From a virus (lineage: Duplodnaviria > Heunggongvirae > Uroviricota > Caudoviricetes): 64,000 nucleotides of DNA. The DNA lies in IMG/VR virus record IMGVR_UViG_2778261510_000005; one strand, 5' to 3'. This document shows, piece by piece, positions 1-64,000 of the stretch (its first letter is position 1; each line of letters begins with the position of its first letter). The notes under the pieces are model-generated. The model was not told where the DNA came from. It ran no database searches and worked only from the letters and a program-made list of their open reading frames with translations. The translations under genes and the position numbers were made by a program.

Positions 1-233
1 TATCGCTGGCCAAAGCCTTAGCGTAGGATTCCGCCCCCTCCCGCAAACGACCCCTATAATGGCAATGTGAATGTCTTCGTAGTTGACTAAAGCCACAACT
101 CAATTATAACAATTAATTATAGCAATGGTGGCTATTTTATTTATCGCGAATCACATTTTTTCTCTTCAGTACCTGTGTGCTATACTCCTTCTTGATTGAT
201 TGGATGCGGAATACAAACCCGCTCTTTTGTGCA

Positions 234-261
234 GCCTGGCTCCTTGCCAGGCTTTTTTTTA
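234..261 (+). terminator. Rho-independent terminator-like hairpin (GCCTGGC-loop-GCCAGGC) followed by T8
   Basis: Perfect 6-7 bp GC-rich stem directly followed by TTTTTTTT on the plus strand; preceded by a TGATTGATTGG motif at 195-206. Confidence 0.5.
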
Positions 262-570
262 TTTCATCATGGAAGCTGTTAACGCTTTGGACCTTGCTGA
301 ACTGATTGAGAGGACTTTGTCAACGTGCCCCAAAAATTCGCCAAACTCAGACATCACTTTAGCAAAACCGCGCCGTGCTTCTTCCTCGGTGGCGTTCATC
401 ACGAAATGTTCAGCACTACGCATACTTTTGACAGGGAACGCAACGGATATTGAGTCAATATCAGGCATCCTGTCGCTCAACTTTACAGTGACAATGACGG
501 CTGGCGACTGAATATTAGTGCTTACAGACAGCACTACATATTTTCCGTCGATGTTGAAATCCTTTCTCAT
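259..570 (-). CDS. Hypothetical protein downstream of cre (103 aa)
   Basis: ORF on same strand as cre, beginning 50 bp after the cre stop; the overlapping plus-strand ORF 200..511 looks less protein-like. No family recognised. Confidence 0.4.
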   Translation of the reverse strand: MRKDFNIDGKYVVLSVSTNIQSPAVIVTVKLSDRMPDIDSISVAFPVKSMRSAEHFVMNATEEEARRGFAKVMSEFGEFLGHVDKVLSISSARSKALTASMMK

Positions 571-586
571 ATGTCACCATAAATAT

Positions 587-603
587 CAATGAATTAGAGC
601 AAT
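587..603 (-). promoter_or_regulatory. Weak C1 operator-like site
   Basis: CAATGAATTAGAGCAAT; 3 mismatches to the reverse complement of the 17-bp C1 operator consensus. Confidence 0.3.
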
Positions 604-620
604 CATTTACGCGTTAATGG

Positions 621-1652
621 CTAATCGCCATCTTCCAGCAGGCGCACCATTGCCCCTGTTTCACTATCCAGGTTACGGATATAGTTCATGACAATATTTA
701 CGTTGGTCCAGCCACCAGCTTGCATGATCTCCGGTATTGAAACTCCGGCGCGGGCCATATCTCGCGCGGCTCCGACACGGGCACTGTGTCCAGACCAGGC
801 CAGGTATCTCTGACCAGAGTCATCCTTAGCGCCGTAAATCAATCGATGAGTTGCTTCAAAAATCCCTTCCAGGGCGCGAGTTGATAGCTGGCTGGTGGCA
901 GATGGCGCAGCTACGCCATTTTTTCTGACACGGCAAAACAAGTAGTTATTCGGATCATCAGCCACACCAGAGACAGAAATCCATCGCTCGACCAGTTTAG
1001 TTACCCCCAGGCTAAGTGCCTTCTCTACACCCGCGGTACTAACCAGCGTTTTCGTTCTGCCAATATGGATTAACATTCTCCCACCGTCTGTACGTGAGAT
1101 ATCTTTAACCCTGATCCTGGCAATTTCGGCTATACGTAACAGGGTGTTATAAGCGATCCCCAGAAATGCCAGATTACGTATATCCTGGCAGCGATCGCTA
1201 TTTTCCATGAGTGAACGAACCTGGTCGAAATCAGTGCGTTCGAACGCCAATGCCTGTTTTGCACGTTCACCGGCATCAACGTTTTCTTTTCGAATCCGCC
1301 GCATGACCAGTGAAACAGCATTGCTGTCACTTGGTCGTGGCAGCCCGGACCGACGATGAAGCATGTTTAGCTGGCCCAAATGTTGCTGGATAGTTTTTAC
1401 TGCCAGACCGCGCGCCTGAAGATATAGAAGATAATCGCGAACATCTTCAGGTTCTGCGGGAAACCATTTCCGGTTATTCAACTTGCACCATGCCGCCCAC
1501 GACCGGCAAACGGACAGAAGCATTTTCCAGGTATGCTCAGAAAACGCCTGGCGATCCCTGAACATGTCCATCAGGTTCTTGCGAACCTCATCACTCGTTG
1601 CATCGACCGGTAATGCAGGCAAATTTTGGTGTACGGTCAGTAAATTGGACAT
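621..1652 (-). CDS. cre: Cre site-specific tyrosine recombinase
   Basis: 343-aa translation begins MSNLLTVHQNLPALPVDATSDEVRKNLMDMFRDRQAFSEHTWKMLLSVCRSWAAWCKLNNRKWFPAEPEDVRDYLLYLQARGLAV and ends MVRLLEDGD, matching P1 Cre as I remember it; loxP lies about 420 bp upstream. Confidence 0.97.
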   Translation of the reverse strand: MSNLLTVHQNLPALPVDATSDEVRKNLMDMFRDRQAFSEHTWKMLLSVCRSWAAWCKLNNRKWFPAEPEDVRDYLLYLQARGLAVKTIQQHLGQLNMLHRRSGLPRPSDSNAVSLVMRRIRKENVDAGERAKQALAFERTDFDQVRSLMENSDRCQDIRNLAFLGIAYNTLLRIAEIARIRVKDISRTDGGRMLIHIGRTKTLVSTAGVEKALSLGVTKLVERWISVSGVADDPNNYLFCRVRKNGVAAPSATSQLSTRALEGIFEATHRLIYGAKDDSGQRYLAWSGHSARVGAARDMARAGVSIPEIMQAGGWTNVNIVMNYIRNLDSETGAMVRLLEDGD

Positions 1653-1659
1653 TTAACAC

Positions 1660-1881
1660 TCAGATGATGGTTTTAAGTAAAGTGTACAGGATCGGCTCTG
1701 CCTTTACCTGTTTATGGTTCTCGTCATAGAAACGCCAGCGACCGCGCGTGCGTTCTATTTTCTCTTCACCGAGCGATAATGACAGTTGGCAACTATCACG
1801 ATCAAACCCTTTTGCCCGCCAGTAACCACGGTTTTTCTCAAGCTCAAGATGAGTGGACACTTTAGCAGTTGAATATCCCAT
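1660..1881 (-). CDS. Hypothetical 73-aa protein between loxP and cre
   Basis: ORF with strong RBS (GAGGTG, 5-nt spacer, ATG) preceded by a CCAATCAATCA motif; may instead be cre leader sequence. No family recognised. Confidence 0.35.
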   Translation of the reverse strand: MGYSTAKVSTHLELEKNRGYWRAKGFDRDSCQLSLSLGEEKIERTRGRWRFYDENHKQVKAEPILYTLLKTII

Positions 1882-2070
1882 TTTTCACCTCTGATTGATT
1901 GGTGGTGCTAAGTGCGCTACGCGAAATCTGTAGGACTAACACCGTCAACTTTTCACAGATTTTACGTAGCGCAACCTTGATCAAATGATCAAGTGATCAC
2001 TATTTGACCTGCTAAGGTATTGAACTGTATGGATTTACAGGTAAATTGATCATATTCAATAACCCTTAAG

Positions 2071-2104
2071 ATAACTTCGTATAATGTATGCTATACGAAG
2101 TTAT
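2071..2104. other. loxP recombination site (13-bp inverted repeats flanking 8-bp spacer)
   Basis: Exact ATAACTTCGTATA-ATGTATGC-TATACGAAGTTAT. Confidence 0.98.
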
Positions 2105-2147
2105 CAGGTCCGAAGAGGAGTTTACGTCCAGCTGCGCACAAAAATCA

Positions 2148-2164
2148 AGAATTATTAGAGCAAT
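2148..2164 (-). promoter_or_regulatory. C1 operator (immC region)
   Basis: AGAATTATTAGAGCAAT; 2 mismatches to the operator consensus, reverse orientation. Confidence 0.6.
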
Positions 2165-2230
2165 AAGTTTTGAGAGAAAAATCCCACTCCACCAGCTAAA
2201 AACTGGATTGTTTTTCATAGTTGTTTGACA

Positions 2231-2247
2231 ATTGCTCTAATAAATTA
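2231..2247 (+). promoter_or_regulatory. C1 operator overlapping a promoter upstream of coi-c1
   Basis: ATTGCTCTAATAAATTA, 16/17 match to ATTGCTCTAATAAATTT, immediately after a TTGACA -35-like hexamer at 2225-2230. Confidence 0.75.
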
Positions 2248-2485
2248 TAGTTTTGCCGCCGTTTCGTAATACGACTTTGGATTCACTATTTAATGTGTCT
2301 TCAGCGTTGTAGAGCGGCTCAGAAGGAAATGAGCAAACAGGGAAACCTTATACAACGGCATTACAGCTATGCATTGCTCATCTTACACACAGCGCAATGT
2401 TGTTAGATTACCCCAGCATGGATCATGGGTGAAACAGTAGGTCAGAGCTTCAGGCTCTGTGTTGTCAATACAGTGAGGCATAATT

Positions 2486-2695
2486 ATGGCTTTCATTCAA
2501 CCAACCATCGACGACGTTAGACATTGCTCTAACGCTTTATCTGTAGACCCTGCCGAAACCGACGCTGCCCGCGCCATTGCTGAACACTACTCAAAGATAT
2601 CCAATCAGGAGTACCGCATCACCCAAGACGACCTGGATGACCTCACTGACACAATCGAATATCTCATGGCAACTAACCAGTTAGACTCACAATAA
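2486..2695 (+). CDS. coi: Coi, C1 inactivator
   Basis: 69-aa ORF immediately upstream of c1 on the same strand, the size and position of P1 coi. Confidence 0.8.
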   Translation: MAFIQPTIDDVRHCSNALSVDPAETDAARAIAEHYSKISNQEYRITQDDLDDLTDTIEYLMATNQLDSQ

Positions 2696-2805
2696 ATGCA
2701 CTAATAAATCTATTATTTTTGTTTGATCCCTCTATAATATAGGTCAGTAATGACCGGTTTTCTCAGCCGGGCGTTATTGACCATGTCAATTCTGGAGGAG
2801 GATCA

Positions 2806-3657
2806 ATGATAAATTATGTCTACGGCGAACAACTGTACCAGGAGTTCGTCAGCTTCAGGGATCTCTTTCTAAAAAAAGCTGTTGCACGCGCCCAACACGT
2901 TGATGCCGCCAGCGACGGTCGTCCTGTACGCCCGGTTGTCGTTCTACCGTTCAAAGAAACAGACAGCATTCAGGCTGAAATTGATAAATGGACTTTAATG
3001 GCGCGGGAACTGGAACAGTACCCAGACCTCAATATCCCAAAGACTATTTTATATCCTGTGCCTAACATCCTTCGCGGTGTGCGTAAGGTTACGACTTATC
3101 AGACAGAAGCTGTGAACAGCGTCAACATGACCGCTGGCCGCATTATTCATCTGATTGATAAGGATATTCGCATCCAAAAAAGCGCGGGGATCAATGAGCA
3201 CAGTGCGAAATACATAGAGAACCTGGAAGCAACAAAAGAGCTAATGAAGCAGTACCCAGAGGATGAAAAATTCCGTATGCGCGTACACGGCTTTAGCGAA
3301 ACAATGCTGCGCGTCCACTACATTTCCAGTAGCCCTAACTACAATGATGGTAAATCAGTTAGTTACCATGTGCCACTGTGTGGCGTGTTTATCTGCGATG
3401 AAACTCTCCGTGATGGAATTATCATCAACGGTGAATTCGAAAAAGCAAAATTTAGCCTTTATGACTCCATAGAACCGATCATCTGCGACCGCTGGCCGCA
3501 AGCAAAAATATATCGCCTGGCAGATATTGAAAATGTAAAAAAACAAATTGCCATCACTCGCGAAGAGAAAAAGGTTAAGTCAGCCGCATCAGTTACGCGC
3601 AGCCGTAAAACCAAGAAGGGGCAGCCAGTAAACGACAACCCCGAAAGCGCGCAATAA
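2806..3657 (+). CDS. c1: C1 master repressor of lysogeny
   Basis: 283-aa protein starting MINYVYGEQLYQEFVSFRDLFLKKAVARAQHVDA, matching P1 C1 in length and sequence as I remember it; cognate operators are scattered through the window. Confidence 0.93.
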   Translation: MINYVYGEQLYQEFVSFRDLFLKKAVARAQHVDAASDGRPVRPVVVLPFKETDSIQAEIDKWTLMARELEQYPDLNIPKTILYPVPNILRGVRKVTTYQTEAVNSVNMTAGRIIHLIDKDIRIQKSAGINEHSAKYIENLEATKELMKQYPEDEKFRMRVHGFSETMLRVHYISSSPNYNDGKSVSYHVPLCGVFICDETLRDGIIINGEFEKAKFSLYDSIEPIICDRWPQAKIYRLADIENVKKQIAITREEKKVKSAASVTRSRKTKKGQPVNDNPESAQ

Positions 3658-3689
3658 ATTATGCCCGGCATCAACCGGGCATTCTTCCA

Positions 3690-4808
3690 TTATTCAGCCG
3701 CCACCGGTTTTAACAAGCCAGCATCGAGCAGTTTACGCGTCAACCACTGCTGGCCTTTACCCGTTAATTGGGGCGTCAGCCGTATCTGGTAGCCATCTTC
3801 ATCATCCAGCACCACTTCTTTCACCGTGAAATACCCCGCGTTGATGTACTGCTGGAACGGCGCATTTTTACGTCCACCGGACGCTATCAGGATGCCGTTC
3901 TCCCGTAACCAGACAAACAGCGCGTTTTGCTTAAGTCCAACAACCTTTGCAAAATTCCCAATCAGGATCCCTTTAGCTACTGATACCCGGTCGGCAAAAT
4001 CGACTTTAAGAGCGGCGGCCACCAGCTGCTGATTTAGCTGGTGGGCTTTCTGTTCCAGAAGTTGCTTTTGTTCAGCCAGTTCGGCAGCCAGGCGTAGGGC
4101 TTCAGGAAGCGTCTGGGGGATTGCGATCGGTTGCTGTTCTTTTTGTCGGAAGTAGCTGTCTTCCAGTTTTTCAAAGAATGCCCATGCCTGATCGGTTTCG
4201 AGCATTTTAGCGTGGCGGGCTGCGCCGCGTTCTGTCCAGAGGGTGAGTGAGCGAACATTGCGAGCAATTTTTACAGAGTAGTTTAAAGCTACTCTGTGCT
4301 TCAACTCGCGCAATGATTCTCCTTCAACTTTGAAAAAGTGCTTCCCTTCAACAAAGCGTACTTTGTTCTCATGATGATTTTGGCGAATACGGATTGTTTC
4401 TGTCCCATACCCTCTAGCAAGAGTCTCGGTTGTCACTACACGCACTCCCTGCCATTCCAGAACGGGAATTTCATCAGACTGATTCTGAACAACCACCAGC
4501 TCCGATTCCTGAACTGAAGGTGCATGAATTTTTTCTAATTTAACGTTATTTGCTTTCATTCTGTGTGCCTCCTTGCGTGCTTCGGCTGCGACGGTTGCGT
4601 AATTCAGATGCCCCTGTTCGAGCAGGTATTCGCGGATATCAGACAACAGGATACGGTGAACCGCGTGTTTGTCCTTTCTCCGGTAAAGTTGTTTGGTGAT
4701 CATGAAGTAGTTGGCAATAACGCCTGGTATATCCCTGGTACTGATACAGGCAGTGTGCTGTTCAATTGCCTCGATCATCTCTTCACGGGTGACTAATGAC
4801 GTTCTCAT
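3690..4808 (-). CDS. Antirepressor-like protein, second Ant paralog (372 aa)
   Basis: N-terminus and C-terminal domain (IPQTLPEALRLAAELAEQK...GKGQQWL..KLLDAGLLKPVA) are paralogous to Ant at 51394..52431; about 400 bp is near-identical at nucleotide level. Start overlaps the stop of the upstream icd-like ORF. Confidence 0.75.
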   Translation of the reverse strand: MRTSLVTREEMIEAIEQHTACISTRDIPGVIANYFMITKQLYRRKDKHAVHRILLSDIREYLLEQGHLNYATVAAEARKEAHRMKANNVKLEKIHAPSVQESELVVVQNQSDEIPVLEWQGVRVVTTETLARGYGTETIRIRQNHHENKVRFVEGKHFFKVEGESLRELKHRVALNYSVKIARNVRSLTLWTERGAARHAKMLETDQAWAFFEKLEDSYFRQKEQQPIAIPQTLPEALRLAAELAEQKQLLEQKAHQLNQQLVAAALKVDFADRVSVAKGILIGNFAKVVGLKQNALFVWLRENGILIASGGRKNAPFQQYINAGYFTVKEVVLDDEDGYQIRLTPQLTGKGQQWLTRKLLDAGLLKPVAAE

Positions 4809-5026
4809 AGTCCCTCCTGAGCCGAAGCGTTAACAGGGAGGCACCAGTAACTGAGAGAATTGCGCGAATCGGTAGAAAAGCGGGCAGAGAAAATACAGGG
4901 AGCATCCGGAAGCTGAGAACGCGCCTCATCTTCTGTTGGTGCGATAACGAAGTGATAGTGACGTTTTTGGCAGGAGTAAAAGCGCCAGATAAATTCAGGA
5001 TGAGTTGGGGTAGGGATAGTAGCCAT
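4805..5026 (-). CDS. Icd-like small protein (73 aa) of a second immI-type cassette
   Basis: Internal ATG at 5026 with AAGGAGG RBS; MATIPTPTHPEFIWRFYSCQKRHYHFVIAPTEDEARSQLPDAPCIFSARFS parallels Icd at 52428..52649; same 4-nt overlap with the downstream ant. Confidence 0.55.
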   Translation of the reverse strand: MATIPTPTHPEFIWRFYSCQKRHYHFVIAPTEDEARSQLPDAPCIFSARFSTDSRNSLSYWCLPVNASAQEGL

Positions 5027-5190
5027 ATTGGCAGCCTCCTTAGACGTTGGTATGTAACCACCGCAGAAGAGACCAATCTTGCTGGCGGTGGACTGTACGG
5101 AGTTGGCCTTACTGGCGTCCAAGGTAACCAGCCTACCCGAAGGTAGCCCCATACAGCCCACCATTGTAGAGGTGTGCGTGTACGCCGATA

Positions 5191-5216
5191 CAAAAAAAAA
5201 GACGCGAGCGGCGTCT
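5191..5216 (-). terminator. Intrinsic terminator on the minus strand within the leader of the second icd/ant cassette
   Basis: AGACGC-GAGCG-GCGTCT hairpin followed, on the minus strand, by a U9 tract (plus-strand A9 at 5192-5200). Confidence 0.55.
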
Positions 5217-5340
5217 GTATCGCCTTAGACTTAAGCGGGAGGCCAATCCCGGCACCCGTTTTAATGAGGTGCCTGATAAGCATAAACCGAAAATGCCTCA
5301 AGGCGCAAGAGGTCAGGCTCAATGTAACATCGGTAGTTAA
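5217..5340 (-). ncRNA. Candidate c4-like antisense/leader RNA of the second immI-type cassette
   Basis: Lies between a C1 operator (5346-5362) and a terminator (5191-5216), upstream of the icd-like RBS; carries a second copy (5221-5229) of the RBS-region sequence CCTTAGAC (5038-5045), as in the P1 c4 decoy/target layout. Boundaries are guesses. Confidence 0.3.
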
Positions 5341-5345
5341 AAAAC

Positions 5346-5362
5346 ACAATTTATTAGAGCAA
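5346..5362 (-). promoter_or_regulatory. C1 operator upstream of the second icd/ant cassette
   Basis: CAATTTATTAGAGCAAA; 2 mismatches to the operator consensus. Confidence 0.65.
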
Positions 5363-5366
5363 ATAT

Positions 5367-6851
5367 TCATTCATTAAGCCATGCCAGAGCTTCATCAACC
5401 TGCGCTTCGTCTTCGACGCTAAGCACTTCATCCTGGGGAACATAATCCGCCAGCATAGCGAAACAATATGTATCCCAATGGTCTGGTGAGTGCAGGTTGA
5501 GTTTTTTCTTCATATCCTCCTTACTCATCACCTTCCATTGACCTGCGGAGTTAATCCCTACAGGGATTTTCGACGCTTCCTCAATAGTTTCATTACCCTT
5601 ATCCAGTCTCATACGACCAGATTTTACGGCCTCTGCGGCTTGAACGTTGGCATAAGCACGTTTATCAAAGTACAGGCTCTTATCTTCACGGCTATGCATC
5701 TTTTTACCCCAGCGTATACGCTGTACGGTAATACCATAATACTCGTACATCAGATCCGCCGTTGCTTTACCCAGGCCATCGCCGTCTATCGCTATGGTGA
5801 TATTTGGGAATCGCTCAGGATTACATTCTGCGAAAATTTTGGCGGCAAGCTGCGTTTCTGTAACGTCTGTGTATTCCAGCATTCGATAGTTGATTACACG
5901 GCGTTTATTTCGCTGGCCGGACACCATCATGATATTGATAACGGACTTATCCCGTCCCGTACCACCAGCAACGTCCACACATGCAAGCCAGCCCCATCCT
6001 TTGGCAATCTTGACTTTCCGCCGCGTTGCACGTTCAACCTCATCACGTCCAAGAAGGAAGCCATCCTGTGATTTAGGGAATAGGCCGCGTACCTTAATCA
6101 TGTACATAGGGTTATCACGCCCGCCGTACTCCGCCAGCTTCATTTTGATAAATGCTGGCGTTACCAACGGTGATTCCTCACTGTTAAGCGTGATCGCCGT
6201 ATAAACGCCATCAGGGTTACCAGGACGCTTGGCCAGTTTATGGTGAGTATCGTAGAAATAGCCGCTTGGGCGTGTAGGCTGTGACAGTAATAAGATGCGG
6301 TTATCCTGTCCGGTAAGAGCACCAGTGATGATACCGAAAGCTCTATCACTGACACCGGAGGCTTCATCGATAATATACAGAAGATGATCTGCGTGTTCAC
6401 CGGCGAGAGCTTCTTCACTTCCCAGACGAAAGCCCTTCGGTACTACAGTCCATACACCTTTACCAGTAACCTCATAGAAAGCGGTTTCTGTCAGAACAAA
6501 ATAATCAGCAAGCCATGGAAAACGGCTGGTGGCAGTAGCCCAGTTTATCTTGATGTACTTGAATATACCGGTCATTACCTGCTGAATTTTGTTCGCAACG
6601 ATAATGGCGCGGGCACCGGGATACATGATTATGAACAACATGATCATGATAGAAGTCATGTCTGATTTCCCGGTACCGTGACCAGACGAAACAGATGTCT
6701 TGCTACCCTGTTCCTGCACAGACTCAATAATCAGATCCTGCTGCCAGGTAGGTGTTTTGCCGAACAAAACATCAGCGGCAGCAATCCAGTCATAACGATA
6801 TAGCGCCACCAGCTCGCGCCAACGTGGATCCGTTACGCAACTTCTGGCCAT
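5367..6851 (-). CDS. pacB: Terminase large subunit PacB
   Basis: 494-aa protein directly downstream of pacA and overlapping its stop; size and position match P1 PacB. Confidence 0.85.
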
Positions 6852-8044
6852 TAATCATCATCCCCGTATAGCTTGCGGGTAACTTCTTCGTCTTCCTCCT
6901 CGTCTTCGTCCAGGTCTTGTTCCAGCCATGGGTCGTTTGATACACCTTCAGTATCAACATCTCCATAACCGCCTGTATCAACGATATCGGCGATTTCTTC
7001 CCTACGCTGCTCAATCCACAATGCGGCATCGGCGCGGCGGTTGGCGGCCCGTTCTCGCGCAACTTTGTCCAGATCTTCAAGAGAAGGGCCACCGACGGCT
7101 GTTTGCCTTTCCTCATCATCGGTATTGGTCTTAGGAGCACGCAGATCGGCTTTGATTTGCTCCAGCATCAGGGGCGGCACTTTCCCGCCATGCGCCTCGA
7201 TGAATTCAGCTGCTTCCAGCACTGACCAGTTATTTTCACGCTTTCGTTCGTATGCCAGCTTAACAATGCCAGCTTGCCCCATAGACAAAGCGTGCTTTTC
7301 CGCCTCCCGGCTTTCTTTTCGATAGTTATTCCGGATGCTGTAAATGGTGTTGATCAGGCTGCTTATCTGCGCGGAACAGCTGTTTAGCATGCTCGCGATA
7401 CGGTATTCAGGCGGAGTACCTTCATCATCGTCTTTTTGCTGATCGCGCATTTCCTGCACCAGGCGAATACACGTATCCCTGGCGTTCTCCAGCATAAGGA
7501 GGTGAGAAAGAGACTTTTCAAGAAGAGTGGTTTCCAGAACATCGGCCCCGGACCGACGCAACATAGCGCGCGCGGCCTTCCGCGCTTCAACGTTATCTAT
7601 CAGGTAATCGCCAGCTTCGAATTCAAAGCGTTCACCATCATCATCCAGGGTGTCGCGTTCCAGGCGATCACGTAAGGTCCGGTGGGCGCGGGTGATCACG
7701 TCATGATCATCTGAACGATCATTTATGCGCTTATTTTGGCGCTTCGCATTCTCGACTGCAGCACTGACAACGGCATTAACTCTCTGTTTTTCCGCTATTT
7801 CAGCCGCAATATGATCACCTGCATGTTGATCATTAGAGTGATCAATGATCATGCTTTTTAGTGGCTTCCTGACTGGCTTATTTGGCTTGCGGCTGTCCGC
7901 AGTCCTGGTGTCTTCTTTGAAGGCACGGAGATAACGACGTGCGGTATTAGGGTTAAGATTAAACTCGGCGGCATACTGTGCGATGGTGTAACCACCATCT
8001 CGCGCCAGGCGAGCAAAATTCTTCTTGTGATCGTCCCAGGTCAC
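6851..8044 (-). CDS. pacA: Terminase small subunit PacA (contains the pac site)
   Basis: 397-aa protein; N-terminus [39 protein letters not shown]; the coding sequence contains clustered TGATCA hexamers typical of P1 pac. Confidence 0.88.
7690..7855. other. pac packaging site (two clusters of TGATCA hexamers with Dam GATC sites)
   Basis: TGATCA at 7693, 7704 (plus GATC 7717) and at 7812, 7827, 7839, 7846, about 100 bp apart inside pacA. Confidence 0.75.
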
Positions 8045-8129
8045 TTATGCTTCCTTTCGTAAAAACTCTTTTTGACGCGAGGGTAACGAAAGTCACATGT
8101 CAAAAGGCCCGGAACGGGCAAGCAATCAA

Positions 8130-8582
8130 TCAGATACGTGCGGATGTGGCATTACCGTAATGACGGTGCTGACGGGCCACCTTATTGAAAAGTTGACGCG
8201 CCATTACCCAAGGCAGGTGCTCCCGGCGTTCCTTTTCGTCCTGCGTCATATAGAGTTCGTTCTGGAGTTTTTCATCAAACCGGCGCGGAGCGCGGCTGCG
8301 GCGAAAGAATTCAGGATTCAGAGAGTGGATCTGAAATCTACGTGGGCGTGTACTGTCATCAATCAAAACAGACGAATACTTAGACACAGCGATAGCCTTT
8401 AAGCGCAGATAAACATCGCGCTTATCGACATCCAGATGCGGGTATTCCTTTTCAAGGATTGCTGCGAGTTCTTTCGCTGATAGAAGAGATTTAGTGCGAA
8501 TCATGTAATCCGCAATCTCATACGATGTAATTCGTGAGTGATTTATTTCCATGAAGTGGCGTCCCTGCCAGTTAAGTAACAT
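8130..8582 (-). CDS. lpa: Putative late promoter activator (Lpa/gp10-like), 150 aa
   Basis: Assigned by size and position immediately upstream of pacA, as I remember for P1; not recognised by sequence. Confidence 0.5.
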   Translation of the reverse strand: MLLNWQGRHFMEINHSRITSYEIADYMIRTKSLLSAKELAAILEKEYPHLDVDKRDVYLRLKAIAVSKYSSVLIDDSTRPRRFQIHSLNPEFFRRSRAPRRFDEKLQNELYMTQDEKERREHLPWVMARQLFNKVARQHRHYGNATSARI

Positions 8583-8670
8583 CCTGTCACCTACTGATTA
8601 GCCCATGTCAACTAATCAACGACGAATATAATACCCTAGATTAAAGAAATAGCAATACATCAGAGCAATT

Positions 8671-9714
8671 TTATCTAACGCTCGACGAGTGACTTGTGAT
8701 AGCGCCGACTCCAAGCGCGTAATCAAAGAACAATCGTTGATGCATCGCCAGCCTGCCGTGCGTCTTCTCCCAATTATCGCGGTCACGCTCAATATCACGC
8801 TGGCATGACTGGCACAGAGGAATTGCGTAAATGTCATGCGCGCATAATCGACTATGACGAACGATATAAGGCGTAATGTGAGCGCCAGCTCCCGCCGCTC
8901 CACACCCACAGCATGGACGGGAAGCAACAAAGTCCATGTACTCAGGTAATTTTAGCGATTGCAGTTTTGGTATTTTGAAATGCGCCATGCCAGGGTCGGA
9001 GTCAACATCCACAGGGCATACTTTTGCACGCATCGGCGCGGCGCGTTCTTCCATCATCTGAACATATGCTGTAGCGCGATCGTCATACGGGCGAATATCC
9101 GCCTCTTTCAGAGGTCCGCTATCCTGCGTTGCGGCTTTCATCTTATTTATTGATATACGGCAGACTTCTTCCGGCATCAGGTGCATCATGTTGCGCATGA
9201 AAGCCCACCAGCACAGCTCCTGAATACTTAAATCATGGCTATTTGAAAGGCCCATTTCCTGACGGGCGACATCCAGTATCCAGTTAACGCGATTATTGTG
9301 CAGCGTTTCTTTCAGCTCATTAAAACCACGCATCCGGTAATGGTTATCGTGATGCCAGCACAACAACACCGCGCTATTGTCTCGTTCAGCGTGGACAATA
9401 TGGTTGTCACACCAACTACGATCTGCGGCCTGGCATTGCCCCTCTTTCCTACGCAACCACGCCACCAGCGCGTCAATTCCACCAATACGGCGAAACAGTT
9501 CATCGCTGTTAAAAAACGGCTGCAACGCCTCATTTGTTGCCATGGTTTGCTCGGAAACAACGAGGCCGTCGTCCATGTGCTCGATTAACTCACGCGGCAC
9601 CGGCTCCATAATAAATTTACGGCCAGCCTCCACCAGCTTTCTGACTTCCTGATCCACTTTGAATGTGGCGACGCCAAGCTCTTTTTGTACAAAGGGAGTA
9701 ATTACGGCTTTCAC
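8671..9714 (-). CDS. Hypothetical cysteine-rich protein (347 aa), possible Zn-binding C-terminal motif
   Basis: C-terminus [42 protein letters not shown]; RBS AAAGGTG preceded by CCAATCA. Confidence 0.6.
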
Positions 9715-9740
9715 ATCACACCTTTCATCACTGATTGGGT

Positions 9741-9920
9741 TTATCTGCTGCCCGGCATTCTCTGTTTAAGCACAACCATTTCCTGACGGCATAACACAGC
9801 AATAGCGGTCCTGGCACCAATTTGCTTACCAACCAGGTATTGCTTTACCTCGCGGCGACTCACGCCATCAAGAAGCATCTTTAACGCTTCACGGGACAAT
9901 TTGTTGTATTTGCGTGCCAT
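9741..9920 (-). CDS. Small basic protein (59 aa from the ATG after the doc stop), possible helix-turn-helix
   Basis: [40 protein letters not shown]...; its start abuts the doc stop. Confidence 0.45.
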
Positions 9921-9924
9921 TAAT

Positions 9925-10305
9925 CTACTCCGCAGAACCATACAATCTACGTAACGTGTCGGCGACAGAAGATACAGATATCTCTCCGGTCGCAGCCCCT
10001 ACGGTAAGGTCTGCCAGTTCAGGTGAATCAAATACCTGCACCCCGTTACGGCGTAGAAATAACAGCGCACTGTTTAGCGCGGTACGCTTATTGGCATCAT
10101 TGAATATATGCCCTCTCGCTGTAGCCACTAGGTAGGTGGCGGAGACTTCGAAAAGGTCGGTGATCTCTTCGTAGGCAACTCTGGCCTGAACTCTCCCGAT
10201 AATGGCCTCTGCCCTACCCGGATCTGACATTCCCGGCAGGCCGCCGTAGCGGTTTATATTCGCATCATGAAGCGCAATAAGTTCTTCCGGTGATATATGC
10301 CTCAT
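9925..10305 (-). CDS. doc: Doc toxin (death on curing)
   Basis: 126 aa, [78 protein letters not shown]; matches P1 Doc as I remember it. Confidence 0.95.
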
Positions 10306-10526
10306 TATCGGTTAACCAGTTCCTTGTTGGTGGAGTCCAGGGTGTCAAACAGGGATGCAAATTCAGCATCCAGCGCCGCTTTTTTGTAGGCTTCGAAAGT
10401 AGCCTTGCTGACAATTACTGCTGGCTCACGGCCTCTGCGGGTGATTTCAACCTCTTCCCCGGCTTCAACATTGTTGAGCACTTCAGAAAGGTTGCCGCGC
10501 GCGGTACGGAAGTTAATGGATTGCAT
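10305..10526 (-). CDS. phd: Phd antitoxin (prevent host death)
   Basis: 73 aa from the second [76 protein letters not shown]; stop overlaps the doc start. Confidence 0.95.
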
Positions 10527-10532
10527 AAACAC

Positions 10533-10558
10533 CTCGTGTACTCGTTATGTGTACACAA
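10533..10558. promoter_or_regulatory. phd-doc operator region (tandem GTGTAC palindromic sites)
   Basis: GTGTAC at 10535-10540 and GTGTACAC at 10549-10556, just upstream of the phd start. Confidence 0.55.
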
Positions 10559-10702
10559 TTATAAACTTCACAGGCATAAAGCACCAGCACTTTGCGGCTT
10601 AACAAACCTCTAGGCAGGTCATTCGTAGCCTAATGTCCGAACTGCTAAAGCATCCAAGTTGCTGTAGAATCACCGCCAATTACATAAGCCTGAAATAAGT
10701 GG

Positions 10703-12265
10703 ATGAAAATGACAAGTATTCAACAACGTGCAGAGCTTCATCGTCAAATCTGGCAAATTGCTAACGATGTCAGAGGTTCTGTCGATGGATGGGATTTTAA
10801 GCAATACGTTCTGGGCGCACTTTTCTACCGTTTTATCAGCGAAAATTTTTCCAGTTATATGGAAAATGGTGATGACAGCATCTGTTATGCGGCACTTGAT
10901 GACGGCATTATTACTGATGACATTAAAGACGATGCCATCAGAACCAAAGGCTACTTCATCTACCCCAGTCAGCTTTTCTGCAACGTAGCGGCGAAAGCAA
11001 ATACCAATGACAGACTGAATGCAGATTTAAATAGTATCTTCGTTGCTATCGAAAGCTCTGCTTACGGTTACCCTTCAGAAGCTGACATCAAAGGTTTGTT
11101 TGCTGATTTCGATACAACCAGTAACCGCCTGGGGAATACCGTTAAGGATAAAAATGCCCGCCTGGCCGCGGTTCTGAAAGGGGTTGAAGGGTTAAAGCTT
11201 GGCGACTTTAACGAACATCAGATTGACCTGTTCGGCGATGCCTATGAGTTCCTGATTTCTAACTATGCCGCGAATGCCGGTAAGTCCGGCGGCGAGTTCT
11301 TTACACCGCAGCACGTCTCTAAGCTGATTGCACAACTGGCTATGCACGGGCAGACCCACGTTAACAAAATCTACGACCCGGCAGCAGGCTCCGGTTCGCT
11401 GTTGTTGCAGGCTAAAAAACAGTTTGATGACCATATCATCGAAGAAGGTTTTTTTGGTCAGGAAATCAACCATACGACCTATAACCTGGCACGTATGAAC
11501 ATGTTTTTGCACAACATCAACTACGACAAGTTTGATATCAAGCTGGGCAATACGCTGACTGAACCGCACTTCAGAGATGAAAAACCGTTTGATGCCATCG
11601 TTTCTAACCCGCCGTATTCGGTGAAATGGATTGGCAGCGATGACCCGACGCTGATTAACGATGAGCGTTTTGCCCCGGCTGGCGTCCTGGCCCCCAAATC
11701 AAAAGCTGACTTCGCGTTTGTATTACATGCGCTGAACTATCTTTCGGCCAAAGGTCGCGCCGCGATTGTCTGCTTCCCGGGTATTTTTTACCGTGGCGGC
11801 GCAGAGCAGAAAATCCGTCAGTATCTGGTCGACAATAACTATGTCGAAACCGTGATTTCACTCGCACCGAACCTGTTCTTTGGCACCACCATTGCTGTAA
11901 ACATTCTGGTGCTGTCTAAACATAAAACGGATACCAAAGTTCAGTTTATTGACGCCAGCGAGCTGTTCAAAAAAGAAACTAACAACAATATCCTGACCGA
12001 TGCCCATATCGAACAGATTATGCAGGTATTTGCCAGCAAGGAAGATGTTGCCCATCTGGCGAAATCTGTTGCGTTTGAGACTGTTGTCGCGAATGACTAT
12101 AACCTGTCGGTGAGCAGTTATGTTGAAGCGAAAGATACTCGCGAAATTATCGATATCGGTGAGCTGAATGCTGAGCTGAAAACCACGGTCAGCAAAATCG
12201 ACCAGTTGCGCAAAGATATTGATGCGATTGTGGCTGAAATTGAAGGCTGCGAGGTGCAGAAATGA
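10703..12265 (+). CDS. hsdM: Type I restriction-modification N6-adenine methyltransferase subunit HsdM
   Basis: 520 aa with NPPY motif ([11 protein letters not shown]) and AdoMet-binding region ([10 protein letters not shown]); same length as EcoR124-family HsdM. Confidence 0.93.
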
Positions 12266-13431
12266 GCGAGATGAGTTATCTGGAAAAATTGCTGGATGGG
12301 GTTGAAGTTGAGTGGTTGCCATTGGGGGAAGTCTCAGCCTTAAGAAGAGGCAGAGTTATGTCAAAGGGATATTTAACTGAAAATTTTGGCCCATATCCTG
12401 TCTATAGCTCTCAAACTGCAAATAATGGGAAAATAGGTTCTATCAATACCTTCGATTTTGATGGCGAATATATAAGCTGGACAACAGATGGCGCAAATGC
12501 AGGCACTGTGTTCTATCGAACAGGTAAATTTTCAATAACTAATGTTTGCGGCCTGATTACATTAAAAAGTAAATACTCATTAATCTACAAATTTCTGTTT
12601 TACTGGCTAACAATAGAAGCCAAAAAACATGTTTACTCAGGAATGGGAAACCCCAAGTTAATGAGTCATCAGGTTGAAAATATACCTGTACCAATCCCCT
12701 GCCCGGATAATCCGGAAAAATCCCTTGCCATCCAGTCTGAAATCGTTCGGATTCTGGATAAATTTACTGAGCTTACAGCAGAGCTTACAGCAGAGCTTAC
12801 AGCAGAGCTTAGCATGCGTAAAAAACAATACAACTACTATCGCGACCAGTTGTTGAGTTTTAAAGAGGGTGAGGTTGAGTGGAAGACTTTGGGAACATTT
12901 GCAGATAATTTTGATTCTCTTAGAAAACCAATAACTAGTGGATTAAGGGAGACTGGAAATATTCCCTATTATGGTGCGTCAGGCATTGTTGATTACGTAA
13001 AAGATTATATTTTTGATGATGACCTGTTATTAATTTCTGAAGATGGTGCGAATCTTATTGCAAGAAATACCCCTATAGCTTTTAGCATTAGCGGTAAAAC
13101 GTGGGTGAATAATCATGCTCATGTACTTAAATTCAAAAACTACACTGAACAAAAATTTGTTGAATATTACTTAAACAATATCAATCTTACGCCGTACATA
13201 TCAGGAGCAGCCCAGCCAAAGCTAAATAAGAAAAACTTAGAAAGTATCCGTATTCCTAATCCATCACTAAAAGAAAAAGAGCGGATTGTTACTATTCTGG
13301 ATAAATTCGACACCCTGACTAACTCCATCACCGAAGGTCTCCCGCGTGAAATCGAGTTACGCCAGAAACAATACGAGTACTATCGTGATTTACTGTTCAG
13401 TTTCCCAAAACCTGAAACAGTCAGTAATTAA
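12262..13431 (+). CDS. hsdS: Type I restriction-modification specificity subunit HsdS (type IC-like, TAEL repeat)
   Basis: 389 aa, overlaps the hsdM stop; central conserved region carries [12 protein letters not shown] flanked by two target-recognition domains. Confidence 0.9.
12769..12810 (+). repeat. 12-bp tandem repeat GAGCTTACAGCA x3.5 encoding (TAEL)3 in the HsdS spacer region
   Basis: Perfect tandem copies at 12769-12780, 12781-12792, 12793-12804 plus a partial copy. Confidence 0.95.
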
Positions 13432-13552
13432 TTGACCATTGCTACCGACCGGGCCACCTTAACATCCGGTCTGTATATAGACTATTTTTTACACGCTGGA
13501 AGTCGCCCTTAAAGCTCTTCCGGCCCTTGCCAGACGGCACAAAGGATGCGCT

Positions 13553-16500
13553 ATGACTCATCAGACATACACCATTGCTGAATCCAATAACTTTATCGTT
13601 CTTGATAAGTACATCAAAGCTGAGCCAACAGGCGACAGCTACCAGAGCGAATCGGACCTGGAACGTGAACTGATTCAGGACCTGCAAAATCAGGGCTATG
13701 AATTTATACCCGTAAAATCACAGTCAGCGATGCTGGCCAACGTTCGGGAACAGCTTCAGAGCCTCAATGGTGTGATGTTTAATGACAGCGAGTGGCGGCG
13801 CTTCACGGAGCAGTATCTGGACAACCCCAGCGATGGTATTCTGGATAAAATCCGTAAAATCCATATCGACTATATTTGCGACTTTATTTTTGATGACGAG
13901 CGTCTTGAGAACATCTATCTGATAGATAAAAAGAATCTCATGCGCAATAAGGTGCAGATTATCCAGCAGTTTGAACAGGCAGGTTCTCACGCTAACCGTT
14001 ATGACGTAACTATCCTGGTTAATGGCTTGCCACTGGTGCAAATCGAACTAAAAAAACGCGGGGTGGCGATTCGTGAGGCTTTCAACCAGATACATCGTTA
14101 CAGTAAAGAGAGTTTTAACAGCGAAAATTCCCTGTTTAAGTATCTGCAACTGTTTGTCATTTCTAACGGCACCGATACCCGTTATTTTGCCAACACGACA
14201 AAGCGCGATAAAAACAGTTTTGACTTCACCATGAACTGGGCTAAAGCAGACAATACACTGATTAAAGACCTCAAAGACTTTACCGCTACCTTTTTCCAGA
14301 AACATACTCTGCTTAATGTTCTGGTGAACTACAGCGTTTTTGACAGCAGTCAGACACTACTGGTAATGCGACCGTACCAGATTGCCGCCACCGAGCGCAT
14401 TCTGTGGAAAATTAAGAGTTCCTTTACAGCGAAGAACTGGTCAAAACCGGAAAGCGGTGGGTATATCTGGCACACTACCGGTTCTGGTAAAACCCTCACC
14501 AGCTTTAAAGCCGCGCGTCTGGCAACAGAGCTGGACTTTATTGATAAAGTCTTCTTCGTGGTCGACAGGAAAGACCTCGATTACCAGACCATGAAGGAAT
14601 ATCAGCGTTTTTCGCCAGACAGCGTCAACGGCTCGGAAAATACCGCAGGACTTAAACGAAATCTGGACAAGGACGATAACAAAATTATCGTCACTACTAT
14701 TCAGAAACTCAATAACCTGATGAAAGCAGAAAGCGACCTGCCTGTATATAATCAGCAAGTGGTGTTTATATTTGATGAATGCCACCGCAGCCAGTTTGGA
14801 GAAGCGCAGAAAAACCTGAAGAAGAAATTCAAACGCTATTATCAGTTTGGTTTTACCGGTACCCCTATTTTCCCGGAAAACGCCTTAGGCTCAGAAACGA
14901 CCGCCAGCGTATTTGGTCGTGAATTGCATTCGTATGTAATTACCGATGCGATTCGTGACGAAAAAGTGCTCAAATTCAAGGTGGACTACAACGATGTGCG
15001 GCCACAGTTTAAGTCTTTAGAGACAGAAACTGACGAGAAAAAACTAAGTGCGGCTGAAAATCAGCAGGCGTTTCTTCATCCCATGCGTATTCAGGAAATC
15101 ACGCAATATATTCTGAATAATTTCCGCCAGAAAACTCACCGTACCTTCCCTGGCTCAAAAGGTTTTAATGCTATGTTGGCAGTGAGCAGCGTGGATGCCG
15201 CGAAAGCCTATTATGCGACGTTTAAACGGTTACAAGAAGAAGCCGCTAATAAATCGGCTACCTATAAACCGCTGCGTATTGCGACAATCTTCTCCTTTGC
15301 CGCCAATGAAGAACAAAATGCCATTGGTGAAATTTCCGATGAAACTTTTGATACCAGCGCAATGGACAGCAGTGCTAAAGAGTTTCTGGACGCTGCAATT
15401 CGTGAATATAACAGCCATTTTAAAACTAACTTTAGCACCGACAGTAACGGTTTTCAGAACTACTATCGTGATTTAGCCCAGCGGGTTAAAAATCAGGATA
15501 TCGATCTGCTAATTGTCGTGGGGATGTTCTTAACCGGCTTCGATGCTCCAACATTGAACACGCTATTCGTCGATAAAAACTTACGTTTTCACGGCCTGAT
15601 GCAGGCATTTTCCCGCACCAACCGCATTTATGACGCCACTAAAACCTTCGGTAATATCGTCACTTTCCGGGATCTGGAACGCTCAACTATTGATGCCATA
15701 ACGCTGTTTGGTGACAAAAACACCAAAAATGTGGTGTTAGAAAAGAGTTATACAGAGTATATGGAAGGCTTTACTGATGCTGCTACTGGTGAAGCTAAAC
15801 GCGGCTTTATGACAGTAGTTTCAGAACTGGAACAACGGTTCCCTGACCCTACCAGTATTGAAAGTGAAAAAGAGAAGAAAGACTTCGTTAAACTGTTTGG
15901 CGAATACCTGCGTGCCGAGAACATCCTGCAAAACTATGATGAATTTGCCACGCTGAAAGCCCTGCAACAAATCGATCTTAGCGATCCTGTTGCGGTAGAA
16001 AAATTCAAAGCAGAACATTATGTGGATGATGAAAAGTTCGCTGAATTGCAAACAATTCGTCTCCCTGCTGATCGCAAGATTCAGGATTATCGTTCTGCCT
16101 ATAACGATATTCGCGACTGGCAGCGCCGTGAGAAAGAAGCTGAGAAAAAAGAGAAATCAACCACTGACTGGGATGACGTGGTTTTTGAGGTTGATTTGCT
16201 GAAGTCTCAGGAAATAAACCTGGATTATATCCTTGGACTGATTTTCGAACACAACAGACAAAATAAAGGCAAGGGCGAAATGATCGAAGAGGTCAAACGC
16301 TTAATTCGTTCAAGCCTGGGGAACCGTGCTAAAGAGGGCCTGGTGGTCGATTTTATTCAGCAAACGAACCTGGATGATTTACCGGACAAAGCCAGCATCA
16401 TTGACGCATTCTTTACGTTTGCTCAACGCGAACAGCAACGTGAAGCAGAAGCATTGATAAAAGAAGAAAATCTCAATGAAGATGCAGCAAAACGCTATAT

Positions 16501-16669
16501 TCGCACGTCTTTAAAACGCGAATACGCCACCGAAAATGGCACAGAATTAAACGAAACATTACCAAAACTTAGTCCGTTGAATCCGCAATATAAAACGAAA
16601 AAACAGGCAGTTTTCCAGAAAATCGTCTCGTTTATTGAGAAGTTTAAAGGCGTAGGCGGAAAAATATAG
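13553..16669 (+). CDS. hsdR: Type I restriction endonuclease/helicase subunit HsdR
   Basis: 1038 aa with SF2 helicase motifs (TGSGKT Walker A, DECH box) and an N-terminal nuclease region; same length as EcoR124I HsdR. Confidence 0.93.
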
Positions 16670-16747
16670 CCCAATTCGTGTTTTTCTTGCGGGTTCTTAA
16701 TTAAACCCGCAAGAGCTCGTGGGGTTCCAAATGGCTAATATACTCCC

Positions 16748-16835
16748 CTTACCCATGCGCGACGATGCCGCCAAAAGTGATAGAGAACAGCCAGAAATAG
16801 ATCGCGGCCATAATGATTTTGAATGCCGTGTTCAT
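16748..16835 (-). CDS. Candidate small hydrophobic peptide (28 aa), possible type I toxin or small membrane protein
   Basis: MNTAFKIIMAAIYFWLFSITFGGIVAHG with AGGAG RBS 8 nt upstream; not in the supplied ORF track (below its length cutoff); a plus-strand terminator converges on its 5-prime region. Confidence 0.3.
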
Positions 16836-16863
16836 ATTTTCAGCTCCTGTGATTGATTGGATA

Positions 16864-16894
16864 CATGCCGCGCCTTGCGGCATGTTTTTATTTT
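16864..16894 (+). terminator. Rho-independent terminator on the plus strand (CATGCCG-loop-CGGCATG + T-run)
   Basis: 7-bp perfect stem followed by TTTTTATTTT; preceded by TGATTGATTGG. Confidence 0.55.
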
Positions 16895-16917
16895 CACTTT
16901 CTCTGTTTTAAAAATCA

Positions 16918-16934
16918 AGATTTATTAGAGCAAT
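16918..16934 (-). promoter_or_regulatory. C1 operator
   Basis: AGATTTATTAGAGCAAT, 16/17 match; flanking context AAAAATCAAGA is nearly identical to that at 2141-2164. Confidence 0.75.
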
Positions 16935-17440
16935 TATTGCTGATGGAGAAGCGCGTTTTCATACTCCCTGACCATTAACGTAAGTACGCCGTGACTCCTG
17001 AAAACACGCGCCACGTCAATCTTATCTTCCAGCGCGAACGCAATTTTACTTAGACCAATTTTCTTCAGGAGATCAATCTTTGCTGGACCGTCATTTCTGT
17101 CATCGGTGGCAGGACGCATAGATAGCAAAGGCTCAGTCCCATTTGTTACGTGCTTACGCAACCAGGCTCGTGTTTTATCCCTGGCTATCTCACAGCGCCC
17201 GGTTACAAACCAGAGGGTGTAAATGCCGGACAACTGGCGCACCATATCAATAACTGGAGTGATGGGAGCATCAGTGTCACAGGCAAGGTTAAACTCGTTC
17301 CAGTGCTCTGTTAATGCACCTTTGCCAGGTGGTGGAAGTAAATGCAGCCTGTCTTCCGTTGCCTCTGATATCGTCCCATCAATATCTACTATGACGATGT
17401 ACGGACGTTCCTGGTGTGCGTGTTTATTGAAAATACTCAA
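16934..17440 (-). CDS. HAD-superfamily phosphatase-like protein (168 aa)
   Basis: N-terminal IVIVDIDGTIS (DxDGT) motif typical of HAD phosphatases; might correspond to a P1 pap-like gene. Confidence 0.6.
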   Translation of the reverse strand: MSIFNKHAHQERPYIVIVDIDGTISEATEDRLHLLPPPGKGALTEHWNEFNLACDTDAPITPVIDMVRQLSGIYTLWFVTGRCEIARDKTRAWLRKHVTNGTEPLLSMRPATDDRNDGPAKIDLLKKIGLSKIAFALEDKIDVARVFRSHGVLTLMVREYENALLHQQ

Positions 17441-17512
17441 ATGCCCTCCTCATTGGACGAAAAAAATGCTGGTGGGAGCACTCCACCAGCATTAAAAGTG
17501 ACACTGTAACTA

Positions 17513-18775
17513 TCAGCGAACGTAAATAGTGCCGCCGTTCTCTTTTTCCCATGCATCGCTACGTGCATAGCAAACATCGAGAAGTCTTCTTGCCGCAGTT
17601 TCCTCTAAACCCAATTCGACAACCAACTGCTCATGACGGCGGGTAACCACATCAAACAGGGTATGCAGCCCTTTAGTTGCCAGATCATCAATGAATTCCG
17701 GTTCGAACGGCAGCTCTGCATCTGCCAACATAACCTCTTGCGCCCACTCAACTCGACGGACCAATTCCGGGCGGCGGCTTTCCATCTCTTTACAGATCAA
17801 TTCATGGAAGAACTCTACCCAACCTTCCGGCTGGAACTCGCGGAAAATTGCCAACGGCTGGAAGTTTGGCATCAACCATTCGTTGATTCGGATATCAATG
17901 GCATAGCCCATGTCGCAGCAGAACTGATAAGCAAAGTCCAGCTTAGACACGATATAAGGACGCTCGTTATTGAACTCTTTAGGCGATGAGATCCCATAAG
18001 CCAGGAGGCGCGGGAAGAAGGATATTTGCCCTAACGTCGGATGAAGTTTGCTTGCAGGGAAACGGCGCTCAGTAATGCCATACATTTCCTTCTTGAGCGT
18101 CGCAAATTTGGCATTCTCATTAACCAGCGCGGTAACCTCTGCTTTTTTATTAGCAAATGCCACGCGCGCTTCGCTTGCATCTTTAATAGTTTTTTTGAGC
18201 TGTTGGTTAAGGTCGGCGACCTGCTTACGCAGTTCCTGTCGCTCGCTTTTAGCTTTGTTATAGCGTTTCTCAAGGTTAAAAGGATCAAGTTTCATGATCT
18301 CTTTATATTGAGATTTTAGCGTTGAAATCTGTGAGTTCCGCAGTTCAACCATCGCGGTCATTTCATTGAGTTTTGTTTCCAGCTCAATGCTTATACGTTC
18401 GGCATTATCAGCACGCTGGTTGGCGTCATGCGTCGCATCGTCGAGCGCGTCCTGTTGCTGGCGTTTCAAATGTTCAATTTGCAGCTGAAGCTCTTCAATT
18501 TCTTTATCCTTCAGACCGAGATCCAACTGCATATTTTCAGCTGCATCTACCAGGGAGTTATGGCTATCAGCTTCTGCGTTATAAACATCAATAAGCTGTG
18601 CGTGAAGCATCTCCGCTGACTGAACCGCATTATCAAAAAAACGCGCTGTGAGGTCATCACAACTAACGCGGCGTTGCGCGGCCCGGATGTTCTGGATAAT
18701 GGCCTGGATACCGGCATTCAGGACGTCAGGGATAGATACATTTTCGATTGATTGGTTTTGTGCTGAAGTGATCAT
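17513..18775 (-). CDS. Hypothetical protein with long N-terminal coiled coil (420 aa)
   Basis: Heptad-rich, charged N-terminal half (EELQLQIEHLKRQQQDALDD...) and a Cys/aromatic-rich C-terminal domain; no family recognised. Confidence 0.65.
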   Translation of the reverse strand: MITSAQNQSIENVSIPDVLNAGIQAIIQNIRAAQRRVSCDDLTARFFDNAVQSAEMLHAQLIDVYNAEADSHNSLVDAAENMQLDLGLKDKEIEELQLQIEHLKRQQQDALDDATHDANQRADNAERISIELETKLNEMTAMVELRNSQISTLKSQYKEIMKLDPFNLEKRYNKAKSERQELRKQVADLNQQLKKTIKDASEARVAFANKKAEVTALVNENAKFATLKKEMYGITERRFPASKLHPTLGQISFFPRLLAYGISSPKEFNNERPYIVSKLDFAYQFCCDMGYAIDIRINEWLMPNFQPLAIFREFQPEGWVEFFHELICKEMESRRPELVRRVEWAQEVMLADAELPFEPEFIDDLATKGLHTLFDVVTRRHEQLVVELGLEETAARRLLDVCYARSDAWEKENGGTIYVR

Positions 18776-18776
18776 T

Positions 18777-18995
18777 TCAAAGTTCCGTATTAGCTTGTGC
18801 TTCGGTCATTTTTCCTAAGTATGAAGGAGGAAGGACTACGCAATTTGTATCCAGTCCCTCACCTATGGCAGCCTGTAAAATTCTGGCTAAGGTGAGTCTC
18901 TTGTTGCGATACCTGGTGATGACATGCCTGATACCGCCGGTCGGCGTAACAAAGGCGATCAGCCAGTAGTGATATTTCCGTCGGAATGGCCACAT
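18777..18995 (-). CDS. Hypothetical small protein (72 aa)
   Basis: ORF abutting the upstream gene, downstream of the operator-flanked hairpin at 19010-19075. Confidence 0.45.
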   Translation of the reverse strand: MWPFRRKYHYWLIAFVTPTGGIRHVITRYRNKRLTLARILQAAIGEGLDTNCVVLPPSYLGKMTEAQANTEL

Positions 18996-19009
18996 AGTGC
19001 ACCTTGTAG

Positions 19010-19026
19010 ATTGCTCTAATAAAAAA
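19010..19026 (+). promoter_or_regulatory. C1 operator-like site, left member of an inverted pair
   Basis: ATTGCTCTAATAAAAAA; 11-mer core perfect, 3 mismatches at the distal end. Confidence 0.5.
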
Positions 19027-19050
19027 CGTGATGAGTGTACATCACGTTTT
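19023..19050 (-). terminator. Perfect 10-bp inverted repeat hairpin (AAAACGTGAT-N8-ATCACGTTTT) between the two operators
   Basis: Followed on the minus strand by a U-rich tract; sits between convergently oriented operator copies. Confidence 0.45.
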
Positions 19051-19058
19051 AAAAATAT

Positions 19059-19075
19059 GGAATTATTAGAGCAAT
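19059..19075 (-). promoter_or_regulatory. C1 operator-like site, right member of the inverted pair
   Basis: GGAATTATTAGAGCAAT; core perfect, 3 mismatches distally. Confidence 0.5.
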
Positions 19076-19100
19076 ATTATTCTGATTCTCGCTCAAAAAA

Positions 19101-19778
19101 TCAGCTGATAAGGGGAAGCCAATCCTCTGACACTTCGCGAGGTCGCGGTTTGCCGTGGAAAAAGATTATTCGGCAGTCTTTTGGTAATGCCCCATTCCCC
19201 CTGGAGTAACGCGCGCTCGCATATTTTGAACCAGGTTCCACAACATCGGCCTTGTAACTTACAAACCATCCTGGATACAGATCCTGAAATGCTGGTGTAT
19301 CATCGCCCATAACCTTTCGTAAGAACCCCTGGTCCCCCCAGCACTCAGTAGTGACACAACGAGAAATCCAACCTTCCGGATCTTGCCAGAATGAACTCCA
19401 GATATGCGCTTTAACACTATTTGGTATCCACAGGGCACCGCTGCCACGATATTGTGGATGGTAAAAATCCCTAAGCATGGTGAAGCTGGTTGGTGGATGC
19501 TCTAGGATTGGGCGTATATCACCGGCAATAACCGTGTCCAAATCCAGATAGAACAGATCATCGGTTATATCCGGTCGGAACAACTCGATTTTCGCCCACC
19601 AGCCACGGCACTTTTGCCACTGGTTGATCAATGGGACAACTTTGACGCCAGGTACATGTAAACGCTTCAGGTCTGTCAGGCAAATAATTTCATAGCCTTT
19701 TGGCAGTTGATTAACCAGCCACTGCACATCGGAAGCGTTATAGTCACCACCAGAGCGAAAAACTAAAGCAATCTTCAT
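19101..19778 (-). CDS. Hypothetical protein with DxD motif, possible GT-A-type glycosyltransferase (225 aa)
   Basis: [12 protein letters not shown] resembles the DxD sugar-nucleotide-binding motif; weak inference. Confidence 0.5.
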
Positions 19779-20473
19779 GCTGCACCATCACCTTTCACTT
19801 TCACTTTCATCAATGTCAGGTTTCCGCAAAATACGGCACCAGTGTCGATATACTGCTGATTCCAGAATGTCTTCGGGCTTTTCACCGGAGTGTGACCAAA
19901 GATAAAACGATCTGCGCCCGAAATTTCGCCACCAATATCATCCATCGAATCACTGATACGCTCGCGCGCCCAGACAACGTTGAAAAGCGGCACCTCCTTA
20001 CCGAATTGGTATTCATTATCCGGATAGTCGGCATGGGCTATAACGATAGTTTCTTGCCCCGTGTTCAACTCAATGATATAGGGCAGACGCTTTACCAGCT
20101 CCACCAGCGCCCAGGCTAATATTTCCTGATCAGTGTCCAGCATGAAGAACCATTGTCCGCCATTCATTAGCCAGTTATTCACGTTGCCATCTGGACTTAA
20201 CGCATCAATCATCAGCCGCTCATGGTTCCCCATCACTGCCCTGAACCAGGGCATCTGCAATAGTTCCAGACATTCGACATTTTCAGTACCGCGATCGATA
20301 AGGTCGCCTACCGATATCAGTAAATCCTGCGCCGGGTCAAAATCCACACGATGGAGTTCGGACATCAGTCTGGTGTAGCAACCATGCAGATCACCAACAA
20401 CCCAGACATTCCTGTATTTGGTACCGTCGATACGGTGATAAATTGTGGGTGCCATCATGTATTCTTCAGCCAT
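19775..20473 (-). CDS. Ser/Thr protein phosphatase (calcineurin-like metallophosphoesterase)
   Basis: Metallophosphatase motifs GDLHG, GDLIDRG, GNHE; P1 carries a ppp gene of this family. Confidence 0.85.
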
Positions 20474-21081
20474 TCTTTAAGAGTCATCTGCGGAATACCT
20501 CCCATTTTCCCGCATGAAACAACGTCAATCTGTTCACGCGCAGACTGGAATAACAAAGGCAGGTGACTTAGATTTTTTGGCGTGCCGCCGGAGTGAACGC
20601 GTAGTTCTTGCGTAGCGTCAACGCCCACCAGAGCTACATGTTTGAATCCGATATGGAAAGCCAGGTTCAGAGCACCATATGCACTATTGCCGCTGGCAAT
20701 TTCATTCTCATCTTCGCAAAGGCCGAAATGTGCGGACCAGCGCCACGCCCACCACTCGGGAGAATTCGTATTTTTTGGCTCCATGCCACGTTCAGCCACA
20801 CGACGGAAGCACAGAACGCCGTCTCTGACTTCACGTTCTTTAACATCGGGTAGTGCCATGCAATAACAAACACCACGGCGACGGCGGCCACGACCAACGC
20901 GCCGCATATTGTCTGGCGATGGATCAAGTGTGAAAAAATAAGAAGCGCGGTTCAGCCAGTCGATGGCCCCATTGACCGCTATAATCGGCACTCCGCGCGG
21001 CGCAACAAAGTTTGCGGCGCTTGGACCACTGCCGACGATAATAACGCGATCACTGCCTCTAAATTTATTCTTGGGAAACAT
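20455..21081 (-). CDS. Hypothetical Rossmann-like protein (208 aa), paralog of the upstream gene
   Basis: IIVGSGPSA...IIAVNGA...LVGVD pattern shared with 20979..21641; AGGAG RBS before ATG at 21081. Confidence 0.6.
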
Positions 21082-32663: not shown

Positions 32664-34918
32664 ATCGCCATAACGTCATGAGCAACACCACGAGTGTCTC
32701 CCTTACAAGACACAGAACGTCTGGCAAAGAGAGGTTCCACTCTGAAGCCACTGTCCTGATAAAGTTCTCTGATGTTTGGCGCGCCACTGTTTGTAATGAG
32801 AACTTTTGCACCTCGACGATGAGCATCCGTCAACAGAGACACCAGGCGTTTTTGCTCTTCAAACTTAAAGTCATGACCGGAATAGTTCGTGAATCCCTCT
32901 GTATTTGGAAGCGGTTCATACGGCGGATCGCAAAAGATGACATCTCCTTCTCCGGCAGCTTCAATCACCGCTGCAAAATCACCGCATACAAACTCAGACC
33001 GCCCTTCCGCACCGAGGAAGGCTTCCATCTCCTGTAATGGGAAATACGGAGTTTTATACTTCCCATAACCGACATTGAACTCACCGGCCTGGTTGTAACG
33101 CGTCAATCCGTTAAAACAATGTCGGTTCAGGAACAAAAACGCCGCTGCGCGATGTAAATCATCATAGACTTGTTTGTTAAACGCATTCCGTACTGCCAGG
33201 TATCCTTCCTGTGTGTTGTAGTCCTGGAAAAAACGATGTGCCAGAGTGATAAGTGAATGCGCCTCGCGTTGCAGAGTCTTGTAAAAGTTAATCAGGTCAG
33301 CATTCACATCATTTAGCAGATTTTCCTGGTATCCGGCATTCATGAAGACAGCTCCGCCACCAACGAAAGGTTCAATCAGGCGCTTCCCTTCTGGCAAATA
33401 GCGAAAGATTTGTTCCAGAACACCAAATTTTCCACCAGCCCATTTGAATATGGACCGTTCGAATTCTGCCGCTGGTTTAACTTTTCGCTCTTTTGTTTCA
33501 CTTCCTTCTTTCTGCCGACATACGGCCTTAGTAATCCGATCGCCAATCCAGCGCATTACTGGTATTGCCATACTATTGCCGATCGCTTTGTAACGCGGTC
33601 CGTCAGCTGCAAGCATCGCGGCCTCTTCTTCGCTTAAATCTGGATAGTGATTGCGAAGATATGCCAGTTCATCTGAATTAACTTTTTTACGCTTTTCCGT
33701 CGGGATCAACGTATGCCCATCAGGAAAACCTTGCAGCCTTTCACATTCGACAGGGGTAAGACGGCGGACAGCTACTTCTGCGTTTCTTACTTCATAGCAA
33801 ACAGCTGTTGGATTTTTAGCCATTAGAGATGGTGAAGTATTCTTAGTTGCAGCATGTTGTGTACCGCTCATACGCTCAGGAAAAGCCAATGTAACAAGAT
33901 GCTCATGGCTTTCTTGCTCACGTGCCCGCAATGTACCATGCCCTTCTGACCAAAAACCTGCTCCTGTGCTGCTAAAAACGGCAAGGTCAGTGGCATCTTT
34001 AAAATCTCTTGCCTTTACTGTCGATGCGGTTTCATCGTCAATATATTCCCCAAATGCCGCCATCCTGAAAGCGTTTACGGCTTTCGTCGATTTCATACCG
34101 GGTGGCATGTCAGCGTGTAGGCATGGATTTAGGCTTTCGCCACTGATTGCAGCGCCATTTGCAATAATGGCGGAAGCGATTTCCTTCTTTTTTCGGCTCG
34201 GCGCAATATTCCGGCGCACGCCTTCGAACTCAAAAAGTACCGTTGCGGGATCGAAGTCTGTTCGAGCACTTGCGACAACAAACACGCGTCGGCGTCGTTG
34301 TGCCACTCCGAAGTATTGGGCATCAAGGATTCTCCAGGCCACCTTTCGCTGCGGTCCATAAATACAACCACACTGCGGCCACTTTGGAGCATGGCAACCG
34401 GTTTTGCCATCCCACCGCCAGAACGCGTTACTTTTTCCTGATTCAGGTCGATCACCTGGTTCAAATGGCGCATCTTCTCCAGCCAATCCGGCAAGGAAAC
34501 ATCCGAAGGCGTTATCTGCCGATGACAAGACTCCTGGGACATTTTCCCAGACGATAACGGCTGGTTTGAGAAATGACTCAGCCCGTTTGTCGTCAATTGC
34601 ATTTGCAAGCTCCACATACTTTAAAGTTAGCGCGCCACGCTCATCATCAAGCCCACCACCTAATCCTGCGATACTGAATGCCTGACAAGGTGTTCCCCCG
34701 ACGAGCACATCAGGGGATTCGATTTCCCCAGCCAGGACTTTTTGGGCAAGTTTTGTCATGTCGCCAAGGTTGGCGACATGGGGCCAGCGGTGCGCAAGAA
34801 CGGCAGATGGAAAAGGCTCGATTTCAGCAAACCACGCCGGACGCATACCCAACGGTTCCCAGGCAATACTCGCGGCTTCAATTCCACTGCAAACAGATCC
34901 ATAGCACAGCTCTTTCAC
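32654..34918 (-). CDS. dmt: Dmt, bifunctional DNA methyltransferase (C5-cytosine MTase N-terminal + Dam-like N6-adenine MTase C-terminal)
   Basis: 754 aa; N-terminal C5-MTase motifs ([14 protein letters not shown]) and C-terminal DPPY motif; same length as P1 Dmt. Confidence 0.88.
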
Positions 34919-35820
34919 TGCTTAGCCTCTCCACCAAGGGCATTTACCAGAGCATCAACCAGGCACGAAATTTCACTGGTCAACAGGAAGAAATCTGCGT
35001 CCAGTCGCTGCGCAACATCTTCATTATCAATATCAGAGTTCTGCTCAAGCAATTCATCCGCAAATTTGACGCTGGTAAGGCTGAAGTTATGGTCCAGTGT
35101 AAATTTAATGCGGTTCTGCCAGTCGAGTGCCAACTTAGTGACGAGCTTGCCAGCTTCCAGGTGTGTGGAAATTTCATCGCTTCCCAAATCCTGCTTTTTC
35201 ACTCGGGCAATACCGCCATCCTCAAGCACTGCCTTAAGTTCTGCCGCATCCCCCATTTGAAATCCTTGTGGAGCACTACCATCACGTACCCAGTCGGTCA
35301 GCGTTAATTCAATGGGATTTTCAACACTCAGGGGAACAACAGGAAGAGAACCCAGAGACTTACGCATAAGCGCGAGCATATCCTCTGCCTGCCGCGCGCT
35401 GGCATTGATATAGATACGTTTAGTTGAACCGTCGTAGATCGCCTGGATAACAGAAAACTTTGAAAAAGCCCGTGGCAGAAGAGAATGCAGAACTTCGTCT
35501 TTCAGGGAGTCCTTCTCTGTTTTCTTCAGTTTACGCGCTTGTTCTTGCTCAAGTTTTTCAATTTTTTCTTGAATAGCTCGCTGGATAACCGGCGGGGGAA
35601 GAATTTTTGTTTCGCGCTTTGCTTCAACAAGGATAAAACCATTTCCATGCATAGCGATAACTTCGGAATTATCACCAAATGGAGATACAAAACCGAACTT
35701 GGCCATATCCTGACTACCGCATGGCGTGAAAAGGATCATTTTCTTTTTATCTTCTAAGTCGGTCAGATCCGCCTCACGAGAAAGTTTATAAATAGTAATG
35801 TTTTTCCAGTGCTTAAACAT
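34915..35820 (-). CDS. hrdC: HrdC, RdgC-like recombination-associated protein
   Basis: Start at internal ATG 35820 ([13 protein letters not shown]...), like the RdgC N-terminus; the longer ORF reaches 35934; translationally coupled to the upstream gene. Confidence 0.8.
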
Positions 35821-36169
35821 GTTGTAACCCTTGAATATCAACCACAGAAAGCTCGTCTTTGTAGAAAAAGGCCAGGTTGTGGCACCCCCTCGTTTGAGCG
35901 TATGAGCTGGGACCAATTTCGTTCTTCCAGACAAATGGCTTCAAATCCGTACGGCGAAGCATAAAAACGCGATTTGTTCCGCTCTGATTCCCAATGAGGC
36001 AAAAGCCTTCTTTCACCTTGATAGCCTGCAAGTTGTCGAGTTCACCGCTGGTTACACGGCTATCGAACTCTTTGCGGCTTATTAGCTCCATCTGCATCTG
36101 ACGACTCCAAACAAATGCCCATTGAAGGGCGATGGCTGAATGGTACCGAAAATACGACATAAAAAACAA
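35813..36169 (-). CDS. Hypothetical protein (118 aa) upstream of hrdC
   Basis: ORF overlapping the hrdC start by 8 nt, directly downstream of a C1 operator. Confidence 0.5.
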
Positions 36170-36185
36170 TATTTATTAGAGCAAT
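36169..36185 (-). promoter_or_regulatory. C1 operator
   Basis: ATATTTATTAGAGCAAT, 16/17 match. Confidence 0.75.
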
Positions 36186-36266
36186 TTTGCAATAGTTGAA
36201 CTCCATGTAGACCACAAACAACCTGAGTTAAAATAACGAAAATCAGAGCAAATAATTGGTGATGAC

Positions 36267-36551
36267 GTGGCAAGTATTGCAACAAAAGACAGCATTTGTT
36301 CGGGGCACGGAGGATTCCCATCTAGGCCTCCTGTAGAGAGTGAACCACTACTTAAAGTCAACGGAGTCGAAGTGTTAGTTGATGGTAAGCAATATGCACA
36401 GCATACCGATGGAAACAGTACGCACGGTGGGCAAGCTATATCAACCAGGGCATGGTTTACCGTCAATGGTAAAGGGATCGTATGCGTTGGTGACCCTGTT
36501 TCATGCGGATCTACCGTAGCGTCCGGAGACGGCCTGGTTCAGGTAAGTTAG
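36267..36551 (+). CDS. PAAR-like small protein (94 aa, GTG start)
   Basis: Repeated xCxGHGG / VGDPVSCGS motifs resembling PAAR spike-tip proteins. Confidence 0.5.
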   Translation: MASIATKDSICSGHGGFPSRPPVESEPLLKVNGVEVLVDGKQYAQHTDGNSTHGGQAISTRAWFTVNGKGIVCVGDPVSCGSTVASGDGLVQVS

Positions 36552-36559
36552 GAGATATC

Positions 36560-37348
36560 ATGCTGGAAAAAGACTACCAGTTATCCGCATATAAAAAATT
36601 GGCCGCCGCCGGTGGGATGAAAACACCTGGTGCCATAACATCGGCACGAAACAGTGCTAACACAGCAAAACTGCTTGCAGAAGAATTGACCGGATTAATT
36701 CTGGATACAATTGTCTATCCCGACACTATTACCAGCTATGTTTCAACGATCAGAACAACCACAACCGGCTTAACGAACATTGTCGAACTGGCAACTAAGC
36801 ACGCGGACCTGTTGGCTGGTTATGCAGATCTGTCAATGCTGCTTCAACTCGATATTGGTTGGGATGTTTACTGCCGTGCTAATGAGCGAGAAGTATCAGA
36901 ACTGCCGATCTCTATTGCCATTGGTGATGTGACTATTACTAAATCGCTTGAGGACGCTGTAAACGCGCTTAATACATCAAGTTTAATCGCTGCTATGGGG
37001 GAGATTAACCAGACCCTTAACACTGGCTCAGGAAGCTCGTCAGGCTCTGGTTCAGGCGGCGGCACTGCCACTCCCCCACCAGCACTAACAGAAGAGCAAA
37101 TTGAATCTCTGAAAGTAGCAACTGAACAGTTTGGGGTTGTTTTCAACCAGACAACAGCGCCCACAACTGCGTTACAACAGCAGTATGAACGAGCGAATGA
37201 AAGCGCCAATGTAGCCATAACTGCTTATAACCATGCTATCGGTACTGCGCTTGCGGAAGCATCAGCAAATAAGGCCAGCACAGCCAGCGCAGTTGCTGCT
37301 TTGGTTCCTGATTCTGTTCTTGATGAATTAAACAAAGCGGCACAGTAA
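36560..37348 (+). CDS. Hypothetical protein with Gly/Ser-rich linker (262 aa from the RBS-preceded ATG)
   Basis: GGAGAT RBS before ATG 36560; internal GSGSSSGSGSGGG linker; the longer ORF starts at 36503. Confidence 0.65.
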   Translation: MLEKDYQLSAYKKLAAAGGMKTPGAITSARNSANTAKLLAEELTGLILDTIVYPDTITSYVSTIRTTTTGLTNIVELATKHADLLAGYADLSMLLQLDIGWDVYCRANEREVSELPISIAIGDVTITKSLEDAVNALNTSSLIAAMGEINQTLNTGSGSSSGSGSGGGTATPPPALTEEQIESLKVATEQFGVVFNQTTAPTTALQQQYERANESANVAITAYNHAIGTALAEASANKASTASAVAALVPDSVLDELNKAAQ

Positions 37349-37387
37349 CAAAGGACTTCATTGATAATTTTCCTTCAGGAGGAAGAC

Positions 37388-37810
37388 ATGTCATTCTTTT
37401 CTACGTTAAAAACAGCTTTGTCTTTGAAGGAGAAACTTGCTGCTACTGGTGTTCTTGTTCTGATTTGCGCACTTGTTGGTGCTGGGTTTGCATGGGAACG
37501 TCATCAGCTAAAGCAAGCCATCGAGAAAATTGGCAGTCTTGATCAGGCTGTTAAGGAACGTGATAAGTCAATAATGGATCTTAACCAGACCATTGAGACG
37601 ATGAACAAAGCAGATCAACATTTTCACAGCCAGGAAGTGAAAAATGAATCAGAGCAAGCCAAGTATGCTGACAGGCAAATGGAACGAAAAGCAGAAGTTC
37701 AGAAACAACTGGTTGCGGCGGGTAATGTTCGCCAGCGCATTCCTGCTGACACTCAGCGGTTGCTCCGGGAGTCGATCAGCGAATTTAACGCCGACGCCGA
37801 CAAAGGTTAA
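37388..37810 (+). CDS. i-spanin-like protein (N-terminal TM helix + periplasmic coiled coil)
   Basis: AGGAGG RBS; TM segment ATGVLVLICALVGAGFAW followed by a charged coiled coil; a lipoprotein ORF is embedded in another frame at its 3-prime end. Confidence 0.6.
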   Translation: MSFFSTLKTALSLKEKLAATGVLVLICALVGAGFAWERHQLKQAIEKIGSLDQAVKERDKSIMDLNQTIETMNKADQHFHSQEVKNESEQAKYADRQMERKAEVQKQLVAAGNVRQRIPADTQRLLRESISEFNADADKG

Positions 37811-37976
37811 CCACCCTGCCCCCAAAAGTGCATTTATGTGCAGGATGCCGGAGTTTAGCAGTGAATATTTTGATGATCTGCCAGCGTATATCCTCGATAC
37901 AGAAACGATGCTGATGGGGATTAACAGGAAGAATCGCAACGTTAATGATTACAACCGCGCTATCAGCGGTAACTAA
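37644..37976 (+). CDS. o-spanin-like lipoprotein embedded in/overlapping the upstream gene
   Basis: Lipobox LLTLSGC within a signal peptide, Pro-rich mature region; true start probably internal (ATG 37665 or 37725); overlaps the 37388..37810 gene out of frame. Confidence 0.5.
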   Translation: MNQSKPSMLTGKWNEKQKFRNNWLRRVMFASAFLLTLSGCSGSRSANLTPTPTKVNHPAPKSAFMCRMPEFSSEYFDDLPAYILDTETMLMGINRKNRNVNDYNRAISGN

Positions 37977-37987
37977 AAGGGATTTTT

Positions 37988-38380
37988 ATGTCTGATAAAG
38001 TAACAGTTAAGCAAACTATCAACAAAGCGACTTCAATCTATAAAATTGAGCAAATCACTGTTGGCAAGCCAGGATCTGAACAATACCGTCATGCTTTCGA
38101 ACTTGCCGATCAGCTTGGTTTAAAACACCCGGATTGTATCGAGCATGTATTTCCAACTTATGCTGATGAGCAATGTAATCAAGTGCTTATTGAAGAGGAT
38201 TTTTTCAGCACTGAAGAACGAGAAGGCGTTGATCGCTGCATTGGTGTGATTTGTTCTTCGGTAAGTGATGATTTATTCCCTAATGTTCCGGAAGGTGGTG
38301 GTGTTGGATACCAATTCCTGTATGAAGGCGATGAGCTTAAATGTTATGAACATGGTCTTCTTATCGAAAGCGTAGAATAA
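37988..38380 (+). CDS. Hypothetical protein (130 aa)
   Basis: ORF between the spanin-like pair and oriR. Confidence 0.6.
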   Translation: MSDKVTVKQTINKATSIYKIEQITVGKPGSEQYRHAFELADQLGLKHPDCIEHVFPTYADEQCNQVLIEEDFFSTEEREGVDRCIGVICSSVSDDLFPNVPEGGGVGYQFLYEGDELKCYEHGLLIESVE

Positions 38381-38420
38381 TACGGTTTCCTTCCAACCGG
38401 CTTTGTTGGCCGGTTTTTCA

Positions 38421-38690
38421 CTTATCCACATTATCCACTGGATAGATCCAATAATCAGGTCCATACAGATCCCAATTAGATCCATATAGATCCCTGATCG
38501 TCGTAGGCCGCGCCCCGTCTGGCTTAGAAGCCTTTCGCGATGTGTGCTGGAGGGAAAATGATGTGCGCTGGAGGGAAAAAAATGTGTGCTGACGGGTTGC
38601 TAATGTGTGCTGGCGGGATATAGGATGTGTGCTGACGGGAAAGCCTGGGTAGTTATCACCGCTTATAAAAACTATCCACATAATTCGGAA
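38421..38690. other. Plasmid replication origin oriR (DnaA boxes, GATC cluster, five 19-bp RepA iterons)
   Basis: Tandem DnaA boxes TTATCCACA/TTATCCACT at 38422-38439; five GATC in 7-bp repeats at 38441-38510; iterons (A)TGTGTGCTGGAGGGAAA at 38525-38640; another DnaA-like box at 38672. Confidence 0.9.
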
Positions 38691-38698
38691 AAAGTAAT

Positions 38699-39559
38699 AT
38701 GAATCAATCATTTATCTCCGATATTCTTTACGCAGACATTGAAAGTAAGGCAAAAGAACTAACAGTTAATTCAAACAACACTGTGCAGCCTGTAGCGTTG
38801 ATGCGCTTGGGGGTATTCGTGCCGAAGCCATCAAAGAGCAAAGGAGAAAGTAAAGAGATTGATGCTACCAAAGCGTTTTCCCAGCTGGAGATAGCTAAAG
38901 CCGAGGGTTACGATGATATTAAAATCACCGGTCCTCGACTCGATATGGATACTGATTTCAAAACGTGGATCGGTGTCATCTACGCGTTCAGCAAATACGG
39001 CTTGTCTTCAAACACCATCCAGTTATCGTTTCAGGAGTTCGCTAAAGCCTGTGGTTTCCCCTCAAAACGTCTGGATGCGAAACTGCGTTTAACCATTCAT
39101 GAATCACTTGGACGCTTGCGTAACAAGGGTATCGCTTTTAAGCGCGGAAAAGATGCTAAAGGCGGCTATCAGACTGGTCTGCTGAAGGTCGGGCGTTTTG
39201 ATGCTGACCTTGATCTGATAGAGCTGGAGGCCGATTCGAAGCTCTGGGAGCTGTTCCAGCTTGATTATCGCGTTCTGTTGCAACACCACGCCTTGCGTGC
39301 CCTTCCGAAGAAAGAAGCTGCACAAGCCATTTACACTTTCATCGAAAGCCTTCCGCAGAACCCGTTGCCGCTATCGTTCGCGCGAATCCGTGAGCGCCTG
39401 GCTTTGCAGTCAGCTGTTGGCGAGCAAAACCGTATCATTAAGAAAGCGATAGAACAGCTTAAAACAATCGGCTATCTCGACTGTTCAATTGAGAAGAAAG
39501 GCCGGGAAAGTTTTGTAATCGTCCATTCTCGCAATCCAAAGCTGAAACTTCCCGAATAA
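38699..39559 (+). CDS. repA: RepA plasmid replication initiator
   Basis: 286 aa, MNQSFISDILYADIESKAKELTVNSNNTVQPVALMRLGVFVPKPSKSKGESKEIDATKAF...; flanked by iteron arrays. Confidence 0.95.
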   Translation: MNQSFISDILYADIESKAKELTVNSNNTVQPVALMRLGVFVPKPSKSKGESKEIDATKAFSQLEIAKAEGYDDIKITGPRLDMDTDFKTWIGVIYAFSKYGLSSNTIQLSFQEFAKACGFPSKRLDAKLRLTIHESLGRLRNKGIAFKRGKDAKGGYQTGLLKVGRFDADLDLIELEADSKLWELFQLDYRVLLQHHALRALPKKEAAQAIYTFIESLPQNPLPLSFARIRERLALQSAVGEQNRIIKKAIEQLKTIGYLDCSIEKKGRESFVIVHSRNPKLKLPE

Positions 39560-39560
39560 G

Positions 39561-39805
39561 TGTGTGCTGGAGGGCAGCTGCATTTGAAAAATGTGCGCTG
39601 CCGGGTTGCGCCACGCAGTTTGCCCAGACATTCCCTCCAGCACACATCTAACCATCCAAGTTTCCCTCCAGCGCACATCTAATCTTCTATCTTTCCCTCC
39701 AGCACACATATTTGATACCAGCGATCCCTCCACAGCACATAATTCAATGCGACTTCCCTCTATCGCACATTCTGGTCCTGCATCATCCCTCCAGCACACA
39801 TCTAA
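39561..39805. repeat. incA copy-control iteron array (nine RepA-binding repeats in both orientations)
   Basis: Repeated GTGTGCTGGAGGG / CCCTCCAGCACACA units immediately downstream of repA. Confidence 0.9.
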
Positions 39806-39911
39806 TAGCCTCATCGCCATTTCTTTACGTGCAATAATTGACGCACGAATCAAAAAAAGTTGCACGTAGCAGAATCAAACGTACAATTCACTCATACGAA
39901 ATGATAAGGAG

Positions 39912-41123
39912 ATGATGATGAAACGCGATTACGGCGGTGTCGGCACCATAGCTCTTCGTGCAAGCGCATTACTTAAGGCCATGAGTCAGGATATTGAAGA
40001 TCAGCGCAAAGAGTTCAATCAGACCGAGTATTATCAGACGTTCACTCGTAACGCTGTGGCAAAGTTGCCGAAGCTGAGCCGCCGCATTGTGGAGCAGGCC
40101 ATCAAAGAGATGGAAGATGATGGGTACCAGTTCAACAAGAAACAGGTCGGTAACGTTGAACAGTACGCGCTGACCATCCAGAACGTCATTGATATCTATG
40201 CCCACCGTAAGATCCCCAAATATCGCGACATTCACAAATCGCCTTACGTTATTTTTGTCGTAAACCTGAAGGGTGGCGTATCCAAAACGGTTTCCACAGT
40301 CACGTTGGCGCACGCTCTGCGTGTGCATCAGGATTTACTGCGTCACGATCTGCGCATTCTGGTAATTGACCTTGACCCTCAGGCATCCAGCACAATGTTC
40401 CTCGACCATACTCACAGTATTGGTTCCATCCTGGAAACCGCCGCGCAGGCGATGCTGAACGACCTGGACGCGGAGACGCTACGCAAAGAGGTGATTCGTC
40501 CGACCATCGTTCCTGGCGTAGACGTGATTCCAGCCTCTATCGACGATGGCTTTGTTGCCAGCCAATGGAAAGAGCTGGTTGAAGAGCATCTTCCCGGACA
40601 AAATCAGTACGAAATCCTTCGACGCAATATCATTGATCGTGTTGCGGATGATTATGACTTTATCTTTATTGATACCGGTCCACACCTGGATCCGTTCCTG
40701 CTCAACGGTCTGGCGGCCAGCGATTTGCTGCTTACCCCTACCCCACCAGCCCAGGTTGACTTCCACTCAACACTGAAATATCTCACCCGTCTGCCAGAAA
40801 TGCTGGAGCAACTGGAGGAGGAAGGCGTAGAACCGCGTTTGAGCGCCAGCATTGGTTTTATGTCGAAGATGACCGGCAAGCGCGATCACGAGACATCACA
40901 CAGCCTTGCGCGTGAGGTTTACGCCAGCAACATTCTGGACTCTTCTCTGCCTCGTCTGGATGGCTTTGAGCGATGCGGCGAGTCTTTCGACACCGTAATC
41001 AGTGCCAACCCGCAATCGTATCCAGGCAGTGCAGAGGCGCTGAAGAAGGCACGAACCGAGGCCGAGCGTTTCACTAAGGCTGTGTTTGATCGAATTGAGT
41101 TTGTTAGGGGTGAGGCGGCATGA
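39912..41123 (+). CDS. parA: ParA partition ATPase (type Ia)
   Basis: 403 aa with deviant Walker A (KGGVSKT) and extended N-terminal DNA-binding region; diverged from P1 ParA but clearly homologous. Confidence 0.93.
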   Translation: MMMKRDYGGVGTIALRASALLKAMSQDIEDQRKEFNQTEYYQTFTRNAVAKLPKLSRRIVEQAIKEMEDDGYQFNKKQVGNVEQYALTIQNVIDIYAHRKIPKYRDIHKSPYVIFVVNLKGGVSKTVSTVTLAHALRVHQDLLRHDLRILVIDLDPQASSTMFLDHTHSIGSILETAAQAMLNDLDAETLRKEVIRPTIVPGVDVIPASIDDGFVASQWKELVEEHLPGQNQYEILRRNIIDRVADDYDFIFIDTGPHLDPFLLNGLAASDLLLTPTPPAQVDFHSTLKYLTRLPEMLEQLEEEGVEPRLSASIGFMSKMTGKRDHETSHSLAREVYASNILDSSLPRLDGFERCGESFDTVISANPQSYPGSAEALKKARTEAERFTKAVFDRIEFVRGEAA

Positions 41124-42085
41124 AAAAAATAGTTTCCCGTGGACGAGTGCTGGGCAAGAATAGCTCCGAGTTTGCTCGCATGCTTGAAGGCAGTGAAGGC
41201 ACCAAAACCTTTACCCTAAAATCTGGCCGCCAGGCTAAATTCTTGCTTACCGTCGTGCTGAGTGGTGAGATTGAGTCGCGCACGTTCGTTGACCCGGCAG
41301 TTAACGGCCGCGATCAGTCTCTGCTCACCCCTGAGTCGGTAAGCGATATTTCCCGCACCATTAAATTGCAACAGTTCTTCCCGGCTATCGGTCGTATGGT
41401 TGGGGAGCGCATTGAGGTATTGGACGGATCGCGTCGCCGTGCTGCGTGTATCTTCAATGAAACGAAATTTGAGATTCTGGTGACGAAAGATGAGATCAGC
41501 CTGGCGGATGCCCGCCAGCTGGCCATTGATATCCAGACAGCCCGCGAACACACTCTGCGCGAGCTGGGTAAACGCTTCGAGGTTATGTACGGTAAGAATA
41601 TGACCAAAGAAGAGATCGCCCGAGCTGAGAACATCTCAAAGGCTAAAGTGACGCGAGCTTTCCAGGCTGCCGCGGTGCCGGATGAGATGATTGCTGTCTT
41701 CCCCGTAGCCAGCGATCTCGCCCTTCCAGATTACCAGTTACTGCTCCAGATCGCCGAGGATGCTAACGCTAAAAGCGTGCCGATTGAAGAGCTGGTTGAT
41801 ACGGTGCGCGAACGAATTGCAGAGACTGAGGGCGCGAAAGAGGATAAAGCGAAGATACTGGCTATCTTCAAAGCGGAAAGCAAAAGCCTGAAGCCCGCGC
41901 CGGTTAAATCTGTGGTGGTTGAGAAGCTGCGAGACTTCTCTGACCGTCGCCAATATGCCCGAAAGAAGTCCGATCCGAAAAAACGGGTTGTCGCCTACGA
42001 GTTCTCCAGACTCCCGTCTGAAGTGCAAACTGAAATTGACGAAGCAATAAAAAAAATCATTGGGAAAATGTCTGCTGGGGAATAA
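41120..42085 (+). CDS. parB: ParB partition/centromere-binding protein
   Basis: 321 aa overlapping the parA stop; operon partner. Confidence 0.88.
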   Translation: MKKIVSRGRVLGKNSSEFARMLEGSEGTKTFTLKSGRQAKFLLTVVLSGEIESRTFVDPAVNGRDQSLLTPESVSDISRTIKLQQFFPAIGRMVGERIEVLDGSRRRAACIFNETKFEILVTKDEISLADARQLAIDIQTAREHTLRELGKRFEVMYGKNMTKEEIARAENISKAKVTRAFQAAAVPDEMIAVFPVASDLALPDYQLLLQIAEDANAKSVPIEELVDTVRERIAETEGAKEDKAKILAIFKAESKSLKPAPVKSVVVEKLRDFSDRRQYARKKSDPKKRVVAYEFSRLPSEVQTEIDEAIKKIIGKMSAGE

Positions 42086-42179
42086 TCCCGCTGGTGGGAG
42101 GCGGCTTTAGCCCCCTCCCCTGTCTAAAATGTCCCGCGCCTATTTCATGTATAAATATATGATATATATAGATATTCAT

Positions 42180-42260
42180 GAAAAATTTCAGACTGAAATT
42201 CCCACGGTTTCACGCCTGTTTTAGTTGGGGCCCTCCCCCGCACAAAAAATTTAAAAAATT
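42180..42260. other. Candidate parS centromere
   Basis: AT-rich region just downstream of parB with heptamer-like ATTTCAG / GTTTCAC boxes; no canonical P1 TCGCCA box B seen, so the partition specificity may differ. Confidence 0.35.
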
Positions 42261-42272
42261 ACTTTTAGCGAG

Positions 42273-42291
42273 AAAGTCAACAAGTGACTTT
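42273..42291 (+). promoter_or_regulatory. Perfect palindrome AAAGTCA-N5-TGACTTT upstream of the head gene, candidate late-promoter element
   Basis: Inverted repeat centred about 15 bp upstream of a TAAAAT -10-like hexamer, 40-60 bp before the major head gene start. Confidence 0.4.
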
Positions 42292-42330
42292 CAATAAAAT
42301 CTCTTCCGAAAAGGGATTCACACAAGTGCC

Positions 42331-44058
42331 TTGTGTTTAAGGAAGAGTAAATTGAGTAACTTACGCGAATACCAGAATCGTATTGCAGATATCGCAAAAC
42401 GCTCTAAAGCTGTGCTTGGCTGGGCAAGCACTGCGCAGTTCGGTACTGATAACCAATTCATTAAAGATGATGCCGCGCGTGCCGCATCTATCCTTGAAGC
42501 TGCACGTAAAGACCCGGTTTTTGCGGGTATCTCTGATAATGCCACCGCTCAAATCGCTACAGCGTGGGCAAGTGCACTGGCTGACTACGCCGCAGCACAT
42601 AAATCTATGCCGCGTCCGGAAATTCTGGCCTCCTGCCACCAGACGCTGGAAAACTGCCTGATTGAGTCCACCCGCAATAGCATGGATGCCACTAATAAAG
42701 CGATGCTGGAATCCGTCGCAGCAGAGATGATGAGCGTTTCTGACGGTGTTATGCGTCTGCCTTTATTCCTCGCGATGATCCTGCCTGTTCAGTTGGGGGC
42801 AGCTACCGCTGATGCGTGTACCTTCATTCCGGTTACGCGTGACCAGTCCGACATCTATGAAGTCTTTAACGTGGCAGGTTCCTCTTTTGGTTCTTATGCT
42901 GCTGGTGATGTTCTGGACATGCAATCCGTCGGTGTGTACAGCCAGTTACGTCGCCGCTATGTGCTGGTGGCAAGCTCCGATGGCACCAGCAAAACCGCAA
43001 CCTTCAAGATGGAAGACTTCGAAGGCCAGAATGTACCAATCCGAAAAGGTCGTACTAACATCTACGTTAACCGTATTAAGTCTGTTGTTGATAACGGTTC
43101 CGGCAGCCTACTTCACTCGTTTACTAATGCTGCTGGTGAGCAAATCACTGTTACCTGCTCTCTGAACTACAACATTGGTCAGATTGCCCTGTCGTTCTCC
43201 AAAGCGCCGGATAAAGGCACTGAGATCGCAATTGAGACGGAAATCAATATTGAAGCCGCTCCTGAGCTGATCCCGCTGATCAACCACGAAATGAAGAAAT
43301 ACACCCTGTTCCCAAGTCAGTTCGTTATCGCGGCTGAGCACACGGTACAGGCGGCGTATGAAGCACAGCGTGAATTTGGTCTGGACCTGGGTTCCCTACA
43401 GTTCCGCACCCTGAAGGAATACCTGTCTCATGAACAGGATATGCTGCGTCTTCGCATCATGATCTGGCGCACTCTTGCGACCGACACCTTTGACATCGCT
43501 CTGCCGGTTAACCAGTCCTTTGATGTATGGGCAACCATCATTCGTGGCAAATTCCAGACTGTATATCGCGACATTATTGAGCGCGTTAAATCTTCTGGTG
43601 CGATGGGGATGTTTGCTGGTGCTGATGCAGCATCTTTCTTCAAACAGTTGCCGAAGGATTTCTTCCAGCCAGCCGAAGACTATATCCAGACTCCGTATGT
43701 TCACTACATCGGTACCCTGTTCGGTAACGTGAAAGTGTACGAAGTACCTGCTGGTATTTGTAAGAACTTAACGACAGAGAACATTCAGTTCAGCTCGATG
43801 GATGTGCTGTGCTACGTCCGTGATGAAAATCCGGGTAAAGCAGGCTTCGTGACTGGTGATGCTGTCCCGGCCATCCCGTTCCAGCATCCGACCACTCCGG
43901 CGCTGGTCAACCGTACCACGCTGTGGGGTTCGGCTATCAACGATATGCACCCACGCAACGGCGCTGATTACTTCACTCGTGTAACGCTGACAATGGCCAA
44001 AAAAGGCGGGCTTAACTTCATAAGCGGCGACACGATTGATGCCGGTGACTCTGAGTAA
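42331..44058 (+). CDS. Major head (capsid) protein, gp23-like
   Basis: 575-aa ORF (TTG 42331; alternative TTG 42352 has a better GGAAGAG RBS) next to par, as for P1 gene 23. Confidence 0.7.
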   Translation: MCLRKSKLSNLREYQNRIADIAKRSKAVLGWASTAQFGTDNQFIKDDAARAASILEAARKDPVFAGISDNATAQIATAWASALADYAAAHKSMPRPEILASCHQTLENCLIESTRNSMDATNKAMLESVAAEMMSVSDGVMRLPLFLAMILPVQLGAATADACTFIPVTRDQSDIYEVFNVAGSSFGSYAAGDVLDMQSVGVYSQLRRRYVLVASSDGTSKTATFKMEDFEGQNVPIRKGRTNIYVNRIKSVVDNGSGSLLHSFTNAAGEQITVTCSLNYNIGQIALSFSKAPDKGTEIAIETEINIEAAPELIPLINHEMKKYTLFPSQFVIAAEHTVQAAYEAQREFGLDLGSLQFRTLKEYLSHEQDMLRLRIMIWRTLATDTFDIALPVNQSFDVWATIIRGKFQTVYRDIIERVKSSGAMGMFAGADAASFFKQLPKDFFQPAEDYIQTPYVHYIGTLFGNVKVYEVPAGICKNLTTENIQFSSMDVLCYVRDENPGKAGFVTGDAVPAIPFQHPTTPALVNRTTLWGSAINDMHPRNGADYFTRVTLTMAKKGGLNFISGDTIDAGDSE

Positions 44059-44118
44059 TCAGGGGAAGTTCTCCGTTTAACATAGCGCCCCCGTGCGGGG
44101 CGCATAACAGGGAAAGTT

Positions 44119-45708
44119 ATGTCTCAATATTCAATTCAACAGTCATTAGGTAATGCATCCGGCGTCGCGGTTAGCCCGATCAATGCCGATGCGACGTTAT
44201 CTACCGGTGTTGCATTAAATAGCAGCTTGTGGGCTGGTATTGGCGTATTTGCGCGTGGCAAGCCGTTTACTGTTCTTGCGGTTACTGAGTCCAATTACGA
44301 AGATGTTCTCGGCGAACCGCTGAAGCCGTCTTCCGGCTCACAGTTCGAACCAATTCGCCATGTATACGAAGCTATTCAGCAAACGTCAGGTTATGTTGTT
44401 CGTGCTGTTCCGGATGATGCGAAGTTCCCGATTATTATGTTCGATGAATCAGGCGAACCGGCTTACAGTGCGTTGCCATACGGTTCTGAAATTGAACTTG
44501 ATAGTGGCGAAGCCTTTGCTATCTACGTTGATGATGGTGATCCGTGTATTTCACCTACCCGTGAGTTAACCATCGAAACGGCAACAGCGGACAGCGCGGG
44601 TAATGAACGCTTCCTCTTAAAACTGACCCAGACGACTTCGCTCGGCGTGGTAACGACCCTGGAGACACACACTGTGTCTTTGGCGGAAGAAGCGAAAGAT
44701 GACATGGGCCGCTTGTGTTATCTGCCTACGGCTCTGGAAGCCCGTTCTAAATATCTGCGCGCGGTTGTTAATGAAGAGCTGATTTCGACGGCGAAAGTAA
44801 CAAATAAAAAATCGCTGGCGTTCACTGGCGGTACCAACGGCGATCAGTCGAACATTTCCACTGCTGCTTACCTGCGTGCGGTGAAAGTGCTGAACAATGC
44901 GCCGTACATGTACACCGCTGTTCTCGGCCTGGGTTGCTATGACAATGCGGCGATCACTGCGTTAGGTAATATCTGTTCTGATCGCCTGATTGATGGTTTC
45001 TTTGATGTCAAACCGACATTGACGTACACGGAAGCGATCTCTGCTGTTGAAGATACCGGTTTACTTGGTACCGATTATGTAAGCTGTGCTGTCTATCATT
45101 TCCCGTTCTCCTGCAAAGACAAATGGACCCAATCCCGTGTGGTCTTCGGTCTGTCTGGCGCGGCGTATGCGGCGAAAGCTCGTGGCGTCAAGAAAAACTC
45201 TGATGTCGGCGGTTGGCATTACTCACCGGCTGGTGAAGAACGTGCCGTCATTGCTCGTGCGTCAATTCAACCGCTGTATCCGGAAGATACCCCGGACGAA
45301 GAAGCAATGGTCAAGGGCCGTCTCAATAAAGTATCTGTAGGTACCTCTGGCCAGATGATCATCGACGATGCTTTAACTTGCTGCACGCAGGATAACTATC
45401 TGCACTTCCAGCACGTCCCATCCCTGATGAATGCAATCAGCCGTTTCTTTGTCCAGTTAGCCCGACAGATGAAGCATAGCCCGGACGGTATTACTGCGGC
45501 TGGCCTGACTAAAGGGATGACCAAACTTTTAGATCGCTTTGTCGCCTCCAGCGCTCTGGTGGCTCCTCGTGATCCTGATGCTGACGGTACAGAACCGTAT
45601 GTGCTGAAAGTTACGCAGGCGGAATTCGATAAATGGGAAGTAGTCTGGGCCTGCTGCCCGACTGGCGTAGCCCGTCGTATCCAGGGCGTACCGCTGCTTA
45701 TTAAGTAA
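44119..45708 (+). CDS. Putative tail sheath protein, gp22-like (529 aa)
   Basis: Large structural ORF directly following the head gene; assigned by position and size only. Confidence 0.5.
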   Translation: MSQYSIQQSLGNASGVAVSPINADATLSTGVALNSSLWAGIGVFARGKPFTVLAVTESNYEDVLGEPLKPSSGSQFEPIRHVYEAIQQTSGYVVRAVPDDAKFPIIMFDESGEPAYSALPYGSEIELDSGEAFAIYVDDGDPCISPTRELTIETATADSAGNERFLLKLTQTTSLGVVTTLETHTVSLAEEAKDDMGRLCYLPTALEARSKYLRAVVNEELISTAKVTNKKSLAFTGGTNGDQSNISTAAYLRAVKVLNNAPYMYTAVLGLGCYDNAAITALGNICSDRLIDGFFDVKPTLTYTEAISAVEDTGLLGTDYVSCAVYHFPFSCKDKWTQSRVVFGLSGAAYAAKARGVKKNSDVGGWHYSPAGEERAVIARASIQPLYPEDTPDEEAMVKGRLNKVSVGTSGQMIIDDALTCCTQDNYLHFQHVPSLMNAISRFFVQLARQMKHSPDGITAAGLTKGMTKLLDRFVASSALVAPRDPDADGTEPYVLKVTQAEFDKWEVVWACCPTGVARRIQGVPLLIK

Positions 45709-45717
45709 GGGAATACA

Positions 45718-46533
45718 ATGAGCAAAAACTTTTTTCAATCCGGGGCATTTTTGGGGAATGGACTGTCCCGTTTCGCTTTGAACTCTGATCCTGTGCAGCT
45801 GATGGAGTCTGCCCGAGCAAGCGCCGAACCGCCAACAGATCCGGTTATTAATAATAATCCGGAACCGGCGGCACAGACTAACGATAACGTTCCATCTGAT
45901 CCGGCTCCTGAGCAAATCCTGGAAGGGAAAGACGGTAAAGAATGGACCGTCGAACAGGCGCACCAGATGATTCTGGAAGCTGCAAATCGAAGTGCTATGC
46001 AGAATGCGTTGAGTGATGCGGCCGACGCCGTTTTCGCCTGGGCTGATAGCGGTGATCTGACTTTCGACTCCCTTGATGGTTTCGTTCAGGCTATCGCTGG
46101 TATCTCTGATGACGACGACTCCGAAGTTACAGAAGAACAGGACGATGCCTATAACGAAGCATGGGCAAATGTTGCTGACTTCCTCGCAGCATGCGGTGTA
46201 GATGATGACCTGATCGAAGCACTGGCTGACGATGAAGACGACGACGCTGCTGCTGATGTTGGTGCCTCTATCGCTGGTTTAGATAGCGACGACCGCGACG
46301 AACTGGAAGCGGCGTTTGTTGTTGCTGGCACTTCTGATGAAATGCTGACTGAAGCATTTAAGAAGGTTGTTCGTAACGGTGAGATCAAACTCATCCGTAA
46401 ACGCCTGCGTAAAAAACGTCTGACTGCGGCTCAAAAATCGGCGCTGAAAAAAGCGCGTCGTAAAGCCCAGACCGGCGCGGCAAAACTGGCCCGCAAAAAG
46501 TCAATGAAACTGCGCCGTAAGCGCCTCGGCTAA
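45718..46533 (+). CDS. Hypothetical virion-associated protein, acidic with basic C-terminal tail (271 aa)
   Basis: Extremely acidic central region and a Lys/Arg-rich C-terminus. Confidence 0.6.
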   Translation: MSKNFFQSGAFLGNGLSRFALNSDPVQLMESARASAEPPTDPVINNNPEPAAQTNDNVPSDPAPEQILEGKDGKEWTVEQAHQMILEAANRSAMQNALSDAADAVFAWADSGDLTFDSLDGFVQAIAGISDDDDSEVTEEQDDAYNEAWANVADFLAACGVDDDLIEALADDEDDDAAADVGASIAGLDSDDRDELEAAFVVAGTSDEMLTEAFKKVVRNGEIKLIRKRLRKKRLTAAQKSALKKARRKAQTGAAKLARKKSMKLRRKRLG

Positions 46534-46568
46534 AGGAGGAGGCCGGAGAACTCCGGCCTTTAACTTGA

Positions 46569-47150
46569 ATGGCACCTATACCTTATGGGGTTTACAGCCA
46601 GGCTGACGGTGTATCGCCATATCTGAAAGTTACTTTAACGAACTCTCAGTACCAGGTTACCGGATATATCAGCCAGGGAGCGGCAATGAACATGGCCCAG
46701 AATTGGGAAGCGCCGTTTACCGGTATGTCCATGGGATCTGTTTCTGGTGCTCTGGGTGGTTTTGTGCAAGTAGGTACTGAAACAACGTCGGTTGCCCGTT
46801 GGAATAGCTTAATGGTTTGGGAAGGGGGGACTCCGCCGACGTTCACGCTGCCTGTAACTTTCATTGCTTTGAACAATCCATTCATTGAAGTTTCAGGCGC
46901 TATCGCCGCGTTGACAGCCATGATTAGCCCGGAACTAAAAGCGGCCAATGTTGGTGGTCGAATCCCGGAGCGCGTGACGCTAAACATTGGTCGCCGGATC
47001 AACATCACCGATGTCGCCATCCAGGACTTAAGTTTTGATCTCGATGCGCCAAGGGACAGTAATGGATATTTCCTGAAAAACACCGTCAACCTCCAGTTGA
47101 CCGGTTCTTCGATATATAACAGCTCCGATATTGTTCGGGCGTTCCAGTAA
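46569..47150 (+). CDS. Putative tail tube protein (193 aa)
   Basis: Position after the sheath-like gene; size typical of tube proteins; no motif recognised. Confidence 0.45.
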   Translation: MAPIPYGVYSQADGVSPYLKVTLTNSQYQVTGYISQGAAMNMAQNWEAPFTGMSMGSVSGALGGFVQVGTETTSVARWNSLMVWEGGTPPTFTLPVTFIALNNPFIEVSGAIAALTAMISPELKAANVGGRIPERVTLNIGRRINITDVAIQDLSFDLDAPRDSNGYFLKNTVNLQLTGSSIYNSSDIVRAFQ

Positions 47151-47161
47151 AAGGATTTTAT

Positions 47162-47671
47162 ATGGGGCACAATAACACTAAGGGAAACCGTAAATTTATT
47201 AAGGGCCGCTATACTGCCAACGCGGCCAAAGGCGAACGACTGGTATCTTCTGAATTCCAGCTCACTTTTGCAGGCCATGAAGATATCAGCGTACTGGTTC
47301 GCACGTCGCAAATCCCTGAAATGACCCGCGAGGATGTGGAGGACTATGGCCCGAATGGTGTGAAGTTCAACCAGCACGGTCCAATCCGTAACTCCGGGGA
47401 AATCCAGGTCCAGTGCGTGGAGACTATCGAAGGCGATATTCTTCAGTTCATTAAAGATCGCATTGCGGCGAAGGACTATGTTGATATCACGATGGCTGCG
47501 ACCCCTGAATCCAAATCTTCCGGGGTTAACGCTGTGACAAAAGCTGCTACAACAATTGAAATGTTGGACTGCAAAATCTACAGTGATGCAATCGACTTTA
47601 GTACCGAAGATGTGACTGCCGCTGTGCGTCCGTCACTTCGTATCGTTTACAACTGGATTGAGTGGGATTAA
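47162..47671 (+). CDS. Hypothetical structural protein (169 aa)
   Basis: Last gene of the plus-strand structural operon before the terminator at 47690. Confidence 0.6.
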   Translation: MGHNNTKGNRKFIKGRYTANAAKGERLVSSEFQLTFAGHEDISVLVRTSQIPEMTREDVEDYGPNGVKFNQHGPIRNSGEIQVQCVETIEGDILQFIKDRIAAKDYVDITMAATPESKSSGVNAVTKAATTIEMLDCKIYSDAIDFSTEDVTAAVRPSLRIVYNWIEWD

Positions 47672-47689
47672 GAGTCACCCCTTGTATTT

Positions 47690-47715
47690 TAAAGCTCCTA
47701 CGGGAGCTTTTTTGT
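47690..47715 (+). terminator. Rho-independent terminator (AGCTCC-TACG-GGAGCT + T6)
   Basis: Perfect 6-bp stem followed by TTTTTT. Confidence 0.7.
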
Positions 47716-47754
47716 GCTTAAATTATGCCGGTATAGCGAAATTTTGAGCATATT

Positions 47755-48051
47755 ATGGAAATTGATTTTTCATACTCTCCTGAAACGATAGAACGAAGAT
47801 TCGAAATAATTGGATGCAAAACTATTTCAGAGGAGCATTATTGGATTCTCTATGATGCCAATACATGGTTATGTGCCTTAGCAGAATGTCGGCCATCGTT
47901 ATGTGCAGGGGAGGGAGGACTTCGACATAAGGTGCTGGCTACACTTGAAGTGAACACGTTACGATATTGGTGTGTCGAAATACTTAGGGATAACAAAGAA
48001 TTACATTTATTATTGCTGAATAAGTGTGCGCCTCTGCGCAGGAAAGCATAA
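47755..48051 (+). CDS. Moron: hypothetical Cys-rich small protein (98 aa) bracketed by terminators
   Basis: Stand-alone ORF between terminators at 47690-47715 and 48180-48220; AT-rich; no family recognised. Confidence 0.5.
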   Translation: MEIDFSYSPETIERRFEIIGCKTISEEHYWILYDANTWLCALAECRPSLCAGEGGLRHKVLATLEVNTLRYWCVEILRDNKELHLLLLNKCAPLRRKA

Positions 48052-48179
48052 GAAAACCCAACCGCCATACTGGAATTATCAGAAGAATATGTGCGGAAAG
48101 TTATAGCTAGCTATTGAAAAGCTAAAGTAGATCGGTTAGATTTACCTTACTCATCTACCATGCGTAGAAAGAGCGATCG

Positions 48180-48220
48180 AACCCGATACATAGCAATATG
48201 TGTCGGGTTCAGCTTTTTTA
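48180..48220 (+). terminator. Terminator-like hairpin (ACCCGATACAT-loop-ATGTGTCGGGT) followed by T-run
   Basis: 11-bp stem with one mismatch, then TTTTTT at 48214-48219. Confidence 0.5.
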
Positions 48221-48697
48221 TGTCCCAAGTGCTCTTTTTCTGCTTTGTTTGAGTGTTCTGATTTTACTGTCATAGGTTACAACATAGGCTGTTTTGAGAA
48301 GCCAATAGTCTCTACGTGCGGATAGCACAACAACGTAGTTTTCACACTCGTTCCAGATTACCCACTCTTCAGTTGGTCCTCGTCTTTCAGACCAACATGA
48401 TATATCGCAATGGTCATAATTCCTTATCATATGCGCGATCCAGCGGATCCGCTTACACCGTTCAAGATCAGGTATTCGTTCTTCTTCTATTTTTCCCTCT
48501 GATACTAAATGCCAAAATCCGAACTCTTTCCCATCATATTCCGGTGAATAACGTAATCGAACAGGGAGACCCTTAAACGTTATATTAGAGATTAAAATAT
48601 CTTCTCTAACAACATCATATACATCGTCTATATACTCTTGCCAACTTCCATTGAAGTACAATAAATCTGGCATTTGAAGCATCAGCGAGCCTCCCAC
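48218..48697 (-). CDS. Hypothetical protein (159 aa), distal gene of a two-gene accessory operon; possible HEPN-like Rx5H motif
   Basis: Overlaps the upstream gene by 16 nt; contains KRIRWIAH (Rx5H); AT-rich; no family confidently recognised. Confidence 0.6.
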   Translation of the reverse strand: MGGSLMLQMPDLLYFNGSWQEYIDDVYDVVREDILISNITFKGLPVRLRYSPEYDGKEFGFWHLVSEGKIEEERIPDLERCKRIRWIAHMIRNYDHCDISCWSERRGPTEEWVIWNECENYVVVLSARRDYWLLKTAYVVTYDSKIRTLKQSRKRALGT

Positions 48698-49386
48698 ACG
48701 AAAATATTAAATTTACTTTCTGTTGGAAGAGTGCTTTTTAGTAACTCCCTGTTTGTATGTGATTTTATCCTGTTTATGACTTGGATTTTTCCCGCGTTGC
48801 TATTCATTCCTCGATGAACGTAGCCTAACGCACCAATGAAAAGATCCGTTAGCTGCAATTGTTGCACTTCATGAGATCGTATATGTTGAATTCTGTTTAT
48901 CGACTCATGATTGTAATCATAGCGATCATTGTGAAGAACTCCTCTTAATTTCTCAATTTTTTCAATACCTAAAGTATCTTTTATATCTAGGTAGATATTG
49001 TATGTGTTGTTACTTTCTATTATGTTTTTTAAGACATAAAAAAACATCTTATAATAGAAAGTATTGTGATCTTGATGGAATCGAGCATGGTCCAGTTGCT
49101 CTTTATCAGGAACAACAACACCTCTAAAGCGCAATGCTGGGTTGCTGAAGAAGTAATCTACGACCTCTAAGTAAAATTCAACTTTGGACGCAGATACTTT
49201 AGTCCACTTGATTTCGAAATCAGGTTTTAAATTGTGTTTTAATTTTAATCCCTTGATGTCTCTAGCAATTTTTTTTGTGATAGTGCCAGGACACCAAAGC
49301 GCACCCAATACCATGACTTTATTATGATCATTTAGTAGGTGACAGGATTCATCGCAGAATACATTAAATGTTCTTCGGTTCAACAT
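48682..49386 (-). CDS. Hypothetical protein (234 aa) with N-terminal FCDES motif (possibly DUF3800-like), proximal gene of the accessory operon
   Basis: MLNRRTFNVFCDESCH... recalls the DE motif of DUF3800-type proteins (recollection only); very AT-rich coding sequence. Confidence 0.65.
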   Translation of the reverse strand: MLNRRTFNVFCDESCHLLNDHNKVMVLGALWCPGTITKKIARDIKGLKLKHNLKPDFEIKWTKVSASKVEFYLEVVDYFFSNPALRFRGVVVPDKEQLDHARFHQDHNTFYYKMFFYVLKNIIESNNTYNIYLDIKDTLGIEKIEKLRGVLHNDRYDYNHESINRIQHIRSHEVQQLQLTDLFIGALGYVHRGMNSNAGKIQVINRIKSHTNRELLKSTLPTESKFNIFVWEAR

Positions 49387-49554
49387 GTTAACTCCACTTA
49401 TTGTTAGGTAGAATTGTCCGTTAGTTGTTTATTAATTGCAATAATGGGACGTTCTGATTTGCTAACTACGTCATCTTACCAGGACGCCTATGAGTTTTCC
49501 TCATGGCAAACTAGAGGTGTTGAAAGTATGCATGGTTATAATTAGAGCAATCTA

Positions 49555-50400
49555 TCACCCTCTGAATCCTACCGGTATACCCCATTGTTCGTTATCTTTA
49601 TTTTTGGCTAATACCGCATTAAGTGCTTCGTTTACCGTCATGCAATGCGGTAGATTATCGAAGTTTGATATCCAGCCAATATCAGGAGAACGCTTGTTCT
49701 TCAGGTAAGCATATTTCCGCGCTGCCGCCTCTACTTTCTGCTTGAACTCATGTTTTTGAGCGCGTTTTTTGGATAACCGCAGATTGTCAGCCTTTGCTTT
49801 TGCCTCAGCGATCCATGAAGTCAGTTTTTTGAGGCTGGTCGTTCCGGTACCGCCGGAAACTGATCTTTTTGTTTTTTTAATTTGTGACTTCTTATTCTTT
49901 ATTGCCACGTCATCCTGACAGGGGGAGGGGGTATCATTTTGACATGGGGGTGTGGATAAAAAATCAAATAAAGCCAATGTCTTAGCGAGAACAGCTTTAA
50001 CCTTGGTTGCGGCTGAAGAGATCTTTAATTTGCTTTCAATCAGCGCGTTTTTAGCGTGTTGTGCGAAGGCCAAAAAGGATGGTGTAAACCGGTACAGGTT
50101 AGCGCGGCGTTCACGGTGATCGCCGATAACAATCTCTACCGACAGGATTCCTTTGTTTACAGCTTCACGGAATGCGCGAACGACGGTTGATTGGCTATAA
50201 CCAGTTTCTGCCGCGATCATGCGGTGAGGCTTGTGAATGAAGTATTCACTGGTTGTTGCCGCGAGATTTGCACATTGCGACAGGATATGCCCGGCGCTAC
50301 GGGATAGACCGGAGTGTGTTACAAAGCAGGCCAATTCATAGCCAGAAAAAGTAAAATCGCTCATCGTTATACAGCTCAGGAAAGTGACTTTAGCCAGCAT
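49555..50400 (-). CDS. repL: RepL lytic replication initiator (contains oriL)
   Basis: 281 aa including MSDFTFSGYELACFVTHSGLSRSAGHILSQCANLAATTSEYFIHKPHRMIAAETGYSQSTVVRAFREAVNKGILSVEIV; immediately downstream of kilA, as in the P1 kilA-repL operon. Confidence 0.88.
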   Translation of the reverse strand: MLAKVTFLSCITMSDFTFSGYELACFVTHSGLSRSAGHILSQCANLAATTSEYFIHKPHRMIAAETGYSQSTVVRAFREAVNKGILSVEIVIGDHRERRANLYRFTPSFLAFAQHAKNALIESKLKISSAATKVKAVLAKTLALFDFLSTPPCQNDTPSPCQDDVAIKNKKSQIKKTKRSVSGGTGTTSLKKLTSWIAEAKAKADNLRLSKKRAQKHEFKQKVEAAARKYAYLKNKRSPDIGWISNFDNLPHCMTVNEALNAVLAKNKDNEQWGIPVGFRG

Positions 50401-50429
50401 TACAATGCTGGTGGTTCTTACTACGTCTG

Positions 50430-51230
50430 TTAGCGCGTAGCCGCGACAGGTACCAGCACACCAGCATCAAGCAATCGCTTCATTAGCCACTGCTGACCTT
50501 TGCCGGTTATACGAGTCGTGAAAGAAATCCTGCTTCCGTTGCTTGTATCGATCACGGTTTCTTTGAGGGTGAAGTACCCACGGGATATGTATTCTTGTTT
50601 GGGGACGTTCCTGCGTTCACCGGTTGCGATCAGAATTCCGTTATCACGCAACCAGGTGAAGAGATAGTTTTGGCCCAGGCCGAGCACTTTGGCATAGTTG
50701 CCGATTAGAACCCCGCTGGCGGTAGCAACGCGTTCGGCGAATTCGACTTTAGGCGCATCCATAAGCATTTTTTGCTCCAGCCGTTGCTTTTGCTCTGCCA
50801 GGTCGGCAGCCAAACGGAGAGCTTCAGGGAGACTCTGCGGAATAGCAGGTTGCAATCTTCCGGCTCGATAGTCGATAAATGTCTGGTTTACCTTCAGCCG
50901 AAACGCGGGAGAAATCCAGCCTGCGTACTCCACAGCGAGCAATTCATGGGCAAACGTACCGCCGCCACGGCCTTCGAACGAAACTATGCAATTCTGCATA
51001 GTTTCTTTTTCAAGCTCTTCGATGAGCTGTTTGGCTGACAGCGTTCTTAGCCATTGAGCTGGCGCTTTATGGGCACCGAGTCCGCTCGCTCTGTGTAGAG
51101 CATTAAGGTTGTAACGGCCAGCGTGGTCGGTCGTAATTTCAACACCACAAATAACAGGCAGAGTGGTTGAAGGATCGACATTTTGATGAAGGTTTGATAT
51201 ATTCATATCCGCATTGAATGTTTGCTGCAT
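50430..51230 (-). CDS. kilA: KilA (KilA-N domain + antirepressor-type C-terminal domain)
   Basis: 266 aa; C-terminal IPQSLPEALRLAADLAEQK...GKGQQWL paralogous to the Ant C-terminal domain; preceded by a C1 operator. Confidence 0.82.
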   Translation of the reverse strand: MQQTFNADMNISNLHQNVDPSTTLPVICGVEITTDHAGRYNLNALHRASGLGAHKAPAQWLRTLSAKQLIEELEKETMQNCIVSFEGRGGGTFAHELLAVEYAGWISPAFRLKVNQTFIDYRAGRLQPAIPQSLPEALRLAADLAEQKQRLEQKMLMDAPKVEFAERVATASGVLIGNYAKVLGLGQNYLFTWLRDNGILIATGERRNVPKQEYISRGYFTLKETVIDTSNGSRISFTTRITGKGQQWLMKRLLDAGVLVPVAATR

Positions 51231-51299
51231 TTTTTCTCCAAATTTGCATCAACCTTCAATCACCAGCTCGAAATGGTGATTCTTTGTACTTAGAAAACG

Positions 51300-51316
51300 A
51301 AATTTATTAGAGCAAA
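51300..51316 (-). promoter_or_regulatory. C1 operator upstream of kilA-repL (Op53-like)
   Basis: AAATTTATTAGAGCAAA, 16/17 match, 70 bp upstream of the kilA start. Confidence 0.8.
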
Positions 51317-51393
51317 TTTTTCTAACTCGATCCAGATCGGGTTGGATGATCTGCTCAGAAACCTGCCAGTTTGCTGGCAGGTTTTTTCTTTTG

Positions 51394-52431
51394 TTAACCT
51401 ATTGCTACTGGTTTTAACAAACCAGCATCAAGTAGCTTGCGAGTTAACCACTGCTGGCCTTTACCCGTTAATTGGGGCGTCAGCCGTATCTGATAGCCAT
51501 TTTCATCATCCAGCACCACTTCTTTCACCGTGAAATACCCGGCGTTAATGTACTGCTGGCGCGGTACGTTTTTGCGCGCACCAAAAGCCATGAGAATGCC
51601 GTTCTGGCGCAACCATGAGAAAAGGGCGTTTTGCTTAAGTCCAACGACCTTTGCAAAGTTACCGATCAGGATTCCATTAGCCACTGATACCCGGTCGGCA
51701 AAATCGACTTTAGGTGCTGCGGCCACCAGCTGTTGTTCCAGATGCATTTTCTGTTCTGCCAACTCGGCAGCCAGGCGTAGGGCTTCTGGTAATGTTTGGG
51801 GGATCGATGGGGTAGGGGAGTTTGCCTGCTGCAATTCTTCCAGTTTGTCGATCAGCGAACGGCGGACAGCTTTTGATTCGCGCGCGGCGACTCGCAGGGC
51901 TTGTTTGTAGGTCATGGTTATGACAAGCATTGATGTTTTGTTCATTTTTTCCACTACACTTTTTGTGTAGTGCTCACCATCAAGCTCATCGAGTATTTTT
52001 TCGATGAATTTGTTGTTCCGAACCTCTGGTTCCCCACATAACTTACGCGCTTCATTGACCATCTTTAACAGTGTCTGGCTGTCGATTGTGTCTCCAGTGT
52101 TGGAGATAACATTCACAGTTGGTGATGGCGTAGCTAAAGCAACAGGTGCTGGTTTTTCAACATTCAAATTATTACCGGTCATTCTGCGCGCCTCCTTTCT
52201 CATTTCTGCTGCCACCGTTGCGTAACGTAGACGTCCTTGTTCAATCAAATAATCCCTGATCTCGGCTATCAGTAGCCTGTTGATCACAGCCTTATCTGTT
52301 CGGGTATAAAAACGCCTGGTTATCATGAAATAGTTGGCAATTGCGCCGGGGATCTCCCGTGTCGGCATACAGGCAGTATGCAGGGCGATCGCTTCGGCTA
52401 TGTCATTACGGGTGACGAGAGGTTTTTTCAT
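51394..52431 (-). CDS. ant: Antirepressor Ant (ant1/ant2)
   Basis: 345 aa; start overlaps the icd stop; placed between the c4 region and kilA-repL as in P1 immI. Confidence 0.82.
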   Translation of the reverse strand: MKKPLVTRNDIAEAIALHTACMPTREIPGAIANYFMITRRFYTRTDKAVINRLLIAEIRDYLIEQGRLRYATVAAEMRKEARRMTGNNLNVEKPAPVALATPSPTVNVISNTGDTIDSQTLLKMVNEARKLCGEPEVRNNKFIEKILDELDGEHYTKSVVEKMNKTSMLVITMTYKQALRVAARESKAVRRSLIDKLEELQQANSPTPSIPQTLPEALRLAAELAEQKMHLEQQLVAAAPKVDFADRVSVANGILIGNFAKVVGLKQNALFSWLRQNGILMAFGARKNVPRQQYINAGYFTVKEVVLDDENGYQIRLTPQLTGKGQQWLTRKLLDAGLLKPVAIG

Positions 52432-52649
52432 AAAACCTCCTGAACGTCGGCAGAGAAGGGGAGGTTCCAGTAACTAAGTGAATTGCGCGAGTTAGTTGAA
52501 AAACGGGCAGTAAAAATGCAGGGGCCATCAGGCAATTGAGAGCGTGCTTCGTCTTCAGTTGCTGCGATAACGAAGTGATAGTGGTGTTTTTTACAGGAAT
52601 AGAAACGCCAGATGAATTCTTGGCGTGCGCAAGGATTGGCATTAACCAT
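52428..52649 (-). CDS. icd: Icd (interference with cell division), small protein co-translated with ant
   Basis: 73 aa, MVNANPCARQEFIWRFYSCKKHHYHFVIAATEDEARSQLPDGPCIFTARFS; position and size as in P1 immI. Confidence 0.75.
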   Translation of the reverse strand: MVNANPCARQEFIWRFYSCKKHHYHFVIAATEDEARSQLPDGPCIFTARFSTNSRNSLSYWNLPFSADVQEVL

Positions 52650-52689
52650 AGTTACGGCCTCACAATCAGGTTTAACAACCTGCTACCCG

Positions 52690-52900
52690 CTGTCAAACAG
52701 GTGGCAGGACGTGACAGGGTTGACAGACTGGCGATTGTGAAACCAGCAGGCCGAAGCCTCCCCATCACGCCCCACCATAATTTGGGCGTAACGCGGTTTT
52801 ACGGACACAAAAATACCGCAATATCGGAAATCTGCGGTTGTCCGCACAATCATTCAGGCTGTCAAACCTGGTCGCAGAATTTGCTACGACGGCGGGAACT
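52690..52900 (-). ncRNA. c4: c4 antisense repressor RNA region (immI leader)
   Basis: Leader between a C1 operator (52965-52981) and icd holds short mutually complementary elements (CTGTCAAAC at 52690 and 52868; GTTGACAG at 52719) consistent with c4-type pairing; exact ends not determinable by eye. Confidence 0.4.
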
Positions 52901-52964
52901 ATAAGCCTGAACGATTAAAAGGTCAATATGATGCGAAAAGATAGCATTCGCCACTTAAAAATAC

Positions 52965-52981
52965 AAATTTATTAGAGCAGA
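52965..52981 (-). promoter_or_regulatory. C1 operator at the c4/icd/ant promoter (Op51-like)
   Basis: AAATTTATTAGAGCAGA, 15/17 match. Confidence 0.7.
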
Positions 52982-53262
52982 TGAGTGTCGTGCAATAGAT
53001 ATATTATTTGTGATGAAAAATAATGCAGAGGGATATTGTAACTTTAAGATGGATATCAATAGTCGATACATAAATTAAGTTAGCAATAAACTATTAACTT
53101 AAGAAATAATGCAGATGGTGAACTTGTCTCTGACTTTTCAGCTATACACAATAAGTTAGGGATAGCTTATAAAAAGTTGATTAATTGATATAAGTCAATG
53201 GGAGTATTCTTGTTTACTTTCCGTTCTCGTGGTAACTTCTCGCCGGTTTTTGTTTTTCTGGA

Positions 53263-53784
53263 ATGATTCTTATGTCTAAAAAGTATACTTTATGCGCTCT
53301 TGTTGTATCTGCAATTCTTCTTTCTGGGTGTCAATCTAGCGGTGCTGATTATGCTGCCGATGTTTATGATACCGCTCAATTGAATTCGAAGCAGGAAACA
53401 AAGACAGTCAATATTATCTCTGTGCTTCCAGCTAAAGTGAAAGTTGATAATAAAGCTAATAAAGAAGCGGCACAGACATTTGGTGCGGTACTGGGAGCTG
53501 TTGCTGGGGGCGTTGCCGGTTATAATGTTAAAGGCACATCGACACTGGGTGCTGTAGCTGGCGGTACTGGTGGTGCGGCTCTTGGTGCAGCGGCTGGTTC
53601 TTTGGTTAGTGATAAAACAATTGTTGAAGGTGTTTCACTGACTTATAAAGAAGGAACTAAGGTGTTCACTTCAACTCAAGTTGGTAAAGCATGCCAGTTT
53701 ACAACGGGGCTTGCTGTGCTTATTTCAACTAAAGATAATGAAACTCGAATTCAGCCAAATGCTACTTGTCCAGAAAAGAAATAA
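53263..53784 (+). CDS. Outer-membrane lipoprotein with glycine-zipper motifs (173 aa)
   Basis: Signal peptide plus lipobox (LLSGC); GAVLGAVAGGVAGY...GAVAGGTGGAALGAAAGS glycine-zipper region; AT-rich. Confidence 0.7.
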   Translation: MILMSKKYTLCALVVSAILLSGCQSSGADYAADVYDTAQLNSKQETKTVNIISVLPAKVKVDNKANKEAAQTFGAVLGAVAGGVAGYNVKGTSTLGAVAGGTGGAALGAAAGSLVSDKTIVEGVSLTYKEGTKVFTSTQVGKACQFTTGLAVLISTKDNETRIQPNATCPEKK

Positions 53785-53787
53785 TTT

Positions 53788-54327
53788 ATGAATAAAATTA
53801 TTTTATTTCTAATCTTTTCTACGTTTAGTGTAGGCACTGCCTTGGCTAACTCGTTGCAAAGTCAAATTGCTGCTATTGCTCAAGCGGAAAATGAAGGGCG
53901 AGCTAAAGAGCAGCAAGCTGAGGATGCCAGAAAAGAACTTATTCGCCAACAAGCACAAGCTGAACGTATTAGAAGAGAAAAAGCAGCATCTGCCGCTGCT
54001 GCACGCGAAAAACAGCGTGTTGCTGCAGAAAATGAACGTAGAGCGAAACGAGAAGCCGAGCTAGCAAATGACAAGAAGCGAGATCAAGCTTATGAGGATG
54101 AGCTTCGCAAGCTGCAACTCGAAAGCATGAAACTCGAACTGCAAGCAAAAGCGGCTCGTGTCCAGCGAGAAAACGATTTTATAGAGCAGGAGTTGAAGGA
54201 GAGAGCAGCTAAGACAGATGTAATTCAGTCTGAGGCTGATGCAAATAGAAATATTTCTACAGGAAGTAAAGATTTACTGCAAAGCGAAGGAAAAGCTAGA
54301 GAGAAGAAAGCTAGCAGTTGGTGGTAG
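53788..54327 (+). CDS. Secreted coiled-coil protein (179 aa)
   Basis: Cleavable signal peptide (MNKIILFLIFSTFSVGTALA) followed by a highly charged Ala/Glu/Arg/Lys-rich coiled coil. Confidence 0.7.
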   Translation: MNKIILFLIFSTFSVGTALANSLQSQIAAIAQAENEGRAKEQQAEDARKELIRQQAQAERIRREKAASAAAAREKQRVAAENERRAKREAELANDKKRDQAYEDELRKLQLESMKLELQAKAARVQRENDFIEQELKERAAKTDVIQSEADANRNISTGSKDLLQSEGKAREKKASSWW

Positions 54328-54366
54328 TAATCACTACGATTGCGAGCATACTGTCACAAATGACAA

Positions 54367-54974
<608 letters not shown>

Positions 54975-54984
54975 GGGGGCTGAT

Positions 54985-55596
54985 ATGGGGCTTAATGTTG
55001 CTTCAGTAAAGTCTTATGTATCTTCGGCATTAACGACGACATTATTTGGCTCCGGCGTTGGTGAGCGGGAAGTTGGTAAGCTGACGTCAATCATCATGAA
55101 CAAAATGCTGTTCGCGCAAGGATGGCAGTTCTCTGTCGAAGTTGATGGACTGGAGGGGGCAGACTTCTTTGCCAAAGATATTACCTACCACGATTACAGC
55201 ATCGAATATGAAACGATTAAAATCGGCGGAGGGAATATCCTTCAACCAACGGAGCGTTCGCCTGGGCAGATAACAATGATGGTCAGGGATACCGTTGATG
55301 GCCTCGTTTTGGACTGGTTTAAGACGGCAAAAAGTCGGGTGATCAATCCGGACGGTACCGGGAATATACCGTCTAAATATTTGCTCAATGTGCGTATTTA
55401 TCGGTTGCTGTCTTCCGGCTTAACCAAACTGGAAAATGAGATGACGGTATTCCCGGTCACTACCGGAGATGTCACCTATGCGCGGGATCAGGTTACGGAA
55501 TTTAAGTCATTCCCAATGACCTTCGCATTGCACAGCACGTTTAACCAATCCTCAAGTTCTTTGGCTTCCCTTCTGGGCTTTAGTTTTTCTCTTTGA
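54985..55596 (+). CDS. Hypothetical structural protein (203 aa)
   Basis: Tightly packed operon member. Confidence 0.6.
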   Translation: MGLNVASVKSYVSSALTTTLFGSGVGEREVGKLTSIIMNKMLFAQGWQFSVEVDGLEGADFFAKDITYHDYSIEYETIKIGGGNILQPTERSPGQITMMVRDTVDGLVLDWFKTAKSRVINPDGTGNIPSKYLLNVRIYRLLSSGLTKLENEMTVFPVTTGDVTYARDQVTEFKSFPMTFALHSTFNQSSSSLASLLGFSFSL

Positions 55597-55610
55597 ATTA
55601 AGGAGCAAGG

Positions 55611-56492
55611 ATGCTTTTACCCCTTTTCCCGCTACCATCGCGGCCAACTGAATTGATCCAGTTCCGTCAGCCAAATATTGCTGATGCGATGCGTTTCAAC
55701 TCGATAACACCGGAGGAACAAGAACAACAGACAACGGCGTATTTAAAAGCCTTGCTGGCTGAACCCGCGAAACATGATCCCCTGACATGGACGGCGCAGG
55801 ACCGGATTACCGCGTTATGGTGGATATTTACCGGCTCCCGTGAAACACCGGTCGAGACATTCACCTACACCTGTAAACATTGCGGTAAAGAGCATTATTA
55901 CGATTGCGATATGAATGCTCTGGCTGAAGATATCCAGGTCCTGGAAGTGGAACCTTTCATTGACGATATTGAGGTGTCTGTAGAGGGAGTGCCTTATCAA
56001 TGGCGTATCGTGCCGCTTGATGGTTGGGCAATGGAAATGCTGGAGATGCGCCGTGCAGCATTGCCACCTGAAGACGATGCGGAATTCAAAGAAGCGATCG
56101 TTGATTTGCGTTTTTGGGAATTCGCTTATCAGTGTGAGCTTTATAACGATGTTAGCGGTACTCGTGAAGATCAGGCTGAGCGTCGTTATGAAACGATTAA
56201 ACGGATGGCCATTGATACTGAATTTATGAAACTGGCGGCACACATCCGACTGGCTCATGAAAAGCTCGAACATGGTTTACCGTGCTACATCGATAAAGGT
56301 GAAATGCGTCTTCGTCTCCCGCCGCATAAATGCCCAAACCAAGATAAAAAGGAGTCCACAGAGGGTGCGTATACCCGTCTGTGGGTGCCCTTTCGGGCTA
56401 CCGACTTCATTCCACAGGTGGGGATTGAAAAGCTATCAGACCTTAGTGTCCAACCTGGTTTTGTATGGGGGTATACCGATTCAGGACGCTGA
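55611..56492 (+). CDS. Hypothetical structural protein (293 aa)
   Basis: Operon member immediately upstream of sit. Confidence 0.6.
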   Translation: MLLPLFPLPSRPTELIQFRQPNIADAMRFNSITPEEQEQQTTAYLKALLAEPAKHDPLTWTAQDRITALWWIFTGSRETPVETFTYTCKHCGKEHYYDCDMNALAEDIQVLEVEPFIDDIEVSVEGVPYQWRIVPLDGWAMEMLEMRRAALPPEDDAEFKEAIVDLRFWEFAYQCELYNDVSGTREDQAERRYETIKRMAIDTEFMKLAAHIRLAHEKLEHGLPCYIDKGEMRLRLPPHKCPNQDKKESTEGAYTRLWVPFRATDFIPQVGIEKLSDLSVQPGFVWGYTDSGR

Positions 56493-56573
56493 AAGGCTCA
56501 CTGAATCCTATGCGTTTTTCCTGTTGGAGAAGCTGGAAGAAAAACTTAAACCGAAACGGTAGGCGATAAGATC

Positions 56574-59500
56574 ATGGAAAGAAAAAACGCCAACATTGAC
56601 GATGTTATAAGGACAGTTGAAACCGCCAGCGCAAAAGAGCTGGAAGAGCTTGCAGGTATCCGGGAAGCTGTTGAAGATTTGAAAGGGGGACGCGTTGCTA
56701 CTGTTGATCCTGTCTCTCGCAGCGTGTCGGCATTAAATCGCACAATCGAAAATTCACGTCCTGACTTTGTGACCAAAGCGCCATCAGTAGACCCTATTGT
56801 TGACGCAATGAAACGGCTTAATTTAGGGGACGTTTCTCGTGTAGTTCAGGAAGATGTTGCTCAACAGGAACAGCGGGCCAAATCAACCACACCAAAGGGT
56901 AAAAAACGACGCAGGAAGGCTATACCAGAGGATGTAAAGGCACAACGGACCGAAGCAGCCGAACACGCTCGCGAAATGTTCGGTCAAAAAGGCGGTGCGC
57001 AAAAAAGCCAAAACCAACGCGATGCGCGTGGTCGTTTTATTGGAAAGTCAGGGAGTAAGGCCGCAGCGGAAGAAGCCCGTGCTGAACGAGCAGAAAAGGC
57101 CAGGCGAAAAGAGGATGATGAGCGTCTAAATGCTGAATCAGGTTTATTAAAAAAATTGTCAAAAGTAGCTGAAGGCATAGGTAACCCTTCAGAGACTCGT
57201 GCCGTCGATGCGTTAGGTTATGCCGTTGCTGGTCCATTGTGGGCAGCAGGGAAGGAGCTTGGCGGGATATCAAAAGAAGTTGGCGGATCGCTTAATGGTG
57301 CCAGAAAGTCTATTGCCGATGTGATTCGTGGCAATGACGATAACAGCCGTAGAAAAGGTTTTTTTAGGCGTAAATCGCAAAATAGTGTCGATGTCGTTCA
57401 GGTTAACACCCAAAAACGGACGGTTCAGGAACTTCAGGATCAGACCAGCGAAATTAAAGAGGGCAATGACAAGATTCTCAGCGCCCTTGATCAGATAGCC
57501 AAAAACACCGGGAAAAAGAAGGGCGGCTTGCTGTCCAAATTATTTAGCCTGTTAGGGAAGGGGGCCGGTGGTATTGCCTCCCTTATTTTTGGCCGTGGGG
57601 CACTAAAGAAAGTTGGCTCGATGGCACTCGGCGCTTTAGGTATTAAGGGGGTAGGGAAACTAGGGATTAAGGCGGTCGCAAAAGGCGCTTTACGTGCAAT
57701 TCCGCTAGTCGGCACGGTGGCTGGAGGTATCTATGATGCGGTAACCGGTTGGAATGATATAGAAGCGCAACGCCGAGCGTTTGGGCTTAAATCAGGACAA
57801 GATCCATCATTCCAGCAAAAAGCCGCTTATACGTTAGCTAATGTTCTTGATATGGGGGGACTGGTATCTGGTATTAGCAGCGCCATTGGTGAGGTTCTCA
57901 AATCACTTGGATTTGAGGATATCGGCAATATGTTGCAATCATTTTCGACGGAAAGTATTGCCCAGGCCATTGATAGCGGGGTTACCAACTTAGAAACATA
58001 TATTTCTAATCTTGGCGACACCATTTCTACCAAGTTCGATGATTATACAGCAAAGATTGGTGATGCTATTTCTGCATGGTTCAGTGACACCACAAAGAAT
58101 CTGAACGAAAAATTAGACGCCATCAAAAACTTCTTTACTGTCGATAACCTGAAACAGGTTTTCAGTGATGCAATTGATAGTGCAATTGATTTCATTAAGA
58201 ATCCTGGGAAATACATTAAAGAGGCTGGCAGTAATCTATGGAGTGCCGCAAAAGAGCTTTCAGGTGAGGTTGCAGATGCCGCTGTTCAGAGCACCCCTGT
58301 GGCCTGGGTTGCATCAAAGCTAGTCAACAAAGCGGATGCGAAAGAGGTTACACCTGAATTAAAAACACCAGCTAAAGAAAGTCAGGAGGACAATGCTCCT
58401 AAGACTGAATATACCCCTAAAAAGGCTAATATTGTCACTCGTGTTGTAAATGCATCCCTAGATACGGCGAAAGATAGCAATAAAACAGTTAAAGAAACTG
58501 CCAATCAGATTATCAATGCAAATGCCGTAGAAACGGGCAATCGCGCGTTGCAGAAAATTGATAATGCTATTGGTCAAAATAGCTCGTCATCATCCTCGCT
58601 TAATACCACTGGCACTAGGAATGACATTCAGAAAGCTGCGGATACCTACAATAATGGCAACTTGGATGTAAAAGTCGGAAGTCTTGGCGCTGAAGGTAAG
58701 GCAAATCTCGATAAGTTGGCTCCGTATTTTGCTGAACTAGAGAATAAATATGGCCTTCCTGAAGGTACTCTTTACGCGATCGCTGCAACTGAATCTGGTG
58801 GTGATCCTAACGCAAAATCTACGCTTACAAGATCACCAAATGGAAAGCTAAGTGGTGGCGCTCTCGGAATGTTCCAGTTTACGAGCGTTGCTCGTGAGGA
58901 AACTGGATTATCCCGGGAAGATTCTTTTAATCCGGAAAAATCGGCAGAAGCTGCGGCTCTTCTCATGAGCAAGTATCTGAAGCAAGCCAATGGAGACTTA
59001 AACGAGGCCATCACTGCATATAACGCTGGGTTTGGCACTATCAATAAGTGGAAAAAAGGCACAGGTGACTTATCGAAAGAAAACCGTGAGTACGCGATCA
59101 AGGTCAATACTCATCGTGCTCGCTATTTAGGTGGTGAAATCTATACACCTGGAGCAGGAGCACAGGGTGGGGCGCAATATGGAGTGAGGGGACCACTGCC
59201 TGATAACGCTGTTATCGATCAGTCTACTGGCTTGGCGTTTACCCCTGGTGATAGCCCGTTTGAGAAAGGCGGTCTGGTAGACAAAATCGGCAATGCTGTT
59301 GGCGTTAACGATCTGGTCAACAAATTCATGAATGGCCGGGGTATGCGTCGGGAAGTCGTTCAGGGAACGCTCGAAGAACGTGCACGAGGGAAGGGGACCG
59401 CAACAGCAGCTGGCAATGTGTATGTTGATACCCCGATGCCAGTTGAAGAGGCGCGTCCGGTGGCCAACAACTCAAGTTACTTTGACCAGCTCGGCGCACA

Positions 59501-59906
59501 AATGGGGATTGATGGACTATTCGATAAACTCCGCAACTCGCCGGGGATGCGGAAAAATAATGAGCCTGAACCAGCCTCCACGTCCCAGGTGACGACTGCC
59601 GCCAACGATTTGCAGCAACCAACCGGTCGTATGCAGATAGACGGACAGGTTATTAGTGACCTTGGCGGCTCCGGTGCCAAGCCGACAATGCAGTTGGCTG
59701 ATAATACCGTTTCACTTGATGGTGAAACGAAGCGGCTGTTTGCGCAGATGACCTCATTGCTTGCCAGGATTGAAGAGCACACCAAAGACTCGGCGAAAGG
59801 CCAGGGAACTGTCGTAAAGGTCAGCACGCCTCAGCCGGGCGTTATGCGCACGGTACCACTGTCAATTGATGATCCGTTGATGAATGACTACGCGAGAGTT
59901 GATTGA
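56574..59906 (+). CDS. sit: Sit, tape-measure-like structural injection transglycosylase
   Basis: 1110 aa with a soluble lytic transglycosylase domain (ESGGDPNAKS...GALGMFQF...AYNAG) in a long coiled-coil/Gly-rich protein. Confidence 0.88.
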   Translation: MERKNANIDDVIRTVETASAKELEELAGIREAVEDLKGGRVATVDPVSRSVSALNRTIENSRPDFVTKAPSVDPIVDAMKRLNLGDVSRVVQEDVAQQEQRAKSTTPKGKKRRRKAIPEDVKAQRTEAAEHAREMFGQKGGAQKSQNQRDARGRFIGKSGSKAAAEEARAERAEKARRKEDDERLNAESGLLKKLSKVAEGIGNPSETRAVDALGYAVAGPLWAAGKELGGISKEVGGSLNGARKSIADVIRGNDDNSRRKGFFRRKSQNSVDVVQVNTQKRTVQELQDQTSEIKEGNDKILSALDQIAKNTGKKKGGLLSKLFSLLGKGAGGIASLIFGRGALKKVGSMALGALGIKGVGKLGIKAVAKGALRAIPLVGTVAGGIYDAVTGWNDIEAQRRAFGLKSGQDPSFQQKAAYTLANVLDMGGLVSGISSAIGEVLKSLGFEDIGNMLQSFSTESIAQAIDSGVTNLETYISNLGDTISTKFDDYTAKIGDAISAWFSDTTKNLNEKLDAIKNFFTVDNLKQVFSDAIDSAIDFIKNPGKYIKEAGSNLWSAAKELSGEVADAAVQSTPVAWVASKLVNKADAKEVTPELKTPAKESQEDNAPKTEYTPKKANIVTRVVNASLDTAKDSNKTVKETANQIINANAVETGNRALQKIDNAIGQNSSSSSSLNTTGTRNDIQKAADTYNNGNLDVKVGSLGAEGKANLDKLAPYFAELENKYGLPEGTLYAIAATESGGDPNAKSTLTRSPNGKLSGGALGMFQFTSVAREETGLSREDSFNPEKSAEAAALLMSKYLKQANGDLNEAITAYNAGFGTINKWKKGTGDLSKENREYAIKVNTHRARYLGGEIYTPGAGAQGGAQYGVRGPLPDNAVIDQSTGLAFTPGDSPFEKGGLVDKIGNAVGVNDLVNKFMNGRGMRREVVQGTLEERARGKGTATAAGNVYVDTPMPVEEARPVANNSSYFDQLGAQMGIDGLFDKLRNSPGMRKNNEPEPASTSQVTTAANDLQQPTGRMQIDGQVISDLGGSGAKPTMQLADNTVSLDGETKRLFAQMTSLLARIEEHTKDSAKGQGTVVKVSTPQPGVMRTVPLSIDDPLMNDYARVD

Positions 59907-60262
59907 TGGCCAATAATAACGAAATTGATCCTTTGCTGACGCTGGAGTTATCCGGCGTAAAAACGTATGAGTCCCAGGAGGAGGCCTGGGGCGCTCGTTT
60001 ATATGAGTGGCTAAACACTTATCAGGGTGAGGTATACGGGGATCCGTCATGGGGCAATGTTTTACCGCAGTTTAAACACGAACCGACCAACTTGTCGCAT
60101 GTTCAAATTGCGGTTGAGGCAATGCTGTTGCAAAAACTGACGGTAGATTTACCTGACATACCGATTTCTGGCTTGTCAGTAGCCGAGGGAGATGCTTTTG
60201 ATAAGTTGAAAATATCCATTCGTATCAGGGATATAACTATCACACAGGACGTGGTGCTATGA
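59903..60262 (+). CDS. Putative baseplate wedge protein (gp25/W-like), 119 aa
   Basis: Size and position between sit and a large baseplate-like gene; overlapping stop/start. Confidence 0.5.
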   Translation: MMANNNEIDPLLTLELSGVKTYESQEEAWGARLYEWLNTYQGEVYGDPSWGNVLPQFKHEPTNLSHVQIAVEAMLLQKLTVDLPDIPISGLSVAEGDAFDKLKISIRIRDITITQDVVL

Positions 60263-61692
60263 GTAAAACAACACCGACTAAAGACAGTATTCGTGCAGAG
60301 TTTGAAGAGCTTGTCGAGAAAGATTCATTCTGGTCGAAGTTTGTCGGCTCTCAATTTGTCTCGATGCTGACATTGTTTATTACCCAGATTGTCTACAGGT
60401 GCTTTCAGTATGCCGATGCGGCGCTGGCTGAAGGCTTTATATCGACCGCGACGCGGCGTTCCTCTATCCTGGCAGCGGCAGAAACGAATAGTTACGTTGG
60501 TACCAAGCCAACACCGTCATCGGGGATGATTGAGATCACCGCCACAAGTGAAGATGCCCCAGCGGTAATCCCCAAAAACATGCCTTTAATATCTGACGAC
60601 CAGTACCCTTACATGACTATGGATGTATGCAGGTTGGTTGACGGCACCGGTACGGTAGAAGTGGCACAGTTGGAAATCCAGGAGGTGACATATACCGTTA
60701 CGGCAGCCAAAGAATTTCTGGAAGTCGTGTTATCAAAGGCTCTCACTGCTGTCTGCTATAAGCTGGAAGTATTCGTGACGACCGATGGTAAGACCACACA
60801 GTGGTCTTCCAGCACTATGTTCCGGTTAGCCGGTAGTAAAAGCCAGGTCTACGTTGAGTTTTATAAACCATCCGAGCAGTTGGGGGTTCGATTCGGTGAT
60901 GGGCTAATTGGGCAAATACCGCCAGAAGGCTCGACCATTACACTTAAGGTATGGTGCACCAACGGAGATATAACCTTGGTTGCTGGCCAAAATCTGACGC
61001 CTGTCGATTCTGCTGCTAATTTAGCTAATTTGATTTCAGTTAAGACAACGACACCCATAACCGCAGGTACCGATGCCGAAACAACGGAGATCACACGTAA
61101 TCGTGCACAATATTACCTTGCCTATGATGATCAGGTCGTATGGGGCGGGGACTATACGTATTTTCTGGTGCGTAACATCCCGGGACTGTCCTGGATAAAG
61201 GCATGGGGCGAAGGCCAGCAAGAGAAATTAGATGGTGCTTATAATGTTCGGAATATCAATAAGATATTTATTTCAGGATGGCATCCAAACAAAAGCCAGT
61301 CAGAGCTTGAAGAAATGATCCTGGCTGCCTTTAAGAAGGTGCCGAATGAGTTGAACAAGAAATTCTCGTATAAAGAGGTCAGAAAACTACCCTTTAAGAT
61401 CACCATCACCGGGCGGATATCGGCAAGCCTGACCATTGAGAACGTGACTGATGAGCTGAAGTCGGCACTGGAAACAAAATTTGGGCGCGACTCAACTTTC
61501 TTTGATCCGAACCGCGTCGGAAAGTACATCCTGATTAAGAAAAAAGACGTTTGGGCGTTTATCGAAACGCTGGGTTATTTCCGCGACTTTTATCTGGAAT
61601 TTGTCGAGTGGAATGAGTCCAACGGCTTTTACGATTTCGTTTATCTGGATACAGAAAGCTCCACCTTTAATATTTCGTATGAGGAGGAGTGA
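60259..61692 (+). CDS. Putative baseplate protein (J-like), 477 aa
   Basis: Large protein translationally coupled on both sides within the tail module. Confidence 0.55.
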   Translation: MSKTTPTKDSIRAEFEELVEKDSFWSKFVGSQFVSMLTLFITQIVYRCFQYADAALAEGFISTATRRSSILAAAETNSYVGTKPTPSSGMIEITATSEDAPAVIPKNMPLISDDQYPYMTMDVCRLVDGTGTVEVAQLEIQEVTYTVTAAKEFLEVVLSKALTAVCYKLEVFVTTDGKTTQWSSSTMFRLAGSKSQVYVEFYKPSEQLGVRFGDGLIGQIPPEGSTITLKVWCTNGDITLVAGQNLTPVDSAANLANLISVKTTTPITAGTDAETTEITRNRAQYYLAYDDQVVWGGDYTYFLVRNIPGLSWIKAWGEGQQEKLDGAYNVRNINKIFISGWHPNKSQSELEEMILAAFKKVPNELNKKFSYKEVRKLPFKITITGRISASLTIENVTDELKSALETKFGRDSTFFDPNRVGKYILIKKKDVWAFIETLGYFRDFYLEFVEWNESNGFYDFVYLDTESSTFNISYEEE

Positions 61693-62528
61693 TGCAGCGT
61701 TCCTGGTTTAATAACCGGCTTACATCAGCTAAGCAAAAGTCATTGCTCTATAAATCATTGGCTGATTTGGTTCAGTCAATGATGGACACCTTTGTTGACC
61801 CATGGTTGGAGCGAATTACCAACCGGAAGTCTATTTTCTCCATGAGCAAGGAGGATCTGGAGACCAGGACAAATGAACTTGGCCAGTTCTTTACTATCAG
61901 AACCTCGAACTCATCTTCCGTTCCGATGTTGTTACAACAGCGGCTTGATGAGATCCACTTTAAGGGAACTGAACGCCCTATAAACCAGACAATTTACCGC
62001 GAATTTAACGGTATTTCTGTTTTATGGGATCCGATATATGCACCGGTGGACCTTGAGCGTCATCCCTATGGCACGGTTCTAATACCAGAAAGCACACTGG
62101 AGACTACCGGCGGCACATTCGGCGAGATGTTTCTGACTTCCAGAGGGATGATCAGTATTCCCATAAACGACTTGGCCCGGACAATGGGGATTACTGGCAC
62201 GATAGATCAGTCCGCAATTACAGAAGAAATTCTCAGAAAGTTTAATCAGTTCGTAAAGCCTCTACTGCCACTGCATATAGTGTTTGATGGGCTTACGCTC
62301 TATTTGTCGGTTGTTGTAAATGAACAGGCCGACATGATCACTTTGAACGAGATTTCTGATACCGAAAAAGCGTACTGCTGGTTTGAAACTTCGGATACAA
62401 CTTCGCTTACTGGAGTTACGTCGATTAGCGCTCCGATCACTGCAACGCCGGGCGGCACTATTGTGAAAGCAACGCCTACGTTTGATCGCACCCGCGCAGA
62501 TGATTTGCTGCTGGATAGCGATGCCTGA
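61689..62528 (+). CDS. Putative tail/baseplate protein (279 aa)
   Basis: Operon context. Confidence 0.55.
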   Translation: MMQRSWFNNRLTSAKQKSLLYKSLADLVQSMMDTFVDPWLERITNRKSIFSMSKEDLETRTNELGQFFTIRTSNSSSVPMLLQQRLDEIHFKGTERPINQTIYREFNGISVLWDPIYAPVDLERHPYGTVLIPESTLETTGGTFGEMFLTSRGMISIPINDLARTMGITGTIDQSAITEEILRKFNQFVKPLLPLHIVFDGLTLYLSVVVNEQADMITLNEISDTEKAYCWFETSDTTSLTGVTSISAPITATPGGTIVKATPTFDRTRADDLLLDSDA

Positions 62529-62606
62529 CAATCACCCCGTCCGTAGGGCGGGGTGACAAGTTACTTCTCTTACAATGAGGCTTCACAACATTGATTAGGG
62601 AAAATC

Positions 62607-63041
62607 ATGTCTGACGTCTCAACAAACCTCTATAAGAGTCAGTTGTTGGACTATTACTATCAGCGGCGCGCTGAATCGTCCATTAACAAAGGCTCTCGAT
62701 TTTTAATCAGCAAGGCCGTTTTCGGTACCAGTTCGCTGGTTACCAAGAAAGGAGATGGCACTTATGAGATTGGAGAACTGCCAAAGGCTTTCGATCTGGC
62801 AGAACTGACCAGTCAATTTTGCACCATCAACCTCGTGCCAACCTACTCAGGTGGGATAATTACTGTCCGAATGGACCTTGATCAAAGCCAGTTGCAGGAA
62901 GGGAAAAACTACCCATTCAACACTCTGGTTGTTCTGGATAACGAGAACAAGCCAATCGCCATTATTTGTGTCCAGGAAGACTCGCTGTATGTGGGCAAAA
63001 CATATACCGCAGTTATGGCCATAAACACGACTACAGCATAA
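62607..63041 (+). CDS. Putative tail protein (144 aa) upstream of the tail fibre gene
   Basis: Position immediately before the tail fibre gene. Confidence 0.55.
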   Translation: MSDVSTNLYKSQLLDYYYQRRAESSINKGSRFLISKAVFGTSSLVTKKGDGTYEIGELPKAFDLAELTSQFCTINLVPTYSGGIITVRMDLDQSQLQEGKNYPFNTLVVLDNENKPIAIICVQEDSLYVGKTYTAVMAINTTTA

Positions 63042-63052
63042 GGATATGCTTG

Positions 63053-64000
63053 ATGAATGACGTTACAGTTGTCACATCGGTTACTTACCCATCACCCGAG
63101 TCGTTGGCTCTGGTGGCTGATGTGCAATACCACGAACCATATCTGTCAGCCGCGCTAAACCGAAAATTCAGGGGGATTGTTGACCCGGGATTTTATGCCG
63201 GTTTCTTACCTAAGCCTGGCGGTGGGATGAACCTGTTAATCACCTCAGTGGATGGTGATAAAACCGCAGGCGCGGCGTCGGTGGATATTGGTGAATTCTA
63301 CCAGGTAACTATTCAGCAACGTAAGGATATTTCTCTTGCACTTAGTGCAGGCAAGAAATATGCAATTGTGCTGAAGGGAAGATACCTCCTTGGAGAAGAT
63401 ACCTATCAGGTGAATACCGCGTCACATATTCATGCGGCTGAATTTGTTGCCAGAACCTATACCGATTCATATCAGTTAGGAGATGGGGAGCTGCTTGTTT
63501 GTACGGTGAATATCCCTGCTGGTGTATCTGCCATTACCCAAGAGATGATTGATACATCCGAGCGTATCAACCGCACGATCGGCATTGATATTTCAGACTC
63601 TGTAACCAGTAGCAGAAGTGATGTTGCTGCAAGTTCGCTGGCAGTTAAAAAAGCTTACGATCTGGCGAAAAGTAAGTATACGGCGCAGGATGCAAGCACA
63701 ACGCAAAAGGGATTAGTTCAGCTCAGTAGCGAAACTAACAGCGACAGCGAAACAATGGCGGCTACCCCTAAAGCCGTTAAGTCTGTAAAAGATCTTGCTG
63801 ATACCAAAGCGCCAATAGAAAGCCCGAGTCTGACAGGAACGCCAACCGCGCCGACGGCAGCGCAAGGTACAAATAGCACGCAGATCGCAAATACAGCCTT
63901 TGTTAAGGCAGCTATAACGGCACTTATCAACGGTGCACCTGGCACACTGGATACGCTTAAAGAAATAGCTGCTGCGATCAATAACGACCCGAATTTCAGC
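63053..64000 (+). CDS. Tail fibre protein, N-terminal part (partial, runs off the window)
   Basis: Open frame from ATG 63053 to the window end; contains the conserved tail-fibre N-terminal region (GLVQLSSETNSDSETMAATPKAVK...NSTQIANTAFV...GAPGTLDTLKEIAAAINNDPNF). Confidence 0.75.
   Translation, partial: MNDVTVVTSVTYPSPESLALVADVQYHEPYLSAALNRKFRGIVDPGFYAGFLPKPGGGMNLLITSVDGDKTAGAASVDIGEFYQVTIQQRKDISLALSAGKKYAIVLKGRYLLGEDTYQVNTASHIHAAEFVARTYTDSYQLGDGELLVCTVNIPAGVSAITQEMIDTSERINRTIGIDISDSVTSSRSDVAASSLAVKKAYDLAKSKYTAQDASTTQKGLVQLSSETNSDSETMAATPKAVKSVKDLADTKAPIESPSLTGTPTAPTAAQGTNSTQIANTAFVKAAITALINGAPGTLDTLKEIAAAINNDPNFS

Follow-up and report, generated by a model that had tools for sequence, protein, structure and literature searches.

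A mobile cassette of rlfA, rlfB and a small structured RNA gene in the low-GC variable region of a P1-like phage

The functional core of a low-GC block in the 64,000-nucleotide stretch of viral DNA analysed here (the window) was found to be a mobile three-part cassette, made up of the genes for the proteins RlfA and RlfB and a conserved structured RNA gene of ~70 nt. The RNA gene, which is predicted from the sequence to have its own promoter and terminator, was previously unannotated in phage P1; the block as a whole is the rlfA-rlfB-pmgF region of P1 (rapA/rapB in P7), which has long been annotated and is uncharacterised. The genes in P1, their place in variable region 5 and their pairing as PDC-M04 were already known, while the small RNA, the strict pairing of the two protein genes and their restriction-modification (R-M) and phage context are new. 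With these additions rlfAB, whose function had been guessed from position, becomes a mobile paired cassette with a structured RNA, nearly half of the copies examined being linked to R-M genes.

Identity and boundaries of the low-GC block

A sequence-only reading of the window had proposed an AT-rich accessory island at 47690-49554 that might hold an undescribed system. The compositional break was borne out, as GC content was not uniform: it was 0.377 for 47714-49540 and 0.473 for the whole window, and this was the lowest-GC 1.8-kb stretch, in the bottom 0.1% of sliding windows across the 64 kb. The proposed limits were also essentially correct. Junctions were mapped using blastn against the alternative alleles of four P1-like genomes with other cargo (L002, L003, L017 and L018), and the edges of the block were sharp, with homology stopping at 47713/47714 and resuming at 49540/49541 in all four (Table 1).

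The block was 96.5% identical to P1 and 99.8% identical to JL22. Across the whole block the rlfA, rlfB and pmgF genes of P1 (with RapA/RapB of P7) have the same order and flanks at 96.5-97.4% nucleotide identity, and no gene-level difference from P1 was found; the P1 annotation is without the RNA gene between pmgF and rlfB. The system cannot be called undescribed, because the P1 record AF234173 already annotates rlfA, rlfB and pmgF, the region is the low-GC variable region 5 described for P1-like phage-plasmids (PMC9603915) and the protein pair is the PADLOC candidate PDC-M04.

Alignment against P1 and P1-like genomes confirmed that the locus is an exchangeable variable site, as the sequence-only reading had supposed. 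The block was present in 101 of 680 bplB-positive plasmids (~15%) and absent from ~85% of the P1-like plasmids that keep bplB, and the same site in other elements was occupied by Hok/Gef, Ail/Lom, IS605 or ORFs of no assigned function. The rlfAB region of P1 is also present in PAC-type cloning vectors.

The 98-aa Cys-rich ORF (6 Cys) of the island exists and is pmgF, which was confined to the P1 family: a search of 5.8 billion proteins gave just two clusters. It had been taken for a stand-alone moron; the 43% identity over 65 aa to an ORF of SJ46 (E 4e-16) indicates instead that it is a short, divergent allele of the 198-210-aa plus-strand ORF that SJ46 and RCS47 have at this site.

The two-gene operon had been described as convergent, which holds with respect to pmgF only, since rlfAB is co-directional with kilA-repL and lies immediately downstream of it. 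The C1 operator Orlf lies 3 nt past the repL stop codon, and the right junction of the block falls inside it. The promoter PrlfA, annotated in P1, fell below the calling threshold in our own promoter scan of the window. The P1 labels of these genes ('possibly associated with lytic replication' and 'putative morphogenetic function') are derived purely from position, and the PHROG label of RlfB, 'replication protein', is presumably a mere echo of the P1/RefSeq annotation.

This position bears on the 'rlf' idea of an accessory of lytic replication, according to which RlfA would act on transcripts or R-loops at oriL (which lies in repL), processing them so as to prime or resolve the lytic replication of P1. 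The genes follow repL/oriL directly and in the same orientation, the terminator scan gave no hit between repL and rlfAB, P1vir RNA-seq groups rlfAB with the early lytic/replication genes, and the RNase H2-like fold predicted for RlfA would suit such a role. However, rlfA, rlfB and pmgF are non-essential in P1, with rlfA and rlfB dispensable for lytic growth and plaque formation (PMC10695390); most P1-like plasmids that keep bplB do without the block, and repL was kept in all 4 alternative alleles examined. Elsewhere the cassette was found in chromosomal R-M operons, ICEs and islands, and repL was not noted among its neighbours, either in the genome sample of 80 species or at the other loci studied. 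As the idea also explains neither RlfB nor the RNA, it is considered very improbable.

Table 1. Coordinates of the features of the block and its flanks in the window
Feature	Position	Strand	Details	Basis
Intrinsic terminator after bplB	47691..47710	+	Backbone homology in all alleles stops at 47713, just beyond	Terminator scan
Exchangeable low-GC block	47714..49540	.	1,827 bp; pmgF, small RNA gene, rlfB and rlfA	GC, breakpoints, P1 identity
pmgF	47755..48051	+	98 aa, 6 Cys	PmgF annotation in P1
Predicted sigma-70 promoter of small RNA	48114..48142	+	TTGAAA, 17 nt, TAGATT	Promoter scan
Small RNA gene	~48149..48219	+	~70 nt, convergent with rlfB	nhmmer, covariance model
Small RNA 5' hairpin	48150-48173	+	Near-invariant core CUCAUCUACCAUGCGUAGAAAGAG	nhmmer, alignment
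Small RNA terminator hairpin	48179-48210	+	Followed by U-run overlapping rlfB stop codon	Terminator scan
rlfB	48218..48682	-	154 aa (159 aa from GTG, 48218-48697); PADLOC PDC-M04B	ORF list; P1 annotation; PADLOC
rlfA	48682..49386	-	234 aa; DUF3800; PADLOC PDC-M04A	ORF list; Pfam; PADLOC
Predicted promoter PrlfA	49413..49441	-	TTGCAA, 17 nt, GACAAT; sequence identical in window	P1 annotation
C1 repressor operator Orlf (former Op55)	49535..49551	-	ATTGCTCTAATTATAAC; window sequence as in P1	P1 annotation
Further feature	49555..50400	-		ORF list, terminator scan, P1 annotation

A small RNA gene convergent with rlfB

Two intrinsic terminators had been reported on either side of the 98-aa ORF. Both hairpins are present, but the second was found to be the 3' hairpin of the small RNA gene, which comprises (5' to 3') a hairpin core, a linker, a terminator hairpin and a U-run. 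The gene is single-copy in the window, downstream of and convergent with rlfAB. Using nhmmer, the RNA was found beside the cassette in 82-83 of 84 loci, with a median of 54 nt between the rlfB stop codon and the end of the RNA core; its -35 (TTGa), 17-nt spacing, -10 (TAnnnT) and purine start were conserved in 82 loci across phyla. The 5' core of the RNA, like RlfA, is unusually conserved across phyla.

The structure was supported by compensatory changes in 13 of 17 pairs (RNAalifold) and by the proportion of cells that were paired, which was 95.2% compared to 78.7% when shuffled (0/500) and at most 46.5% when slid. The strand was given by the G.U pairs, with 146 on the plus-strand reading and 16 on the opposite strand. 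A reading of the element as a terminator or 3' UTR of rlfAB on the coding strand was rejected because only 84.7% of pairs would then be standard, with recurrent C.A mismatches and only those 16 G.U pairs, and because the U-run, -10 and -35 lie on the other strand.

A covariance model of the RNA matched the window once (48140-48231, plus strand; 60.1 bits, E 1.5e-18) and gave 87 matches at 44-84 bits, while everything else in 1.32 Mb scored at most 22.8 bits. All of the matches were antisense to rlfAB, some came from loci outside the model-building set, and 86 of the 87 adjoined a cassette; the remaining one was a second copy, upstream of rlfA, in a locus (L040) that has both.

No Rfam match to the small RNA was found at E<=10 for a 181-nt stretch or at E<=5 for 6 kb, and six cassette loci gave no match at the gathering score. 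The DUF3800 models of Rfam were in the scan library, as DUF3800-VIII was detected elsewhere. These models belong to a series of DUF3800-associated RNA motifs (I-XI; Weinberg et al. 2017; among them DUF3800-I, -VIII and -IX of Rfam) which likewise combine a structured RNA and a Rho-independent terminator beside a DUF3800 gene, in either orientation to the gene (PMC5737381). The small RNA matches no Rfam model, although motifs of the series that are absent from Rfam could be identical to it, and it differs from the series in occurring also in phages that have no DUF3800 gene nearby.

Further structural readings were dropped on inspection of the RNA. Neither a closing stem of GCUGA with GAGCU nor a hammerhead-like GAUGAG showed covariation (alignment A7), and anticodon-stem-loop mimicry by the 5' hairpin is not claimed because the loop is without U33 and without a purine at position 37. 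Trans pairing of the 5' part of the RNA with the initiation regions of rlfA and rlfB was no stronger than for shuffled sequences (mean z -0.41 and -0.11, respectively).

The paired proteins and their genomic context

RlfA matched Pfam DUF3800 (PF12686) with 53.1 bits (cut-off 21) over profile positions 1-148 of 149. The sequence-only reading had suspected as much from an FCDES motif, which turned out to be a real signature: D12 and E13 were invariant in the family alignment, as were D134 and D181, and Q178 of the QxxD motif was conserved at >=90%. RlfA has both the N-terminal DE and the C-terminal QxxD by which DUF3800 proteins have been defined (PMC7736814), and its predicted structure is a compact RNase H2-like fold, in keeping with the RNase H-like character of DUF3800, with PIWI and Cas9 RuvC domains among the structural neighbours of the model.

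The proposed translational coupling of the pair was upheld by a 1-nt stop/start overlap (TGATG) with GGAGG upstream of the rlfB ATG. The 159-aa partner ORF does exist when read from the GTG; the supported start is nevertheless the ATG at 48682, from which the protein has the 154 aa annotated in P1. RlfB is a small, fast-evolving protein, and RlfA is much better conserved. His58, in an FWH motif, is the only invariant His of RlfB, and F56, W57, R69, R75, R78 and W81 are conserved. An Rx5H (HEPN-like) motif had been pointed out in this protein, and the string is literally there (R78...H84), but H84 varies across the family; with a model predicting a small compact alpha/beta protein rather than an all-alpha-helical one, HEPN was rejected on both counts. 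No named family was matched by RlfB in Pfam, NCBIfam, PDB sequences or a PDB profile search, no Pfam or known toxin family was matched by 61 members of its family, and no Pfam domains were found in the N-terminal extensions of RlfB-like proteins. RlfB may be an RNase of the RelE/colicin D/CdiA-CT (BECR-fold) type.

Both proteins matched the PADLOC models for PDC-M04: RlfA matched PDC-M04A (PDLC04353) with E 2.2e-95 over residues 5-233 of 234, and RlfB, encoded adjacent to rlfA on the same strand, matched PDC-M04B (PDLC04355) with E 1.1e-51. PDC-M04 is one of 145 PDC candidate defence systems proposed through guilt-by-embedding (Payne et al. 2024 bioRxiv); no mention of it was found in the literature searched. 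It is defined by two proteins only, so that the small RNA lies outside its models, and its embedding in type I R-M loci was reproduced independently here.

The rlfA and rlfB genes were paired, and mostly overlapping, in all 78 loci that could be assessed, which represent at least 12 phyla, and the small RNA was present with every assessable cassette. Across a dozen phyla the cassette was conserved at 48-61% identity. Type I R-M genes adjoined the cassette in 38 of 80 loci (on the same strand in 37), and in 16 the cassette was embedded among them. HsdS was the -1 neighbour in 17 of 73 loci and ResIII/HsdR was the +1 neighbour in 14 of 71. In six loci the upstream hsdS overlapped the rlfA ORF, taken from its longest start, by 4 nt. 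Other neighbours included GmrSD, Mrr, Abi_C, TIR and integrases; the cassette also occurred as ICE cargo beside an integrase and in tRNA-Sec and tmRNA islands, and one locus had a MazE/PIN toxin-antitoxin (TA) pair beside the cassette within the same R-M operon. The defence-type role first suggested for this cargo is plausible from such a genomic context, and is a contextual reading.

RlfB was seen to be inactivated on its own, by a premature stop at W57 (FWH motif) in two Methylomonas assemblies and by a frameshift in an E. coli ICE. Loss of RlfA only was not seen in good assemblies. Clusters of truncated RlfA or RlfB proteins were uninformative as evidence for a TA asymmetry, as one reflects a rearrangement that removed both genes and the rest come from indel-ridden assemblies.

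Possible functions of the cassette

The chances are about even that the cassette is a TA-like conflict module (for abortive infection, exclusion or addiction) in which nucleases are controlled by the RNA. RlfA, an RNase H2-like DUF3800 protein with intact acidic motifs, would be one putative nuclease, and the coupled small protein RlfB, with its invariant His and conserved Arg residues, would be a putative RNase. The ~70-nt RNA, with its own promoter, convergent orientation and a terminator overlapping the rlfB stop codon, would be expressed constitutively and restrain the pair, either through binding to a protein or through an effect at the 3' end of the rlfAB mRNA. Infection or loss of the element would upset this balance, whereupon the nucleases would cut RNA or RNA:DNA hybrids and growth would stop. 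Inside type I R-M operons the cassette might then serve as a second line behind restriction, as PrrC does.

This reading is favoured by the identity of the proteins, the 78/78 pairing, the presence of the RNA in 82-83/84 loci, the covariation and strand tests, the R-M context and the asymmetric decay, in which RlfB was lost alone; the last is represented by two cases, one of which is possibly a homopolymer sequencing error. The dispensability of rlfAB in P1 (PMC10695390) and their carriage by only ~15% of P1-like plasmids are also in its favour. Against it, PDC-M04 is itself a candidate with presumptive nuclease activity, toxicity and phage defence, and other PDC candidates failed when tested (PMC12409345). 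The better conservation of RlfA would be unusual if RlfB were the toxin and RlfA accessory, a near-invariant RNA sequence would be unneeded for simple cis-antisense action and trans pairing was not found, and the position in P1 behind repL and a C1 operator, together with the early RNA-seq class, fits expression in the lytic phase at least equally well.

PrrC is an ABC-ATPase plus anticodon nuclease that is silenced by its type I R-M system. The cassette resembles PrrC/EcoprrI in being a small nuclease-type module among co-transcribed type I R-M genes, as far as the 16 of 80 embedded loci and the 38 of 80 with adjoining R-M genes are concerned; the P1 copy instead lies between repL and pmgF, with no R-M operon around it. 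The proteins are also unrelated and PrrC has no partner RNA. No PrrC/RloC homology was found, the PADLOC scan at E<=0.1 giving the PDC-M04 models only.

Among TA systems, in the type I pairs txpA/RatA and bsrG/SR4 a small RNA is likewise transcribed from a promoter of its own towards the protein gene and overlaps its 3' end, but their toxins are small hydrophobic or membrane peptides, whereas RlfA (234 aa) and RlfB (154 aa) are predicted to be globular. The cassette may also, as type III systems (ToxIN) do, combine an RNase-type protein with a structured RNA; in type III, however, the RNA consists of tandem repeats and precedes the toxin gene in the same orientation, while that of the cassette is single-copy, downstream and convergent. 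Both types have one protein and the cassette has two.

A pure addiction module, stabilising the P1 plasmid, an ICE or an R-M operon by post-segregational killing with no anti-phage role, would account for the TA-like layout of overlapping genes and a convergent small RNA, for carriage by plasmids and ICEs, for the MazE/PIN pair beside the cassette in one R-M operon and for the presence of Hok/Gef at the same P1 hotspot in other elements. This is nonetheless doubtful: P1 already carries the phd-doc addiction module, so the need for another is unclear, around half of the loci belong to type I R-M operons on chromosomes and have neighbours such as GmrSD, Mrr, Abi_C and TIR, as is typical of defence islands, and phage-borne copies of the RNA are easier to read as counter-defence.

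It was also considered that RlfA might be a nuclease dependent on the small RNA, which it would use or process (as guide, scaffold or substrate) much as other enzymes of the RNase H fold do with a non-coding RNA encoded next to them, with RlfB as an accessory subunit. The predicted RNase H fold with PIWI and Cas9 RuvC neighbours, and the unusual conservation of both the RNA core and RlfA across phyla, would fit, as would the association of DUF3800 genes with many different structured RNAs (PMC5737381) and their occurrence in retron type VII and CRISPR V-A2/VI-F loci; at one locus (L113) the small RNA adjoins an Rfam DUF3800-VIII RNA. Retron type VII (RT, ncRNA and DUF3800 effector) likewise joins a DUF3800 RNase H2-like protein to a non-coding RNA and has a predicted defence role, but the cassette has no RT, and the retron DUF3800 is without the Q of QxxD that RlfA has. 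A guide role is disfavoured because the unpaired parts of the RNA are almost invariant, with no variable segment. No RNA-binding extension is obvious in the 234 aa of RlfA, and the RNA occurs in phages without a nearby DUF3800 protein, all of which makes RNA dependence of RlfA unlikely.

The RNA is not restricted to rlfAB loci. Its exact core was found in 116 viral contigs, and 62 of the 80 viral loci returned from these were without an RlfA/RlfB-type ORF in the sequence examined. Among 50 distinct contexts, 14 had tRNA genes no more than 500 nt away, always in the same orientation as the RNA, and none of the 109 proteins neighbouring viral RNA copies was a DUF3800 protein. Under the conflict-module reading, which these copies would support, they could serve as decoys and so leave the nucleases inactive; phages are known to escape ToxIN by means of mimic RNAs. 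Against this, the phage copies may have a function unrelated to the cassette. The full proposal, that RlfA, RlfB and the RNA form an RNA-antitoxin-controlled nuclease system which stands behind type I restriction and, in P1, keeps out competitors, while phi3T/SPbeta relatives and many tRNA-array phages carry RNA decoys, is put forward tentatively, as a rather improbable reading. If true, it would represent a new three-part RNA-protein immunity and a widespread phage counter-measure to it, in one of the best-studied phages.

The findings are relevant to the role of DUF3800 proteins, widespread accessory nucleases (retrons, CRISPR) with links to a dozen orphan RNA motifs, to the purpose of the many genes embedded in R-M operons and to why phages keep small non-tRNA RNAs within tRNA arrays. 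E. coli with P1 and B. subtilis with phi3T are tractable genetic systems for all three questions.

At a single locus, in Algoriphagus, an RT gene was observed just upstream of the cassette, an arrangement that was not general.

Composition, boundaries and identity of the low-GC block

Windowed GC analysis confirmed the AT-rich island proposed in the sequence-only reading: the block carrying pmgF, rlfB and rlfA (47714-49540) has a GC content of 0.377, compared to 0.473 for the whole window, and no other 1.8-kb stretch of the 64 kb is as low in GC. Its edges are exact; in four P1-like genomes with other cargo, homology is lost at 47713/47714, just past the bplB terminator, and regained at 49540/49541, 14 nt beyond the repL stop codon and within an annotated C1 operator. 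All three ORFs reported there were found and, judged by nucleotide identity, the block is the pmgF-rlfB-rlfA region of phage P1 (96.5% identity to P1, 97.4% to P7, where rlfA and rlfB are named rapA and rapB, and 99.8% to the phage-plasmid JL22). The suggestion of an undescribed system was wrong, since these are P1 genes and the rlfAB pair is a catalogued candidate system, PDC-M04. The site was correctly read as a variable accessory hotspot, as shown by alternative cargo in other elements (Hok/Gef, an Ail/Lom outer-membrane protein, an IS605 transposase or unknown ORFs), but this is not new: eight variable regions of low GC have been published for P1-like phage-plasmids, this one among them (PMC9603915), and cases of its replacement are on record (PMC6906374). 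The block is carried by 101 of the 680 bplB-positive plasmids in PLSDB, and a CRISPRi screen across the P1 genome classed pmgF, rlfB and rlfA all as non-essential (PMC10695390). In a P1-like element of E. coli (GCA_052418375.1; locus L099, 2905-5426) homology was observed to end within rlfA (window position 48910), and the remaining block gives way to sequence that codes, on the opposite strand, for a large toxin of the CNF1/ToxA_N type.

PmgF, which is limited to the P1 family, had been put forward as a stand-alone moron. Because 65 of its residues align, at 43% identity, with the N-terminus of the 198-210-aa ORF that SJ46 and RCS47 have at this site, it is, on this alignment, a short allele of a gene native to the position and no independent moron.

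The C1 operator Orlf/Op55 contains the right breakpoint: 11 nt at its start (ATTGCTCTAAT) are common to all alleles, and its last 6 nt lie in the variable part. Since the operator is split in this way, C1 control at Orlf/Op55 may vary between cargo alleles. The C1 operator consensus (ATTGCTCTAATAAATTT) gave 15 matches at ≤3 mismatches in the window (0.37 expected), including the kilA/repL operator, which is consistent with a P1-family immunity network. Two weak sub-threshold Rfam matches upstream of kilA, to RT-6 RNA (21.8 bits, E 0.23) and ctRNA_p42d (21.1 bits, E 0.56), are probably due to chance.

Coordinates of regulatory and RNA features in the window
Feature	Position	Strand	Remark
RNA promoter	48114-48142	+	sigma-70
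RNA start	near 48149	+	5' end of the RNA
RNA core hairpin	48150-48173	+	5' hairpin
RNA terminator stem	48179-48210	+	second "terminator" of the sequence-only reading
RNA U-run	to 48219	+	overlaps rlfB stop codon
Orlf/Op55	49535-49551	-	C1 operator
kilA/repL operator	51300-51316	-	C1 consensus match
ctRNA_p42d match	51357-51394	+	sub-threshold
RT-6 RNA match	51923-51974	-	sub-threshold

The rlfAB proteins and their genomic context

RlfA was confirmed as a DUF3800 protein (Pfam, 7.6e-14, above cut-off), as had been tentatively suggested for this 234-aa product. Residues D12, E13, D134 and D181 do not vary in the family, which also retains the Q178xxD181 motif (Q178 in at least 90% of sequences), in agreement with the DE...QxxD motifs described for DUF3800 (PMC7736814). 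There are more than 5,000 homologues, with identity of 48-61% even in Bacteroidota, Chloroflexota, Nitrospirota, cyanobacteria and others.

No sequence relative of RlfB was found in Pfam, NCBIfam or PDB. Its family is large (1,754 clusters at 50% identity), with His58 as the sole invariant residue and F56, W57, R69, R75, R78 and W81 kept in at least 90% of sequences. A HEPN-like assignment, made from an Rx5H motif in this 159-aa protein, was ruled out because the confidently predicted structure is alpha/beta (pLDDT 91.7); the histidine of the motif also varies. A Foldseek search with the model returned nothing significant, HigB1 and colicin D being recurrent among the top hits, and a possible RNase fold is taken as a lead only. 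Two cases of RlfB-only decay with RlfA intact were identified: in Methylomonas sp. 11b (comparison loci L012/L013, about 8699-9190) a single nonsense codon common to two independent assemblies falls exactly on the conserved FGFWH Trp of an otherwise intact RlfB, with RlfA and the RNA retained, and in an E. coli ICE RlfB is frameshifted.

The pair matched PADLOC models PDC-M04A (RlfA, 2.2e-95) and PDC-M04B (RlfB, 1.1e-51), from a set of 145 candidate systems nominated on the basis of homologues embedded in BREX, DISARM or type I R-M loci (Payne et al. 2024 bioRxiv). Context was assessed independently in 80 loci, each from a different species, which together represent at least 12 phyla. An RlfB-type gene lay 3' of rlfA on the same strand, usually overlapping it, in all 78 loci with enough sequence. 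Type I R-M genes were present in the flanks of 38 of the 80 loci (on the same strand in 37 of these) and on both sides of the pair in 16; the directly upstream gene was HsdS in 17/73 loci and the directly downstream gene ResIII/HsdR in 14/71. At six loci the upstream hsdS was found to end 4 nt within the rlfA ORF when that ORF is taken from the longest start. Further neighbours were GmrSD, Mrr, Abi_C, TIR, SEFIR and integrases. In E. coli, the pair is also found as the first cargo to follow an ICE integrase; other locations are a RhuM/SymE island at tRNA-Sec, adjoining a P4-like satellite, and an R-M island linked to tmRNA. A dense defence island is seen in Algoriphagus pacificus (L010/L011, locus 4183-15617), where hsdMS and hsdR flank the cassette; a gene for a 502-aa reverse transcriptase directly precedes it, and a Piwi (prokaryotic Argonaute) gene follows after 1.3 kb.

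A small RNA gene beside rlfB and the proposed function of the cassette

The rlfA, rlfB and pmgF genes and the PDC-M04 candidate system are already known; added here are a strictly linked small RNA with structural support, a quantified association of rlfAB with type I R-M and the parallel occurrence of this RNA within tRNA arrays of phages.

On translating the region, the non-coding DNA downstream of rlfB was seen to be conserved among unrelated loci, and iterated nhmmer showed that in 82-83 of 84 loci the rlfB stop is immediately followed by an element of 40-64 nt. On the rlfB-sense strand both of its hairpins have recurrent C.A mismatches, which become G.U pairs on the opposite strand (146 G.U pairs vs 16; standard pairs 95.2% vs 84.7%), where the element reads 5'-A(G/U)CUCAUCUACCAUGUGUAGAAGGAGUAACGA-[GC-rich hairpin]-UUCAGCnUUUUU-3'. 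RNAalifold returned a 5' hairpin and a terminator hairpin, with compensatory changes in 13 of 17 pairs; paired cells amounted to 95.2%, compared to 78.7% when shuffled (0/500 reached the observed value) and at most 46.5% with partners slid, and the covariation score was 0.54 vs 0.21. A sigma-70 promoter upstream is kept across phyla (TTGa, 17 nt, TAnnnT, purine ~7 nt downstream). Both hairpins previously described as terminators were found, but the second is the 3' end of the RNA, because its stem and U-run belong to the RNA gene.

A covariance model built from 73 sequences and searched over 1.32 Mb gave 87 matches (44-84 bits), all antisense to rlfAB, among them P1 itself and loci that had not contributed to the model; 86 lie beside the cassette, and nothing in the rest of the 1.32 Mb scored above 22.8 bits. 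Four P1-like alleles without rlfAB gave no match. The 87th is a second copy just upstream of rlfA on an Acetothermia contig (L040, 417-499, minus strand), which may mark tandem cassettes. In a subgroup from Marinobacter and others (L028, L046, L052, L058, L074, L086, L097, L098) the 5' hairpin loop has a 10-20-nt insertion resembling an extra mini-hairpin, and the model still scores 44-63 bits.

Eleven different structured RNA motifs are known to accompany DUF3800 genes; several of them have terminators, and both orientations occur (PMC5737381). These motifs are present in Rfam 15. A structured RNA likewise adjoins a DUF3800 gene here, but it matches no Rfam model, either in the window (6 kb at E≤5, 181 nt at E≤10) or, at gathering score, in six cassette loci; the P1 record has no annotation at its position. 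Although absent from Rfam, the RNA may have been described earlier elsewhere.

The cassette is proposed to be a toxin-antitoxin-like conflict module, an account with roughly an even chance of being right. The RNA would restrain RNase H2-like RlfA and its small RNase-like partner RlfB, and infection or loss of the element would release the proteins and arrest the cell; that the module serves addiction only is unlikely. Within type I R-M operons it would form a back-up layer, as PrrC does to type I R-M. Hints for this account are the RlfB-only decay and the dispensability of the cassette for P1. Against it count the weak fold call for RlfB, strong conservation in RlfA and not in RlfB, the invariant RNA sequence, which a cis-antisense role leaves unexplained, and the finding of no trans pairing between the RNA and the rlfA/rlfB start regions. 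In P1, moreover, rlfA and rlfB follow repL and a C1 operator, and RNA-seq places them among the early lytic genes, which also counts against the toxin-antitoxin-like account. An RNA-dependent or RNA-processing nuclease is a distinctly doubtful reading. The original idea of a role in lytic replication is highly improbable, because P1 can dispense with the cassette and no repL was noted among cassette neighbours in the loci examined.

Copies of the RNA in phages

The exact 24-nt RNA core was found in 116 viral contigs; just 18 of the 80 viral loci listed from these have rlfA or rlfB anywhere, and the covariance model matched in each of the 79 viral loci searched (29-70 bits). Among 50 distinct contexts lacking rlfAB, 14 have tRNA genes within 500 nt of the RNA, all co-oriented with it. 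None of the 109 proteins neighbouring the stand-alone RNA was DUF3800; they comprise ordinary phage proteins, a Tad2-like anti-defence protein and a TROVE/Ro-like protein. Under the toxin-antitoxin-like account, phage-borne copies would be decoys. On one viral contig without rlfAB (L113), the RNA (673-755, plus strand) is followed 44 nt on by a genuine Rfam DUF3800-VIII RNA (799-865, plus strand, 56.4 bits), and the two RNA classes may be functionally connected.

Among named phages, the core is present, unannotated, in Bacillus phage phi3T, SPbeta relatives, a Geobacillus phage and a Vibrio phage. Its position in phi3T and the SPbeta relatives is the gap upstream of yonK; in phi3T, a well-studied model phage (KY030782; L219, locus 2228-2943), this is a ~700-nt intergenic gap from phi3T_55 to yonK. 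Two tandem copies were observed in an SPbeta-like viral contig (L109, about 11101-11236).
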